A stretch of 64,000 nt of DNA from Chlamydiota bacterium. GTDB taxonomy: Bacteria > Chlamydiota > Chlamydiia > Chlamydiales > FEN-1388. How positions within the stretch are numbered: position 1 is the stretch's first letter; each line of letters starts with the position of its first letter. A model generated the notes under the pieces. That model saw only the letters and a program-made list of their open reading frames with translations, searched no databases and was not told the origin of the DNA. This document shows positions 1 to 64,000 of this stretch, in pieces. A program made the translations under genes and the position numbers. The stretch lies in the NCBI GenBank assembly GCA_013287775.1, contig JABDDE010000004.1, positions 2,232-66,231 of the forward strand, written 5' to 3'.

Positions 1-1
1 C

Positions 2-797
2 CTTCAGAACCATCATGTTCATGATTTTTGCCATACTTGAATTGTATAAAGTTTTTATTTGGTTTTCGCTCCCAGAGCAAGTGCATGCGCTGTTCGAAGG
101 TGTGAACCTTATTGTATTTGCGTGCGCTACCATCGCTCAGAAATCCAAACCACCTGGCCTTACCGCCATCAAGGTCAGGCAGTGGCTCATGACTGAAGAG
201 GTGATAGCGAGTGTTTTTCATGTTAGTCCTGGCAGAGATCAAACCGGAACCGGCATTGGTAAAGCCATCGTGGATGACCTTTGGGTGCAGATAAAAGCCG
301 AGGGATTTGCATCCCTTTTTATTTTGAGCAACATACTGGACTACAGAGCCGCCATCTTCTTCGGCGATCATTTTCAGGTGGTGATCATCGGGCCCTGGGA
401 GTAGTCCCTGCACAAAGGAATTGTAGTTGGTGGCCATGGCAGCATAGCCCATCCAGTTGTTGAAGAAGCAGTCGCTATTGTAGTAGTGGCGAAGATGTAA
501 TGGAACAGGACCCGAGACGATGAGATCTGTAGACGTATGAAAAAAAGTCCCTGTGATGGCATTGACAGAGCCATTTACAAAAGAAGATGGTTCAGCTTCA
601 GCAATAGTGGATGGCTCTTGGGTAAGGTAGGGGTGGGTATCGGTTCTTACCGTAGATGGTGGTCCAAAGTATTCAATGTCAGAGAGCTCAGTCTCTTCGA
701 CAGGTGGTTTTGGGCGCTCTTCCTCTGACTCAGAAAAGATATATAAAGGAACGAGACAGCAAATCCATAGCACTAAAAGTTTCTGCAAACGACTCAT
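2..797 (-). CDS. Secreted Rhs/YD-repeat-family-like protein, N-terminal part (continues beyond window start)
   Basis: The minus-strand frame is open from the ATG at 797 to the window edge. It is absent from the ORF track because it is truncated. It has a signal peptide (MSRLQKLLVLWICCLVPLYIFS). The motif VNAITGTFFHTSTDLIVSGPVPLHLRHYYNS resembles the conserved N-proximal motif of RHS/YD proteins. Confidence 0.5.
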   Translation of the reverse strand, partial: MSRLQKLLVLWICCLVPLYIFSESEEERPKPPVEETELSDIEYFGPPSTVRTDTHPYLTQEPSTIAEAEPSSFVNGSVNAITGTFFHTSTDLIVSGPVPLHLRHYYNSDCFFNNWMGYAAMATNYNSFVQGLLPGPDDHHLKMIAEEDGGSVVQYVAQNKKGCKSLGFYLHPKVIHDGFTNAGSGLISARTNMKNTRYHLFSHEPLPDLDGGKARWFGFLSDGSARKYNKVHTFEQRMHLLWERKPNKNFIQFKYGKNHEHDGSE

Positions 798-867
798 GAA
801 AACCTCCAAAAATATAGGGGCCTCTTTTGTAAATCTTGAGGCGATTTTTTCGCAAGTGCAAAAATAA

Positions 868-1250
868 ACGAAAACGCATAACATATCATACTTCTAGTTG
901 ATATGGACGCCGACACGGTAGTGTCGGCAAGCTCCTTAGCCCCGCGTGAAACACGGCCGTAGCGCATGCGCTACGGCCTGACGGCAGCGTGGGGACAATT
1001 ATATCGATTAAGAAATAGAGCTGCGGTAGCAGCGGTACCCATTTGTGTTTGGCATACTAATGCACATACATTTCTGTATCGCTGCTACCGCAGCTCTATT
1101 TTTATTTATGCTCCATAACCCCACGTTTCGCCGGCCGTAGCGCGGAGCGCTACGGCCGTGCTCCACGCGGGGCTAATGAATTCCACCGCTGCCGCGGTGG
1201 GGTCCTGATTAGTTACAAGTTTCTTTAAGTTGACACCATTGCGTTCACGA
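868..1250. repeat. Composite GC-rich nested palindrome (P-family element)
   Basis: The arms AGCCCCGCGTG..GGCCGTAGCGCATGCGCTACGGCC..CGTGGGG (937-994) mirror 1119-1176. The central hairpin pairs AGAGCTGCGGTAGCAGCG (1017-1034) with CGCTGCTACCGCAGCTCT (1080-1097). Related copies lie at 24550-24660, 29496-29615, 32860-33140 and 39330-39850. Confidence 0.85.
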
Positions 1251-1383
1251 TCCAGTTTGCAAATTTTGGTCATAAATTCTATCGTTTTTAGGTATAATAT
1301 ATTGCGAAAAATACCTGCACTGTGGTATCGTCAATGGCAACGCCCTCACAAATGGTTCTACGTGAGGCATAAATATTCAAGGT

Positions 1384-1590
1384 ATGCATATGCAGAATAA
1401 TGAACTGCCCTCATATTGTAAGAAGGGCGTTGAAGATATAAAACGATATCTTCAACTCGCACACCTTAGATGCCTTGCACAAAAAATAGCAACGCATTCA
1501 ATTGATGAGAACCGGAACCCATTAGATATCGTCCTGTTAGCTGGCGACGAGAAAAAACCACATAACAAACCATTGAGCCGTGCAAATTAG
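1384..1590 (+). CDS. Hypothetical small protein (68 aa)
   Basis: ATG-initiated ORF directly downstream of the repeat element, with no recognisable motif. Confidence 0.25.
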   Translation: MHMQNNELPSYCKKGVEDIKRYLQLAHLRCLAQKIATHSIDENRNPLDIVLLAGDEKKPHNKPLSRAN

Positions 1591-1656
1591 CTATAGGAAT
1601 ATTAGCCCTCTCAGCAGTTTGACAACTGGTTCTAACAACTTGGGGAACGCAATGTA

Positions 1657-2343
1657 ATGTATAGAGAAACAGTTTTTACCTGCCACGAAGAAGATTACGC
1701 TACACTGAGCGAACAAGCTATGTTTTTTGCTTGTCGTTTTGCATTAATTGAGTCGAACCTTGTAAACAGCAACAAACCACACACCTTTTTTCAGTTATTA
1801 AAAAATTTTCTAGAAACTATTAACACTAAAGATCCTCATAAAGTGCATTATGACATTGCCAGGAATGCGTTGCACCTCCGAAATGATACAACTAAAAATA
1901 ATATTTATTGTATTGATATGTTGGCCAGAGAATTTGCAGTGTCCTGTCAATTGCTTGATGAACGATTAAAAATGCCAGCTATATACATAAAACTCTTGAA
2001 ATACAAACAAACGACATCAAAAAACTTTCGTGACCCCTATTTAACGGTTGTACAACTCCCACAGTCATGTGACGTATTTGAGGATCTATTTTTTACAGAA
2101 AATGGATTATCGATATGGGATGATGAATATTTACAACTACTCGAAAAAATCGGCCCTACAGGAATAGTACGAAGCACCGAACTCAGAGAGATATTTGCAA
2201 CTCACAAGAATAGATGGGATGCACTCTTTTGGATGCAACCACAAGATGCAGAGCGTGGTATTTCTTTTTTCCTCTCCCCTGCTTTTCTTGAATTGGCTAC
2301 CATATTATGGGAGGATAAGGTGAAAATGAAAATTGTATCGTGA
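1657..2343 (+). CDS. Hypothetical protein (228 aa)
   Basis: ATG ORF with no competing frame and no recognisable domain. Confidence 0.5.
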   Translation: MYRETVFTCHEEDYATLSEQAMFFACRFALIESNLVNSNKPHTFFQLLKNFLETINTKDPHKVHYDIARNALHLRNDTTKNNIYCIDMLAREFAVSCQLLDERLKMPAIYIKLLKYKQTTSKNFRDPYLTVVQLPQSCDVFEDLFFTENGLSIWDDEYLQLLEKIGPTGIVRSTELREIFATHKNRWDALFWMQPQDAERGISFFLSPAFLELATILWEDKVKMKIVS

Positions 2344-2424
2344 ACAATTGCAGTCGCATTGATTCCACACATGATAAATACTACTCCATGATATACTGTA
2401 ACCACCCTCTTGATACACAGCAAA

Positions 2425-3345
2425 ATGCTAACGAGAGGAGTACATGGAGAGTTATACAAAATGCCTCGTTACTCAGCAACACGCAAGCAATGTACTGCTC
2501 ATAGTGATAGCAGCGACGACCCTATTAGCGCAATTTTTCAATTATGTGCACCGCATCTTCCTCAAAAAACTCTTACACAATCAAGTGCTACGTTTGTGCA
2601 AGCAAGTACCGCACTCCATGAAGCCCATGAAAAAATAATAAAACAAATAGCAAGAGAGCCTTTTCTTGCTGCATTCATGGTATGGATTCAGGAAATAAAG
2701 CCACTCCACGTGCAGATAATCCCTAGTGTTAAATTGTTATTTGAAGAACGGTTTATCGATATCTTGTGCAAAAAAAAGGGAGTAGTAGTAACCATTGGTG
2801 ATGCACGTGATTTCGACCATAAAATCATTATTGAAGCAATACGCTGTAGGCGAGAATTACCTCTCTTGATACGAGAACAACTTGTTACGACCTATCTGTC
2901 ATTCATACAATGGCTGTCAGAAGAGACCTATGGGTATATCAGCAAACTTGGCGATCCCGACCTCATGAAAGTAAAAGATAAAGTGCTGCCTTATGGGCAT
3001 TTTATAACATTTCTTGATGCTTTGAAAGAGAAAGATCAAATTGTGGCAAAACTCCTGTATTACGGTGGTACACCTACCTTAGAGGAAGTATTGCATGTGC
3101 AGATTCAAGATGTCGATTTTGCAAAAAAAACAATTCGATTTCACGCACAAACAGTGTCATATCCTGCCCATGTATTTGCCGATATTCAAGCGATAATCAA
3201 TACCAGAACACATGGGAAAATATTTTTGAGCCGTCAGAATGCCTCTTTTAGTCCTTCTAGGATATTTCGCAATTTCAAAGAAGCAGCCAAGCAGGTAGGC
3301 TTTGCTGCTCCCTTTTCTCCCGCGGTGTTAACCTCCAGTCACTGA
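2425..3345 (+). CDS. Tyrosine-recombinase/integrase-like protein, degenerate and C-terminally truncated
   Basis: The track start at 2410 is TTG; the first ATGs are at 2425 and 2461. The C-terminal half resembles an integrase catalytic fold (KLLYYGGTPTLEEVLHVQIQDVDFAKKTIRF; GKIFLSRQNASFSPSRIFRNFKEAAKQVG; FSPAVLTSSH). The box I Arg and the box II H-x-x-R are substituted. The ORF stops before the catalytic Tyr region, exactly at the edge of a repeat element. Confidence 0.4.
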   Translation: MLTRGVHGELYKMPRYSATRKQCTAHSDSSDDPISAIFQLCAPHLPQKTLTQSSATFVQASTALHEAHEKIIKQIAREPFLAAFMVWIQEIKPLHVQIIPSVKLLFEERFIDILCKKKGVVVTIGDARDFDHKIIIEAIRCRRELPLLIREQLVTTYLSFIQWLSEETYGYISKLGDPDLMKVKDKVLPYGHFITFLDALKEKDQIVAKLLYYGGTPTLEEVLHVQIQDVDFAKKTIRFHAQTVSYPAHVFADIQAIINTRTHGKIFLSRQNASFSPSRIFRNFKEAAKQVGFAAPFSPAVLTSSH

Positions 3346-3550
3346 ATTAACGCGATGTGCGACTTTTGCAATTGTTGCCCTTCAGGCAACATGTGGATGG
3401 TGATTGTTTAACCCAGGGCGTTGCCCTGGGCTGTTGCAATTGTTGCCCTTCAGGCAACATGTGGGACATCTTTTCGTTATTTGCAAACCTCGTGCAGTCA
3501 CTGCATGGCTACCAATGGGCGCAAAATCCAACTGGATTTTGCGCCCATAG
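3345..3550. repeat. T-family repeat (two TTGCAATTGTTGCCCTTCAGGCAACATGTGG units plus a GCGCAAAATCCAACTGGATTTTGCGC hairpin)
   Basis: The units are at 3366-3396 and 3433-3465. The CCCAGGGC/GCCCTGGG hairpin is at 3411-3432. The same module occurs in reverse orientation at 8163-8318 and in direct orientation at 32575-32700. Confidence 0.8.
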
Positions 3551-3558
3551 CACAAGAC

Positions 3559-4146
3559 ATGAGGATAGTGTTTATGAATGGTATTTGGAATGACTTTAAA
3601 TCAGCGAGAGAGAGTGCCTTCTATCTTTCAAATCTCGCCGGAGGGTATAATATTCATGGGGTGCATAATGCAACCCATGGAAAAATAGCTGATCTTCGCG
3701 AGTGTGGGTTAGGATTGCAGCATAGGGCCACAGACCCTGTCCGGCAACTGCACAAGATGTGGGATAATTTTTTTGAAAATAGTTCACCTAATGCCAAACT
3801 CTTGATGATCTGTCATAGCCAAGGTGCTATTCATACACGTAATGCGCTTTTGACCTACCCGCCACACTTGCGTGAGCGTATTTTCGTGCTTGCAGTAGCG
3901 CCTGGGGCGTATATCCACAAAGAGACTTGTGGTGGCGTGATTCATTACCGTACCAAAAAATGGTATCGAGATATTGTGCCTCGTTTTGATAGGCGTGGGG
4001 CGAAAAGAGAAAGGGATACTATTGTAGGTCTTGACTCTCATCCTGATGCTGCATTTTTTGATCATGAATTTCAGAGCCCTACGTATCAAAGACACATACG
4101 AAAACATTTGTTAAATTATATTATCAATCAAGGACAATCATTATGA
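3559..4146 (+). CDS. Alpha/beta-hydrolase (lipase/esterase-like) protein
   Basis: The start is re-set to the ATG at 3559, because the track's TTG start at 3421 lies inside repeat DNA. It has the N-terminal strand MRIVFMNGIWND and the nucleophile elbow LMICHSQGA (G/C-H-S-x-G). Confidence 0.55.
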   Translation: MRIVFMNGIWNDFKSARESAFYLSNLAGGYNIHGVHNATHGKIADLRECGLGLQHRATDPVRQLHKMWDNFFENSSPNAKLLMICHSQGAIHTRNALLTYPPHLRERIFVLAVAPGAYIHKETCGGVIHYRTKKWYRDIVPRFDRRGAKRERDTIVGLDSHPDAAFFDHEFQSPTYQRHIRKHLLNYIINQGQSL

Positions 4147-4697
4147 AGTCTATATTCGTTATTACAGGATTTTTATTATCTAGCATTATAGGATTTATTA
4201 TGCCGAACACATGTGATGATCCTCAAATTTCTAGAGGGGAACAACTTGTTAATGAAATATTGAATACCACTGCAAGAATTATCAAAAAAAAATACGATAT
4301 CACACCCTGTGGAGAAGGCGCATCAATGCCTGGAGGACCAATAAGAAAGCTAACATTATGCTTCGATACTAAGAAACCATATACCAAAGAAGAATTGAGG
4401 AAGTTATTAGTAAAATGTGCTAACGAACTATTAGATCAGGTCAATACAAACACAGAAATACAAACGTATTTATACGAAAAACCATTCACTATACGGAATA
4501 TTCAAATAATTATTTACAATTTAGATGTAAATGGGCGAGAGGTATGCGATCCTGATATTTCGGTTGGCGAAATATCAAGGGATGAGTTAATGTACCAATC
4601 TGTTGACCCTGCTAATACCTTTAGATATAAAAGTCAGTATCGAGAAACCTATGAAGAGGCATTGCAGGTAATTCAAATGGATAGTAAGGGATCATGA
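4143..4697 (+). CDS. Hypothetical membrane-anchored/secreted protein coupled to the hydrolase gene
   Basis: ATGA start/stop overlap with the upstream CDS. The N-terminus is hydrophobic (MKSIFVITGFLLSSIIGFIM). Confidence 0.5.
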   Translation: MKSIFVITGFLLSSIIGFIMPNTCDDPQISRGEQLVNEILNTTARIIKKKYDITPCGEGASMPGGPIRKLTLCFDTKKPYTKEELRKLLVKCANELLDQVNTNTEIQTYLYEKPFTIRNIQIIIYNLDVNGREVCDPDISVGEISRDELMYQSVDPANTFRYKSQYRETYEEALQVIQMDSKGS

Positions 4698-4703
4698 TCT
4701 TAT

Positions 4704-4741
4704 GTCATGTGCAATTTTCCTTCAGGAAAATTGCACATGAC
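4704..4741. repeat. H-family hairpin repeat
   Basis: GTCATGTGCAATTTTCC-TTCA-GGAAAATTGCACATGAC, a perfect 17-bp stem lying between convergent genes. Confidence 0.85.
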
Positions 4742-4746
4742 GTAAA

Positions 4747-5577
4747 TTAGGCCTTATCCAGCGCTACCTGAGCCTTTCCTGCAAGCACTGCTTCAATCAT
4801 ACTCTTTTCAAGAAGGTCAGGTGTATGAAGCGTGATAGTACTGTAGCAAGGATCTTCCCACAACCGTATTCGCCGCCCTCCGAGGTACACATATGGGGGT
4901 ATCGAGACCACTGCCTCACTTGCAAGTGTGAGCCCCGCAATGCTCGCTGCTTTGACCACAAATGTGGTACACTGGTTTTCTGTAAAACTGTACTGCGTAA
5001 ATGGATACTGAGGCACTGTCATCCAATTATATAAAGTTAAAAATTTTTCTTTTGTAATTGCTATGGAGATCGCATAGGTCGGTTTATGGCCCCCGCTCCC
5101 AGATTCAAAATAGCCATCTGAGCGGGTGGTAAAGAGAATACGTACGGGGTTGGGCTCAGATTGATTGAGAAGAATACTATCAAGATAGCGCGGCTCAGAT
5201 ATCGCACGCTCTCCAGAGTGCCCTCCCTCTAGGCGCATGCGTTTGCCATCAATAACACCGCTCAGCACAAGCCAAGCATGGCCTACATCTCGCCGCCGAC
5301 TGCCATTTGGATGTTTGGCTATGGTACTCAGGAGGCGATCCCCATTTGAATAATCGAGGTGCTTTGCATCCACAAGCAGGGTAAGGGAATACTCATTCTC
5401 TGGAATAGATGCTTGCTGCTTGAGTGTCGCATCCCTTGCTTCAAGATGTGCATACTGGGTGCGATAATGATCTTGCACACAGCATGGGTGACAACCAGTG
5501 AGCAAACATAAGATACTAAAGATTAAAGCCGCCCGCGACTTCGATATTTTGTCCTGTAATATAACTAGTATTCTCAT
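4747..5577 (-). CDS. Putative lipoprotein with a His...N-x-C-T motif
   Basis: The start is re-set to the ATG at 5577 (the track's 5595 start is TTG). Lipobox-like ILCLLTGC. Motifs GHAWLVL and YSFTENQCTTFVVKAASIAGL are present. Confidence 0.5.
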   Translation of the reverse strand: MRILVILQDKISKSRAALIFSILCLLTGCHPCCVQDHYRTQYAHLEARDATLKQQASIPENEYSLTLLVDAKHLDYSNGDRLLSTIAKHPNGSRRRDVGHAWLVLSGVIDGKRMRLEGGHSGERAISEPRYLDSILLNQSEPNPVRILFTTRSDGYFESGSGGHKPTYAISIAITKEKFLTLYNWMTVPQYPFTQYSFTENQCTTFVVKAASIAGLTLASEAVVSIPPYVYLGGRRIRLWEDPCYSTITLHTPDLLEKSMIEAVLAGKAQVALDKA

Positions 5578-6229
5578 CGAGTAAAAAAGAAACAACGCGA
5601 GCGACCTCTTCAGGCGTTCCAGGCCTCTTCATAGGCAAACGAGAACAATCTTGAGGCAAGTTGATAGAATTTGTAAGCTGCCCAGGTGAAACCATGTTCA
5701 CACGCACGCAGAAGGGGGCAAACTCTTTTGCAAGAGATTTTGTCAAACTCCATAATGCCATCTTGGTCATGGTATATACGGGGGCGCTCTCATTTGCTCG
5801 AAAGCTGTGCAGTCCAGATGTCCCAATGTTAATAATACTTCCTTGATGCGCTTTTATTGACGAAGAGAGCGCTTGAATCAGCATAAATGGAGCATGTACA
5901 TTGGTGTGAAAGAGCTCTAGAGCAATCTCAGGATCAGTTTCTAGTGCTTTGACAATAGGAAAATTGCCCACATTATTAATGAGATTTTTTGTGTCACCAA
6001 ATTGAGATAGGTAGCGCTGCATCATCTCCTTAGTCGAGGCGGGTGTCGAAAAACTGCCCTGAACTATCTCGGCCTGAACACCATATCCCCTACACTCGGA
6101 GGCAACATCGAGCGCCTGTTCTTTACTGGTATTATAGTGTACTACAATCGAATAGCCTGCTCGAGCAAGGATGCAGCATATGCTGCGGCCTACTCCTTTA
6201 GCTCCTCCTGTTACTAGTGTCCATGTCAT
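5516..6229 (-). CDS. Short-chain dehydrogenase/reductase, possibly a pteridine (FolM-like) reductase
   Basis: TGGAKGVGRS Rossmann motif, YTMTKMA (Y-x-x-x-K), and the C-terminal ITGQNIEVAGG. It overlaps folB and lies directly downstream of it. Confidence 0.8.
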   Translation of the reverse strand: MTWTLVTGGAKGVGRSICCILARAGYSIVVHYNTSKEQALDVASECRGYGVQAEIVQGSFSTPASTKEMMQRYLSQFGDTKNLINNVGNFPIVKALETDPEIALELFHTNVHAPFMLIQALSSSIKAHQGSIINIGTSGLHSFRANESAPVYTMTKMALWSLTKSLAKEFAPFCVRVNMVSPGQLTNSINLPQDCSRLPMKRPGTPEEVARVVSFLLDENTSYITGQNIEVAGGFNL

Positions 6230-6569
6230 ACGAGTACTCTACAAATGCACAAGCCGCCTGCGGCAGAGCCTGGGGCTTCTCTATTCGAATCCATACATTT
6301 TGCACAGCGGGGAAGGTGCGACAGATAGCTTCTCCTATATGCCGTGCAAGTGTTTCAAGCAAAAAAAATGCTCCCTGAACTGCAACATCTTGAATAAGGC
6401 GAGCAACCAGCGCATAGTCAACCGTGGACTGCACATCGTCACCGCATTTTTCTAGGCGGATATGCATCTGCACATCGATGAACAGCGGCTGCGGCTGCTG
6501 CCGTTCCTCCGGATAACATCCTATGATACATTGGATGCTGAGTTTTGTGATACCTATAACTATATCCAT
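6198..6569 (-). CDS. folB: Dihydroneopterin aldolase
   Basis: MDIVIGITKLSIQCIIGCYPEERQQPQPLFIDVQM...VDYALVARLI..IRIEKPQA aligns by eye with E. coli FolB. Confidence 0.75.
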   Translation of the reverse strand: MDIVIGITKLSIQCIIGCYPEERQQPQPLFIDVQMHIRLEKCGDDVQSTVDYALVARLIQDVAVQGAFFLLETLARHIGEAICRTFPAVQNVWIRIEKPQALPQAACAFVEYSYDMDTSNRRS

Positions 6570-7459
6570 TTATCTGGGGGATGCCAAGTTACATCTATTG
6601 TCTCTTGTGTAGGGTTGAGGACAGGCGACAAAAATCTAACAAGAAATGCCACAACTTCTTGTAAGGATAATGCATTATGTTGAATTCGATGCTTCTGAAG
6701 AAAAGAATTCCACTGAGAAATTTTTAAAGGATCTGTAACAAAAACTTCAGAAAAACATTCAGGAAACGCACTCAATGGTGTGCCTCTTTGATCGAATGTT
6801 GCTTTAATAGAATGAGCCAACTGGTTACTTTTAAAAGAGAACTGATGCGCAAGAGTCCAGATATCAAAAAAATCTTTCATTCTGCTATTGAGCAAGCCTC
6901 TTTTAATCATAGCTTCCAATTTTTCCGCAATAACACTTTCCCGGGTATATGCTTGCAATGTTGGTGGAGGATAATCTAACAGAGTTGGATAGGGTAATAT
7001 TTGTGGTGCTGGTGAGATTATATCGCCAAAACCAATATCAATTTGCATATGTACGATCGCTTTATTCAAATCTCCTTCAAATTCAATTCGCACTCCCTCA
7101 TATTCGGCTTCTGTTTGAATGATTGAGCCTTTCACTGTATTGGCATAGAAACTTATGCCATCCTGACAATCATTTTGTTGACAAATTTCAGAGAAGATAT
7201 TTTCTAGGTTTTTTACTGAATTTTCAGTTTTGCCAAGAAGATCAATGTCCATTGTAGGTCGTGGGCTAGAAGTATGCCACGCCCTGAACATCAAAGCACC
7301 CTTCAAAAAAAACCTATTAGCATAAGGTGATATGGAAAGCCGATACAATAACCGCTCCATGGCATAATACTGGAGTATTTCAAGAAACGGTCTTTTTAAG
7401 ACCTTTGACTTATTGAGTAAACGATCTCGTACTGAAGCTGGTATATCACGACGACTCAT
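6560..7459 (-). CDS. AbiEii/AbiGii-family nucleotidyltransferase toxin (type IV TA / abortive infection)
   Basis: The N-terminus ..ILQYYAMERLLYRLSISPYANRFFLKGALMFRAW...PTMDIDLLG is typical of DUF1814/AbiEii. Confidence 0.8.
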   Translation of the reverse strand: MSRRDIPASVRDRLLNKSKVLKRPFLEILQYYAMERLLYRLSISPYANRFFLKGALMFRAWHTSSPRPTMDIDLLGKTENSVKNLENIFSEICQQNDCQDGISFYANTVKGSIIQTEAEYEGVRIEFEGDLNKAIVHMQIDIGFGDIISPAPQILPYPTLLDYPPPTLQAYTRESVIAEKLEAMIKRGLLNSRMKDFFDIWTLAHQFSFKSNQLAHSIKATFDQRGTPLSAFPECFSEVFVTDPLKISQWNSFLQKHRIQHNALSLQEVVAFLVRFLSPVLNPTQETIDVTWHPPDKWI

Positions 7460-8075
7460 TGATTACAGTCTCAATATAGGGTTTGATAACTTTTTCCATT
7501 CGCCCAATTTTGGCATGCTTAAGTATCATATCAAGCTTCGGATGACCTTGCAACCAATATTTCTTAAGAGCTTCAATAGCTACGTCAATGCCAATCTTAT
7601 GGCGGTATCGAAAACAATCTACCAACGTCTTTTCTTTAGAATAGCATTTTACCTGCACACCATCGAGTTCATAACTTTCAATGCCATCTTCATGAATACT
7701 TGCCGTAAACCAGAAAAATGTAACCGGAGGATAGGTAATTTTTGGCGGTTTATATCCTTGCTTTACTGCAAGGTACACAAAATGAGGAATCTGCGTGGTA
7801 AGCCCATGAAAGTAAAGAGCAGATATTAAGCAAATAACTCCAGATGGTACTTTTTTTGCTACTGTAACTAGATCAGGATTTGCATGCCCTGGCAGATTCG
7901 GGAGACAAAAAAGGCCACGCTCAAGTTGTTCAATTTTCCCCTCTCCCTTCAAGCGATATAGAGTACGGGGGTGAATGCCAAATTTAATTGCATCACTTGA
8001 GCGAAGAATACCGCCATGTGCTTGAAACACTTCGACCGCTCTTCGTTCTATAGTTGGATCTTTCTGACGAGCCAT
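7446..8075 (-). CDS. AbiEi-family antitoxin/transcriptional regulator
   Basis: LRSSDAIKFGIHPRTLYRLKGEGKIEQLERGLFCL (a winged-helix AbiEi_4-like N-terminus). It overlaps the toxin gene by 14 nt. Confidence 0.75.
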   Translation of the reverse strand: MARQKDPTIERRAVEVFQAHGGILRSSDAIKFGIHPRTLYRLKGEGKIEQLERGLFCLPNLPGHANPDLVTVAKKVPSGVICLISALYFHGLTTQIPHFVYLAVKQGYKPPKITYPPVTFFWFTASIHEDGIESYELDGVQVKCYSKEKTLVDCFRYRHKIGIDVAIEALKKYWLQGHPKLDMILKHAKIGRMEKVIKPYIETVINESS

Positions 8076-8162
8076 ACAAATTCTGGATAAATTTCACTAT
8101 ACTTATATACTTATATAGTATTTTCTATCCAGAATTAAGTCAAGACCTTATCTTCTCTTACG

Positions 8163-8318
8163 AGCGCAAAATCCAGTTGGGTTTGCCGCTCATTGGTAGT
8201 CATACAGTGACTGAACGAGATTTGTAAACAACGAGAAGATGCTCCACATGTTGCCTAAAGGGCAACATTGCTAACCCCCCATGGCAACGCCCTGGGTCTT
8301 GTTGCAATCCTCGCAGGC
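8163..8318. repeat. T-family repeat, reverse orientation
   Basis: This is the reverse complement of 3411-3550 by eye: the GCGCAAAATCCAGTTGG hairpin arm, CCACATGTTGCCTAAAGGGCAACA, and GGCAACGCCCTGGG. Confidence 0.8.
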
Positions 8319-8361
8319 AGAATTTTTTGTGTTCACATCCTCATAATTGGCCGAAGGCCAT

Positions 8362-9333
8362 TTATGAGGATGTGAACACACCCATCCCTCTAAACTTCGT
8401 GTACCGCTGCTCAAGCAACACTTCGGGCGAAAGATTACTAAATAGAGAACACTTCTCAACAATAAACTGCTTGACTTGCTTGTACATGGCCTGAGGATCA
8501 TGATGCGCGCCGCCAAGTGGTTCTGGAATGATTTCATCGATGATACCGAGTTTTAAAAGGTCTTCAGCATTAAGCTTGAGCGCAGCAGCAGCAAGCTCTT
8601 TCTTGTTGGCATCTTTCCATAAAATACTCGAGCACCCTTCTGGGCTGATAACCGAGTAATATGCATGCTGCAACATCACAATCACATCGCCAACACCTAT
8701 GCCTAAGGCACCACCAGAACAGCCTTCACCAATAACCAGAACGATAATCGGGGTTTTAAGACATGCCATCTCACGCAAATTAGTAGCAATAGCAATGCCC
8801 TGCCCTCTCTCTTCAGCTTCCAAGCCCGCATAGGCACCTTGCGTATCCAGCAAGGTAACCACAGGAAGAGAAAACTTTTCGGCAAGCTTCATGAGGCGCA
8901 GCGCTTTTCGAAAACCCTCCGGATTCACACAGCCAAAATTACGAAACACACGACTTTCGGTATCATGTCCCTTTTCTTGACCTATAATCATGCACTTATG
9001 CCCACCAATGGTCGCAAAGCCCCCTACAATGGAATGATCGTCGCTATAGGTTCGATCACCATGCAGCTCTATAAATTCTTCTGCAATGTGCGATATATAA
9101 TGAATCGTATGCGGCCGCTCAGGATGCCGGCAGATGAGCACACGCTCCCAGGGTGTCAATTCTTTATAAACTTTTTCTTTTAATTTATCAAGTTTATTCT
9201 CGAGTTTTCGGATTTCAGCCGTGAACATCGGGTTATCTTGATTATGTTTCTTCAGATGTTCTATGGTGCTCAGGTATTCACAAATCTGCTTCTCATGCGG
9301 CAGGAAAAAATTTTTCTTTTCTTTTGTTGTCAT
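8362..9333 (-). CDS. accA: Acetyl-CoA carboxylase carboxyltransferase subunit alpha
   Basis: [48 protein letters not shown]. Confidence 0.9.
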
Positions 9334-10406
9334 TGTTTACCTATTATCTGTGGAGCTGCCGAAAAGGGCAGAGCAGGAAAGGGTAATTCAAGCTCTTGAA
9401 TATCACGGACAATACTTACCGTCGCCTCACGTGTGGTAATAATCGAATAAAGCTCCTCAACATCTTGCTGTGGCAGCCGCACGCAGCCATCACTTTCATG
9501 CTTCGCGATACCTAAAAAGCTCGAGACAAGCTGTCCAGTTTTTTCATCATTCACCCAGGGCGTGCCATGAATCCCAAACCCTTTTGCAGGCTCTGTGCAG
9601 CGCCCAATCTCTCGTTCAAAGGGGATCCACCTCGTGCCAAATACACGAATAAGTTCCACTCGTTTGCCACGATGCATCCCCATCATCTTTGGGGTAAAGG
9701 CTGCAACGCGACTACCAAGCTTGTATGTACCAAGTGGCGTTAAAGCCCCAGACTCCTTTGTAGGATCTAAACGTCCCAAGCCCACACGATATGTTTTTAC
9801 CAAAAAGCACTTTTTTTCTTTGGGATCCACGATATAGAGCCATAATTTGCAACGGTGCAGATCTAACCCCATGAAAAATGAAAACTCCTTTTCTGGATGC
9901 AACACCTGAAACTCAGTGCCCTCTGTCACTGGCTGTATAGCATAATCAGGCCGGCCACCATTGAGGCTTCGCGCTATAAAATCAAGCGTTGTATGGTAAT
10001 GCGATGCATAATCAACAAGCCAGGCCACCTTCCCAGGCTTCCAGGGCGCTTTTGTACGGTAGCGAACAGTCGTCACATAAGGCAGAGGTGAATTTTTTTG
10101 AAAAAGAAGCGCTGTATTATCCACATCTTCAAAAAGCTCTGTAGGCGTTTGAAGAGTAGCTTGAGTAGATTTTGGCTCAGCTGTTTGCTGCGTCGAGGCT
10201 ATCTTTTGCGGCTGAAAAGACTCCAAATTCACTTCAATGGGCTTACCGTCAAATACAGGTGCACGTGCAACTACAGGTGTGGCTGCAACGCTTGCTACCT
10301 GTGGAGATCTTGCAGCTTTTGCCGGCTTTTTCTTATACAGCGAGAGAGCTGCTATAGTGCCAAACAATAGAATCGTTATAATAATAAAAACGCGTGATAT
10401 TGACAT
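9330..10406 (-). CDS. L,D-transpeptidase (YkuD-domain) protein with an N-terminal membrane anchor
   Basis: GIHGTP....HESDGCVRL catalytic motif. N-terminal TM segment [20 protein letters not shown] overlap with accA. Confidence 0.7.
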
Positions 10407-10416
10407 GAATAAATGT

Positions 10417-10728
10417 TTATTTCCCTATTTTTACGTTACTCAAAGAGAAACGCAGTTTCTTTCCTGCATTAAATTTTACCACAGCTCGCTCAGGAATGAC
10501 AATAGGAATTGCAGCTTTTAGAGGATTTCGTCCAATTTTACTTTTGCGCACAACTACTTCAAAAATACCAAAATCGCGCAGCTCTAATCGATCACCTTGG
10601 GATAAACACTCAGTGATCTTATCTAAAAATTCTTGAATTACATGACCTACATCATGCAGATGTATCCCTCTTTCCTCTGAAATACGTTGAATTAAGTGCT
10701 TTTTCGTGATCGTGCGTCTTTTTTCCAT
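10417..10728 (-). CDS. HU/IHF-family DNA-binding protein
   Basis: ITKKHLIQRISE...GDRLELRDFGIFEVVVRKSKIGRNPLKAAIPIVIPERAVVKFNAGKKL. Alternative ATG at 10761. Confidence 0.8.
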   Translation of the reverse strand: MEKRRTITKKHLIQRISEERGIHLHDVGHVIQEFLDKITECLSQGDRLELRDFGIFEVVVRKSKIGRNPLKAAIPIVIPERAVVKFNAGKKLRFSLSNVKIGK

Positions 10729-10797
10729 ACTTACTCTCCTTCTGGTGGCAATTATTGTCATCTTTCATTTCATTTTCGATCAAGCAAAATAACGCCA

Positions 10798-10830
10798 ATG
10801 TACAAATTTTCCGTCAGGAAAATTGCATAT
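10798..10830. repeat. H-family hairpin repeat (diverged)
   Basis: ATGTACAAATTTTCC-GTCA-GGAAAATTGCATAT, in the divergent ihf/hemH intergenic region. Confidence 0.6.
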
Positions 10831-10857
10831 AATTTATGGGGGTAGTAGAATGGTGGT

Positions 10858-11841
10858 ATGAAAACAGGCGTACTCCTGGTCAACTTAGGTAGCCCCGCCT
10901 CATATTCGTCTCATGACGTAAAAAAATACCTCAAGGAATTTCTTCTTGACCCACGTGTCTTAGATCTTCCCTTTATTCTCCGTGAATGGCTTGTTAGGTT
11001 TAAGATAATTCCAAATAGATACAAACAAACAATTGAGCAGTATAAGCGCATCTGGTTGGAGACAGGATCCCCTCTTATTCATACAAGTCAGGAAGTGCAA
11101 ATAGCCTTGCAGCATGCTCTTGGAGATGATTTTATAGTTGCTATGGCCATGCGCTATCAGCCATATGGCGAAGTCTTTTCCATTGAGGCAGGACTTGCCT
11201 TCCTGCAACAGGCACATGTGGCTAAGATTGTCGTGCTGCCCTTATTCCCTCAATATGCCTCTGCGACCTCAGGATCTATCCTTGAGCAGGTCTACTCTTG
11301 TGTCATGCACTCGTACGCCATTCCCCACTTGCATACTATCAGCCACTTTCATAGGCATCCTGCATTTATTGAGGCATGGACTGTACGTGGCAATCAGTAC
11401 CCTCTTTCTGACTATGATCATATCCTATTTAGCTTCCACGGACTCCCTGAAAGACACCTTGCAAAAATAGAAAATGAAACCCTGTGCTATCGCACGCAAT
11501 GCATGCAAACGGCTGAGGCAATAGCCGATGCTTTGAAAATACCTCCTCATAAATATACGATCACCTTTCAGTCTCGCTTAGGAAAAGAGCCATGGCTTGG
11601 GCCTTCCACTCCCGATGTCACCCTAAAGCTTGCCGGACGCGGAGTAAAAAAAATACTTGTCTTCTCCCCCTCTTTTGTTGCTGATTGTCTAGAAACCTTG
11701 TACGAAATTGGCATTGAATTAGAAGAGCAATTTATAAACGCTCGTGGAGAGCGGCTAGAGCTCGTACGCTCGCTCAACAGTCATCCTCAATGGATACAAG
11801 CCCTCAAAAACATTATTATAAACTATGATCAATTGGTTTAA
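10858..11841 (+). CDS. hemH: Ferrochelatase
   Basis: GVLLVNLGSP, YLKEFLLDPRV, PLFPQYASATSGS, FSFHGLPERH. Confidence 0.9.
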   Translation: MKTGVLLVNLGSPASYSSHDVKKYLKEFLLDPRVLDLPFILREWLVRFKIIPNRYKQTIEQYKRIWLETGSPLIHTSQEVQIALQHALGDDFIVAMAMRYQPYGEVFSIEAGLAFLQQAHVAKIVVLPLFPQYASATSGSILEQVYSCVMHSYAIPHLHTISHFHRHPAFIEAWTVRGNQYPLSDYDHILFSFHGLPERHLAKIENETLCYRTQCMQTAEAIADALKIPPHKYTITFQSRLGKEPWLGPSTPDVTLKLAGRGVKKILVFSPSFVADCLETLYEIGIELEEQFINARGERLELVRSLNSHPQWIQALKNIIINYDQLV

Positions 11842-12331
11842 AAAAGAATTTCTTCGGATGCTTCCGATTTTTATTTTTTTCTTGATTATTTTCAGCCTTG
11901 CAGATCTCACAAGACTTGTCATGGCCAAAAATCGTGAGAGCGCCTCCTCTAGTTTTGCGGTGATTCTCATGGGAGCTTTGATAATGGGCAAAGTCGTGCT
12001 CCTCTCCGAGCGCCTCCCTTTTATCAATCTTTTTGGGACTAAGCCTCTTATCTACAATACGATATGGAAAACGATGATCTATCTCCTCTGCTCCCTTGTA
12101 ATTCGGCTTGTAGAGCGTATGGTCTCTTTTTGCGTAGAAAGTGCAAATCCTGCTGAGCTTTATGCAAAAATGTCCCAAGATGTGGAGAAAATGCCTTTTT
12201 GGCTGAGTCAAGCATGGCTTTTTGTGCTGCTCCTTATCTTTGTCGCCTATCAGGAGCTCGTCTATGCTGTCGGCATCGATAAAGTGAGGAAGATGTTTTT
12301 TGGTGGTTATTCACCGCCCCCGCCCCCCTAA
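11825..12331 (+). CDS. Hypothetical integral membrane protein
   Basis: It has several hydrophobic segments and overlaps hemH by 17 nt. The antisense ORFs are basic and low-complexity. Confidence 0.45.
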   Translation: MINWFKKEFLRMLPIFIFFLIIFSLADLTRLVMAKNRESASSSFAVILMGALIMGKVVLLSERLPFINLFGTKPLIYNTIWKTMIYLLCSLVIRLVERMVSFCVESANPAELYAKMSQDVEKMPFWLSQAWLFVLLLIFVAYQELVYAVGIDKVRKMFFGGYSPPPPP

Positions 12332-12347
12332 CGTGGAGAGAATGCCT

Positions 12348-13646
12348 CTACACCTCGTCTCGATAAATTTTCTCACGGTATTCTGCCATAAGCTGCACCA
12401 TGTAATGTATGTTATGGATCGTGGCAAGTGTGTAAAATGTCAGCTCACCAGCTTTGTAGAGGTGGTGTAGATACGCTCGTGTATACTGCATACATGTAGG
12501 ACAGCTGCACCCTTCTTCAATAGGCGTAAAATCCTTCGCAAATGAGGCCTGCTTAATGCGAACCTCCCCTGTATGGGTCATCAGGTGGCCATGCCGTGCA
12601 GCTTTAGTAGGAAACGAGCTATCAAAGGTATCAATACCCTCTGGAATAGCGCCAGCAAGGCATACTTGATCTCCAATCCCTAAAAGATGCAGAGGATACT
12701 GCTCAGGAATAAAGGGCCTGATATCATGAAGCAGCACAAACATCTCTTGCTTGGTTTTGCCGACACTACCCCCAATAGCAAAGCCGTCAAAAGCAAGCGA
12801 AGATAAGTACTGACAGCTTATTTTACGAAGCTCACTATCAAGCCCTCCATGAATCACCCCATACATGGCTTGATTTTGCGGAGATTTCAGGTGCGCCTCA
12901 AGTGACCTTGTCTCCCATCGATGGGTACGATCAAGTGACGCTCTTAAATCTGCCTTTTCAATATGATATGGAGGCAGTTCATCAAACGGTATAATAATAT
13001 CTGCACCAAAATCCTTCTGTGCCTCAACGGAGCTCTCAGGTGTAAGAAAAATTTTTGAACCATCGCGATAGGAGCGAAAGAGCACCCCTTCTTCTGTTAT
13101 TTTTACGACCGTATTATTAAGCTTCTTCTGCCCTCGGCTCTTGAGCTCATCTGCCACAGACCCATACGCCAGGCTAAACACCTGAAAGCCACCCGAATCG
13201 GTGATAATGGGGTTCTTCCTGTGCATAAAGCGATGCAGCCCACCGGCCGCTTTGATAACCTCTCTTCCTGGCTGTACAATGAGGTGGTAGGTGTTGCAAA
13301 ACATCAGCTGCACACCCAAGGCATCGCAGGTGGCGCTATCGACAGCTTTTATGGTGCTATTTGTCCCCACAGCAACAAAATGTGGTGTATCAATGATACC
13401 ATGCGGTGTATGAATTCTTCCAACTCGCGCCTTGGACTTTTTTGAGGTATGTAAGATCTCAAACTTGAAAGAACCACTTGCATAACTCGCTTTGGTGCCA
13501 AAATTCGATGATTTTGGCGATGGGGAAGATCCGCCGCAAATTGACATACTCCCATCGAGTAGGCGATTTGCGGAGGATCTTGACCAACGACAAAAGCACG
13601 GATTTTGGCCCAAATCGGAGTTATGCAAGTGGTTCGATAGGTTCAT
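12348..13646 (-). CDS. tgt: tRNA-guanine transglycosylase (queuine tRNA-ribosyltransferase)
   Basis: ARVGRIHTPHGIIDTPHFVAVGT, DSGGFQV, GGLDSELR, CSCPTC. The start is uncertain; there is an alternative ATG at 13547. Confidence 0.9.
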   Translation of the reverse strand: MNLSNHLHNSDLGQNPCFCRWSRSSANRLLDGSMSICGGSSPSPKSSNFGTKASYASGSFKFEILHTSKKSKARVGRIHTPHGIIDTPHFVAVGTNSTIKAVDSATCDALGVQLMFCNTYHLIVQPGREVIKAAGGLHRFMHRKNPIITDSGGFQVFSLAYGSVADELKSRGQKKLNNTVVKITEEGVLFRSYRDGSKIFLTPESSVEAQKDFGADIIIPFDELPPYHIEKADLRASLDRTHRWETRSLEAHLKSPQNQAMYGVIHGGLDSELRKISCQYLSSLAFDGFAIGGSVGKTKQEMFVLLHDIRPFIPEQYPLHLLGIGDQVCLAGAIPEGIDTFDSSFPTKAARHGHLMTHTGEVRIKQASFAKDFTPIEEGCSCPTCMQYTRAYLHHLYKAGELTFYTLATIHNIHYMVQLMAEYREKIYRDEV

Positions 13647-14286
13647 TTTTTAAGAGAGGTAAGAAAAAGGCGTACAGGCAAGTAATGCCCAACTTAATTG
13701 TGTAACTGATGATAATAATATCCCAAAGGGCATGGACCGTCCCATAGAGGCCAAGATAGGAAAAGAGGACTGTATCCATAAACTGCACTATCGCCCCTAT
13801 CACACAGGCTCGTATAGGAAGAGGAATACGCCTAAGCTGTATAAAGAGGCGAAATAGCCAAATTTCTACGCTTTGGGTGAGAAGATATGATACACAGGAC
13901 GCAAAGCACAGGCGCGGCGCTGTCTGCAAGCAAGCGGCATAATGCATGTGCGAGCTATCATGAGGCGAGGGAGTGTATAAAAGATGAAAATAACTTGCCC
14001 CCATACCGAAAAAGAGAAGGAGAAAACTTATCCACACAGTGCGCTTGACAAGCTGCGCTCCCCAATACTGCTGCAGCACAAAACAGCCAAACATGGCGCC
14101 TATAGTGTAGACGTCACTTGCAGTGACTTCGTATCCAAAAAGCACTATCTCTTTATGGACAAAAAAATTGGCAAAGAGCCCACAGCATACTACGAAGGCT
14201 ATCAGAGCCTCTTTCCCCAATCGGAGCACGACAAAAAGAGTGCTCAGCACGAGGGCTGAGTGGATCAAAAAAATATAGGCGTTCAT
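13621..14286 (-). CDS. YhhQ/VUT-family queuosine-precursor transporter-like membrane protein
   Basis: Polytopic membrane protein. The C-terminal half (ASCVSYLLTQSVEIWLFRLF...IVQFMDTVLFSYLGLYG...IIISYTIKLGITCLYAFFLP) aligns by eye with E. coli YhhQ. It lies adjacent to tgt. Confidence 0.6.
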   Translation of the reverse strand: MNAYIFLIHSALVLSTLFVVLRLGKEALIAFVVCCGLFANFFVHKEIVLFGYEVTASDVYTIGAMFGCFVLQQYWGAQLVKRTVWISFLLLFFGMGASYFHLLYTPSPHDSSHMHYAACLQTAPRLCFASCVSYLLTQSVEIWLFRLFIQLRRIPLPIRACVIGAIVQFMDTVLFSYLGLYGTVHALWDIIIISYTIKLGITCLYAFFLPLLKNEPIEPLA

Positions 14287-14305
14287 ACTGTGGGGTGATG
14301 TAGTG

Positions 14306-14345
14306 TGTCATGTGCAATTTTCCTACGGAAAAATTGCACATGACA
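14306..14345. repeat. H-family hairpin repeat
   Basis: TGTCATGTGCAATTTTCC-TAC-GGAAAAATTGCACATGACA. Confidence 0.85.
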
Positions 14346-14376
14346 AAAATAAATAGTATAACACACAGGGCGTGTT

Positions 14377-16725
14377 TCACGCAACGGATGAACGCCGTAC
14401 TGCCCCTCTATCAACAACAATACCACGCTCACGCAGTCGCTGGACAGCGCCAGAAGTAATCTGATCGCAACCGGTAAGATTGACACTTTGAATTGGAAGC
14501 CGTAAGAGGGTATCGATGCAAGCATCAGTCAGATCAGAATGACCGGAGAGATTCAATTCTTGTAACTCAGTCAAGGGTAAAAGATGTTGCAAGTCATTAT
14601 CCCTTAAGCCGCCCCCCACCGCCCCCTGATCTAGCAAGCAGGAAGAGCAGAAAGATAAGCGCTGCAGCTGTGTAAAACGAGCTATATCTTGCATAATCAC
14701 ACTTGAGAAACCAGGCTCTCGAGAAAAATCTGAATTCAAGATTAAATTCAATTCCTGCATCCGCTCAGGTTGTGTTATCGACGATAAACAAGGATCCATT
14801 GCTCCAACGGGAAGAGACAGCCGAGTAAGCTGTGGAAGACAGTTGACACCCGCGGCCATGGCTGATGGACTTATATTGAGCGAGCGAAAGTTCTCAAAAG
14901 CCGTGAGCGCAGGGCACGCTCTACATAATGCAATAAATTGATCCTGAGGTAGCGGTACCGCACGATGCAGGTTGAGTGTCGACAACTGGCTTAAACTTGG
15001 TTTGACAGTCCCCTCTATAAATCCTTGTAACTCAGTATTATTTATTACTCCCTCTTTAGTCCTGAATAATGATCGAAGAGAGGTAGCATTTCGTATTCTT
15101 GTCAGATTATAGATAACCAGAGGATCGCGTAAAAGACGGCCAACAAGGGCCTCTCGAGCAGTAGTTTGTGCAAACATACTTTGAATAATCGAACGAAGAA
15201 ATTGCTGTAGCCCAGCTTCATTTACTACTCCATCTGTTGTGAATAATTCTCTGAGAAAAGCATCATTTCTCATGCTCTCATACGAAATCTCAGGCGCGCC
15301 ATGTTTTGCTAAAAATGCATTCACTATTTTTGCGCTGTCACCTGTCGTCAGTAGTTGCCGCAGCATTTCCTGCCCCGTTTCTATGTCTACCTGAGATAAA
15401 GATGAGCGTATATAGTCTTCGATATGACTACAGTCTGGCGTCATTCGCAGTGTATCCAAGTGATGGTCATATATATTCTGGATGCATTCTTGCAGGGCCA
15501 TGTTATTTGTAGTTCCAAATATTTCTCGAATCAGGGGATGCTGCCTCATTTCCTCTATAGTAAAATGAGATTCTCGTAGGATACGATTTGCCATAATTGC
15601 ATTTCCACCGGGCTGCCTCATCATTGTCTGAAAAATAGTCATACGTTGCTCTTGAGGGCAGGCCTTTACAAAACGTATAACTCCATCGGTATACTCAGCG
15701 ATGTGATGTACGCCCTTAATACAAGAAGTAACATGAATGGAGCGCAACCAATGTCCTGCATTCAAGGAAAGAGTTCCCTTCAATACATTAAGCTGCTCTG
15801 TGCTGATACCACTCAAGCTTGCTCGGAACTCTGTAAGCCCGTCGTGGCCACCAAGTAGTATCGTGCCATACAGCATCCCTAAATGTATCTGTGGGTTTGG
15901 ATGACTCGCGATCCCCAACAAAATCTGATAGATATAGTCATCTATCTGTGCTTTACCCATTTCAGGGAATATTCCTTGAAGGTAGTGCACCATCCCTGAA
16001 ACCCCTCTACCTTCAGAATAAAGCTGATTTACAAGATGAGTATTCATTTCCGGGTTTGTGATACGTGCTAGAAACCGAGCTTTTCGCTCCTCTAGCGGCA
16101 GTGACTGAATCGATTCTGCCACGCTTCGCAACGTGTTAGGTGTCGTATATTGAGCCACGATTGATACTGCATCGCGAGGCAAATACTGCGCTAGAAGTGT
16201 TTCAGGAGTTTCAATTCTTGCTCGCTGTGTATGATGACCTGCATCAGCTTCTTCGTCAAACACTTCCTGCCCCCTTCTCCTTCTACCAAGTACTGTGGGT
16301 CCAAGTACTGTGGGTATGGTAGTCAGGGATTGCGAGGAAGAAGATGATGACGATGAAGAGAAAGCTGGTGTCGATGACATTGATGAGGCTAGAGGAAATA
16401 AGATTTGTTTAACAGCTTGAATACACTGAGCATCAGAGCGTCTTATAGTGAAACTTGGCGAAATAGTGACATTTTGCACTACTGCTTGCTCTAAATTATA
16501 TATATTAAAATCAGAAGTGCTTTCGTTTCTCGGCTCTCTCATAACATCCATCACACGTGCCGCTACGGCTTCTTGATCGGTTACTGGATGAGAGCCTGAT
16601 TGGTCGAGTGGCACACACCTCAGCTGATTACCTTCCACAAAAAGCCGACTAGAGCCTCTATTGTGAACGTAATAATTAATTGCGGCAAATCCCGTCAATG
16701 CTTGAGATTCTGTAGGTTGCGTCAT
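14377..16725 (-). CDS. Eukaryote-like putative effector: poly-Ser tract, basic patch, F-box-like motif and C-terminal Cys-containing LRRs
   Basis: It is a paralog of 33551-35845. The C-terminus DLQHLLPLTELQELNLSGHSDLTDACIDTLLRLPIQSVNLTGCDQITSGAV is FBXL/RNI-type LRR. LPRDAVSIVAQY is an F-box-like motif preceded by RRRRG. Confidence 0.7.
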   Translation of the reverse strand: MTQPTESQALTGFAAINYYVHNRGSSRLFVEGNQLRCVPLDQSGSHPVTDQEAVAARVMDVMREPRNESTSDFNIYNLEQAVVQNVTISPSFTIRRSDAQCIQAVKQILFPLASSMSSTPAFSSSSSSSSSQSLTTIPTVLGPTVLGRRRRGQEVFDEEADAGHHTQRARIETPETLLAQYLPRDAVSIVAQYTTPNTLRSVAESIQSLPLEERKARFLARITNPEMNTHLVNQLYSEGRGVSGMVHYLQGIFPEMGKAQIDDYIYQILLGIASHPNPQIHLGMLYGTILLGGHDGLTEFRASLSGISTEQLNVLKGTLSLNAGHWLRSIHVTSCIKGVHHIAEYTDGVIRFVKACPQEQRMTIFQTMMRQPGGNAIMANRILRESHFTIEEMRQHPLIREIFGTTNNMALQECIQNIYDHHLDTLRMTPDCSHIEDYIRSSLSQVDIETGQEMLRQLLTTGDSAKIVNAFLAKHGAPEISYESMRNDAFLRELFTTDGVVNEAGLQQFLRSIIQSMFAQTTAREALVGRLLRDPLVIYNLTRIRNATSLRSLFRTKEGVINNTELQGFIEGTVKPSLSQLSTLNLHRAVPLPQDQFIALCRACPALTAFENFRSLNISPSAMAAGVNCLPQLTRLSLPVGAMDPCLSSITQPERMQELNLILNSDFSREPGFSSVIMQDIARFTQLQRLSFCSSCLLDQGAVGGGLRDNDLQHLLPLTELQELNLSGHSDLTDACIDTLLRLPIQSVNLTGCDQITSGAVQRLRERGIVVDRGAVRRSSVA

Positions 16726-16856
16726 AAATTTTTATTCTCATTAATTTGATATTTATTATATTTAATGTTTAATAAAAGATTGTATACGAAATATCACATT
16801 CTTTGCAATTAGTAATTTATTTTTTGCTATACCTAAAGATTCTTAAAGATTGCCTA

Positions 16857-17229
16857 CGGAATTTATTGATTGTTCCCCTAGTCTTCAATGTCGCTCCGCG
16901 GCATGAAGACCGGGGTATTGAATACGGAATTTATTGATTGTTCCCCAGGTTTCAGATGTCGCTTACGCGAACACTGAAACCTGGGTAGTCGGGCACGGGC
17001 ACGGGCACGGGCTCGGGCACGGAAATTCGGAATAATTGGTTGTTCCGTTGGCCTTCGCGGACGCTAACGCGCCGCTCGGCCCGGAATCGGAATAATTGTT
17101 TGTTCCCTCGTTCTTCATGCCGCTCCGCGGTATGAAGAACGAGGGCATTGATCGGAATTTATTGATTGTTCCCCAGGTTTCAGATGTCGCTTACGCGAAC
17201 ACTGAAACCTTAGTAATCGGGCACGGGCC
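16857..17229. repeat. S-family cluster: five copies of a 20-22-bp box, each followed by a hairpin with a variable stem, plus a (GGGCAC)n microsatellite
   Basis: The box CGGAAT(T/A)ATTG(A/G/T)TTGTTCC occurs at 16857, 16925, 17028, 17088 and 17153. The hairpins include GTCTTCA..TGAAGAC, CCAGGTTTCAG..CTGAAACCTGG and CCCTCGTTCTTCAT..ATGAAGAACGAGGG. GGGCAC x5 lies at 16991-17022. Confidence 0.8.
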
Positions 17230-17231
17230 AT

Positions 17232-17596
17232 GCTGTTACCCACAAGTCAAAAGGTGCCCTGAAGCTGCTTTTAGAATGCTATTTTAAGTAGAGAGCTGAC
17301 GCAGGATCTTATGGTATGGACAGTTACAAGCCCTGGCTGCTTTTTTTTACAGGGAGAGCCACTTATAAGACCATAATGATTTCTTAGCTTTCTCTCTACT
17401 CTCCCCACTATCCAGACCTTAATCACCAATGCACCCCAGCACCCCTAACGCCTCTGACAAGCTCTCTCTGTAAGCTATCTCCTGTGGCTCTCCCTGTGAA
17501 AAAAAGTCCTCACAACTTGTAACTGCCAAAACCCTAAGATCCTGCGTCATCTCCGTGCTCTCCTCTAAACTCTCTTTTCTCTTATCGCCAAAGACG
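17232..17596. repeat. C-family long palindromic element, core-deleted copy
   Basis: The arm GACGCAGGATCTTATGGTATGGACAGTTACAAG...ACAGGGAGAGCCAC mirrors GTGGCTCTCCCTGTGAAAAAAAGTCC...CCCTAAGATCCTGCGTC. It shares most sequence with 27131-27706 and 55729-56658. Confidence 0.8.
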
Positions 17597-17600
17597 TTCT

Positions 17601-19265
17601 TTATTCTACTGCCCCGAGCGCAGGGCAGTAGGATACACCCACAAACAGCAGCGGATGATCATCGATAAGCTGGCCGTACATATGCATTTTTCGGAGCATA
17701 CTCTCCACTTGCTTTTGAGGAGAAAGTGTACTAGTCTCTTCAAAAATATCTTCAATAAATTCCCTTACAGCTTTGGTTGATGTTGGAGTGATTTTCACAA
17801 AAGAGCTCATAAAAGCACTTTTGGGATGCCCTACAAAGAGAAATCGATCATTAGGAGTAAAGTAGCCTTGCTGCACTTGTCCTTGTCCTTGCTTTTGTCC
17901 TTCAATAAGAGAGCATTGCTTGAGCCGTGCTTCATGGTGCAGGAGCATGCCATAGCCTGTATGCAAATACGTAAACTCAAGCTTTGTAAGATCAAAGAAA
18001 ATACATGAAAGGCCCACAGGAAATTCGTGGTTTTCATCGCGAATATAGGATTGCAGTTTTGTAAAAAATTCCGTATCAGATGCCCACTGCCTCTCTTTCA
18101 GAAGCACACGTACAATGGTTCGAAGCATGGTGGCATACAATATACCCTCGACCCCTTTGACACCCATCTCAGCCGCAATAAAACATTTTTTTGTATCATC
18201 TAGACTCAAAAACTCATAATAGAGTCCATGATGGCCAATGCCTGCAAGGTGGGCGTAGCCGATTTCGAGAGGAGGCCAGAAAGGAGGGACAGCCGGGACA
18301 AGAGTTGTCTGAAATTGTTCCAATTTTTCAAATACTTCAAAGAAATAATCAGAGCCTTGTCGATCCTTTTCTACATCTGCCGAATGCATATAGTGAGCTA
18401 CATCACTAATAAAATCGACAATATCCTGATAGCGCTCTGTAAGCTTTGGCTGCAGAGCCTTAGAAAGAATTTGCTGCATCCCTTTTGGAGCCACAGAAAG
18501 GACCACACGCCCGTGCGTAATTTTGCCAATCACTAACTCATAAGCGATAATACCAAGAGAATAAATATCTGATTGAAACGTTACTTGCAACGGGCTCTCG
18601 CGTGCCTCTGGGCTCATATAAATAGGCGTCCCTATCAAGCGCGCATCTGCCTTTTTTTTTGCTACTTCATGATGATTATTCATAATCGTCGCAATGCCAA
18701 AATCGATGAGCTTGACCACCCCATCATCAGTAACGAGAATATTTTCAGGCTTGAGATCGCCATGAATGATGCCATGCGTATGCAAATGACACAGCGCATA
18801 GGCTATCTGCAGTATGATTTCGAGTGCTCGCTTGAGTGAAAAGGGAGTGAGCTGCAGCATCTTGCGAAGTGTTGAGCCCTGGATAAATTCCATCGCGATG
18901 TAGAGCCCTCCTTCCCAAGAGCCATAATCGTAGAGCTTAATAATATTAGGATGATCAGCTAAAGAAATGACATGGGCTTCATTCATAAACCGCTCTGCCA
19001 CTTGCTCATCAGAAGCAAATTTTGGAAGAAGTACCTTCACTATAACGGGTTCATGACTTTCTGGATGCACGCCCAGATATAACAGGCTCATGCCACCTGT
19101 CTCCAAAAGCCCTTCAATAGGGTAGCGACCAATAGTGGCAGGAAGTTCTATTTTAGGTTTTGGAAGCTCCGGCGCCGCCGCATTGCTACTTTCCGAGCTC
19201 GAGGATACGGACACCGAGTGTTTCTCCAATTTTAATAATTTCACCCTTTCCAATAATTTTTCCAT
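17601..19265 (-). CDS. pkn5: T3SS-associated Ser/Thr protein kinase (Pkn5-like) with a C-terminal SpoIIE/PP2C-like degenerate domain
   Basis: VIVKVL (Lys), HGDLKPENIL, DFGIA, GTPIYMSPE. It sits directly downstream of sctQ, as in Chlamydia. The C-terminal approximately 220 aa follow a SpoIIE-like pattern. Confidence 0.85.
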   Translation of the reverse strand: MEKLLERVKLLKLEKHSVSVSSSSESSNAAAPELPKPKIELPATIGRYPIEGLLETGGMSLLYLGVHPESHEPVIVKVLLPKFASDEQVAERFMNEAHVISLADHPNIIKLYDYGSWEGGLYIAMEFIQGSTLRKMLQLTPFSLKRALEIILQIAYALCHLHTHGIIHGDLKPENILVTDDGVVKLIDFGIATIMNNHHEVAKKKADARLIGTPIYMSPEARESPLQVTFQSDIYSLGIIAYELVIGKITHGRVVLSVAPKGMQQILSKALQPKLTERYQDIVDFISDVAHYMHSADVEKDRQGSDYFFEVFEKLEQFQTTLVPAVPPFWPPLEIGYAHLAGIGHHGLYYEFLSLDDTKKCFIAAEMGVKGVEGILYATMLRTIVRVLLKERQWASDTEFFTKLQSYIRDENHEFPVGLSCIFFDLTKLEFTYLHTGYGMLLHHEARLKQCSLIEGQKQGQGQVQQGYFTPNDRFLFVGHPKSAFMSSFVKITPTSTKAVREFIEDIFEETSTLSPQKQVESMLRKMHMYGQLIDDHPLLFVGVSYCPALGAVE

Positions 19266-19749
19266 TCACGACAAGCAGAGCTGGAGCATCGGGAGTCACT
19301 GCCAGGTCTAACATATTCCCTGGCTGCAGCTGCAAAAGCTGTTTTACGCTGATTTTTAGCTCAGCAAGTTCAATCGACACCGTAAGCGGAATCGAACTCA
19401 CTGAAAATGGCTCTGGCGGCACTTCTGGGGCTATCTGTGTTGCAGCAACATGGGTCTCTTTTCTCGTTTCTTGAGGAGGTTTTGGTGGAAGAGCTGGCCC
19501 TTTTGCTGGCACTTCAGAATCTTCTATTTCAAGATCAAATTCTTCCTCATCATCAAGCGCATCCTCAAAGGACTCTTCACCCTCATCAAGAAAAGGCTCT
19601 TCATTTTCATTAAATGGCTCCAGAAACTCACCTGCACCATTTTCTATGTGCTCAGGCGGATCAATTTGTAATGCACCATTTTGTAATGGAGCATTTTTTG
19701 TAGGTGTTGGGGCTTGTGGGGGTGTTTTACTTACCATGTAGAACCTCAT
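19186..19749 (-). CDS. SpoA (FliN/SctQ C-terminal) domain protein with an acidic N-terminal region
   Basis: The C-terminus IPLTVSIELAELKISVKQLLQLQPGNMLDLAV...LLVVNGKIIGKGEIIKIGETLGVRILEL is a SpoA fold signature. Alternative ATG at 19737. Confidence 0.7.
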   Translation of the reverse strand: MRFYMVSKTPPQAPTPTKNAPLQNGALQIDPPEHIENGAGEFLEPFNENEEPFLDEGEESFEDALDDEEEFDLEIEDSEVPAKGPALPPKPPQETRKETHVAATQIAPEVPPEPFSVSSIPLTVSIELAELKISVKQLLQLQPGNMLDLAVTPDAPALLVVNGKIIGKGEIIKIGETLGVRILELGK

Positions 19750-20554
19750 GATGTACTGGGATTTGAAGAATTTTTAGACTACTCCCTTGAATCTGCGCCC
19801 GAACAAGCGGCTGCCCGCATACAGTGAGCATACATTCATTTTTATTCACTGCGGGATTATAAAACGCATTTTCAATACAGAGGCAGTCTCCTGGCTGTAG
19901 CGAACTTAGTTCCTCTTGTGACAGCGTCACTCTTCCTGCTTCAACATGCACAACTACTTGCAGTGCATCCGATGGCAGAGGCGCATCTTGTGCTGCTATA
20001 GCAGCACTCCAGCTACTACGAAAGGCAGGCGTGATAATAAGGCGTGCAAGCATTCGATGCTGCGAGATAGTTATCCAAATATCTTGGCAGAGAGCTGCTT
20101 GCTCTGTAAGTTCATTATGCGGCGTCATCTTAAAGGAGAAATTTTTCGAAAAATCATATTTACTGATAAGATGCAGCGTTTCAATAGTTAAAAAATCAAA
20201 AAAGCTCTCTGCAAAGTCATGAGGAACAAGTTGCACCGCACTCGGATCTGCTTGAAGAATGAGTCCCATAATGGTATCAATATCTCTCTCTGAAAATACG
20301 ACAGCACACTCGCCTTCTAGCCCCGCAGATTGAATATGTTCTACCACAAATGGCTCAGGCAGCCCTTTCAGGAGATTTGCAGCCTCAAGCCACTCAAGTG
20401 TGCCCGCCTCAATGCCTATATCATCAAGGCCAAAAACACGCTGTAGATCAGCACTCAGCTTATCCCATGGAAACTGCCTTGGGGCAGCTCCGAGAAGCGG
20501 TTTCTCATCCAAGCGATATAACTCACGACTTATTGATTTTGCCCATGCAAACAT
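19727..20554 (-). CDS. sctQ: Type III secretion cytoplasmic-ring/sorting-platform protein SctQ (N-terminal region plus first SpoA-like domain)
   Basis: The C-terminus VVVHVEAGRVTLSQEELSSLQPGDCLCIEN...LTVCGQPLVRAQIQGSSLKILQI is SpoA-like. The synteny with pkn5 and sctC supports the call. Confidence 0.7.
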   Translation of the reverse strand: MFAWAKSISRELYRLDEKPLLGAAPRQFPWDKLSADLQRVFGLDDIGIEAGTLEWLEAANLLKGLPEPFVVEHIQSAGLEGECAVVFSERDIDTIMGLILQADPSAVQLVPHDFAESFFDFLTIETLHLISKYDFSKNFSFKMTPHNELTEQAALCQDIWITISQHRMLARLIITPAFRSSWSAAIAAQDAPLPSDALQVVVHVEAGRVTLSQEELSSLQPGDCLCIENAFYNPAVNKNECMLTVCGQPLVRAQIQGSSLKILQIPVHHEVLHGK

Positions 20555-20741
20555 AAATATACTCTCGTTTTCTCCTCTATACCATAATAGTATAAAGAAA
20601 TCCAGAATTGTTCTACTACCCCTAATTCACGCGATGTGCATATGCGTCAGGCTAACATCCTTATCTCAGGGGGCAAGAAAAGAGGGAGAAAACGCACTTG
20701 CAAAATAATCTGCTCTCTGTAATAACATACGATATGTTATC

Positions 20742-23225
20742 ATGGATGAACGAAGTCATAGACGCATGAAAAAAAACGTATATATCAATAAATTTTTCTC
20801 CCAAGTTGTTCTCCTTCTGGTGCTGAGCTCAGGGCTCTTTGCACAGATTGAGGCCCCTGCCCCAAAGCTGCCAACCCTCGTGCAACCACAGCCAGCACCG
20901 GGGCCTGCTACTCCAGGGCCTGCTACTCCAGGGCCTGCTACTCAGGGACCCGCTACTACCGTACAGCAGTCGCAGCAACCGACGCAACAAGAAGGTATAG
21001 GGCCTGTTATTAACTTTAATAACGTGAGCATTGTGGAGTTTTTGCGCTTTATCAGCAGACTTACAGGCAGGAATTTTGTGTTTGATCCTGCAGAGCTCCA
21101 ATTCCCCGTAACGATTATTTCTGAAAGCCCTGCTTCGATCGATGACATCATGGCCATGCTCTTACAAAACCTTCGTATTCATGGCTTTGAACTTATTGAA
21201 CAGGGGCCTAATTTCCTTATCCACATGAATCCCAACATAAAAAGCCCTGCAGATATGTACCGAGAAGATCATGGAGAAGAGCCCCAAATAGCTACACAAG
21301 TATTTCTCATTCAGTATGTCGATCCACAACGCGTGGCTACGATTGTCAAGACCATGCTCTCTAAAGACGCCATCGCTGAACTCATCCCTGAAAGCAAGCG
21401 TTTAGTGATCACAGATGTTGCTGCAAATATCACCAAAGTAAGTGAGCTATTAAAAAAATTAGACTCACCAAAAAGCGGTCTAGAAATTGGCCTCTATATT
21501 GGGCAAAATGCCTCTTCAGGCTCTCTTGCGGCCATGGCATCAGAGCTTTTAGCACCGCTTCTCTATGGGCAGACCTTTGTTGTCGTCCCTCATCCCCCAT
21601 CCAATGGCGTCTTTGTCATTTCATCACCGTTCCTTGTAGACAAAGCCTTGGCAATCATGCAGCAAATTGATCTTGGCGAAAATATCTCCTCCATTTTTTC
21701 CCTAGACGCCATGAAATTCAATCCAGAGCTTGCCAAGCAGCGAAGAGCTGCACTCACACAACCTGGCTTTTCTGCAGGAGAAATACAACAGCTTGGAGAA
21801 GACCAAATTCGTAACCTCCTCCATGAACTCGGCTATTCGGACGATCAAATACGACGCATGAGTGCTGCCGAGATTCAAGCCATTCTGCAGCATATGAAAG
21901 AAGCGGGACCCGCTGCACTCGCTGCACAAAATGAAATAAGAAGAAAGAAAATTTTTGAAAGCTCGCTTCCTTTGGGTCAAGTAGAGTCAACGCAATTTAG
22001 CCTGCATAAGCTCCAATATAGAAATGTCCAAGAAGTGATAAAGGCGCTTCATGCCATTGCCACAAGCTTGCAGGCATCATCAGGGCCTCAGTCGACCAGT
22101 CAGTCAGATCTCATCACGACGCTGAACACCGTGCAGGGAATTGACGAAAGCAACACTCTCGTGATTACGGGCACAAAAACAACGCTCCAAAAAACGAAAG
22201 ACCTTGTCGCAGAAATTGATAGCCCAGTAAGGCAAGTACTTATTGAAGTGCTTGTACTAGATACCACGATCAACAACTCCCTGAATTTTAGCGTGCAATA
22301 TGGCGGCACTATACAGAACAAAAACTACGCAGTAGAAGGCGGCCTCTTTGCAAATGGGAGCAACTTTATCAATGGAAACCTTGCCACCTTTACGGGAACA
22401 ACACCCGCTACTTTAAGTCCACAAGGGCTTTTTGCACCCCTCTCCTCTGGAAGTACCCCTCAGACGCCGGGCGGTGCCCAGCCACCTGCTCCAGGCTTAA
22501 CTCTGGGTGCTATTGGCCGTGTCCTCAGATGGAAAAATATCGGATTTGTAACCCTTGCAGCCCTTTTGAATGCCCTTAGAAACGATGATGATACGCGCAT
22601 TGTAATAAACCCAAAAATCACCACTGAGCACAATGTACCTGCAGAGATATTTGTGGGCTCATTAATCCCCATTAAAACACAAACGATTACCAACACAAAT
22701 AGCGATTTTACTACTGCCAACTATGAAACGCAGCAAACAGGTGTCACGCTGAAAGTAACACCACTTATTGCTTCCAAAGACACGGTCACTCTTATCATTG
22801 AGCAAACTATTAGCACTGCGAACCAGCAACAAGTCAACTCACAAGGTGCTAATAACGCAGCTCCTGCAACTATTAATGAAACAAGAACGCTCACAAGAGT
22901 GCACCTGCCCTCCGATCACTTCATCATGATGAGCGGGATGATCAATGATACCACAGAATTTCAATCAAGCCGCATTCCCTGTCTTGGATCGCTGCCATTC
23001 ATTGGTATGCTGTTCACAACCTCTGCAGTAGATACACAAACCAAAAGAAACCTGATTCTGTTTATACGTCCGCATGTCATGGAAAACACAGGTGATATCG
23101 ATGACACAACGAAGAAACAGCAAGAAAACTTTAAAGAGCGCGAGCGCCCAGGTGGAAAAGATGCGGATTGGACTATACTCGATGATGCGAAATTCCTTCT
23201 TAACTTTAATCCTTCTGTGCCTTAG
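20742..23225 (+). CDS. sctC: Type III secretion outer-membrane secretin SctC (CdsC-like)
   Basis: It has a signal peptide and the secretin N-domain VSIVEFLRFISRLTGRNFVFDP. The C-terminal secretin motif is IPCLGSLPFIGMLFTTSAVDTQTKRNLILFIRPHV. Confidence 0.9.
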   Translation: MDERSHRRMKKNVYINKFFSQVVLLLVLSSGLFAQIEAPAPKLPTLVQPQPAPGPATPGPATPGPATQGPATTVQQSQQPTQQEGIGPVINFNNVSIVEFLRFISRLTGRNFVFDPAELQFPVTIISESPASIDDIMAMLLQNLRIHGFELIEQGPNFLIHMNPNIKSPADMYREDHGEEPQIATQVFLIQYVDPQRVATIVKTMLSKDAIAELIPESKRLVITDVAANITKVSELLKKLDSPKSGLEIGLYIGQNASSGSLAAMASELLAPLLYGQTFVVVPHPPSNGVFVISSPFLVDKALAIMQQIDLGENISSIFSLDAMKFNPELAKQRRAALTQPGFSAGEIQQLGEDQIRNLLHELGYSDDQIRRMSAAEIQAILQHMKEAGPAALAAQNEIRRKKIFESSLPLGQVESTQFSLHKLQYRNVQEVIKALHAIATSLQASSGPQSTSQSDLITTLNTVQGIDESNTLVITGTKTTLQKTKDLVAEIDSPVRQVLIEVLVLDTTINNSLNFSVQYGGTIQNKNYAVEGGLFANGSNFINGNLATFTGTTPATLSPQGLFAPLSSGSTPQTPGGAQPPAPGLTLGAIGRVLRWKNIGFVTLAALLNALRNDDDTRIVINPKITTEHNVPAEIFVGSLIPIKTQTITNTNSDFTTANYETQQTGVTLKVTPLIASKDTVTLIIEQTISTANQQQVNSQGANNAAPATINETRTLTRVHLPSDHFIMMSGMINDTTEFQSSRIPCLGSLPFIGMLFTTSAVDTQTKRNLILFIRPHVMENTGDIDDTTKKQQENFKERERPGGKDADWTILDDAKFLLNFNPSVP

Positions 23226-24126
23226 TGCGACAAGTTGTAGCAAGCACGAGGAGCTCACGCCCTCCATTTCCTACACACCACCGCACCATGTGGTACATCA
23301 AATGGCCTCAGGCTTTGCCCCGCTTACAGATAGCGAAGTCCAAAGCGACTGGGGCAGAGAGCTTCTCATTGGGTCGACGCTCGCCCAGGAGCAGGATTTT
23401 TATCAAGCTATCCTTGCTTTAAAACGAGCGCGCATACTACAAAAACACCATACCGGCCCGAGAACACCTATACCTCGCCAAGATCAAGTGGCCTATGATA
23501 TGTGCCTGGCATACATGCTGAGCTCTAAATATGATGTCATCACACACGCCTTCGAAACAGGAAAACTCGATGCCATCACTCCTGAAAGCCCTGTGTTTAC
23601 CTCAGCGCTCATCATCCTCTACGATGCATACCTCCATCAGAAAAATCCCGCCAAGGCGCAGGAGATATATGACGTTATTGAAAATCAATCTAAACCCAAA
23701 GCTGCGCAGCTAAAAGCATATAAAAATATTTTTACTCTTGATAAAGAAGGGCTCCTGAGTGATCCTAAAACAGAGGTGCTGTACACAAGCTATTCCGCTC
23801 GCAAAAAACACCCTATGACCGCGGGAGCGTTAAATGCTGTACTCCCGGGCAGTGGCTACGTGTATGTCGGCCAGATACAATCGGGAGTGACGTCACTCAT
23901 GCTCAACGCGCTCTTCATTGCGGCCACCTATCAATTTGCCACTCATCATCAAGTGGCGCCTGCAATCATCAGTTTTGGATTTGAAATGGGCTGGTATGTA
24001 GGCGGCATCCATGGAGCCTACCTTGCTGCTGAGGAGTACAATAATACCCTGTACTCAGCGCACGCTAATGAGTACCTGCGCAAAGAAAAATTATTTCCCA
24101 TCTTCCAGATTGAATATGGATTCTAA
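23161..24126 (+). CDS. Putative lipoprotein/secreted protein with a TPR-like region and a C-terminal two-TM segment
   Basis: The start is re-set to the ATG at 23161 (MRIGLYSMMRNSFLTLILLCLSATSC). It overlaps the 3' end of sctC. The C-terminus is AGALNAVLPGSGYVYVGQIQSG..hydrophobic. Confidence 0.5.
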   Translation: MRIGLYSMMRNSFLTLILLCLSATSCSKHEELTPSISYTPPHHVVHQMASGFAPLTDSEVQSDWGRELLIGSTLAQEQDFYQAILALKRARILQKHHTGPRTPIPRQDQVAYDMCLAYMLSSKYDVITHAFETGKLDAITPESPVFTSALIILYDAYLHQKNPAKAQEIYDVIENQSKPKAAQLKAYKNIFTLDKEGLLSDPKTEVLYTSYSARKKHPMTAGALNAVLPGSGYVYVGQIQSGVTSLMLNALFIAATYQFATHHQVAPAIISFGFEMGWYVGGIHGAYLAAEEYNNTLYSAHANEYLRKEKLFPIFQIEYGF

Positions 24127-24127
24127 T

Positions 24128-24164
24128 ATCATCTATCATTTCCTTTCAGGAAATGATAAATGAT
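24128..24164. repeat. Hairpin repeat (H-like variant)
   Basis: ATCATCTATCATTTCC-TTTCA-GGAAATGATAAATGAT, immediately after the stop codon. Confidence 0.6.
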
Positions 24165-24194
24165 ATTAAAAAGAACGCAGACTATCAGGATCTC

Positions 24195-24660
24195 GCCACG
24201 GTAGTGGCATATGCATCAGGCTAAGGGAGTTGGTATAATAAACGTTATGGCTGATATAGGCTTCTGGGGCATTTTTCACCACAGAGTGCACAGAGGACAC
24301 AGAGAGAACAGGACCAAAGATGCATTTTCAGCGAGCGTATGCTCGCTGAAGTCCAAACATATAAAAATCGCATGGCAAATAAATTTGCCAATCGATTTTT
24401 ATATGCTTGGACTTTTCCACTTTCAGTGGAAAAATGCATCGAACACCCCAAACTTCTCTGTGTGCTCTGTGTCCTCTGTGGTAAAAAAATTGCCAAATCA
24501 GGGATTTACAGGGCCGTGGCCTTAGCCTGATGCGTATGCGGTAGTGGCGAAATTTGCGGCTCTAGCCCCGCGTGAAGCACAGGTCGTGCGCATGCGCACG
24601 GCCTGGCGGAACGTGGGGTTTGGGGAAACAGTAAAAAAAACAGAGCTGCGGTAGCAGCGA
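24195..24660. repeat. Composite repeat: an inverted-repeat-bounded element with a three-way-junction core (24319-24440), plus a P-family half element (24550-24660)
   Basis: The outer inverted repeat pairs GCCACGGTAGTGGCATATGCATCAGGCTAAGG with CCTTAGCCTGATGCGTATGCGGTAGTGGC. The inner inverted repeat pairs CACAGAGTGCACAGAGGACACAGAGAG with CTCTGTGTGCTCTGTGTCCTCTGTG. Confidence 0.8.
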
Positions 24661-24667
24661 CACAGAA

Positions 24668-25066
24668 ATGTCTAGAAAAGGAAATATGTCAATTTTTCAC
24701 AACAATATAATTGCTCTTATTGTGTATAGCATCTGCTTATATTGCCCATTATTGGCAGCAGTTGAGCCTTGGGGGCAAGATGCGGATATGGTGTCTGAAA
24801 AACCGCCCGAAACTATACATCATGACAGCGTTGGCTTCAACACTATCATTACCTTTCACCAACGCATAGTCTCACCTGCAGATGGCCCTAGAAGCCATTT
24901 TTACCCGAGTAGCTCGCAATATATGCGGCTCGCAATACGAAAATATGGATTTTTCACAGGGTTTTGTATGGGCTGTGACAGACTCATGCGGGAAAACAGC
25001 GACCCCTGGTTCTACTCTTTTGTCCAGACCAAGGATGGACAGCTACTGAAACTGGACCCGCCGTAA
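24668..25066 (+). CDS. YidD-like (membrane protein insertion efficiency factor family) protein, Cys-less variant with a signal/anchor
   Basis: IITFHQRIVSPADGPRSHFYPSSSQYMRLAIRKYGFFTGFCMGCDRLMREN aligns by eye with E. coli YidD ([35 protein letters not shown]...KRVLKCHP). Confidence 0.55.
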   Translation: MSRKGNMSIFHNNIIALIVYSICLYCPLLAAVEPWGQDADMVSEKPPETIHHDSVGFNTIITFHQRIVSPADGPRSHFYPSSSQYMRLAIRKYGFFTGFCMGCDRLMRENSDPWFYSFVQTKDGQLLKLDPP

Positions 25067-25161
25067 CATTCCTTCTCCGCTGCATTCTCCCAAAAAACAT
25101 AATGTAACATTGACACAATGTGTCGCATAATGGTAAACTGAAGATATAAGGAGGAAAAAAT

Positions 25162-25425
25162 ATGGCATTTACTCTTAATTTAGACGCAAGACACCGTGTT
25201 AATTTAACAAAATTACTGCCGGACTTAAACATTCACTCAGTTAAAGCATACGTGGAAGGAGATAGAATTATCTTAGAACCACTAGTAACAATCCCAGCCA
25301 GGGAATTATGGTTGTATAAAAATCCAGAAGCCTTAGAAGCGGTAAAAATAGGATTGAAAGAAGCTGGTGAAGGGAAGATTGTTGATGGAGGTTCATTCGC
25401 GCAGTATGTCGACGATGAAATTTGA
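25162..25425 (+). CDS. AbrB/SpoVT-like antitoxin candidate
   Basis: 87 aa. LNLDARHRVNLTKLLPD...GDRIILEP is a swapped-hairpin-like motif. There is an 11-nt overlap with the downstream toxin-like gene. Confidence 0.5.
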   Translation: MAFTLNLDARHRVNLTKLLPDLNIHSVKAYVEGDRIILEPLVTIPARELWLYKNPEALEAVKIGLKEAGEGKIVDGGSFAQYVDDEI

Positions 25426-25711
25426 AATAAAACTTACCAACAGAGCCCGTACCCAACTTACTGCCCTCGAAACTGCAAATGACAAAAAACTGGTTTTAAA
25501 AGCGGTAAGAAAAACCTTAGGCTACATGGAAACAAATATCCGTCATCCCTCATTACGTACCCATAAATTTGATAGTCTTAAAGGTACAAACGGCGAAGAC
25601 GTTTTTGAAGCATATGTTCAAAATAACACACCTTGTGCTTGGCGTATCTTTTGGCATTATGGACCAGCAAAAACTCAGATTACAATAGTTGCAATAACCG
25701 CTCATCCTTAA
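25415..25711 (+). CDS. RelE/ParE-superfamily toxin candidate
   Basis: The start is re-set to the ATG at 25415 (MKFEIKLT). IRHPSLRTHKFDSLKGTNGEDVFEAYVQNNTPCAWRIFWHYGP..ITIVAITAHP is a typical RelE/ParE-like C-terminal pattern. Confidence 0.5.
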   Translation: MKFEIKLTNRARTQLTALETANDKKLVLKAVRKTLGYMETNIRHPSLRTHKFDSLKGTNGEDVFEAYVQNNTPCAWRIFWHYGPAKTQITIVAITAHP

Positions 25712-25747
25712 TACATTTTTCTCTTGCAATCCGAATGGAGTATACCG

Positions 25748-26020
25748 ATGCGTAAATTAAAAACTCATGCTAAAGTAAGAGAAATTAGTCCAACAAAAAT
25801 GTTAACAGACGAGACTTTTATCGCGAAGACAGTTTGGGAATGTTTAAAGAACAACGATCCAAAAGGAGTGATAGAAACTTTAGCCGCCTATTTCGAAGCG
25901 ATAAATAAATTACAATTTTCAGGAGAAACTCAAATACCGCGAGCGACGTTATATCACTTTTTGAATGGCAAGAATCCTACTTTAAAAACGCTAGCAAAAA
26001 TTGTACATGCTGTCATATAA
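25748..26020 (+). CDS. HigA-type 'addiction module antidote' HTH protein candidate
   Basis: The start is re-set to the ATG at 25748, preceded by GGAG (the track start is TTG). NDPKGVIETLAAYFEAINKLQFSGETQIPRATLYHFLNGKNPTLKTLAKIVHAV matches the antidote-protein pattern. Confidence 0.55.
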   Translation: MRKLKTHAKVREISPTKMLTDETFIAKTVWECLKNNDPKGVIETLAAYFEAINKLQFSGETQIPRATLYHFLNGKNPTLKTLAKIVHAVI

Positions 26021-26079
26021 ATTATTTATTATATTACCCCTCAAGCGTAGCGAAGAGGGGCAGTATAATATTTCCTTCA

Positions 26080-26976
26080 CTACTGCAATGCCGGGCTATC
26101 GAGCGCAACGCCCATGGCGTGCATACCGCAATCCACATAGAGTATTGTGCCCGTGATGCCTGAAGCGAGCGATGAGGTCAAAAATGCTGCAGTGTTGGCA
26201 ACTTCTTCGGTATTAACTTGACGCTGGAGTGGAGAGTTTCTGATAGAATATTCAATCATTTTATCAATAAAGCCAATGGCCTTTGCAGCACGGCTACCAT
26301 AAGCTCCTGCAGAAATCACGTTCACACGTATGCCAAAGCGCCTTGCAGCTTCAAAAGCAAGCGTTCTCGTATCGCTTTCAAGAGCCGCTTTTGCCGAACT
26401 CATACCACCACCGTAGCCAGGAATCACTGTCTCGGAGGCTATGTATGTCAGCGATAGCGCAGCGCCTCCCTTGCTCATAATAGGGCCAAGATGGGACACC
26501 AAGCTCACAAAAGAATATGCTGAAGAGCTCATAGCAGCCAGATACCCCTTTCGAGAAGTATCTAGTAGTGGCTTTTGCACCTCAGGCGCATTGGCAAGCG
26601 AATGAATAAAGATATCAATGGTGCCAAAGTCTTTTTGAATAGCCTCAGCAACTTCAGAAATAGTATAGCCACCAACATCTTTGTAGCGCCTATTTTCTTT
26701 AATATCTGATGGAACATCTTCTGGAGTATCGAATGAAGCGTCTAATGGATAAATTTTTGAAAAAGATAAAAGCTGCCCAGATTTGAGCTTTCTGGCCTCA
26801 TCAAACTTACCCGTATTTAACCCCATGGTAAAAATCTGGAGCATGGGTGTCCATGTGCCGACAAGGATTTCACATCCAGCTTCTGCGAGCGCCTTGGCGA
26901 TAGCCCAGCCAAATCCACGCTCATCCCCAATTCCCGCAATAAATGCGCGTTTGCCTCGTAAATCTATAGATAACAT
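26080..26976 (-). CDS. fabI: Enoyl-[acyl-carrier-protein] reductase (NADH), chlamydial/plant type
   Basis: [59 protein letters not shown]. Confidence 0.9.
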
Positions 26977-27130
26977 ATACTACTACCCCTCGCAAGCGAG
27001 GGGTAGTAGTGTATGTTATTACTGCTCCACGCTTACAAAAAAAATCAATCTTAAAGCTATGATTATACCCTATTACGAATATGGAAAGCAACATACAAGC
27101 TCTCTTGTCAACCTCACGCTGCCGCCCATA

Positions 27131-27706
27131 CTGTTACTCACAAGTCAAAAAGTACCCTAAAGCTACTTTTCAGGATGCTATTTTTAAGATAGATAGTGCC
27201 ACGGCTTGGTGACAAAGAGAATAGAGAGTTTAGAGGAGAATAAGAGTGGACGCAGGATCTTACGGTATGGAAAGTTACAAGTATTGGGAGCTTTTTTTAA
27301 GAGGGAGATCACAGAGGTGCAGAGAGAAGTCTGGGCTGTGCGATGCATTTTTCCGCTGGAAGCGGAAAAGTCCAGACATATAAAAATAGACTGACAAATT
27401 TATTTGTCAGTCTATTTTTATATGTCTGGACTTCAACGAGCATATGCTCGTTGAAAATGCATCTTTGTTGCTTCTTATAAGCCCATAATGATCCCTCAGC
27501 TTTCTCTCTAATCTCCCCACTACCCAGACCTTTCTCACCAACGCGCCTAAGCACCCCTAACGCCTCTGACAAGCTCTCTCTGTAAGCTTTCTCCTGTGGC
27601 TCTCCCTGTAAAAAAAAAGTCCCCACAACTTGCAACTGCCAAAACCCTAAGATCCTGCGTCATCTCTCAAGTCTCCTCTAAACTCCTTGCTCTCTTGCCG
27701 CCCAGG
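27131..27706. repeat. C-family long imperfect palindrome (about 0.5 kb) with an intact three-way-junction core (27342-27463)
   Basis: The left arm (27205-27318) is the reverse complement of the right arm (27592-27706). The core has a perfect 30-bp central stem. Copies lie at 17232-17596, 55729-56658 and 24195-24549. Confidence 0.85.
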
Positions 27707-27740
27707 ACGTTAGTCATTACTATTGCACATGACGCATACG

Positions 27741-28679
27741 TCAATGGTCGTTCGGATAGAAAGGCTCAATATGCACGACGACTTCACGAACTTGGGGCCA
27801 TGCCCTCTGAATAGACAGACGCACCTGCTGGCTGATGGTGTGCGCTTGCTCCACACGTATGTTTGGATCAACTTCAACATCAATGTCTACATGTGCATCT
27901 GGCCCAGAATGCTGCATGCGGATCTTTTCTACGCCCAGCACACCAGCGGTTTTCATGGCTGCTTGCCTCACGGTAGCAAAATAGCGATTGTCTGGAATGC
28001 GATCGAGAAGCTGATTACAGTTCGTCTTTGCTGCGTATACACCAATCCCTATCATAAAAATTGCAATAGCCATAGCCCCAAATGCATCAAAAATCCAGCT
28101 CGCATCAGGCACCACTGCGCCTGCAACCGTGGCAACAAGTGCTAGGATGCTACTCAGGGAGTCAATACGGAAATGAAATGCCTCTGAGGTGAGCACTGAA
28201 GCCTGCTCTTGCCGGGCAATGTGCTGCATGCGGCGCCCTGCCATCTCCAAAAGAGCGCATGCCACTAAAGGTACAAGCCATACTGTGCGCTCGAGTGGTG
28301 GCTTTGGTTCTAAATGCAAAAATTGCATCCACTCATGAATAAGCATTGCAGTACCGCTCAGAACAAAAAAAATGCCGAGCTGCATGCCAATAAGGGGCTC
28401 ATATTTTCCATGCCCAAATGGATGGTCTTTATCAGGTGGCCTTTCTGCCAATTTTATAGAAACAATAACAGCAATCGATGAGGCAACATCAGCAATTGTT
28501 GCCAGGCCGTCCAAAAGAAGCGCGCTACTTCCAAAAAGAGCATATCCTATAAGTTCCCCTGTTGCAATCAAAAGCCGCAGCGACATCCCCAGTAGCACAA
28601 TGTATAAAAGCGTTCTACTGCGCGCCTTTCTTGCATAAGATACTTCGTCAGGAATAGGAATAGGAGCTGGAAATACCAT
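27741..28679 (-). CDS. Cation diffusion facilitator (CDF) family metal efflux transporter
   Basis: SSALLLDGLATIADVASS, DKDHPFGHGKYEPL, and a C-terminal cytoplasmic domain. Confidence 0.85.
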   Translation of the reverse strand: MVFPAPIPIPDEVSYARKARSRTLLYIVLLGMSLRLLIATGELIGYALFGSSALLLDGLATIADVASSIAVIVSIKLAERPPDKDHPFGHGKYEPLIGMQLGIFFVLSGTAMLIHEWMQFLHLEPKPPLERTVWLVPLVACALLEMAGRRMQHIARQEQASVLTSEAFHFRIDSLSSILALVATVAGAVVPDASWIFDAFGAMAIAIFMIGIGVYAAKTNCNQLLDRIPDNRYFATVRQAAMKTAGVLGVEKIRMQHSGPDAHVDIDVEVDPNIRVEQAHTISQQVRLSIQRAWPQVREVVVHIEPFYPNDH

Positions 28680-29444
28680 TTACAACCTAAAAAGCCTCTG
28701 GGCATTATCCCAGCTTACATTAGCACACTCTTCAAGAGTCATGCCCCGAAGTGCAGCTATCACCTGCGCAGTATGCACCAAATATGCAGGCTCGTTTTGT
28801 TTGCCTCGCAAGGGCTGTGGAGCAAGAAAGGGACTATCCGTTTCAATAAGAAGCCGCTCTTGTGGTATCGACTTCGCAACCGCCTTCAGCGCCGCACTCT
28901 TTGGAAATGTCACAATACCGCTAAACGATACATAAAGTCCCCGTCGTACACACTCTGCAGCTTCTTCTTCAGTCCCTGTAAAACAATGCAGCACCCCTCT
29001 TTGTGCTCCCTCTTCATCCCAAATAGTAAAAAAATCATGAAAAGCATCACGACAATGGATCACCAGCGGCAAATCATACTGCAGTGCAAGCTGTATGTAT
29101 CTTCGCAGATGCTGCTGCTGCATGTCACGCGGCGCATGCTCATAATAGTAATCAAGCCCCGTCTCGCCTATGGCCACCAGTTTTGAAGCCGCCGCTGCTT
29201 CTTGTACTACCGAAAAAAATGCCTCCCCGTGCGTGTGGACATCATGAGGTGTTGCAGAAGCTGTAAGATATATTTTTACTTTGTCAAATTGTTGCTGGTA
29301 CTTTAGCCCCTTTTCGTATGTCGCTGCATCGGTACAAATATTGACGATAGCTCTAAGACCTGCATCGTAAGCACGGAGTAATAGACCTTCAACGATATCC
29401 TCGTCAAAGTATCCTAAATGAGCATGTGAGTCTATAAAATCCAT
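28680..29444 (-). CDS. tatD: TatD-family metal-dependent hydrolase/DNase
   Basis: MDFIDSHAHL, GETGLDYYY, LPLVIHCRDA, ETDSPFLAP. Its stop abuts the CDF gene start. Confidence 0.85.
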   Translation of the reverse strand: MDFIDSHAHLGYFDEDIVEGLLLRAYDAGLRAIVNICTDAATYEKGLKYQQQFDKVKIYLTASATPHDVHTHGEAFFSVVQEAAAASKLVAIGETGLDYYYEHAPRDMQQQHLRRYIQLALQYDLPLVIHCRDAFHDFFTIWDEEGAQRGVLHCFTGTEEEAAECVRRGLYVSFSGIVTFPKSAALKAVAKSIPQERLLIETDSPFLAPQPLRGKQNEPAYLVHTAQVIAALRGMTLEECANVSWDNAQRLFRL

Positions 29445-29457
29445 AATACGTTTTTTT

Positions 29458-29654
29458 CGTCATGTGCGATTTTCCGAAGGAAAATCGCACATGACTCCCC
29501 CCACGTTCCGTGCAGGGCGTGCGCTAATGCACACGCCCGCACTTCACGCGGGGCTAACCACTGCCGCCACTACCGTGGCGGAGCTGCCAGTTCCATTAAA
29601 TTCCCAACATTTTTTCGTCATGTGCGATTTTCCGAAGGAAAATCACACATGACG
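29458..29654. repeat. Composite: two H-family hairpins flanking a P-family module
   Basis: The first hairpin, CGTCATGTGCGATTTTCC-GAA-GGAAAATCGCACATGAC, is at 29458-29495. The second copy is at 29616-29654. Between them lie CCCCACGTTCCG..GGGCGTGCGCTAATGCACACGCCC..CACGCGGGGCT and GCCGCCACTACCGTGGCGG. Confidence 0.85.
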
Positions 29655-31583
29655 CTACACTTCTTTCAGGGCTTCTATCACCATAGCGGGCGTTAAGATT
29701 TCGGGAAGAAGTGTCGGCGGGTCATTTTCGTTTTTCCCATAAAGCGCATATACAGGCACGCCATTTCTCCCAAGCGCACGAAGGGCTTTTGTGATTTTTT
29801 CATCATTATTGGTCCAGTCAGCCTCCATTTTAACAACGCCATAACGAATGAAGGCCTCTTTCACAGAAGCGGCTTCGAGGACAAGACTGTTTGCCTGGCA
29901 GGTAAGGCACCACTTTGCCGTAAAATCGACAAATACAGGAATATGGGCCTTACGATATTCTGCAAGCTTTGTTGCAGAATAGGGCACCCACTCGGCTCCG
30001 ATTACAGCCCGGCTCTGAGGCTCTTCCAAGAGCAGCGGCATTTGCGGACGCGATACCACCTCTGCCGTTTTGACTTCATACAAAAATAGAGCGACCCCGG
30101 CAAGGAGAATAAGAAATGAAATCGGCTTTACTATGGCTCTCAGCATCTTGCCTCTATCAAAACCACCCCACGTACCATACACCCACAACCCGAAACTCAT
30201 GAGGAAAAAGGCAGCAAAAAGGGATGCTAAAGGCAAATTGGAGGTTTCAGCCTCAAGCACCCACAAAAGCCAGAAGATCGTTGCAAGCAAGAAAAAGCCC
30301 ATAAGCTCTTTAAATGTTACCATCCAGCGTCCAGGCCGCGGTATCCACTTAAGAAGTGATGGAAATAGGGAAAGGAGAAAATAGGGAAAGGCCATGCCTA
30401 TACCCAAACAGGTAAATACAAGAAATGAATAGATGGGATCGAGTGTTGCGGCGAAGCCAATAGTTGAGCCAAGGAGTGGCCCTGTACAGGGAGTTGCTAC
30501 AATGGTTGCCAAGATGCCACTCCAGAATGAAGTCAGGGGGGAAGTGGCCACTTGAGCGATAGGTGAGCCTACTTTGGCAATCTCGTCAAGATGCGCGGCG
30601 ATTGAGGCAACCTTGGTACCAAATTCAAAAACCCCAAAAAGGCTTAAGCTCAAGATAAAAAGAATAATAACGAGAATGGCTACAAATAGTGGCTCTTGTA
30701 ATTGAAATCCCCAACCCACTGTTGTACCAAGCATTTGAAGCACGAAAATTGCCCCAGCCAATATCCAAAAGCATAAAATTACCCCACACGAAAAAGCAAC
30801 ACCATGTTTTACTGTGGTGCCTCTTCCCTGCCCTTGGAGCTGCACAAAATGCAGCACCTTCAAACTCACTACCGGAAGCACACAAGGCATGATATTGAGA
30901 AGCATACCGCCGAAAAACGCAGAAAGGAGTATGAGGAGAAAATTTGCTGAAAAAATACCTTGAATATGAGTGAGCGTCCGTTTATACCAGCTTTGTGCCT
31001 CGATTTGTGGCTTTACTCCATAAACGGGCGCTTTTTGCTCCGCTTCATTCTGCTGTAGCCCTTGGCGCGCTTTTACAAAAATATCTTTACACTTATCTGA
31101 TTTTTGTGGTGGGCCAGCTGCAGCCATGATAGAGAGCGAGACATCTGTTTTGCCCGGCACACATAGCGTTGAACAGGCAATCCAAGAAATAGTTGCTTTG
31201 ATAGTATACTCTGTACTCTGTGCAGTCGTGGCTACTTGGAGCGGAATCAGGCAATAGGTCGTGCCCGTGTATCCAAAACCGGTAACACCTCCCTCAGTAA
31301 ATCGTTCGGGCTGTGGCCATTGTATTTGCCCTATTTGAATGCCTTCAGGAAGCGTCCAGGAAATAATAGGGGGGCCATTGATATTGTTACTGCCCGGCCC
31401 ATACAAATGCCAACCAGGTTCAATGGTAAAGGCCATGAGGAGAGAGGCATCATGGCCTGGCTGCAGTGTTTCATCTTCTGCGATGAGCTCTATGTTGACA
31501 ATGTTTTGAGAGCTGTTTGCAAAAATATGCACTCCAAAAAATGCCTGGAGCGCTACAATAGCTAGGATAATATAGTGTTTCAT
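29655..31583 (-). CDS. dsbD: Thiol:disulfide interchange protein DsbD
   Basis: MPCVLPVVSLK, TPCTGPLLG, and the C-terminal thioredoxin WCLTCQ. The start is re-set to the ATG at 31583 (MKHYIILAIVALQAFFG); the track start at 31604 is TTG and lies inside a hairpin repeat. Confidence 0.85.
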   Translation of the reverse strand: MKHYIILAIVALQAFFGVHIFANSSQNIVNIELIAEDETLQPGHDASLLMAFTIEPGWHLYGPGSNNINGPPIISWTLPEGIQIGQIQWPQPERFTEGGVTGFGYTGTTYCLIPLQVATTAQSTEYTIKATISWIACSTLCVPGKTDVSLSIMAAAGPPQKSDKCKDIFVKARQGLQQNEAEQKAPVYGVKPQIEAQSWYKRTLTHIQGIFSANFLLILLSAFFGGMLLNIMPCVLPVVSLKVLHFVQLQGQGRGTTVKHGVAFSCGVILCFWILAGAIFVLQMLGTTVGWGFQLQEPLFVAILVIILFILSLSLFGVFEFGTKVASIAAHLDEIAKVGSPIAQVATSPLTSFWSGILATIVATPCTGPLLGSTIGFAATLDPIYSFLVFTCLGIGMAFPYFLLSLFPSLLKWIPRPGRWMVTFKELMGFFLLATIFWLLWVLEAETSNLPLASLFAAFFLMSFGLWVYGTWGGFDRGKMLRAIVKPISFLILLAGVALFLYEVKTAEVVSRPQMPLLLEEPQSRAVIGAEWVPYSATKLAEYRKAHIPVFVDFTAKWCLTCQANSLVLEAASVKEAFIRYGVVKMEADWTNNDEKITKALRALGRNGVPVYALYGKNENDPPTLLPEILTPAMVIEALKEV

Positions 31584-31592
31584 AACCATTAA

Positions 31593-31633
31593 CGTCATGT
31601 GCAACTTTTCCTTACGGAAAAGTGCACATGACG
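31593..31633. repeat. H-family hairpin repeat
   Basis: CGTCATGTGCAACTTTTCC-TTAC-GGAAAAGTGCACATGACG. Confidence 0.85.
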
Positions 31634-31724
31634 GAAAAATTTTAAGGAAAATGGATTACCCAGCTTAGAGCAACCGCGAAGCGGCTGGAGAAGCGGGGAA
31701 CAAACAACCATTCCGCATACTACG

Positions 31725-31761
31725 CCATGTGCACTTTTCCATAAGGAAAAGTCGCACATGG
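31725..31761. repeat. H-family hairpin repeat
   Basis: CCATGTGCACTTTTCC-ATAA-GGAAAAGTCGCACATGG. Confidence 0.8.
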
Positions 31762-31801
31762 TATAAACATATATTGTACATAACTTAGGTGGATTTTTAC
31801 C

Positions 31802-32518
31802 ATGATCTTTATACTTACAAGTAATCCTTTTATCGAAGCATTCGTCGAATCCGATGCCATCGGCAAGCTGATTTTTATCGCGCTCATTGTGCTCTCAATT
31901 ATTTCGTGGAGCATTATTTTGCAAAAAATATGGCTTCTGTATCAGGTAAAAGAGACCTCTTTTGCCTTTAGACGCACTTTTCAGGAGCACAAAAATACGC
32001 CCCTCACAATACAGTATCAGGCGAGAAATCGCCCTGAATACCCAAACTCTTTTTTTATTATTTATGAGATTGTGAAGACGAAAACGAAAGAGCTCTTTGG
32101 AAAGAACCAACAAGAGGTGCTCTCTTCGGATGATATTGCCTGTCTTGATGTTGCCACCGAATCAGCAATCGCTTCATTAAAAAAATATCTTGATAAACAC
32201 CTCTATATTCTTTCAACCATAGTCACGCTAGCTCCTTTTTTAGGGCTTCTGGGTACCGTGTACGGCATTTTAATTACCTTTTCAGGAATGAAAGCAGACC
32301 CTATCAACGCCTCGAATCAGGCTGTATTGGGAGGCCTGTCTCTGGCACTCACCACAACGGTTATTGGTCTGATCAATGCCATCCCAGCACTTATTGGGTA
32401 TAATGCCCTGAAAAATAGTGTGCAGGGATTCGAGGTGGAAATGAATCGCTTTGCCACAGAGGTGGTGGAGCGCATGGTATTCACATCACCTCGTAAACTC
32501 GGGGATGTGAATAAATAA
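31802..32518 (+). CDS. tolQ: MotA/TolQ/ExbB-family proton channel protein
   Basis: It has three TM segments and LAPFLGLLGTVYGILITF. It is divergent from dsbD. Confidence 0.8.
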   Translation: MIFILTSNPFIEAFVESDAIGKLIFIALIVLSIISWSIILQKIWLLYQVKETSFAFRRTFQEHKNTPLTIQYQARNRPEYPNSFFIIYEIVKTKTKELFGKNQQEVLSSDDIACLDVATESAIASLKKYLDKHLYILSTIVTLAPFLGLLGTVYGILITFSGMKADPINASNQAVLGGLSLALTTTVIGLINAIPALIGYNALKNSVQGFEVEMNRFATEVVERMVFTSPRKLGDVNK

Positions 32519-32574
32519 TCCACTTACCACAATGTAAGTACAGCTTTCTCTCTTCGCCACTGTCCAGACCTTTC

Positions 32575-33430
32575 CCTGTGCTGTTGCAATTGTTGCCCTT
32601 CAGGCAACATGTGGGGCATCTTCTCGTTATTTAAAATCTCATTCAGTCACTGCATGGCTACCTATGAGCGCAAAATCCAACTGGATTTTGCGCTCATAGA
32701 AAAAAATGTTACTGCTTAACATATTATTAGATAAAAATCAAAAAATGGTTTTTGGAGTTTGTGTAGGCTATAATATTGCCAAAATTCATGCATGTTTCAA
32801 TGGTATGATTGTTCACCCAATACGTGGAAGTGCCATAGCCCCCGCCACGGTAGTGGCGGCTGGTGTTAGCCCCGCGTGACCGTGGGAGCACGCATTGCGT
32901 GCGACCGAGGGAACGTGGGGTTGGGCAGCGGTTAAAAAACAGAGCTGCGGTAGCAGCGAAACCCATTTGTGTTGACATATTTAACGTACATATTATTGTT
33001 ACAGATACAATTCTGTTTCGCTGCTACCGCAGCTCTATTTTTATTTATGCATCTGTAACCCCACGTTGCGCCGGCCGTAGCGCACGCGCTACGGCCGCGC
33101 TCCACGCGGGGCTAATGAATTCCACCGCTGCCGCGGTGGGGTCCATATCAACTAGAATCTTAATATGTTACGCGTTTGCCTTAAGTTGACACCACTCCAG
33201 CCTTAGCCTGATGCGTATGCCACTACCGTGGCGGGGGCTATGACACTTGCGCGTATTGGGTGAACAGTCATGTCATTGAAACACGCATAGATTCTTGCAA
33301 AATTATGGCCTACGCGATGCGTAAAACCATTTCTGATTTTTTATCTAATAATAGCTTGAAACAGTAATATTTTTTACACGAATCGAGAGTGAAGGGCAAC
33401 AACAAAAAAAAGTCGCACATCGCGTAAACA
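32575..33430. repeat. Giant imperfect palindrome built from T-, P- and other modules
   Basis: Positions 32704-32856 are the reverse complement (most positions, by eye) of 33219-33378. The centre is the hairpin AGAGCTGCGGTAGCAGCG (32941-32958) / CGCTGCTACCGCAGCTCT (33019-33036). A T module lies at 32575-32700, with its partial reverse complement at 33391-33430. Confidence 0.85.
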
Positions 33431-33550
33431 CCCAAAGCCTATGAGAGTCATGGCCTTAGCCTAATGTATATACTATTCGTGAAAATTATAATTTGACAAA
33501 GAAAAATTTAAAATTTATTATGAAGTTATGTATCAAACAATGAGGAAGTT

Positions 33551-35845
33551 ATGACTACCAATATGAATACGGGCATGAGCCCAGCATTATCAAGGCAATT
33601 TGAAGCAATTAGAACATATGTTCACGGCGCACCCAACACGCAGCGTTTGGTGCTTCAGGATGGTGAAGTGAGGTGTGTATCGGAGACCCAGTCCACTGCA
33701 TCGTTGGCCCAGAGAGCTATCGCAAACCGTGTGGTGACTGTTATGCAACAGTACCAAACATTTCAGAGCACTACTGATCCTACGATGAGCGACCTGATAA
33801 CAGCAAGCACAGACCCATTACGTTTACCGACAGAGCGTAGTCAAGCTGTGCGAGACATCTTATTTCCACACGCCTCGTTGCCTTCTACAATGAGCTCTTC
33901 ATCACTATCATCATCCTCGTCCTCGTCACAATCGTCCTCGTCACTATCATCATCGTCACAATCATCATCGTCTCTATCATCACCAACACCTATGGCCACT
34001 GACAGGCCCAGAATAACCCGACCTCGTGAAGAGGCACCAGAAGAGGCAGAGACTGGTCACAGGCGACGCCGAGCCAGAATTGAGCCTACCACGTATACTG
34101 GGCAAGTAAGAAACCTTTTAGGGACAGTCTTACCGCCCGATCTACACACTCTCGTGCAAGAATACGCAGGCCCTCCTGACACCTTAAGAGGCCTAATGCA
34201 CATGATACCCACGACACTCTCTCAAGCAGAGCGAAGAGAGCGGTTTAAGACAATTATTACTGATCCGGCCATCAATGTACCTATTGTCAATCAGCTCTTC
34301 GATGAGGCTGACCTAAACGTCGTGAAAAATAAACCTGTGCTTCGGCAGCTGTTCACTGACGTGAATGGCAACGTCGATGAAGGAGCGTTACATACATTTA
34401 TATATGATATTTTTATGGGCATTATAGCTCAACCAAGCCCGGAGATAACTATTGTACGCAAATTATTTGATTTCGGCACGACTCCTGCTCCCTTTTTAGC
34501 TCCCGCTCACGTGTTTTTGCAAGCCCTATGCGGGGGAGACATAGAAAAACACTCGCGCTGTATGGCAGCTCTTTCGCAGCATGTGTGGAATTTTATGCCA
34601 TCTGATGAAAATCACTGCCGTATGGCTGTAGAATATGTATGCTTACTTCCTCAAGAAGAGCGCATTCCTCTTTTTCTGAAAATGATTACACAGCCAGGTG
34701 GGAACCCGCATATTGCCAACTTCATCCTTCGTGAATCTGGTTTTAGTGAGGCAGGAATAAGACAAAACGAAGTGCTCCAAGACATATTTGGAAGTACGAA
34801 TAACACTCAATTGCGAAGATGTACGCAATCTCTATACGATAATAGGCTGAAGACACTACAGAGAACCGATGAGTTTAGCAATATTCAAACCTACATATGG
34901 TCACTTCCACCCGAACAACGCCAAAACGCTTTTTATGAGCTTCTTACTCAAGATGGCTCCGACAACTTAGTGAAATTGTTTTTAATAGAGATGTGTGATG
35001 ATGATGGCAACATCTCCTATGAACAAATGAAAAATAATCCTTTCCTTCGTGAACTATGTAACAACAATGAAACAACGCTCAATCAACTTCTCGTGCGTAT
35101 TTTTGAAGAAATATTTAAATCAGCAGCCACCAATTATAGACTTTTGAACCACATCTTAGCCGATCCAGAAGTCGGCTATAACGTAGATCGCATATCGCAC
35201 TCTACGCTTCTTACCTCATTATTTACGATAAATGGAGACCTCGATGCACCGGCATTAACTACATTTATTAATACCCACGTTGTGCCGAATTTATCCCAGC
35301 TGGGTGGTCTTAACCTGGAAGCTCGAGTAACTGACAGGCGATTCATAGACTTATGTACACAAGTCACGGAATTATATAATACTAACGAGGACAATATAAG
35401 CGAGGCAGATCTGGCGGACATGATTAATCGACTCCCTCTGGTAAATGACCTAGACATTGCTGTACATGATGGCTCGTGTCTGGGATTGATAACAGAACCA
35501 GAACGAATACTACATTTAGAGGTCAGTCTGCCCGGTGTTTTGGATCCACATTCCTTAGCCACGCTTATGTTTGACATAGGTCGCTTTACTCAGCTCCAGA
35601 GCTTAACGGTGGCAGAGAGCCCTGGGCAGCTACTTACTGATACCGACTTACAATACCTTCTCTCTCTAACCGAGCTTGACTATCTGAATCTTTCTGGCCA
35701 AGTGCAGCTGACCGATGCCTGCATCGATACTCTTTTGCAGCTTCCTTCTCTTGAGACAGTAGATTTGAATGATTGTGACAACTTAAGTCTTGATGGTGTA
35801 AACCGACTACGCGCACGAGGCATTAATGTCCTGATTGACGATTGA
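33551..35845 (+). CDS. Eukaryote-like putative effector, paralog of 14377-16725 (poly-Ser, basic patch, F-box-like motif, C-terminal LRRs)
   Basis: GAGGAAG RBS. Shared blocks include QPGGNPHIANFILRES, DIGRFTQLQSL and DLQYLLSLTELDYLNLSGQVQLTDACIDTLLQLP. LPPDLHTLVQEY follows HRRRRARIE. Confidence 0.7.
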   Translation: MTTNMNTGMSPALSRQFEAIRTYVHGAPNTQRLVLQDGEVRCVSETQSTASLAQRAIANRVVTVMQQYQTFQSTTDPTMSDLITASTDPLRLPTERSQAVRDILFPHASLPSTMSSSSLSSSSSSSQSSSSLSSSSQSSSSLSSPTPMATDRPRITRPREEAPEEAETGHRRRRARIEPTTYTGQVRNLLGTVLPPDLHTLVQEYAGPPDTLRGLMHMIPTTLSQAERRERFKTIITDPAINVPIVNQLFDEADLNVVKNKPVLRQLFTDVNGNVDEGALHTFIYDIFMGIIAQPSPEITIVRKLFDFGTTPAPFLAPAHVFLQALCGGDIEKHSRCMAALSQHVWNFMPSDENHCRMAVEYVCLLPQEERIPLFLKMITQPGGNPHIANFILRESGFSEAGIRQNEVLQDIFGSTNNTQLRRCTQSLYDNRLKTLQRTDEFSNIQTYIWSLPPEQRQNAFYELLTQDGSDNLVKLFLIEMCDDDGNISYEQMKNNPFLRELCNNNETTLNQLLVRIFEEIFKSAATNYRLLNHILADPEVGYNVDRISHSTLLTSLFTINGDLDAPALTTFINTHVVPNLSQLGGLNLEARVTDRRFIDLCTQVTELYNTNEDNISEADLADMINRLPLVNDLDIAVHDGSCLGLITEPERILHLEVSLPGVLDPHSLATLMFDIGRFTQLQSLTVAESPGQLLTDTDLQYLLSLTELDYLNLSGQVQLTDACIDTLLQLPSLETVDLNDCDNLSLDGVNRLRARGINVLIDD

Positions 35846-35891
35846 TTTTTTCAGGTTCGGACACCTATTCTTCTCGATGCAACTTTTATGG

Positions 35892-35928
35892 CATGTGTCC
35901 TTTTTTTGAAGGAAAATAACACATGACG
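35892..35928. repeat. H-family hairpin repeat (degenerate)
   Basis: CATGTGTCCTTTTTTTGAAGGAAAATAACACATGACG. Confidence 0.6.
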
Positions 35929-35999
35929 AAAAGTTGCTTCTTTTTTTTCCGATTCATGGTATGGTAAGGGGATAACAAACTCAAAAAGGAGTACAACCT

Positions 36000-36413
36000 A
36001 TGAAAAAAAATGGCAAAAAGATGCAGAAACGATCCATCACCCTCGTGGAATTGATTGTCGTTATTGCACTTATTGGTATAATTACAGGGGCTTTGGCGTT
36101 TAACTATCGTGGTAGCCTGGAAACAGGACGAGCATTTAAAACACGAGAGCTCATCAATAAAATCGAGCAGCTTAGTGCCATCGCTTCAGCAGAAGAAGGC
36201 ACTGTCGATCCTAAAGTCATTGAGCGCAAGATCAAAGAATCGCCTCTTTTGACAGAAGATGATCGCCAATTAAAAGATGCATGGAAACAACCTATTAGCA
36301 TTGAGTATGATGCACAACAAAATCGATTTACCGCTAAGTCCCAAGGACTCAACGACTATGAAAAGCACAACAAACCAAAACCAGGCTCTAACCAAAGTGG
36401 ATCCTCAGGATAG
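36000..36413 (+). CDS. Type II secretion major pseudopilin (GspG-like)
   Basis: AAAGGAG RBS. The prepilin-type N-terminus is KRSITLVELIVVIALIGIITG. The C-terminus KDAWKQPISIEYD resembles the GspG DPWGNDY region. Confidence 0.65.
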   Translation: MKKNGKKMQKRSITLVELIVVIALIGIITGALAFNYRGSLETGRAFKTRELINKIEQLSAIASAEEGTVDPKVIERKIKESPLLTEDDRQLKDAWKQPISIEYDAQQNRFTAKSQGLNDYEKHNKPKPGSNQSGSSG

Positions 36414-37017
36414 TCACAAGCCCCTTCGGGGGCTTTCATTCTCTCTTATAGAACTAATCATTGTTTTGTTATTTATCTCAACACTGGGTGTTTGGGCAGC
36501 TGTGCGCACGATGCGCAGTGTGGATAGTACAAAATTCCGTTCAGACTGCAAAGCCCTTCAAGAAAGGGTGTACAGTGCTTTAGATCTTGCACAACTTACT
36601 AATGGCAGCGTCACTCTTATTATTAATCGTGAAATAAAACGCACCCCTTCTGGCAAAACAAAACAGACATACCTCACCACAGCGCTCAGTGGCACCCAGT
36701 TTACTGAAAAAGCCGGCCGTGTCGGCGGCCTTGTTGCAAAGCTCCAGACGCAAGGATTAATACCTGCACTCAAAGACCAAACTTTCCATAAATTTCCCAT
36801 AAAACTTACCTTCAATGCTGCTGGAGAGTGCATTTTAGAAACTGAGAAGCCAGTGCACATTACAGAACTACTCATCTATCCTCCCACAACAAACGCTCAG
36901 CCTGCTATAATAATGCTGGCGAGGCCTACATATGTTGATCCATCTCTCTCAGAGCACATGTACAAGTACATTCCCATCAGCAAAAAGCAGACCCAAGCAC
37001 CCAACAACCAAGGGTAG
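36358..37017 (+). CDS. Pseudopilin-like protein
   Basis: GLSFSLIELIIVLLFISTLGVWAAV is a prepilin-type segment. The start is uncertain (in-frame ATGs at 36277, 36307, 36310 and 36358). Confidence 0.5.
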   Translation: MKSTTNQNQALTKVDPQDSHKPLRGLSFSLIELIIVLLFISTLGVWAAVRTMRSVDSTKFRSDCKALQERVYSALDLAQLTNGSVTLIINREIKRTPSGKTKQTYLTTALSGTQFTEKAGRVGGLVAKLQTQGLIPALKDQTFHKFPIKLTFNAAGECILETEKPVHITELLIYPPTTNAQPAIIMLARPTYVDPSLSEHMYKYIPISKKQTQAPNNQG

Positions 37018-37414
37018 ACGACATTTTACCTTGGTTGAGGTCATGGTAGCTATGACGCTGCTGATTATGGTTGGCTTTACCTTTTTGAAAGCTGACTCAA
37101 GATATGCAAGGCAACTTGCTACGGCAAAAAAAAGCGCAGAAGTCGACCGGGTACTCTATATTGCAGCCGGCGCTTTTTTGGAAGAGCTATATAAGAATCA
37201 AATACAGCTCGAAAAAAGCACCCGCCTCTTGCTTGACCGCTACAAAGCTATGAACTGGACAGCTACCTACACCATCGACCGCAAAGAGTATGCAGAAAAA
37301 AAAGCCACTCGTCTCAGTGTTTGCATCGAGCTGTATCACCCTGATTATAAAGCATTTTTAGAGCAGCACCCAACTGACAAAACAACATTTACCTTTCTTG
37401 TAAAACAAACATGA
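36932..37414 (+). CDS. Pseudopilin-like protein
   Basis: RHFTLVEVMVAMTLLIMVGFTFL is a prepilin-type segment. It overlaps the upstream gene. Confidence 0.5.
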   Translation: MLIHLSQSTCTSTFPSAKSRPKHPTTKGRRHFTLVEVMVAMTLLIMVGFTFLKADSRYARQLATAKKSAEVDRVLYIAAGAFLEELYKNQIQLEKSTRLLLDRYKAMNWTATYTIDRKEYAEKKATRLSVCIELYHPDYKAFLEQHPTDKTTFTFLVKQT

Positions 37415-38124
37415 AAAAACCCCATACAAAAAGATCCTTCACGATTATTGAGGTGACTATCTCCGCAGTCCTTTTTGCCTGCATTGTGAGCTCAGTTTTT
37501 GGCTATTATCGATGGCACACACTGCTCTCTCAATGCTTCCTTGTAAAAAAAGAAGAAGTAGCAAAAGAGCGACTTATGCAAACACGCCTCGCTGAAGTGT
37601 TTGCAAGTATACGCTATTCGTGTTCGCGCTCACCAGAAGATGGATTCTTCTTTACATTGAGCAATCCCCACGACCGTTACGGAGAAAGATTAATTTTTAA
37701 TTTTAAAAATACAGCCGACAGTGACTATGCGCTTTCAGGCCCGGTAATTGGAACATTATTTCTGAATAAATCATCAGGAAAATCTGAAGGGACACTGACG
37801 CTACTTATGTGGCCAGCGCCGCAAAACAAGCTAAAAAAGCCAACAGAGCATATGCGCCGCATAGCGCTCCTTGACAATGTAGAGTCATATTCTCTAGAAT
37901 TTTGGGTTCCTAAAAAACTCCATAGGTATACTAAGGGGAAAGAAGCGAGCGCCTCAAAAACGCTCAATTCTGCTATACAGCTACCAGAAAATGAGTGGAT
38001 CTCATCATGGAAGCAAGAATATCTTGCTATTCCCCCGATGATACGTCTTACTATAACTAAGGACAAAAAACCCCAGGCCTTTCTCTTTTTTATCCCGAAA
38101 GGCATACAAGGGATTGAGGCATAA
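37411..38124 (+). CDS. Pseudopilin-like protein
   Basis: KRSFTIIEVTISAVLFACIVSSVF. ATGA overlap with the upstream gene. Confidence 0.55.
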   Translation: MKKPHTKRSFTIIEVTISAVLFACIVSSVFGYYRWHTLLSQCFLVKKEEVAKERLMQTRLAEVFASIRYSCSRSPEDGFFFTLSNPHDRYGERLIFNFKNTADSDYALSGPVIGTLFLNKSSGKSEGTLTLLMWPAPQNKLKKPTEHMRRIALLDNVESYSLEFWVPKKLHRYTKGKEASASKTLNSAIQLPENEWISSWKQEYLAIPPMIRLTITKDKKPQAFLFFIPKGIQGIEA

Positions 38125-39087
38125 ATGCAAATTCTTTTTCTCACTCTTGGTTTCATATCGCTATTTCTCATTTTTGCAACTGCTGAGCTGCAAAAATCCC
38201 AGGAGCTTCGTGTGACGGATACTATCTTCACGGAGCATCTTACACAAAATGCCCTCGTTTGTGCGAAGAAGCTCAAAGAAGAAGTGCAAAGTGAGGTAAA
38301 AAAATTTCGTCGTATACCTGGCTCTGCAAGGACACTATCACGCCATTTGCATATTCACTTCTTGTTCCATAAAAAGGAAGAATCGCCGCATCAGTATAAA
38401 GACCTCGTACGTCGCCTCTTTATAAAACTCCTCCAAAGCCTCTATGAGCAGCAAGAGTTTTTCCAGAATGCAGTACGACAAGATCCTCAATTTCTTGAAC
38501 ACTTCGTACAGCGGCTCGTGGAAAAAAGCCAGCTACTCTATGAAGAAGGCAGGCTTGAGAGCGCCTCTGATCTTGCAGCTGCCTGCCTCAACGATCGGGA
38601 ATATCAGGATATTCTCTACAAAATGGTAACCGGCAATCGGCCACGCGATCGGAAAAAAAATATCCCCTTAGACACCTATTATCCGCCGCTCTCTGATTAT
38701 ATTGCCATTATGCCTCATGACAGCGACCAAAAATACATTGCCTACCCCTTCCTTGCCCGAAAACCAGTTCTCGACACGATCTTTGACGCACAGACTACCG
38801 AGCACATTCTTCAGATACGCAAGACCATCTGGAAGGAGGTGAGCAATAGAAACAGTAATAATTCAGCTCCTACTACCAATACTGCGAGCGTTGACGATGA
38901 TGAAGACGACGATGACGATAATGCGAGTTCAAAAGATCCTCAAGTAGCAAGCCAGGCCCAAAGACGACAGCAAATAAAAGAACAAAAGAAAATGCAGTTT
39001 GAGAAAGAGTGCCAGCCCACTATCCCACACGACATCCCCGCCTCGCTCCTCTATTTTGGAGTCTCGAGTACCGAGCCGTGGGAGTGA
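38125..39087 (+). CDS. Membrane-anchored hypothetical protein at the end of the pseudopilin operon (GspK-position)
   Basis: The start is adjacent to the upstream stop. It has an N-terminal TM segment (MQILFLTLGFISLFLIFATA) and an acidic run (VDDDEDDDDDN). Confidence 0.45.
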   Translation: MQILFLTLGFISLFLIFATAELQKSQELRVTDTIFTEHLTQNALVCAKKLKEEVQSEVKKFRRIPGSARTLSRHLHIHFLFHKKEESPHQYKDLVRRLFIKLLQSLYEQQEFFQNAVRQDPQFLEHFVQRLVEKSQLLYEEGRLESASDLAAACLNDREYQDILYKMVTGNRPRDRKKNIPLDTYYPPLSDYIAIMPHDSDQKYIAYPFLARKPVLDTIFDAQTTEHILQIRKTIWKEVSNRNSNNSAPTTNTASVDDDEDDDDDNASSKDPQVASQAQRRQQIKEQKKMQFEKECQPTIPHDIPASLLYFGVSSTEPWE

Positions 39088-39183
39088 TATTGATTAAAGC
39101 CCTATGCAATGCTCAGTCGCTTCGCTCCTTGCGCTTGCACAGGGCTTTAATAAAAAAGACTTAACATACCTCTTTCCAAAATT

Positions 39184-39272
39184 TACGATCATTCGTCGCA
39201 AGAAACCTGCTGTTCAAAACACACTGATTGCCATACCTTTTCATCGATACAATGTTTTTGCAGATACCGATA
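39184..39272 (-). pseudogene. Relic copy of the 3' end of the caspase-like gene
   Basis: Positions 39184-39272 match 39938-40073 apart from one internal deletion of about 47 bp. The relic still reads ..SVCFEQQVSCDE-stop, compared with SVYFEQQFFCDE-stop in the intact gene. Confidence 0.6.
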
Positions 39273-39937
39273 ACCCTACGTTTCGCTGGGTCATGCGCAT
39301 GCCCGTGCTCCACCAGGCCATAGCCTCCACCACGGTAGTGGCGAAATGCAGCCCTAGCCCCGCGTGCAGTGAAGGCCGCGCGCGGCGGCGCGGGCCGAGC
39401 GGAACGTGGGGTTTTGTAACCAATCAGAACCGAGCCACGGTAGTGGCGAAATGCGGCTCTAGCCCCGCGTGCAGTGAAGGCCGCGCGCGGCGCGCGCGGG
39501 CCGAGCGGAACGTGGGGTTTTGTAACCAATCAGAACAGAGCCACGGTAGTGGCGAAATGCGGCTCTAGCCCCGCGTGCAGTGAAGGCTGCGCGCATCGCG
39601 CGCAGGCCGAGCGGAACGTGGGGTTAGAGAAACGGGTAAAAAAACAGAGCTGCGGTAGCAGCGACACAGAATTGTATCTGCAACAACAATTATGTGCATT
39701 GATTATGCCACACACAAATGGGTTTCGCTGCTACCGCAGCTCTATTTTTATTTCATGCACCTGTAACCCCACGTTTCGTAGGCCGTAGCGCGTCCGCGCT
39801 ACAGCCGCGCTCCACGCGGGGCTAATGAATTCCACCGCTGCCGCGGTGGGGTCCATATCAACTAGAAGCATAATATGTTACGCGTTTGTCTTAAGTTGAC
39901 ACCACTCCAACCTTAGCCTGATGCGTATGCCTCTACC
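39273..39937. repeat. P-family composite element with the left arm triplicated in tandem (about 105-bp unit at 39330, 39435 and 39541)
   Basis: The unit is CCACGGTAGTGGCGAAATGCGGCTCTAGCCCCGCGTGCAGTGAAGGCCGCGCGCGG..CGGAACGTGGGGTTTTGTAACCAATCAGAAC. The central hairpin is at 39647-39743. The right arm is at 39768-39850. Confidence 0.85.
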
Positions 39938-39942
39938 TACGA

Positions 39943-40944
39943 TTATTCGTCGCAAAAAAACTGCTGTTCAAAATACACTGATTGCCGTACCTTTTCAGGG
40001 AAATGACTTTCTTCGGCAAGATCTTTGGAGTGATGTCCCTTACGGTAGATACAATGTTTTTGCAGGTACCGAAGATATTCGCGTACTTCTTTCTTTTTTG
40101 AGCCTATGAGAATGACATACTGAGGCGTTTGAGGGCCTTCGTCATAGGGTTTGTTTTCTTTTTTACTCCCATTATAACATATTTTTTTTGTCTTCTTGAA
40201 AATAGACCGCCAATGGGGAGATGGCAACCCTACTTCTTCAATAAGAGAGTTAAAAAAACCGTTTGTCAAATATGACCCCCTGCTGGGAATAAACTCCTTA
40301 CTCGGAAAGACAAGATGAGTTACATGACGATCTGAATCCCCTCCAGCTGCTTCACCAGGCGCTGCAGCAGAAATAATAAGTACTCCACATCGTTTAAAAA
40401 ACAGTTTACGAAAGTTAGCAGCAACACGTGGATCATTGCTACGCTTCAGCTGAAATGATTTAATTGTTCTTGAATCAGAAGACTTGGACACAAACGTATT
40501 GCAGCAATCGAATAACACAATAGTCAAAGCTGCCCTTTTAGAAAATAGTTTTTCAATAGTTTTTTCAGCATCTACTTTACAGTCACTAAATCGCATACGT
40601 GGCCATATCATCTGGGTATGTTTTGCACTACGATCTCCATGACCTGTGAAATAAAAAATAATCACATCATTTGGTGCTACATTGGCTTCTTGCACACAGG
40701 CTTCTAGATGAGCTGTTGTAAGTGTTTTATCAGTACTCGTAATTTTTCGAGTATATAAGGGGACTCTACATTGCTCAGCAATATATGAAAAAACTGTTTC
40801 TACATTCTCACAATCTTTTCGCGAGCTAAAACGAAGTAGCTCGTCTTCCGTATCGCCAGCAAGAAAGAGATGCATTGCTTTTGCAGTAAGAATATTTCCA
40901 GTAAAAAAAAGAACACAGAAAAATACAGCAGTGAAAATACGCAT
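39943..40944 (-). CDS. Secreted caspase-like (peptidase C14 / orthocaspase) protein
   Basis: Signal peptide MRIFTAVFFCVLFFTGNILTAKA. The His-Gly site is VIIFYFTGHGD and the Cys site is TIVLFDCCNTF. VLIISAAAPGEAA follows. Confidence 0.65.
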   Translation of the reverse strand: MRIFTAVFFCVLFFTGNILTAKAMHLFLAGDTEDELLRFSSRKDCENVETVFSYIAEQCRVPLYTRKITSTDKTLTTAHLEACVQEANVAPNDVIIFYFTGHGDRSAKHTQMIWPRMRFSDCKVDAEKTIEKLFSKRAALTIVLFDCCNTFVSKSSDSRTIKSFQLKRSNDPRVAANFRKLFFKRCGVLIISAAAPGEAAGGDSDRHVTHLVFPSKEFIPSRGSYLTNGFFNSLIEEVGLPSPHWRSIFKKTKKICYNGSKKENKPYDEGPQTPQYVILIGSKKKEVREYLRYLQKHCIYRKGHHSKDLAEESHFPEKVRQSVYFEQQFFCDE

Positions 40945-40945
40945 T

Positions 40946-41818
40946 TTATTTGCTCTCCTTGCCGTATCGCTTACTTAATTTTTTGTGCACTTTTTTCAAA
41001 CCTAAATACTTATCAACACATTTTTCTACAGCCTTTTTCACAGGCATCACCCAACATACATGCTGTTTATTAATATGCTCTCTCGTTATTTCCCGAATCC
41101 CCTTTTTAGTTACAGCATATTTCAGTACAGAACGTGGATTGCCCCCAGATCTATTCCTATGAGGGGAAAACGTTGCAAGAGCCACAATTATTGACTTTTT
41201 CCCTTTTCCTGTAGCTTCTTTCTTAATATGTATCCAGACCGGTATTGGCGGATATGCATGGGGTGTATGTGACTTGGGATCTAGCGAATAAAAAGCACTC
41301 ATCTCACATTCATCTGATGACTGTATACGAAAAGGATGACGGACCGGTATTGCATGAGGCAGACGCAGCGTACTTTTGCTACTCATATCGCTGCTGCCAC
41401 AGCGACACATGCTTCGTATTATTTTATTCAATGGCGTATACCAGACAGAGGAAGAATGAATATGCTCTTTTGTGAGCTCCAACTTGTTATGCTTGCCCTC
41501 TTCGAAGGATATAACACCTTGTTGATTATCAATAATGCATTGAAGAGCGCCATCAAAACGACCTGCATACATAGTACAATGCATGGGGCACCCCTTCACA
41601 ACATGCGCACTGCGCCCTACCCAAAACTGCACATCCAGTGGAGGGGAAGCAGCATGAGATAATAGATTGATTCTATAGGCACAAGCAAATATATACCCCG
41701 CAGGGCGTATCGTCACTTTAGGAACATGCTGCCTTGCATATAAAGAAGATATGAGGCTAGTAAGGCCTAGCAATAGGCTTACTGTGAATAACATTGTTTT
41801 CATAACAAAAGTTTTCAT
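40946..41818 (-). CDS. Secreted Cys/His-rich hypothetical protein, operonic with the caspase-like gene
   Basis: The start is re-set to the ATG at 41818 (MKTFVMKTMLFTVSLLLGLTSLISSLYA). The track's GTG start at 42037 would read through an H-family hairpin. Its stop lies 1 nt from the caspase-like start. Confidence 0.5.
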   Translation of the reverse strand: MKTFVMKTMLFTVSLLLGLTSLISSLYARQHVPKVTIRPAGYIFACAYRINLLSHAASPPLDVQFWVGRSAHVVKGCPMHCTMYAGRFDGALQCIIDNQQGVISFEEGKHNKLELTKEHIHSSSVWYTPLNKIIRSMCRCGSSDMSSKSTLRLPHAIPVRHPFRIQSSDECEMSAFYSLDPKSHTPHAYPPIPVWIHIKKEATGKGKKSIIVALATFSPHRNRSGGNPRSVLKYAVTKKGIREITREHINKQHVCWVMPVKKAVEKCVDKYLGLKKVHKKLSKRYGKESK

Positions 41819-41918
41819 TTTACATGCTCCTTTTAAGTGGATTGCAAAGTTTTTGTGGACTTGCCTACACGGTAGCATATCGTTTTTTGATTTGTCAACA
41901 GAAAAAATATAACACCTT

Positions 41919-41946
41919 GCGTACTTTTCCTGGCGGAAAAGTACGC
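41919..41946. repeat. H-family hairpin repeat (short variant)
   Basis: GCGTACTTTTCC-TGGC-GGAAAAGTACGC. Confidence 0.65.
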
Positions 41947-42086
41947 ATGCCGAACAGGGATAACACGTCTCCATCATGACACTTTTTCGCTGCAAAATCG
42001 TCATCTGAATGACGTTTTTTCCAGGAAATTGCGTCACGATTGCTATTCTCCTGCCCTGAGTTTACGAAGGGTAGGAGAAAATTACG

Positions 42087-42668
42087 CTACATCCATCGTG
42101 GATAGTCGACCTGGATACCTAAAGCCTCGACGCTGCGGGCAACAATAAAGTCTTCGATGTCAGATACCGTTTGGGGACGCATATACCAAGCAGGCATGGG
42201 TGGAACGAAAACTACCCCCATGCGCGAAAGCTTGAGCATATTTTCAAGATGAATCTCACTGAGCGGTGCCTCTCTTGGCACGATGACAAGACGTCTTCTT
42301 TCTTTCAAAGTCACGTCTGCAGCCCTCCTAAGGAGGTTGTCGGATAGGCCACAAGCAATGGCAGCAAGGCTTGCCATACTGCAAGGAATAATAAGCATGC
42401 CGAGCGTCGGATAGGTGCCACTTGCAATAGATGCTGTAAAATCATGCAGAGCATGCACCTTGAGTGCCAGGCGTACCTGTTCAGGGAAACTCTGTATATA
42501 CTTCTCAGGTGTCCCAAATTCCTTGCCCATCTCCTCTATAGCCGTAAGAAAGGCATGTTTGGTCATTACAAGATCCACCGTATAACCTAAAGAGGTAATG
42601 AGCGCAATTGCCTTATGTGCAAGAGGCGCCCCTGATGCCCCAGAAACCCCTACCACCACATGCGCCAT
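42087..42668 (-). CDS. ubiX: Flavin prenyltransferase UbiX
   Basis: VVVGVSGASGAPLAHKAI...; PCSMASLAAIACG; LVIVPREAPLS. Confidence 0.85.
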   Translation of the reverse strand: MAHVVVGVSGASGAPLAHKAIALITSLGYTVDLVMTKHAFLTAIEEMGKEFGTPEKYIQSFPEQVRLALKVHALHDFTASIASGTYPTLGMLIIPCSMASLAAIACGLSDNLLRRAADVTLKERRRLVIVPREAPLSEIHLENMLKLSRMGVVFVPPMPAWYMRPQTVSDIEDFIVARSVEALGIQVDYPRWM

Positions 42669-43531
42669 ACTCCCTCCCCTATCACCGATGCCAACACCAC
42701 AACCCCTGTAGCTGTATTTGTAAAAGCAAACAATTCATTTATTTTAAACACATTGTTGTGGAGCGCTTTGTGCATTCGCAGGAGGATACCAGCATAGACA
42801 ATAACACCCGTAAAATAGAGCCACGAGAACCCACCAACAACCCCTACCATGATGAGGCTGCAACAGGACAGCAGATGAAGAAGCCTGACAATACGATGTG
42901 TATTTGCTTCTCCATAGCGGGCAGGAATGCTATATAACCCCTCTTGCCGATCAAAGTGCATATCTTGCAGCGCATAAATACAGTCATTGGCAGCGATCGC
43001 GCTTCCAAGGCTGAGTCCTAAAAAGAGGGATTCTGGAGAGACTGCCCCTGTAATTGCAATCGATGCAGCCATAGGGACAATGCATTGAATAAGGCCAAGG
43101 ACAAAATGGCAGAGCGCTGTTATTCGCTTCGTAAACGAATAGGCCAGTAGCAGTATACTTACAGGTAGCGAGAGTACAAAACAGCTCGTATTAATGGCAT
43201 ACGCAGCGCCGTAGAAGATGCATAAAAAGCCAGCAGCGTATAAGACCACTTGCCTGCGTGACAAGGCTCCTCGAGGCAGTGCTCGGAGAGCTGTTCTTGG
43301 ATTTTTGGCATCGATCTCATGATCTATAAGGCGGTTTAAACACATGCCTGCAAGGCGTGCTGCCATAAACGCAACGATCATAAGAGCCCATGTCCACCAA
43401 GGCCGCGACCATGAATAGGCATCATACATAGCAATCGGAAGAAGCCCCCCAGCTATCATCCAGGGGAGCCCAAAAAAAGATTGCCGAAGAAGAAGCACTT
43501 CGCTTAGTGGATGCACTCGTGTATGTATCAT
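42650..43531 (-). CDS. UbiA-family aromatic prenyltransferase (4-hydroxybenzoate polyprenyltransferase-like / MqnP-like)
   Basis: NRLIDHEIDAKNPRT (the N-x-x-x-D-x-x-x-D motif) in a polytopic membrane protein. The start is re-set to the ATG at 43531 (the track start is GTG). Confidence 0.8.
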   Translation of the reverse strand: MIHTRVHPLSEVLLLRQSFFGLPWMIAGGLLPIAMYDAYSWSRPWWTWALMIVAFMAARLAGMCLNRLIDHEIDAKNPRTALRALPRGALSRRQVVLYAAGFLCIFYGAAYAINTSCFVLSLPVSILLLAYSFTKRITALCHFVLGLIQCIVPMAASIAITGAVSPESLFLGLSLGSAIAANDCIYALQDMHFDRQEGLYSIPARYGEANTHRIVRLLHLLSCCSLIMVGVVGGFSWLYFTGVIVYAGILLRMHKALHNNVFKINELFAFTNTATGVVVLASVIGEGVWRMWW

Positions 43532-43568
43532 GCAACCACAATAGCGTACTGTCACGAAAAAAGCAACT

Positions 43569-44006
43569 TTATGTGCGCATTCTCTGAAGGGAATTGCTGG
43601 ATGTTCCGTTCAAAAAACCGAGTATAGTCTGTAGAGGCCTTGTGAGACTTTTCTTCTCAGGCGCCTTATTATCAGTGACAGAAAGCACCCGATGTACGAC
43701 TGCCAGTCTTGTTTCTTGAGGAGATGATGCGCTTTGATGCTTAGAGAGAGATGGGGTCACACTTTGCGACCCTGGAGCCTGAGTACACTGCATAGGCTGG
43801 CTCATGCTTTGCGGCCCTGGAGCCTGCGTATTTTGTGGCAAACATGGATTTAGCACGGGATTTGGCACGTTTCGCTTGCTCTGTAATTGCGCTTGCCGTG
43901 CAGCTCTCTGTCGTCGCAATTCGCGTTCGCGATTAGACTCTGCCGGACAAGCCTTAAAAAGCCGTGGCCATTTAGGATTTTGATTTATATTTTGCACAGG
44001 ATTCAT
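43569..44006 (-). CDS. Hypothetical Gln/Pro-rich protein, tandem paralog A
   Basis: It shares MN..N.N.N..WPR.FKA....RELxRQRxARQxQ.Q and C-terminal L..FL blocks with 44080-44433. Confidence 0.5.
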   Translation of the reverse strand: MNPVQNINQNPKWPRLFKACPAESNRERELRRQRAARQAQLQSKRNVPNPVLNPCLPQNTQAPGPQSMSQPMQCTQAPGSQSVTPSLSKHQSASSPQETRLAVVHRVLSVTDNKAPEKKSLTRPLQTILGFLNGTSSNSLQRMRT

Positions 44007-44079
44007 AATAACTCCTTTTGGTTTTTATTTATGAATCATTGTATCAAAAACAATAAATTAATGCAAAACAGAAAATAGC

Positions 44080-44433
44080 TTATAAAAAGCTTAGTACGGT
44101 CGCTATAGGATTTGTGAGATTTTGCTGCACACATGCCTGATTATTAGGGGTATTACGCATCCAAAGTACAGAGAGCACGTCCGTTAATTGAGGAGATACC
44201 TCGCTTTCATCCTGAGCGCATTGCATAGGTATAGGCGGACTCACATTTTGAGACTCTTGCGCTTGTACAATTTGTTGCATACGCGGCCAAGGTATGTTTC
44301 GCATTCTTTGTATTTGCTCTTGCCGAGCACCTCTCTGCCGCTGTAATTCACGATTGTCACAGGAATCTATGGATTGAGCCTTAAAAGGTCTTGGCCACTC
44401 ATGATTTTCATTCATATTTTTTGTAATATTCAT
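44080..44433 (-). CDS. Hypothetical Gln/Pro-rich protein, tandem paralog B
   Basis: The start is re-set to the ATG at 44433 (MNITKNMNENHEWPRPFKA). It is a paralog of 43569-44006. Confidence 0.5.
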   Translation of the reverse strand: MNITKNMNENHEWPRPFKAQSIDSCDNRELQRQRGARQEQIQRMRNIPWPRMQQIVQAQESQNVSPPIPMQCAQDESEVSPQLTDVLSVLWMRNTPNNQACVQQNLTNPIATVLSFL

Positions 44434-44556
44434 AGCAACACTCCTTTTTTTATTATAGACCAATTGTATCATAAATATTATTTTAATTCAAGGGTAGATC
44501 ACTCAAAAAAATCATATGGACACAAAATCCAATTGGGCCTACTTAAAGCAATATGA

Positions 44557-45978
44557 TCACCCACTCAATATGGATGGAGATGGAGACTGGACCTTAAGGT
44601 ACTGCCTCGCCTCAGTTTTTGATATCGCAGTATGCGCCGCCTTAATATTGCAACCGTACGGCAACTGCTGTAAAGAAAAGTAAGCATTGTTAGTAATATT
44701 CTGATTATGACCAATATTTAAAGTACGGAGTCGCGTAAGATTGGGGAGGAACCGTAGCCCTTCGTCCGTAATAGCTGTATAGCTCAGATCCAGCTCCCTC
44801 AGATTTAAAAGACGCCCTATTGGAGCAAGACCTGCATTAGAAATAGCCGTCCCAGATAGCTTGAGCGAGATAAGGTTTGGCAATCGTATAAGAAGCTGCT
44901 GCATACCAAAATTCGTAATAGAGGTGTTATTTAAATTGAGGTGTGTAAGGCTTGTAGGAAGCTCTTCAAGGTCACTATCATCAATTGCAATAGAGGAGAG
45001 GTCGAGATTGACAATGGTGCTAAGTCTCTGTAGTGGCCGTATATCCGAGTTCGCAAGCTGCGTACAGCCTGAGAGATTGAGTTGTTGCAAGCGCATAAGT
45101 TGCCCACATTCGCTAAATACCACCTTCTTCAGTGCTGTGCACCCATTGAGGTAGAGTACCTCGATGCTTTGGCATCGCGCCACCAGAGATGCCAAAGAGG
45201 TAATCTTCGTACAGCGCGAAAAATTCAAAGACGTAAGGGGCAACTCGGATAGAATAGACAGTGTGTTATTTTGCACCCGGCAGTCCGTGCAATTGAGCTC
45301 TGTAAGACGTGGAAATCGAGCTCTAATAGTCTCCCAGGTCATTTTATACTCTGCTGGTTTTCTACAACAAAAGAGCCACCTAAAGCACCAACAACCGTTT
45401 GCTGCATTCGTATTTCGCAGCTGGATACCCGTAAGATCGAGCGCAGTAACATACGATGCCGTTTGTATAAATGCTGCCTCGCCATACGGCGAAGGATAGC
45501 AATTTTTTCGAAAAATAGTGCGGATCATAAAGGCAGCATCGGCGCTCCTTGAAAAGAGGACCTCCATCATTTTGTTATACATGGCACGGCATACAGAACG
45601 CATCGTCCCACATTCTGGATCCGGAAAAAAACAATCACTTTCATCGCCCACACAATAGGATAAAATTTTTATCATTAATAAGTTTGATAATTTATCAAAG
45701 AGCCGTAGACCTGATACAGGGGGCTGTGTGGGTACCACATCAATGGTGAGCTCTGGTGCTTTGGCCGTACGTATGCTCGATTGAGGACTTGGTGCAGCAT
45801 CATTGACACCTGGAAGCGACAGCGATGTATACTGCTGCTTGCTTGTTTTTGGGGACAGTGTCGAAAGAGACAGACTACCTCTGCTTGATTGCATTGTTTC
45901 TTCAGATATCACTAATGTTGACAGAGATGGTGGCTGCCAAGATGGTGATTGTAAATACACAGAAGACATACAACGCAT
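44557..45978 (-). CDS. F-box-like / leucine-rich-repeat putative effector
   Basis: F-box-like LFDKLSNLLMIKILSYC....MRSVCRAMYNKM. It is followed by more than 8 LRRs (LTELNCTDC.., LTSLNFSRCTKITSL.., LQQLNLSGCTQL.., LTHLNLNNTSI.., LRELDLSYTAITDEGL). Confidence 0.75.
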   Translation of the reverse strand: MRCMSSVYLQSPSWQPPSLSTLVISEETMQSSRGSLSLSTLSPKTSKQQYTSLSLPGVNDAAPSPQSSIRTAKAPELTIDVVPTQPPVSGLRLFDKLSNLLMIKILSYCVGDESDCFFPDPECGTMRSVCRAMYNKMMEVLFSRSADAAFMIRTIFRKNCYPSPYGEAAFIQTASYVTALDLTGIQLRNTNAANGCWCFRWLFCCRKPAEYKMTWETIRARFPRLTELNCTDCRVQNNTLSILSELPLTSLNFSRCTKITSLASLVARCQSIEVLYLNGCTALKKVVFSECGQLMRLQQLNLSGCTQLANSDIRPLQRLSTIVNLDLSSIAIDDSDLEELPTSLTHLNLNNTSITNFGMQQLLIRLPNLISLKLSGTAISNAGLAPIGRLLNLRELDLSYTAITDEGLRFLPNLTRLRTLNIGHNQNITNNAYFSLQQLPYGCNIKAAHTAISKTEARQYLKVQSPSPSILSG

Positions 45979-46046
45979 CCCCCCATTTACTCATATCAAT
46001 CCTTACCTCCGACGATTCGAAGAATCGTCGGAGGTAAGGATTGATA

Positions 46047-47510
46047 TTACGTCCGTTTATAGAGGATCGCTTTGTTAGACTTATGTGGATCTACAATAGC
46101 AGGAGGCAAAATAATACCTAAGGACTCACTGATAAAGGCATAAAAGAGTGGGTCGGTTCCGCCAAGAATGTGGTTTTTGGTTACGGATACGCCGCCACCA
46201 AAAAAGGCACTTGAGTGCCCATGAGGATCATAGAGCACTTCTTGACGCTTCCATCCCTTCTTCCCAGCCGCATACACAATAACTCCGCCCTGACAGGCGC
46301 CCTTAGGACCTTGTCTCCATGCGTCAGCAATAGCCGCTGTATCGCCATCCAAAGAGACGTGTAAAAGCCCAGTAAGGTTGGTATTATGGCTATCAGAAAA
46401 GGCCTTGTGCACTCGCTTCAGGGATTTTTTACCCTTACTATCCTTTAGAATTTCATAAAAGTAGAAGGCACCAGCAAAATGATGACGACGAGTGCGGTTT
46501 TCAAATGGAGCGCTAATGAGAGCCCATTTTTCATTCACTGCAATCGCTGCACCAAAGGCATCTCCAACGTCTGTAGGGTCGCCGCGTAAGCTGGATACAA
46601 CATCTTGTGTTTTTGCTATGAGAGGTACTATGGTCGTGGATTTTTTCTGATCACCATGTACTCGCTGTCTAAAGCGCCATTTTTTGCCTTCTCGCTGGAA
46701 AAGATACACCGAAGTCGGTGTGGCTTTTGGAAATGGGAAAATAGGGCTTGCACCAATGAGAGCTACATCGTCTTTGATAGCCACATTGGTTCCAAAGGTA
46801 TCGTTTTTGCGCACCTTTATTGGGTTTGAAATCTTTTGTATAAACTGCCACTGTCCTGTTTTCTTATTGAGATCAAATGCATAGACGACACCAGCATTTC
46901 GTTTCCCCTTCTTTTTTTGTCCTTGAGCAGAGACGAGAAGATGGCCATTTTTTGCATCTAGGCTCAGCGTAAAGCCGAAATTAGCCCCTTCTTCATAGGC
47001 ATTTGATGGCGGGAAAAAAGTAAAATTCGAATTAGCGCGTGTAAGTCCTTGAAGCCCTGGGCTATTTCTGTCGAGCACTTGCCATTTGTCCCACAATCCT
47101 GTTTCATGGTTCAATCGATAGAGTACTACCGACCCTTTAAGATCAAACCCATCAACACCTAGTGTGACAACACTCGAAATGGCTAACCAGTCCCCGTCAG
47201 AATCAACCTGAAAGAGGCCAAGCAGATTATCAAACTGAGTGGTAATAATCTGTTGCTGTTTCCATTTGTGTCCATCCTGTTTATAGACATATACTGCTCC
47301 TGCTTCTGACGCAAATGTTAATGGAGCTGCAACAAAGATATAGCTACCATTTTTTTTCACTGCGGACCCAAAATCAGGACCTATACTACCGACCCCGGTA
47401 AAAATTTCTGGCTTGAGCACTGTCTCAAGCTTAAACTCTTTTGCCGTTATTTGCCCTGTTACTCCCGCGACAAGCGCGGATAGGCAAAGTATTTTTTTGA
47501 AAATTTGCAT
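46047..47510 (-). CDS. Secreted FG-GAP/integrin-alpha-like beta-propeller repeat protein, tandem paralog 1
   Basis: The start is re-set to the ATG at 47510 (MQIFKKILCLSALVAGVTG signal peptide). There are repeated FG..(V/I)A(V/I)....(A/L)L(I/V)(G/S)AP units (FGSAVKKNGSYIFVAAP, FGTNVAIKDDVALIGASP, FGAAIAVNEKWALISAP). Confidence 0.6.
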   Translation of the reverse strand: MQIFKKILCLSALVAGVTGQITAKEFKLETVLKPEIFTGVGSIGPDFGSAVKKNGSYIFVAAPLTFASEAGAVYVYKQDGHKWKQQQIITTQFDNLLGLFQVDSDGDWLAISSVVTLGVDGFDLKGSVVLYRLNHETGLWDKWQVLDRNSPGLQGLTRANSNFTFFPPSNAYEEGANFGFTLSLDAKNGHLLVSAQGQKKKGKRNAGVVYAFDLNKKTGQWQFIQKISNPIKVRKNDTFGTNVAIKDDVALIGASPIFPFPKATPTSVYLFQREGKKWRFRQRVHGDQKKSTTIVPLIAKTQDVVSSLRGDPTDVGDAFGAAIAVNEKWALISAPFENRTRRHHFAGAFYFYEILKDSKGKKSLKRVHKAFSDSHNTNLTGLLHVSLDGDTAAIADAWRQGPKGACQGGVIVYAAGKKGWKRQEVLYDPHGHSSAFFGGGVSVTKNHILGGTDPLFYAFISESLGIILPPAIVDPHKSNKAILYKRT

Positions 47511-47574
47511 ATACCCTCCATATTGGTATGTTTGCACCATATGCAAACTACTTAGTTTAAATCTACTGAAAAAA

Positions 47575-49026
47575 CTATCGTTTGTAGAGAATCGCTTTGT
47601 TAGACTGCTGTGGATTCGTAATAGGAGAAGGCAGTGTAATATGTAAAATGTCACTGACAATAGTGTACACAAGCGGATCAGTACCACCCACAATATGTTT
47701 CTTGGTCACAGATACGCCGCCACCAAAAAAGGCACTTGGGTATCCATGAGGATCATAGAGTACCTCTTTATGCTTCCATCCCTTTTTCGTAAACTCATAC
47801 ACGATGACTCCACCTTGACACGCCCCTTTAGGACCTTTTCTCCATGCATCGGCAATGGCTGCAGTATTACCATGCAAAGAGACATGAGAAAGACCAGTCA
47901 GGTTGGTGTTATGGCTATCAGAAAATGCCTTATGAACTCGTTTCAGCATCTTTTTACCCGAACTATCTTTTACAATTTCAAAAAAGTAAAAGGCGCCAGC
48001 AAAAGGATGGACAGCAATGCGGTTTTCAAAAGGTGCACTAATGAGTGCCCATTTTTCATTCACAGCAATTCCTGAACCAAAGCCATCGCCAACTTGTTTA
48101 GGATCTACAGACTCTAAACTGGAGATGATGTCTCTGCCTCGAGATAGTAGCGTGGTCGTTTTTTTCTGATCACCATGTACTCTCTGTCTATATCGCCATT
48201 TATCGCCCTCTCGTTGAAAAAGATAGACGGATGTCGATGTTGGTTTTATGAATGTGAAAATAGGGCTTGCACCCATCAAAGCCACATCACCTTTAATGGC
48301 AATATTGGTTCCAAAGGTATCATTTTCACGTACCTTTTTAGGATTGTGAATTTTCTGTATGAGCTCCCATTGCTGCGTTTTCTTATTGAAATCAAAGGCA
48401 TACACAACACCGGCATTTCTCTTACCTTGTTTTTTTTGTCCATGGGCAGCAACCAGAAGATGCCCATGTTTTGCATCCAAGCTAAAGGTCGAGCCGAAAT
48501 TGGCACCTACTTCAAAGGCATTAGATGAAGGAACGAGACCTCCTGTACCTACAGGAGTAAGGCGTTGCAGCCCAGGCGAGTTTCTATCGAGCACTTGCCA
48601 TTTGTCCCAAAGCCCTGTTTGATGATTTAATCGATATATAACTACCGACCCCTTCATATCAAAATCATTAACACCAGGTGTCACTACACTCGATATCATT
48701 AACCAGTCCCCATCAGAATCAACCTGTGCAAGTCCTAAAAGGTTAAGGAAATGTGTCGTGATAATCTGCTGCTGTTTCCACTTGTGTCCATCCTGTTTAT
48801 AGACATATACTGCTCCTGCCACTGATGACAAGGATGTTGGGGCAGTGACAAAAATATAGCTGCCGTTTTTTTTCACTGCGGACCCAAAATCAGGACCTAT
48901 ACTACCCACTCCGGTAAAAATTTCTGGCCTAAGCACTGTCTCAAGCTTAAACTCTTTTGCTGTTATTTGCCCTGCTACTGCCGCGGCGAGTGCGGAAACA
49001 CAAAGTATTTTTTTGAAAATTTGCAT
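47575..49026 (-). CDS. Secreted FG-GAP/integrin-alpha-like beta-propeller repeat protein, tandem paralog 2
   Basis: It is collinear with 46047-47510 over its full length. It has the same signal peptide (MQIFKKILCVSALAAAVAG) and the same repeat units. Confidence 0.6.
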   Translation of the reverse strand: MQIFKKILCVSALAAAVAGQITAKEFKLETVLRPEIFTGVGSIGPDFGSAVKKNGSYIFVTAPTSLSSVAGAVYVYKQDGHKWKQQQIITTHFLNLLGLAQVDSDGDWLMISSVVTPGVNDFDMKGSVVIYRLNHQTGLWDKWQVLDRNSPGLQRLTPVGTGGLVPSSNAFEVGANFGSTFSLDAKHGHLLVAAHGQKKQGKRNAGVVYAFDFNKKTQQWELIQKIHNPKKVRENDTFGTNIAIKGDVALMGASPIFTFIKPTSTSVYLFQREGDKWRYRQRVHGDQKKTTTLLSRGRDIISSLESVDPKQVGDGFGSGIAVNEKWALISAPFENRIAVHPFAGAFYFFEIVKDSSGKKMLKRVHKAFSDSHNTNLTGLSHVSLHGNTAAIADAWRKGPKGACQGGVIVYEFTKKGWKHKEVLYDPHGYPSAFFGGGVSVTKKHIVGGTDPLVYTIVSDILHITLPSPITNPQQSNKAILYKR

Positions 49027-50000
49027 ATACCCTCCTTGGTATGGTTACACCATATGAAGGCTGCAATTTTAAATCCACTGAAAACGTACAATGTAGCAAG
49101 AACCATTACCACAAGTGCACCCGTGGAGAGAGGCAGTGAAAAGACGGAGAGCATATGCCTGGAGGTGGCAACGGCAATAATAGAGGCAAGAGAGCCAATG
49201 CAAGTAGACAGGAAGAGCAGCCGCATAAAATGCTTTGTCCACAGCCTTGCAATGAGAGGGGGGCCTACAAAAAAGGCCAAGACGAGAAGCACACCCACTG
49301 CGCGAAAGGCAGCAACCGATACGATGGCAGTAAGCCCCATAATAAGGTAGGCAAAGAGTGACCCAGAGAGCCCCATGGTATGTGCAAAGGTCGCATCAAA
49401 GGTGGTCACAAAAAGGGGCCTCACAAAAAGAAAAATAACGACTAGTATGACAGCTGTCACCTTACACTGTAAAAGAAGATCATCTTGGTGCAGGGCATCA
49501 ACACTGCCCATAACCAGCTCTGCACCAAGGTGTGCATTATGGCTGCAGAGCGTTACTAACATGACACCCACAGCAAAGAGCACGGTAAATACAATACCAC
49601 ACGCAGCATCCTCACTGATGGCTATGGTGCGAACCAGAAACTGTGTGCCAAAGGCAGTAATAAAGGCCATAAGACAAGCAGCCCCAATAAGAAGCGACTC
49701 GCGTGCTAAAAGATAGGACATATCAAAGTGTCCCCCCTCTGCAATAAAGCCTCGAGCCACAAGATACGTGACTACAACTGCTGTAAGCGTCGTGTGCGAC
49801 AGGGCATTTGCAAGCATCGTCATCTTTCGAAAACAGAGAAAGGTGCCTACAAGAGAGGCTGAGATTGCCATCAAGATAAGCGTCAGCATCTGGAGCTCAT
49901 CGGAGGCAAGCTGTAAGGGCTTTCCAGTAAAAAAATCCCAGAGGCGACCAGCAAGAGTGAGGAAGAATTCAAAAAAATTGTTATTAAAGTAAGGGTTCAT
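48975..50000 (-). CDS. ytgD: Metal ABC transporter permease (ABC-3/TroD/YtgD-like)
   Basis: Polytopic ABC-3 family pattern. ATGA overlap with the upstream permease gene. The 3' end overlaps the FG-GAP gene start by 52 nt. Confidence 0.8.
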   Translation of the reverse strand: MNPYFNNNFFEFFLTLAGRLWDFFTGKPLQLASDELQMLTLILMAISASLVGTFLCFRKMTMLANALSHTTLTAVVVTYLVARGFIAEGGHFDMSYLLARESLLIGAACLMAFITAFGTQFLVRTIAISEDAACGIVFTVLFAVGVMLVTLCSHNAHLGAELVMGSVDALHQDDLLLQCKVTAVILVVIFLFVRPLFVTTFDATFAHTMGLSGSLFAYLIMGLTAIVSVAAFRAVGVLLVLAFFVGPPLIARLWTKHFMRLLFLSTCIGSLASIIAVATSRHMLSVFSLPLSTGALVVMVLATLYVFSGFKIAAFIWCNHTKEGICKFSKKYFVFPHSPRQ

Positions 50001-50887
50001 GCTTTTCGTGCCATTATAAATTTACGCGCGACCGCACACACAAAAAAGAGAAATGCAACGAGAACAATAATAGGCCCTGTTGGCAGAGACACTGAACTAC
50101 TTGTCATACTACTTGCCTCATGTGCTATCACGACACCTAAGAAGCCTGAGATGGCTCCAAGAATGGATGCAGAGACAAGTATCGTCGTCAGCGTATTACT
50201 AAATTGCCTACATGAAATACTGGGGATGATGAGCATTGCTGACATAAGGACGACACCGACTGCACGAATACCCACAACAACGGCTACTACGATCATAAAA
50301 AAGAGGAGCGCATCCAATTTTTTTCGAGCAAGCCCCAGCATATGCCCAAATGTCGGATCGAAGAGATGGAGACGAATCATGCGGAAAAAGATCACCACCA
50401 GAAGAGTCATCACCACAGCAATGGTTGTCAGTATGTGCACATGCACACTTGTCATCGTTGCTGCCTGGCCAAATAAATACGCCTGCAGGCCATTGTAGAG
50501 CATGGGATACTCCTCTTGCGTTGCTGACAAAAGCGTCATTGCAGCTCCAAAAAACACAACAAGAGTCCATGAGAGGGCATTATCAGGGGCAAGATGAAGT
50601 CGTCTTTCTAGCACTCGAATACTATACAGCCCAAGAAAGGACGTCGCTGCTGCGCCAACAAGCGAGAGGATAGCCGTTGATAGAGCTCCATCATCTATTT
50701 GAAAAAAGCAACGCTCGATAATCAGGGCAAGGATTACTCCTGGATAGGAAGTATGTGAGAGCGTCTCCCCTATCAGGGATTTTCCCTGGAGTACCATAAA
50801 ACTGCCCACCAATGCCGCGATGAATGAGATCAGCATGCACCCGATAGTTGGTGCCTGCAAAACACTGTCAGTGAAATAGGACATCAT
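49997..50887 (-). CDS. ytgC: Metal ABC transporter permease (ABC-3/TroC/YtgC-like), no fused repressor domain
   Basis: The start is re-set to the ATG at 50887 (the track start is TTG). It is polytopic, and its length is too short to carry a DtxR-like C-terminal domain. Confidence 0.8.
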   Translation of the reverse strand: MMSYFTDSVLQAPTIGCMLISFIAALVGSFMVLQGKSLIGETLSHTSYPGVILALIIERCFFQIDDGALSTAILSLVGAAATSFLGLYSIRVLERRLHLAPDNALSWTLVVFFGAAMTLLSATQEEYPMLYNGLQAYLFGQAATMTSVHVHILTTIAVVMTLLVVIFFRMIRLHLFDPTFGHMLGLARKKLDALLFFMIVVAVVVGIRAVGVVLMSAMLIIPSISCRQFSNTLTTILVSASILGAISGFLGVVIAHEASSMTSSSVSLPTGPIIVLVAFLFFVCAVARKFIMARKA

Positions 50888-50945
50888 GTACGAATAATAT
50901 ACCACAACTTTGGCCAAATTACCACTATGCGTCTGGCCTATTTTC

Positions 50946-50984
50946 GTTATGTGTCATTTTCCGATAGGAAAATTGACACATAAC
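50946..50984. repeat. H-family hairpin repeat
   Basis: GTTATGTGTCATTTTCC-GATA-GGAAAATTGACACATAAC. Confidence 0.85.
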
Positions 50985-50988
50985 ATGA

Positions 50989-52320
50989 TTATTTCAAGTA
51001 TTGCATCGCCTCTTTTTGCGTTGTATCTGCAAGTGTTGCCACTGCATATAATGGCTTCGAGAAAATAGCATCCGCATGTAAATAATTATTTGACCAAAAC
51101 CGAATGCCGTTGGGAGATTTTGGGTGTTCCTGGAGAAATTGATGTAAACTTCGTAGCGTAGAACCATGACCACTTTTGACCTCTATAGGACATACAATGC
51201 TTTGCTGTTCATATAAATAATCGACCTCTGCAAGCGCACCCTTTGCATCTCTTTTCCAAAAATACAGATCGTGCTTCCATTTCGGCGATGCGTATGCAAG
51301 AAGTTCTTGTCCTACAAATGCCTCTGCAATGGTTCCACGATTTACAAGATCCATATCACGATCTAAAAACCATGTTGCAAGATTAAGGCCTAAAATGGCC
51401 TGCGAGATACCAACATCTACAAAAATCATCTTAAAATGCTCTAGATTCACCGTAGCTCCAAGTGGTATCCCATGACCAGCAGAGTGTACAATTTGATGCA
51501 CCACGTTAGCATGCCTGAGCAGCTCTAAACAAGGCGCTAGTTCGCGCTTCTTATATTCACCGTGAATGGAAGAATATTTAAATTGCTCTCCTATGAAATG
51601 AGGAATTTGGTTAAAAAGCGTCTCAACATATTTAATTTCGTACTTATTTGCATATTTTGGAAAATCCTGTCGATACGTTTCGATAAGCTGCTTTTGCGCA
51701 TCACGAACACGCGCAGGATCCTGGGTTTGCGTCCATTCCAAAACTATCTCAGGCATTCCACCAATGGCAAAGTATTGTTTAAGAAGATCTAAAAGCTCGC
51801 TATGGTTTACTTCTGACAGTGATTGCTCCTGAAGAATAGCATCTATAAAGAGTGGCTGCCCTATTGCACTCAAAAACTCTACAAAAGAAAGTGGGTATAC
51901 ATAGAGTACATTCACACGACCAACTGGCATCCCCACTTTTTCGATAGCAAAATCAAGCAGCGAACCCGCACCAATAACATGGAGCTCCGGCATGAGTTCA
52001 TAAAAATAGCGTAGCGCAAGAATGCCTTTTGGTGCTGCCTGAATCTCATCAAAAAAGAGGAGTGTTTTTCCAGGTACAATTGTCTTCTTCGTAAGGAGCT
52101 CTAATTCCCACACAATTCGCCGAGGATCTAGATCTTTATCAAAAATAGTTCGGGCTTCGGGCACAAGTTCTAGATTCACCTCTACAAATGTATCAAAAAG
52201 CTTGCCAAATTCGCGTACTGCATAGGTTTTGCCTACTTGCCTTGCCCCACGTAACATGAGTGGTTTTCTTCGCAAGTCCTCTTTCCAAACTTGTAAATGC
52301 CAGTTAATTAATCGTTTCAT
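50989..52320 (-). CDS. AAA+ ATPase (AAA_14 + DUF4143-type architecture)
   Basis: The start is re-set to the ATG at 52320 (MKRLINWHL). Walker A LRGARQVGKTY and Walker B LLFFDEIQ. The track's N-terminal extension only translates tandem repeat DNA. Confidence 0.75.
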   Translation of the reverse strand: MKRLINWHLQVWKEDLRRKPLMLRGARQVGKTYAVREFGKLFDTFVEVNLELVPEARTIFDKDLDPRRIVWELELLTKKTIVPGKTLLFFDEIQAAPKGILALRYFYELMPELHVIGAGSLLDFAIEKVGMPVGRVNVLYVYPLSFVEFLSAIGQPLFIDAILQEQSLSEVNHSELLDLLKQYFAIGGMPEIVLEWTQTQDPARVRDAQKQLIETYRQDFPKYANKYEIKYVETLFNQIPHFIGEQFKYSSIHGEYKKRELAPCLELLRHANVVHQIVHSAGHGIPLGATVNLEHFKMIFVDVGISQAILGLNLATWFLDRDMDLVNRGTIAEAFVGQELLAYASPKWKHDLYFWKRDAKGALAEVDYLYEQQSIVCPIEVKSGHGSTLRSLHQFLQEHPKSPNGIRFWSNNYLHADAIFSKPLYAVATLADTTQKEAMQYLK

Positions 52321-52360
52321 GATTTCACCTAATGCCGTTTTCCTAGGAATATACCAGACG

Positions 52361-52475
52361 ATGGTCAAAAAATAAACCAAAATTCCAAAACTATGGTCGA
52401 AAAATAAACCAAAATTTCGCAAAAATGGTCGAAAAATAAACCAAAAATCCAAAAAAATGGTCAAAAATCGGGGTA
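52361..52475. repeat. Three and a half tandem 32-bp direct repeats upstream of the AAA+ ATPase gene
   Basis: ATGGTC(A/G)AAAAATAAACCAAAA(T/A)T.C..AAAA units start at 52361, 52393, 52425 and 52457. Confidence 0.85.
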
Positions 52476-52518
52476 CTCTACATGGCGACCATGATTTCCA
52501 TCGCTACTAAAGAAATTC

Positions 52519-52557
52519 CATCATGTGCCATTTTCGGCAGGAAAATGGCACATGATG
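52519..52557. repeat. H-family hairpin repeat
   Basis: CATCATGTGCCATTTTC-GGCA-GGAAAATGGCACATGATG. Confidence 0.85.
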
Positions 52558-52563
52558 TCATAA

Positions 52564-55500
52564 TTAATCCTCGTGCTCGCTCATATACCCATCTGACTCA
52601 CTGTCGCTATTGGATCTAGGATTCACACGCACCTCTCTGAGCTCATGCCCTGTAGGAATAATCGACTCACTAAAGCCCTCACGTAGCACTTTGAGCCGCA
52701 CAAGTATGTGGCGAAGCACTTCTGCCTTGATACACACGCGACCATCATCGCTAACTTCTCGTATGGACATACCATACTCTTGTTGCCTCAGTTGTTCAAG
52801 GGCATCCTCAATACGTTGCCCTTCTTGTATTGGCAGCTCATCTTTAAGCGCTTTGTGGATCTCATCAGAGCTTTTGTTTTGCGTCTGCATCTCTGCAAAG
52901 CGAGCCTTCAGGATATCTACAACCTCATTCGTCCATCCTGAGGACAAAACGCGCTGGCACCATGCAACACACTGATCTCGTAGATCGCTGTCTTGGTTGA
53001 TATCAGACGCAATGTATTCGTAAATTGCCCCAGGCGTATAGCGACCAAAAAAGCGTATACGATCTCGCTCTCCTAGAAAACTGCCACCCATGGAAACTAT
53101 GCCATCAAGAGAGGCCTCACGTGCCACTTCAGCGCCTGAAATGCCGAACTCTACCCCTAATTTGCGCACGACTTCGCTGTAGTATACTACGCTCTCCTCC
53201 GTTTGTGGCACTAGCGCCGACTCCACTAATTTGCCTCGAAATTCATCAATCTTTTGATAGATTATATTATCAAACGTTTGGGGGATTCCTTGTACCATTT
53301 CTCTATAGCAAGAAATCGCTGTATTTTGAATTCGTGGTCCACAATGCCCTGAAGCATTCACGATATCAATTAAGAAACGCTTTTTATCTGCTTGCGCCTC
53401 CCCTGTAGCACCTTTATTATTGATAGCCCGTATCGTATGCTTCAATGCGCGCTCTATGGTACCATAAAAGGCATTCAAAGCATCTGTCCCTTGTCGAGGC
53501 GTGCCAATAATCGCAATTCGATCAGTGATGTTACGTATGCACAAGCTCAGACTACTTCGAAGATGGGTAAGATAGGCGGCAGGTAGCTGCTCTGCAGTGG
53601 CAGTAGCAACCTCTTCTGCACTCCTCTCTCTATTTTCTACTTGAATATCGCGTCTTAAGGCATTGCGCATTGGCTCCACCTCAAATTCCTGAGTAAAAAT
53701 ACGCACGCGCTCATCATGCGAAAGATGTCCGATGGTGGTATCAAACCAATCAATAAGAGAGGAGAGGGCAACAGTATCTGGGGCAGCAGGAATATCGAGA
53801 GTCACACTCCTTCCTTGGTAATGCCATAGATCCACACTGAAGTCTAAACACAACCTTGCACCGTGAATGAATTGTTTTACTAAAGGATGTGAAGCTATCG
53901 GGTTTGCTAAAGAGCGCTGTAGTATACCAACATTTGTCACTTTTCGTAAAAGACACAGAACTGTCTGTCTTGCTTGAAAACACAGCTTTTCCGTCTCCAG
54001 ACATGCTTCCACTGCAGCGGCTACTGCATTCTCGTCTTCTTGATACCGTATAGTAGATTGCGCTGCCTCGACAAGCTGCAAAGACTCACTACCAACCTCA
54101 GCAAGCATGCGTAGCTTTTGTTCGGCCTCTACGGGCAACAGTGCTTCGAATAGCTCCGGTCCTGCAGCTGCAGCATAGAGCAACATCGATTTACCGAAGG
54201 GATTTCTTGCTTGTATATCTATTCCTGCTCGCATAAGCTCGCAAGCTACTTGAATAAGGTTATTCTTACAGGCATACATGAAAGCGGTTTCATGATAGTC
54301 ATTCATCGCCGTGATATCCGCACCTTCTTCAATCAGCCGTAAGGCAACGCTTGTGTTTTTTTTCCAACATGCTTTTATAAGCGGCGTATCTTTAAACCTA
54401 TCGCACGCATCGATATCAGCACCTTCTTCTATCAACCGTATTGCAGCGCAATCAAGTCCTGATTGACAGGCATACATGAGCGGCGTACCGCTATATTTAT
54501 CTGCTATATTGATAAGCGCACCCGCTTCGATCAGCTGCATAGCCACTTCGCCAAAACCTCTCTTGCAAGCAGCTATGAGTGGCGTATCTCCCTCCGACAC
54601 AACAATAGTATTCACAGAAACCCCATTTTCAATAAGCCGCTTTACGACCCTAGAAAGACCTCCAAAACATGCCAAGGACAATGCGCTATCCCCTTTACTA
54701 CTGACCACATGTTCATTAACCCATACTACATCAAGAAGCTTGAGCGCAATCTCTTCACGTCTAAATAAACAAGCATGCATGAGCGCAGTCCAGCCTTTTG
54801 CATCTTTAGTGTTAAGAGCTGCACCTGCAGCAATCAGCCGAAGCACTACTTCTGTAGCATAGTCGTTCTGACAGGCCCACATCAGGGCTGTCATACCCCC
54901 ATTATCTTGAACATCAATATCAGCACCTGCATCAATGAGGCTTATGGCCACTTGTAGGTTCCCACATATGACTGCTTTGATCAGAGGCGACTCACGGGTT
55001 ATAGGATCTCTTACATCCACATCAACCCCTTCATCAATAAGACGAAGTGCTATCTGAGGATCAGTCGCTAAGTCAAGCGGCCGCCGTCCATTCATATTAG
55101 GCCGATCAATTGCCACTCCCTGATCGATAAGTGCGAAAGCAAGGGAGGAATTCCCCCACCCGATTGCCACTCCTAATAAGGATTCTCCACTTTCAAAATG
55201 GGCAGTATCTATGGCAGCTGCATCTATATCATCTTGCCGCCGTAAAATCCTGAGTGCCTTGTTGACAATGTTTCCATGAATTTTGCTACTTTTTTGCACG
55301 GCATTGTGAATACCCCGATGAACAGCAGCAGAGCCAAGTGACCGCATCATGGTATCTCGAGTAGTATACGCAATACGATATACCCTGAACGCACACTGCA
55401 TCATCTCGTCCAGCTCAGCAAGAGATGCGGTTTTTATCTTTTTTCCTAGTACTTGGCAGAGCTGCTTTACAGCAGTAGCGGTCTCGGTAGCTACGTCTCT

Positions 55501-55632
55501 ATCCACACGCTCTGCAGGGACAACAGCGAGCGATGTGTCCCGTGGCGTATATCGCAGAGTAAGCTGCCCTGCAGAATTCGCTAAATGATCAACAAATGAT
55601 GATATAAAATTACTATTATTAATATTAAACAT
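52564..55632 (-). CDS. Ankyrin-repeat protein (about 10 ANK repeats) with a large uncharacterised C-terminal domain
   Basis: Repeats such as GMTALMWACQNDYATEVVLRLIAAGAALNTKDAKGWTALMHAC and GDTPLIAACKRGFGEVAMQLIEAGALINIADKYSGTPLMYAC. The C-terminal approximately 520 aa have no motif I can name. Confidence 0.85.
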   Translation of the reverse strand: MFNINNSNFISSFVDHLANSAGQLTLRYTPRDTSLAVVPAERVDRDVATETATAVKQLCQVLGKKIKTASLAELDEMMQCAFRVYRIAYTTRDTMMRSLGSAAVHRGIHNAVQKSSKIHGNIVNKALRILRRQDDIDAAAIDTAHFESGESLLGVAIGWGNSSLAFALIDQGVAIDRPNMNGRRPLDLATDPQIALRLIDEGVDVDVRDPITRESPLIKAVICGNLQVAISLIDAGADIDVQDNGGMTALMWACQNDYATEVVLRLIAAGAALNTKDAKGWTALMHACLFRREEIALKLLDVVWVNEHVVSSKGDSALSLACFGGLSRVVKRLIENGVSVNTIVVSEGDTPLIAACKRGFGEVAMQLIEAGALINIADKYSGTPLMYACQSGLDCAAIRLIEEGADIDACDRFKDTPLIKACWKKNTSVALRLIEEGADITAMNDYHETAFMYACKNNLIQVACELMRAGIDIQARNPFGKSMLLYAAAAGPELFEALLPVEAEQKLRMLAEVGSESLQLVEAAQSTIRYQEDENAVAAAVEACLETEKLCFQARQTVLCLLRKVTNVGILQRSLANPIASHPLVKQFIHGARLCLDFSVDLWHYQGRSVTLDIPAAPDTVALSSLIDWFDTTIGHLSHDERVRIFTQEFEVEPMRNALRRDIQVENRERSAEEVATATAEQLPAAYLTHLRSSLSLCIRNITDRIAIIGTPRQGTDALNAFYGTIERALKHTIRAINNKGATGEAQADKKRFLIDIVNASGHCGPRIQNTAISCYREMVQGIPQTFDNIIYQKIDEFRGKLVESALVPQTEESVVYYSEVVRKLGVEFGISGAEVAREASLDGIVSMGGSFLGERDRIRFFGRYTPGAIYEYIASDINQDSDLRDQCVAWCQRVLSSGWTNEVVDILKARFAEMQTQNKSSDEIHKALKDELPIQEGQRIEDALEQLRQQEYGMSIREVSDDGRVCIKAEVLRHILVRLKVLREGFSESIIPTGHELREVRVNPRSNSDSESDGYMSEHED

Positions 55633-55728
55633 AAAAACCTATTTTGTATTGAAACACAGAAATAAATTATTACATAATTTTGAGTTTATATCAACAAGAA
55701 TTGAGGTGTGTGACGAATTGAGGTGTGT

Positions 55729-56658
55729 GAGAAGGAGAACAGCAGGAGAGAGCTTGGGGAGTCAAAGTTGTGACAGTAACAAGCGTGGGCTGTTTTTTTT
55801 ACAGGGAGAGCTGCAAGAGAAAGCTTACAGAGAGAGCTTGTCAGAGGCGTTAGGGGTGTTTGGGGGTGCTGGTGGTTACGGTCTGGACAAAGAGATTGAG
55901 AGAGTGCTAAGAGATTATTATGGGCTTACTAAGAAGCATCAAAGAAGCTCAATGGTGTCAACTTAGGAAAACGCATAACATATCATGCTTCTAGCGTTTG
56001 AATGGCCTGTCACATTACCTTAACACCTATTTCAGAATGCTATTTTAAGATGGATAGTGCTCGCCTTGGTGACAAAGAGAATGGAGAGTTTAGAGGAGAA
56101 TAAGAGTGGACGCAGGATCTTACGGTATGGAGAGTTACAAGTATTGGGAGTTTTTTTTAAGATGGAGGTCTCAGAGATGCAGAGAGGAGTCGGGGCTGTG
56201 CGATGCATTTTTCCGCTGGGAGCGGAAAAGTCCAGGCATATAAAAATAGATTCAACGACTATGGACTAAAGTCCATAGAATGCGCAATTAATAACTGAAA
56301 GTTGGGTACTAAAGTCTTTGACTGGAAGTCAAGAGTTTTGACTCACGATATGATACAATAAAAAATTTATTTGTCAGTCTATTTTTATATGTCTGGGCTT
56401 CAACGAGCGTATGCTCGTTGAAAATGCATCTTTGTTGCTTCTTATAAGCCCTCAATGATCCCTCAGCTTTCTCTCTAATCTCCCCACTACCCAAACCTTC
56501 CTCACCAATGCCTCTAGCACCCCACACGCCTCTGACAAGCTCTCTCTGTAAGCTCTCTCCTGTGGCTCTCCCTGTAAAAAAAACTACCCATGCTTGTTAC
56601 TACCACAACTTTGACTCCCCATCCTTTCTCTTGCCACTCTCTGCTGTGGCTCTCTCTG
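55729..56658. repeat. C-family long palindromic element, expanded copy (core 56202-56430 with an apical insertion; an extra inverted arm at 55790-55935)
   Basis: The terminal inverted repeat pairs GGGGAGTCAAAGTTGTGACAGTAACAAGC (55756-) with GCTTGTTACTACCACAACTTTGACTCCCC (56593-). Positions 55790-55935 are the reverse complement of 56440-56590. Confidence 0.85.
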
Positions 56659-57390
56659 TTAATAATATGCCTTGGCAAGATTCTCAGGCGTAAAAACATC
56701 CTCTTTTGATCCTGCAGCAATAAGACGCCCTTTTAGAAGCACCATCCAATCAAAATAACGCCCAGCCGTATTCAAGTCATGATATACCATACAGATGGTC
56801 TTCTGCTTCTTTACCATCTTCTGGAGGATGTCTATAATAATTTCTTCACTTGTATGATCAACCCCTGAGAGAGATTCATCAAGAAAATACATATCGGCAT
56901 CTTGGAGGAGCGCTCGCGCTAAAAAGGCGCGCTGCTGCTCGCCTCCTGAGAGTTCGCTAATCTGACGATCGAGGTATTTGAGCATGCCAACCATCTCAAG
57001 ACACTCTCTGCAGGCATCAACATCGGCTTTCGTAATCCAGCGAAACCAGCCAATACGAGGATAGCGCCCCATGAGCACAAGATCCTTTACGGTAATGGGA
57101 AAACGCCAGTCAATGGTTTCACGTTGGGGCAGATATGCAATGCGCCCAGCACTCGCTTTAAATGGCTTTCCAAAAAACAAAACGGTTCCCGAGACTGGTT
57201 TTATAAGCCCGACTAGGGTTTTGATGAAGGTGCTCTTGCCGGCACCGTTAGGACCCAAAATGCCTATCAACTTGCCTTGTGGTAGATCCAGCGTTATGTC
57301 TGAAAGAGCGGTAGAGCCATCATAGCGAACCGTAAGATCTCGAACTTCTATTGCGCTATTTTTGCCATTCATGAACGAGCACCTCAACAT
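56659..57390 (-). CDS. ytgB: Metal ABC transporter ATP-binding protein (TroB/YtgB-like)
   Basis: GPNGAGKST, LSGGEQQRAFLARAL, YFLDESLSGVD. Alternative ATG at 57372. Confidence 0.85.
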   Translation of the reverse strand: MLRCSFMNGKNSAIEVRDLTVRYDGSTALSDITLDLPQGKLIGILGPNGAGKSTFIKTLVGLIKPVSGTVLFFGKPFKASAGRIAYLPQRETIDWRFPITVKDLVLMGRYPRIGWFRWITKADVDACRECLEMVGMLKYLDRQISELSGGEQQRAFLARALLQDADMYFLDESLSGVDHTSEEIIIDILQKMVKKQKTICMVYHDLNTAGRYFDWMVLLKGRLIAAGSKEDVFTPENLAKAYY

Positions 57391-58357
57391 TATGTTGCAT
57401 CATCTCGGCATAATCACCAGCTTTCCCCATAGAATCTGCATATAAAGCTTTAGAAGCAATACAGACAATATGATTCTTCCCTGAAGCTGCGTCTTGAAGC
57501 TTTTTTATAGAATCGCGACTTACATTCGATTCCGTAAAAATAACATGAATAGAGTGCTGCACAATGTACTCTACAATCCGCTGGATATCAGCAGTACTCA
57601 TCTGGCTCTCGGGTGCCAACCCCTCTGGTGCCTGGCAGCGCCTTCGAAAGCTCTCATCTACACACTCTGTCGGCTCCGCCAAATAACGCCTGGTAAAGTA
57701 GGTAAAGGCATCATGAGACGTGACAAGATACCTCTTGGCTTCAGGAATTGCACGCAGCTTGCTTTGTAGAGTACATGAAAGCTCTTGAAGGGCGAGCATG
57801 CTGGCTCTGCAGTTTTCTGCAAATTGAGGATTTGGGCGTATTTTATTGAGCTCTTCAGCAATAAAAGGGCATGTCTCGGAGAAAAGATACATATCCATCC
57901 AAATATGCGGGTCAGCAACACCATCGGCATACAGTACACTCTCTGGATGCATTTGCCGCACATACTCACCAAGGGAAAAAGCTTTGGCACTTGGCTCAAG
58001 ATAGCGATGCAAACTGGGCCCATGTTCTAGCCCAAGGCCGTTATAGAAGACAATATCCGCGCGGCTAAACTTTTCATCATCGCCTTTAACAAGCTGATAC
58101 GAATGCGGATCATGCTCGCCTCGTATAAGCGTCAGGCAATCTATAGCATCGCCCCCGACTCGCTGCACGACATCTGCAACCATCGACGTCGTGCATAGCA
58201 CTTTTATTTTTCCATTATCGGCAAACCATTTTTGTAGCTCTTCTTGATGCCCTTCTTGACGAAAACTCTCATCACGTGTACAACTAAAGCTTAGTAGTGA
58301 GAGTGCTACAACGAAAATACAAGAGACAAATATAGTATAAAGGAGGCGATACAACAT
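57356..58357 (-). CDS. ytgA: Metal ABC transporter substrate-binding protein (TroA/ZnuA/YtgA-like)
   Basis: It has a signal/lipoprotein-like N-terminus (LLSFSC). Motifs: KVLCTTSMVADVVQRVGGD, GEHDPHSYQL, ADPHIWMD. Confidence 0.85.
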   Translation of the reverse strand: MLYRLLYTIFVSCIFVVALSLLSFSCTRDESFRQEGHQEELQKWFADNGKIKVLCTTSMVADVVQRVGGDAIDCLTLIRGEHDPHSYQLVKGDDEKFSRADIVFYNGLGLEHGPSLHRYLEPSAKAFSLGEYVRQMHPESVLYADGVADPHIWMDMYLFSETCPFIAEELNKIRPNPQFAENCRASMLALQELSCTLQSKLRAIPEAKRYLVTSHDAFTYFTRRYLAEPTECVDESFRRRCQAPEGLAPESQMSTADIQRIVEYIVQHSIHVIFTESNVSRDSIKKLQDAASGKNHIVCIASKALYADSMGKAGDYAEMMQHNVEVLVHEWQK

Positions 58358-58446
58358 AATCTTAAAAAACCATTATAACCTACCCCGCCCCTTGTTTTCA
58401 AGCATGGCGAAAAAGTATTAATATTTGCACTTGACGCAATTTGTTA

Positions 58447-58472
58447 TTGACGGAATTTGTGAAATATGTCAA
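58447..58472. promoter_or_regulatory. Candidate operator palindrome in the divergent ytgA / 58587 intergenic region
   Basis: TTGACGGAATTTGTGAAATATGTCAA, with TTGAC/GTCAA ends and an ATTT-GTG-AAAT centre. It is preceded by a second TTGACG at 58431. Confidence 0.25.
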
Positions 58473-58586
58473 TATCGTAAGCCCAAATTAAAGTAATGAG
58501 TCTGCAAAAAAACAGACTTTAAACAGATTGCTTGATCAAAAACCGAACTTTTTCGATCAAGCACTCAACATAAGGAATAAAATAGT

Positions 58587-59084
58587 ATGACAACTATGCA
58601 AAAAGATAAAAAACAAGACGCTATGATAGCTACATCAAGCGTCGAACTTGAAAATCTTATTGAAAATGCCATTAAAAAAGTGGGTGCCCGTAATGAAACT
58701 GAGCTCTGCAAATATTTGCCGATGCCAGATGGGTACATGCACCATTTTACACTTCGTAAAATGAAGCACAAACATCCTGAAGAACTCACGAAGATGATTA
58801 ACACCTTTATCATCGAAACGCAAAATCCTCAGGCTGTTCCTCCAAAACAACGCGCTCCTCGCGGCTCAAAAAAACGCAAAGATCACATTGTTCTTACAAA
58901 AACGGAACTCGATGATATTTTAGCACTAGCAAGGAATTCTGGTCTTAAAGATATTGTAAGTAAGCTCGTTCCAAAAAGAGAACTGCGTACCATCAAGCGT
59001 GAACTGTCAAGCGCTATACGCAATAACATCGTCGATCAAGAACTGTGGAATGCTTATTGTGAAAGCGTCTGTCAGCAGTCCTAA
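58587..59084 (+). CDS. Hypothetical small basic protein, possible DNA-binding regulator
   Basis: 165 aa. It has an HTH-like segment (ETELCKYLPMPDGYMHHFTLRKM) and a basic patch (KQRAPRGSKKRKDH). It is the first gene of an operon with ispF. An EUO-like identity is only a guess. Confidence 0.45.
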   Translation: MTTMQKDKKQDAMIATSSVELENLIENAIKKVGARNETELCKYLPMPDGYMHHFTLRKMKHKHPEELTKMINTFIIETQNPQAVPPKQRAPRGSKKRKDHIVLTKTELDDILALARNSGLKDIVSKLVPKRELRTIKRELSSAIRNNIVDQELWNAYCESVCQQS

Positions 59085-59087
59085 GAG

Positions 59088-59591
59088 ATGAAAAAGCCAA
59101 ATTCTATTGTTCGCTCTGCCATTGGGCAGAGCGTGCATCGTTTTGTACCGCCTGATACGGCAAAGCCATGTATTATTGGCGGTATTATTTTTGATAATAT
59201 GCCTGGTTTTCAGGCAACTTCTGATGGCGATGTGGTATTTTATGCTTTATGTAATGCTATATCAACGCTGACACATGTGTCTATCATTGGCGGCTATGCC
59301 GATGAGCTGCTCGCAAAAGAAGGTATTACAGATAGTAGCGTATTTCTAAAAGAAGCGGCCAAAACGCTCAAACACCAAAAAATTACTCATATATCCCTCT
59401 CACTCGAGGCACAAAGACCTCTTTTGAAGGAGGCTATCCCACAGATGCGCAAAAAAATTGCCCAGGTGCTTAAAATTTCAGAAGATCTCGTTGGCATCAC
59501 AGCGATTTCTGCAGATGCCCTTACCGAATGTGGCTGTGGCAATGGCGTCAGCTGTCTTGCTGTTATAACCACTCAAGAAGATATCCAATAA
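59088..59591 (+). CDS. ispF: 2-C-methyl-D-erythritol 2,4-cyclodiphosphate synthase homolog (atypical metal-ligand residues)
   Basis: AIGQSVHRF..CIIGGIIF..PGFQATSDGDVVFYALCNA aligns by eye with E. coli IspF (IGHGFDVHAF..IIGGVRIP..GLLAHSDGDVALHALTDA). Confidence 0.7.
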   Translation: MKKPNSIVRSAIGQSVHRFVPPDTAKPCIIGGIIFDNMPGFQATSDGDVVFYALCNAISTLTHVSIIGGYADELLAKEGITDSSVFLKEAAKTLKHQKITHISLSLEAQRPLLKEAIPQMRKKIAQVLKISEDLVGITAISADALTECGCGNGVSCLAVITTQEDIQ

Positions 59592-60725
59592 ATGTCAGGC
59601 TTTGATCGCAATACCCCTTTTCTTTGCAAGCTGCTCACCCGCTATCCCCTCAATACTGCCTCAAGCTCAAGGCAAACATGGCATGTAGTACTCGACCTTC
59701 AGGACTCTCAGATTCTGTATGAGCCTGGTGATAGCATTGCAGTACTGCCGCAAAATGACCCCCAAAGAGTGCAGGGTATTATTAGAGCGCTGCATGCAAC
59801 CGGCAATGAGCCTGTAACCACCAGCACAGGGCAGATTTTTTCCTTGGAACATTTTTTACTCTATAAGGCCAATATTGCAACTGCTACCAAAAAACTCCTC
59901 TCAGCCTGCAATGTCTCGTTTGACTCTGAAAGTGATACTACAGCTTTGCAACAATACATCTCGGCACATGATGTGTATGAAGTCATTACAGAAAATAACG
60001 CCCGCCTTCCTCTTGATGTCTTTACCGCTACTCTACAACCCCTTTTGCCCCGTTTTTATTCCATTGCCTCTTCACAGCGCTCAAATCCAGAAACCGTAGA
60101 CCTCACGGTTGCCTATGTCAGCTATAGCGTGCATGGAAAAGAGCGCCGAGGAGTCTGTTCGCATTTTCTGTGTGATCTTGTGCCACTGGGTAGCCCCACT
60201 GTCCCTATCTACCTCCAAAAAAGCCGTGACTTTCACCTGCCTCAAAATAATATGGTACCTATCATCATGATAGGGCCTGGCACTGGCGTTGCCCCTTTTC
60301 GCGCCTTTATGCAAGAGAGAGAGAGACAAGAGAGAGCGCTACAAGAGAGAGCACTACAGGAACACTCAGGGAAAAACTGGCTCTTTTTCGGAGAGCGAAA
60401 CAGGCAGAGTGACTTTTTCTACGAACAGTATTGGCAAGAACTGGTATTAAAAAATTTACTTACCATAGATACGGCATTTTCGCGCGATCAAGAAGAAAAA
60501 ATCTACGTCCAGCACCGTCTCTGGGAAAAAAGAGTAGAGCTGTTTACCTGGATTGCTGCAGGCGCTGTCTTGTATGTATGCGGAGATGCTTCGAGGATGG
60601 CCAAAGACGTTGACCACACCCTCCACCGCATTGTCCAGGAAGAGGGCCGCCTCTCAGAAGATGAGGCCAAAGCCTTTATAAAACGGCTTAGGCAAGAGAA
60701 GCGGTATCTGCGAGACGTCTACTAA
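59592..60725 (+). CDS. FAD/NADPH-binding reductase (CysJ / diflavin-reductase C-terminal half, no flavodoxin domain)
   Basis: RFYSIASS, GPGTGVAPFRAF, LFFGERNRQSDFFY, YVQHRL, YVCGDASRMAKDV, C-terminal YLRDVY. The start directly abuts the ispF stop. Confidence 0.8.
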   Translation: MSGFDRNTPFLCKLLTRYPLNTASSSRQTWHVVLDLQDSQILYEPGDSIAVLPQNDPQRVQGIIRALHATGNEPVTTSTGQIFSLEHFLLYKANIATATKKLLSACNVSFDSESDTTALQQYISAHDVYEVITENNARLPLDVFTATLQPLLPRFYSIASSQRSNPETVDLTVAYVSYSVHGKERRGVCSHFLCDLVPLGSPTVPIYLQKSRDFHLPQNNMVPIIMIGPGTGVAPFRAFMQERERQERALQERALQEHSGKNWLFFGERNRQSDFFYEQYWQELVLKNLLTIDTAFSRDQEEKIYVQHRLWEKRVELFTWIAAGAVLYVCGDASRMAKDVDHTLHRIVQEEGRLSEDEAKAFIKRLRQEKRYLRDVY

Positions 60726-60733
60726 TTTGATAA

Positions 60734-60788
60734 GTGGTCAGTCTCCCTACATCACCCCCTGCGGGGGTGATGTAGGGAGACTGACCAC
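60734..60788. repeat. Perfect 26-bp-stem palindrome
   Basis: GTGGTCAGTCTCCCTACATCACCCCC-TGC-GGGGGTGATGTAGGGAGACTGACCAC, followed by A7. A second hairpin, CTCATGAGCTCC-GCA-GGAGCTCATGAG, lies at 60928-60954. Confidence 0.8.
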
Positions 60789-60956
60789 AAAAAAATAGCG
60801 CACATAGTATAATTAAAGACATATGTAGGAATTTAGACGACTTCTGGGAACAGATGGGAGTAAATCCTCGTGCTCTCGATTAAATATGATGCATCAAATC
60901 AATACAGTGACTGCATTTTTTGTAATTCTCATGAGCTCCGCAGGAGCTCATGAGGA

Positions 60957-62255
60957 TTACATCAGCTCGATTGCCAGCCCTGCAAGCTCGGAGCGCTCCG
61001 TCTTTTCTAAGAACATGTGCGTGAAAATAGGGTGATGAGAAAACTTGCCTACCGTATAGGTCAGTCCATTGGAGTTTTGATCGAGGTAGGGATTATCTAT
61101 CTGCGTAGGATCGCCTGCTAAGACCACCTTTGTATCTACGCCAGCGCGAGAAATAAAGGTTTTTAGCTCGTGTGGAGTCAGGTTTTGCGCCTCGTCAATA
61201 ATAATGAACATCTTGGGCAAAGAACGGCCTCGAATATAGGTCACAGCCTCCATTTCTATTTTTTTACTCTCTAAAATCCACTGGAGCGTATCTACGGGTT
61301 CATCACCAATTGATGCGGCAAGCAGCTCTAAGTTGTCGAAAATAGGTTGCATCCAGCTGGTGAGCTTTTCTTCTTTTGTTCCTGGCAAATACCCAATATC
61401 GCGCCCGAGAGGCACTATGGGGCGAGAGACGAGGATTTTTTTGTAGGAGCCTTCATCAAAGACCTTTCTCAGGGCACATGCAAGGGCAAGAAGGGTTTTG
61501 CCAGTGCCTGCTGGGCCAAGCAGCGTAACGAGCTTCACATCATCTCTGAGAAGCGCATCGATAGCACATTTTTGCTCAATGTTTCGCGGCTTTATACCCC
61601 AAAGAGGAGGAATTTTTACTAAGGGCTCGAGTTGTTTTTTAGTGCCGTTATAGTGTGCAACTGCTGAGGAATGCTCGGGACAAGAAAGGATAAAATATTC
61701 GTTCGGCCTCGCCTCTATATCTGGAACAAAGAGCTCTCCATCTTTATAAAAATGATCTATCTGCGTCTTTTCAAGCTCGAGAGTGCGTATACCACGTGCA
61801 ATTCCTTGATAAGAAAATTTTAAGTTTTCATAATCTTCTGCTTCTAAGCCTATAGCTTCGGCTTTGACGCGTGCAGCAAAATCCTTAGATACAAATACTA
61901 CCCGCTTACCCTGCTCAAACAGGTAATAGGCAGCCATGATAATTTTGTTGTCATTAACGGATAATGCAAAGCTTTTATTATAATCGCTCTTAATTTCCAT
62001 CAAGATGCGAATTGTCGCTTCATTATCGAGTGTAACACCCTTATGCAGATCGCCCTGTCCTTTTGATTTGCATGATTCAATAATACGAAGAGCACTTCGT
62101 GCACTCTTGCCGAGCTCTCCAGGTGTGCGCTTCAACTTATCAAGCTCTTCAAGCACCGTCACAGGAATAGCAACTTCATGCCGAGGAAACTTAAAAATGG
62201 ACTCTGGATCATGCAAGAGCACATTGGTGTCGATTACAAATACTTTTTCACTCAC
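60957..62255 (-). CDS. PhoH-family ATPase with an N-terminal PIN domain (PhoH2/YlaK-like)
   Basis: GTG start. PIN motif VFVIDTNVLLHDP. Walker A LLGPAGTGKT. IIIDEAQN. Confidence 0.85.
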   Translation of the reverse strand: MSEKVFVIDTNVLLHDPESIFKFPRHEVAIPVTVLEELDKLKRTPGELGKSARSALRIIESCKSKGQGDLHKGVTLDNEATIRILMEIKSDYNKSFALSVNDNKIIMAAYYLFEQGKRVVFVSKDFAARVKAEAIGLEAEDYENLKFSYQGIARGIRTLELEKTQIDHFYKDGELFVPDIEARPNEYFILSCPEHSSAVAHYNGTKKQLEPLVKIPPLWGIKPRNIEQKCAIDALLRDDVKLVTLLGPAGTGKTLLALACALRKVFDEGSYKKILVSRPIVPLGRDIGYLPGTKEEKLTSWMQPIFDNLELLAASIGDEPVDTLQWILESKKIEMEAVTYIRGRSLPKMFIIIDEAQNLTPHELKTFISRAGVDTKVVLAGDPTQIDNPYLDQNSNGLTYTVGKFSHHPIFTHMFLEKTERSELAGLAIELM

Positions 62256-62271
62256 AATGTTTTTTCATCCT

Positions 62272-62409
62272 GTTGTTGCTCTTCAGGCAACAATATTTGG
62301 GCCAGGCCGAAGGCCTGGCCACCCAGGGTTTAGTCGCCCCTTCGGGGCTTCTGCACCCTGGGCTATACACATTTCGGCCCTACGGGCCTTTACCAGGGCT
62401 ACGGCCTGG
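62272..62409. repeat. Cluster of five short GC-rich hairpins (T-family related)
   Basis: TTGTTGC-TCTTCA-GGCAACAA, GCCAGGCC-GAAG-GCCTGGC, CCCAGGG..(GCCCC-TTCG-GGGC)..CCCTGGG, GGCCC-TACG-GGCC, CCAGG-GCTACGG-CCTGG. Confidence 0.75.
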
Positions 62410-62599
62410 TTTCCTATATTAACAATCTCACTGAGTCCACCATACTATTTTCATTGTACCACGAATCCAAATTACAGTACCCAGGAAAAAAGGCTAGCCA
62501 AAAGGCAGCACAACTTGCGCAAAGCTTGCGACAAATTCATCTACAATGTTATTATTTCCACTACCACATTTTTTTGTGTAATAAAATAAAGGAGAAAAT

Positions 62600-64000
62600 A
62601 TGCAAGTAAATAACACAAACCCCACAGGTAGTAGCGCAACATATGCAGCTACATCCACTACACAGGGAACAGCGCTTGATGACACGTTTACAACTTTGTC
62701 GCAAGAACTGCAAAACCGTATAGAGGCACTCAACACGACCATTAGAGAAAATGGTACGGCATCAGCAATTGGCGAGCGTTTAAATGCAATTAAAAATTTT
62801 AATAATGAACAAGTAGCGCCTGCTATTGCTCGCTTTAAAGAAGATAAAAGCCTCAAGGCATACATCACATCCAAAGAAAATGCGCTCCGAGAGATTGCGC
62901 AGCAACCAGAAAAAGTGGGGACACTTGCAAAAAAAATAGCCAGCATGGGATTCCAACCAAAGTTTGCCCTTTCCCACTTTTCGTTCATGGCAGATCTTGA
63001 AGAGAGCCGCGTCCTCTATAGAATAAAATGTCTGCGTCATAGCACTGCAGCAGGCCGTGAGCTTCATGATATCCGAGAAATAGATAATAGACCAGCAGTA
63101 CGAGTAGACGGAGTGTGGATGACAGCTGAGGCCTTTCAAAGGCAAATACGCTTTGACACACCACGATATCGATATGTCACTAAGACAGATGAAGTCGAGG
63201 GTTGGAATTACATTTCTCCTGACGGCTTTGTACGCCGTGAGCGTAATGATTTTGAAAGGCTCTACCCTGTCGAAGAGATAAGCACCAGAGAATATAATAG
63301 CCTTTTTGCCCATGCCCAAACCTTCCATCTTAATGAATCAGCCCCTGAAGAAAACAGACATGTATTTCAGGTAGTGACGAGTGAAGTAGGCAACTGGTGT
63401 GACATGCCTGTGCCAAGAACACCGCTAACAACAAACCTCGTGAATAGTGCCCCTCGACATGTTTCGTGCCGTATTATTACTCCTCCGGGACGTGACGGAA
63501 AATCTAAAGTGTATTCTTTTGGTTTTCAGCAAGATCCTGTTGAAAGCTATTTTGCAATAGAGGCGCCAATACTTCACGCCGTAGGTACCACACGAGGTCG
63601 CTTTGGGACCTTGGATTGTGAGGATGCTCGGTTATTTGTCAACAGAACAGTGACGAGCCTTCCTCTTTCAGAAGAGGCTGCGCAGCGTGTATTTGACTTT
63701 GTCTATCGGACAAACCGAAACGTGACCAGCTTTAACTATGCAACTCGTAACTGTGCATATTTTGGAGGCCTTGTACTCAAACAAGCAGGCATTAATGTCA
63801 ACACCGCTCTTACTGTGGGGAATTTCTTTTCAAGGGTAGCTCCACCGCTTCACGCTATTCCTGTTGTTGGAAAGTCGCTTTCTTCAGTTATGTCAGGGGT
63901 ACAAAAAGCGTGTAGCACAGTGGCATCTTATCTGCCACGTACGCTACGTCCAATTGGTGGTTGGACACTTGGCACACTGGGAGCTGTTGCCGCCACATCG
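62600..64000 (+). CDS. Hypothetical protein, probable secreted effector (3' end beyond the window)
   Basis: ATG at 62600 preceded by AAAGGAG. My manual translation gives 467 codons without a stop to the window edge; the ORF is missing from the track because it is truncated. The N-terminus is Ser/Thr-rich with no signal peptide. The motif SFNYATRNCAYFGGLVLKQAGINV is present. Confidence 0.55.
   Translation, partial: MQVNNTNPTGSSATYAATSTTQGTALDDTFTTLSQELQNRIEALNTTIRENGTASAIGERLNAIKNFNNEQVAPAIARFKEDKSLKAYITSKENALREIAQQPEKVGTLAKKIASMGFQPKFALSHFSFMADLEESRVLYRIKCLRHSTAAGRELHDIREIDNRPAVRVDGVWMTAEAFQRQIRFDTPRYRYVTKTDEVEGWNYISPDGFVRRERNDFERLYPVEEISTREYNSLFAHAQTFHLNESAPEENRHVFQVVTSEVGNWCDMPVPRTPLTTNLVNSAPRHVSCRIITPPGRDGKSKVYSFGFQQDPVESYFAIEAPILHAVGTTRGRFGTLDCEDARLFVNRTVTSLPLSEEAAQRVFDFVYRTNRNVTSFNYATRNCAYFGGLVLKQAGINVNTALTVGNFFSRVAPPLHAIPVVGKSLSSVMSGVQKACSTVASYLPRTLRPIGGWTLGTLGAVAATS

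Follow-up and report, generated by a model that had tools for sequence, protein, structure and literature searches.

The window analyzed here, a stretch of 64,000 nucleotides from an uncultured Chlamydiia MAG, encodes the chlamydia-type enoyl-ACP reductase FabI (PRK06300), a PknD-like kinase, a secretin, an SctQ/FliN protein, and a DUF687 protein, as well as large ankyrin and LRR proteins, a set that constitutes Chlamydiae markers. The best relatives of FabI are metagenomic proteins with 82-84% identity or less, and the lower matches, with 72-79% identity, come from MAGs called Chlamydiia, Parachlamydiaceae, and Protochlamydia. Six plus-strand ORFs at 33551-39568 (764, 246, 160, 237, 320, and 154 aa) have no Pfam match and are flanked on both sides by GC-rich repeat clusters. 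Two neighboring FG-GAP-repeat paralogues at 46047-49026 share ~78% DNA identity over ~1.5 kb, which represents a tandem duplication. Tandem repeats of smaller units are found at 39283-39599, where three 106-nt units of 64-96% identity lie over the end of the ORF 39104-39568 and beyond it, and at 52361-52467, where slightly more than three 32-nt repeats (ATGGTCAAAAAATAAACCAAAATTCCAAAACT) are located at the start or just upstream of an AAA_14/DUF4143 ATPase gene (50989-52464, minus strand).

Between the genes, the window contains three copies of a 122-nt module, at the positions given in the initial annotation: 27342-27463 on the plus strand (copy 1), 56202-56430 on the plus strand (copy 2), and 24319-24440 on the minus strand (copy 3). 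All three are intergenic, and the 13-mer GATGCATTTTTCC has exactly three occurrences in the window. Neither a sensitive self-BLAST nor a covariance model (CM) built from the copies located a fourth copy in the window, complete or partial. Copy 1, which scores 143.7 bits with the CM, and copy 2, which carries a 107-nt insertion and is 229 nt long in total, belong to subfamily I. The inverted copy 3, identified by fold, alignment, and CM, differs from copy 1 at 16 positions and represents subfamily II.

The folding calculations confirm that all three copies adopt the same closed three-way junction, composed of a 10-bp closing stem, a short hairpin (hairpin 1), a long central hairpin, and a third hairpin (hairpin 3). 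In copy 1, these elements are the closing stem GATGCATTTT/AAAATGCATC, hairpin 1 CCGCT-GGA-AGCGG, a perfect central hairpin of 29-30 bp, and hairpin 3 CAACGAGCATATGCTCGTTG. Copies 1 and 3 give the same fold with each strand taken as RNA and with the copy-1-sense strand treated with DNA parameters. Their minimum free energies are -73 to -78 kcal/mol for the 122 nt, with z = -13 to -18 (-18 for copy 1), and 200 dinucleotide shuffles produced no fold of equal stability. The opposite strands of the module were found to be nearly equal in folding strength. A perfect 30-bp central hairpin, previously attributed to all copies, is present in copy 1 alone; in copy 3, the corresponding stem is interrupted by an internal loop of 2 bp and contains one G.T pair. 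When the plus strand of copy 2 is folded as RNA, hairpins 1 and 3 and the closing stem are all retained, as are the lower 23 bp of the central stem.

The 107-nt insert of copy 2 (56252-56358, plus strand), delimited by alignment, folding, and BLAST, had been placed exactly at the apical loop. Its actual position is ~7 nt before the loop, where it separates element positions 50 and 51 of the 5' arm and weakens the apical stem. The description of copy 2 as keeping every stem is correct only roughly, as mismatches affect two of the seven apical pairs that lie beyond the insertion point. BLAST detected no second copy of the insert in the window. The insert has small hairpins of its own, CTATGGAC-TAAA-GTCCATAG, together with two ACTAAAGTC motifs, and could represent a further small mobile sequence.

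The module had not been recognized as any described RNA family, in agreement with a search of the whole window against the curated families of Rfam 15, among them three-way-junction ribozymes such as the hammerhead, which gave no hits at the gathering threshold. At E values up to 10, the search returned only generic long-hairpin miRNA models, with 17-36 bits versus cutoffs of 46-200, plus unrelated weak matches.

Nested Inverted Repeats around the Module

Each copy of the module is embedded in further inverted repeats. In the outer element of copy 1, the left arm (27222-27341, plus strand) comprises a T-run and, after it, a purine-rich CACAGAG-like segment, and it shares homology with the left flank of copy 3, while the central part and the right arm (27464-27700, plus strand) start with TTTGTTGCTTCTTATAAG. 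The corresponding left and right parts of copy 2 are at 56062-56201 and 56431-56641 (both plus strand), the former being 94% identical to 27202-27341. The inverted arms of the outer element are ~100 nt each in copies 1 and 2. In copy 3, the left flank (24441-24492, minus strand) has a T-run and three 9-nt NNCACAGAG repeats and forms a terminal inverted repeat (TIR) with the right flank (24273-24318, minus strand), in which TTTGGTCCTGTTC is followed by inverted CTCTGTG repeats and an A-run. This TIR amounts to ~27 nt, from three 9-nt units per side, and a further inverted repeat lies outside it. Folding of the regions 27222-27700 and 24186-24552 results in long outer stems around the intact module. 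BLAST shows that the similarity between the subfamilies runs past the module junction (27305-27472 versus 24476-24310), and the left flank, i.e., the T-run and the CACAGAG-like segment, can be aligned between them over ~50 nt.

The outer element also occurs without the module. At 17291-17553 (plus strand), a paralogous "empty" form has its left and right parts directly joined, and at 55735-55948 (minus strand), a half element starts exactly at the sequence found 3' of the module (TTTGATGCTTCTTAG). The empty form could be a deletion derivative. Together, these two loci indicate that the coordinates of the 122-nt unit seem to bound a discrete module. The module is one layer, the innermost, in a stack of inverted repeats, and since palindromes are here placed inside a palindrome, a three-way junction is what results on folding. 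All copies may share one ancestral arrangement, and the 122-nt module by itself would be a putative mobile unit.

No clear direct repeat that could represent a target-site duplication was found at the boundaries of the module or of the composite elements, nor at the junction defined by 17291-17553 and copy 1. The surroundings of copy 3 contain an imperfect direct repeat of 12-13 nt (TTTGGGGTGTTC / TTTGGTCCTGTTC), and an AAAA repeat is present inside the module. A target motif cannot be derived from the copies, since their surroundings are homologous.

The window is also rich in other repeats. GC-rich palindromic families, with members such as GCGCTACGGCCG...CGCGGGGCTAA and AACAGAGCTGCGGTAGCAGCG, are found at 991-1218, 24563-24671, 29533-29581, 32915-33187, and 39611-39937. 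They are intergenic and co-occur in varied order and orientation, constituting a second mosaic repeat system. Inverted repeats of 147 nt with 82% complementarity, at 3411-3557 and 8151-8297 (also at 32571-32707), bracket a 4.6-kb segment with an AbiEii/AbiEi toxin-antitoxin pair (6560-8075), an SDR gene, and hypothetical genes; this segment could be a repeat-bounded mobile or invertible unit. The small palindromic intergenic repeats of this Chlamydiia genome, of which the 64 kb contain at least six or seven families, are unusually dense and multilayered. Such a repeat load is of some interest with regard to the spread of repeats in intracellular bacteria and to the question of why MAG assemblies break at such sites. 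An independent short-read assembly, the Logan assembly of run SRR8434706, contains the same FabI gene on a contig that ends ~240 nt upstream of it (window 26977-27216), which by coordinate conversion is near window position 27216, at the edge of the repeat region. The module CM has no match on this contig. The position of the contig end fits the notion that the repeats break assemblies and are under-represented in MAGs.

Base-Pair Compensation and Constraint

Copies 1 and 3 differ at 16 of the 122 positions, and ten of these differences make up five fully compensated pairs: 14/22 (GC to AT), 34/85 (GC to AT), 47/72 (AT to CG), 53/66 (AT to GC), and 95/110 (AT to GC). Three of the pairs had been listed before, correctly, and those at 34/85 and 53/66 are additional. 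Among the remaining differences, one results in a G.T wobble and four result in three broken pairs, two of which are adjacent in the central stem while the third is beside the loop of hairpin 3. The sole unpaired change is located in the loop of hairpin 1. In 200,000 simulations with 16 independent substitutions, five or more compensated pairs were obtained with a frequency of 1.5e-5, and the frequency of outcomes with at most three broken pairs was 0.011. The former value shows that the compensation is real and not due to chance. Copies 1 and 2 share flanks of more than 150 nt at 92-94% identity, which makes them copies of one composite rather than independent copies, and the five compensated pairs therefore all fall on the single split between the two subfamilies. 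A shuffle control of the pair count, in which the observed number was reached in 9 of 500 cases, reflects this limit.

The constraint is not uniform over the module. The closing stem is unchanged in all three DNA copies and none of the seven junction bases differs, with the rest of the module being 13% diverged. Pairing is kept in 97% of the cells in the module, compared to a complementarity of ~76% in the outer arms of the same loci, where many transversion mismatches are found. Together with the five compensated pairs, this difference bears out the earlier view that the fold is maintained beyond the sequence, and it argues for some force that acts on the module specifically. Candidates for this force are a lineage selection for a foldable strand with conserved ends, as in REPINs, and a distance-dependent, hairpin-templated correction.

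We have considered the possibility that the compensation is purely mutational, i.e., that the copies are decaying, nonfunctional repeats in which close inverted repeats are kept complementary by template switching or hairpin-templated correction, with no selection involved. Such a process would be consistent with the restriction of the compensation to tightly looped hairpins (2-4 nt spacers) and the decay of the distant outer arms, as well as with the large insertion carried by copy 2 and with the similar behavior of an unrelated hairpin family (see below). However, the arms of the closing stem are 102 nt apart, a distance at which correction should be inefficient, and yet this stem has no substitution in any copy. 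In addition, the two adjacent broken pairs of copy 3 have been left "uncorrected". A purely mutational origin is thus highly improbable in our view. The invariance of the closing stem over this distance argues instead for a constraint on its sequence, as in a terminal repeat that is recognized by a protein. The ATGCAT contained in the arms of this stem was also considered as a methylation- or restriction-type site, and it was found not to be enriched (35 observed versus 30 expected). The occurrence of GATGCATC in the window is at chance level.

The five compensated pairs, the 97% pairing, and the invariant junction and closing stem would also suit a functional structured RNA. This could be an sRNA transcribed from the copy-1 plus strand and ended by the closing stem and a U-rich tail, or a cis-acting element in read-through transcripts, such as a terminator, an insulator, or a stabilizer, as proposed for ERIC, Correia, and bcr1. 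Indeed, a T-rich tract TTTGTTGCTTCTT is located 3' of the closing stem in the plus sense of the element, all three copies have the same orientation, antisense to the flanking genes (3/3, P = 0.25), and the non-Watson-Crick pairs in the module favor the copy-1 plus strand, with ~5 G.T versus 1 A.C (P about 0.11; one of these cases is deduced from the peptide P0123 described below). The bcr1 repeat, which is transcribed and shows compensatory changes, provides a precedent. However, neither the orientation bias nor the wobble bias is significant, and the outer arms, with 11 G.T versus 14 A.C, display no strand bias. The orientation and the T-rich tract can be taken as no more than hints, and the wobble bias of the module would suit an RNA and a strand-specific ssDNA intermediate alike.

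Further observations speak against an RNA. A scan with promoter and terminator consensus sequences revealed no conserved promoter upstream of the copies and nothing common between them; the only promoter-like sites occur on the two strands of the copy 1 palindrome, and copy 3 lacks them. A perfect A/U-rich duplex of 29-30 bp, as in the central hairpin, is atypical of bacterial sRNAs. To this can be added the nearly equal folding of the two strands, the lack of an Rfam family, the tolerance of copy 2 to the 107-nt insertion and to lost apical pairing, and the confinement of the conservation to one MAG. On balance, we regard a functional RNA as unlikely. The initial annotation had combined the covariation with the insertion into an argument for the maintenance of the fold. 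The paired changes are real, as shown above, while the insertion, which disrupts the upper stem, provides no evidence of selection on the fold, and a single insertion event says little in any case. The covariation does not by itself point to RNA here.

A Covarying Hairpin Family in the Same Window

A second, REP-like hairpin family has at least 11 copies in the window, mostly just 3' of genes, with the consensus CGTCATGTGCAATTTTCC-N4-GGAAAATTGCACATGACG and an 18-bp stem. Its sites are 4700-4745, 10798-10830, 14303-14348, 24124-24168, 29455-29499, 29613-29657, 31590-31636, 31720-31766, 35886-35931, 41910-41955, 50942-50988, and 52516-52560. In an alignment of ten copies, 8 of the 18 stem pairs covary, with changes on both sides. 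This family thus covaries as much as the module does, and the covariation is therefore not special to the module. Palindromic repeats of the mobile type covary as a rule, and two unrelated families in this one window do so. For genome scanning, this means that covariation in a repeated element, even when strong and real, is not proof alone of an RNA gene.

Several copies of the REP-like family have a CGTC/GACG head at their start or end. A survey of CGTC-tagged REPs reported no CGTC repeats in the PVC group (Di Nocera et al. 2013, PMC3733652), and the present family may be a CGTC-type REP family in this group.

The motif TTTTCC-N(3-10)-GGAAAA occurs 12 times in the window versus 0.04 expected, and three of these 12 occurrences are hairpin 1 of the module. 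We have also examined the possibility that the closing stem and hairpin 1 of the module derive from a REP-like hairpin that a later insertion, accompanied by duplication of AAAA, has interrupted. The CM of the family gave no match, and an HMM search with the "reconstructed" hairpin, from which the inner palindromes had been removed, resulted in an E value of about 1-2, which makes this origin no more than speculative.

The core shared by hairpin 1 and the CGTC-headed family, TTTTCC...GGAAAA, is one of the observations that would fit a role of the module as an ssDNA hairpin substrate of an HUH/Y1 enzyme, i.e., a RAYT or an IS200/IS605 TnpA. As with PATEs or REPINs, the folded strand would be excised and inserted without target duplication, and no target-site duplication is visible at the junctions. 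The hairpins, with conserved bases and variable stems, resemble those of REPINs, and a strand-specific intermediate would be in line with the slight G.T bias toward one strand. On the other hand, the ends of IS200/IS605 elements lack terminal inverted repeats, unlike the module with its symmetric 10-bp TIRs. The module has no GTAG or CGTC head, the HMM and CM of the REP-like family give it no significant match, and no Y1/HUH transposase was found among the scanned ORFs of the window. Moreover, CGTC-type REPs have no known dedicated transposase (PMC3733652). Mobilization by such an enzyme appears quite improbable on these grounds.

The module itself could also be under selection as a structured nucleic acid, either a new strand-specific ssDNA recombination substrate or a small or cis-acting RNA family of one lineage of environmental chlamydiae, residing inside older MITEs. 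The 97% versus ~76% pairing, the closing stem kept across 102 nt, and the one-strand G.T bias are compatible with this reading, which we consider improbable. Should the module turn out to be an RNA or a new ssDNA substrate, the family would be new, if a modest one; the evidence at hand makes it an ordinary repeat.

Distribution and Relation to Known Repeats

Searches for the exact closing-stem pattern in 185,579 species-representative genomes and for the exact 5'-half pattern in JGI metagenomes gave two chance hits each, without resemblance to the element. A profile of the peptides encoded by the two open frames of the element matched three clusters among 5.8 billion protein clusters, two from the contig of the window itself and one from a 12.6-kb contig present in NCBI and JGI. 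The cluster look-up provided one more member, on a 13.7-kb contig from the same sources (NCBI, JGI), and no element-derived ORFs were found beyond this MAG among the 5.8 billion clusters. The two extra copies, represented only by the peptides of spurious ORFs (P0123/P0124 and P0125), are taken to belong to the same MAG, giving at least five copies in this Chlamydiia MAG, three as DNA and two as peptides. Both are of the copy-3 subfamily, and one adjoins outer-element sequence (FFTGRATGE, from TTTTTTACAGGGAGAGCCACAGGAGAG). The peptides P0123 and P0125 are compatible with the same closing stem.

In the nearest relatives, the ~95 kb of sampled loci contain neither of the two families searched for there, the module (by CM) and the REP-like motif, and the synteny around the copies is not kept, so that these loci offer no orthologous empty site. 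The literature search on repeats in Chlamydiae found nothing specific. For a repeat family, restriction to a single genome and a location within other repeats are typical of selfish DNA, and not of a conserved RNA gene.

The module is probably a MITE-like mosaic repeat, lineage-specific and mobilized in trans, with conserved ends and an interior that is maintained only as structure. Of the two options initially proposed, an RNA family or a DNA-hairpin substrate, mobile DNA in general fits better, considering the nesting, the outer copy without a module, the occurrence in one lineage, and the intergenic location. MITEs are noncoding elements smaller than ~500 bp with dispersed intergenic copies, and the module, with 122 nt and three copies in the window plus two elsewhere, has these properties. 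It also has terminal inverted repeats, in the form of the perfect 10-bp TIR that is invariant in all copies. Some observations do not follow directly from such a reading. The pairing in the module, far above that of the outer arms, calls for some active constraint, and the excess of G.T on one strand is in the direction expected of an RNA or a strand-specific ssDNA. Furthermore, no target-site duplication can be defined, and no transposase was found within the 64 kb in a scan that covered 49 of the 52 ORFs with at least 150 aa.

As a MITE-like repeat, the module would spread as DNA, mostly within the composite elements, by means of a recombinase or transposase encoded outside the window. The sequence-specific part would be the invariant TIR GATGCATTTT/AAAATGCATC with the junction bases, while the three internal palindromes would require only self-complementarity. 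Two reasons for the latter can be envisaged. The element may be handled as a folded single strand in transposition or replication, or its tight hairpins may be re-symmetrized by hairpin-templated repair or template switching, such that the arms would be kept complementary. Read-through from neighboring genes would give the same fold in the transcript, which may affect termination or stability. Such an influence would be a side effect and would not speak for an RNA gene.

Several known repeat systems can be compared to the module. PATEs, which derive from IS200/IS605, have different subterminal hairpins, no TIR, and no target-site duplication, and they insert 3' of a fixed tetra- or pentanucleotide. 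The symmetric 10-bp TIRs set the module apart from them, and its lack of a target-site duplication is compatible with them. In Correia elements, the TIR is 26 bp long and a TA duplication is present. Like the module, BIMEs of E. coli, pneumococcal BOX, ERIC, and Correia elements occur between genes, with modules together or apart, and have strong folds in transcripts (general knowledge and review PMC3184786), and some copies of ERIC carry internal insertions at fixed sites. None of these has a sequence relation to the module, and BOX modules are arranged in tandem whereas the module is nested. CGTC-tagged REP families share their CGTC/GACG ends with the REP-like family of the window, whose core TTTTCC...GGAAAA is common to hairpin 1; between the module and this REP-like family, there is no significant similarity by CM and HMM.

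REPINs and REP doublets, found in Pseudomonas and others, resemble the module in being short, noncoding, intergenic, and confined to lineages. They also have highly conserved ends and an interior for which only hairpin formation is needed, and it has been stated that "compensatory changes ... are common" in them (Bertels & Rainey 2011, PMC3116915). An alternative multibranched ("clover") fold has been discussed for REPINs as well. REPs are imperfect palindromes of 20-40 bp that carry a GTAG or CGTC head and often occur as inverted doublets, which does not describe the module. Unlike REPINs, the module has no such head and no RAYT in the window, contains three distinct palindromes inside instead of a single spacer, and has a low copy number so far (at least five).

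The bcr1 repeat of the Bacillus cereus group (~155 bp) is likewise MITE-like, of a similar size, and scattered in a nonconserved distribution, and its predicted multibranched, cruciform-like structure is kept by compensatory changes (PMC3184786). The bcr1 repeat has 5-bp direct repeats at its ends and has been shown to be transcribed, and there is no sequence similarity between it and the module. Most likely, the module family is itself new and of a sort already known, namely that of the REPIN- or bcr1-like MITE-type repeats.
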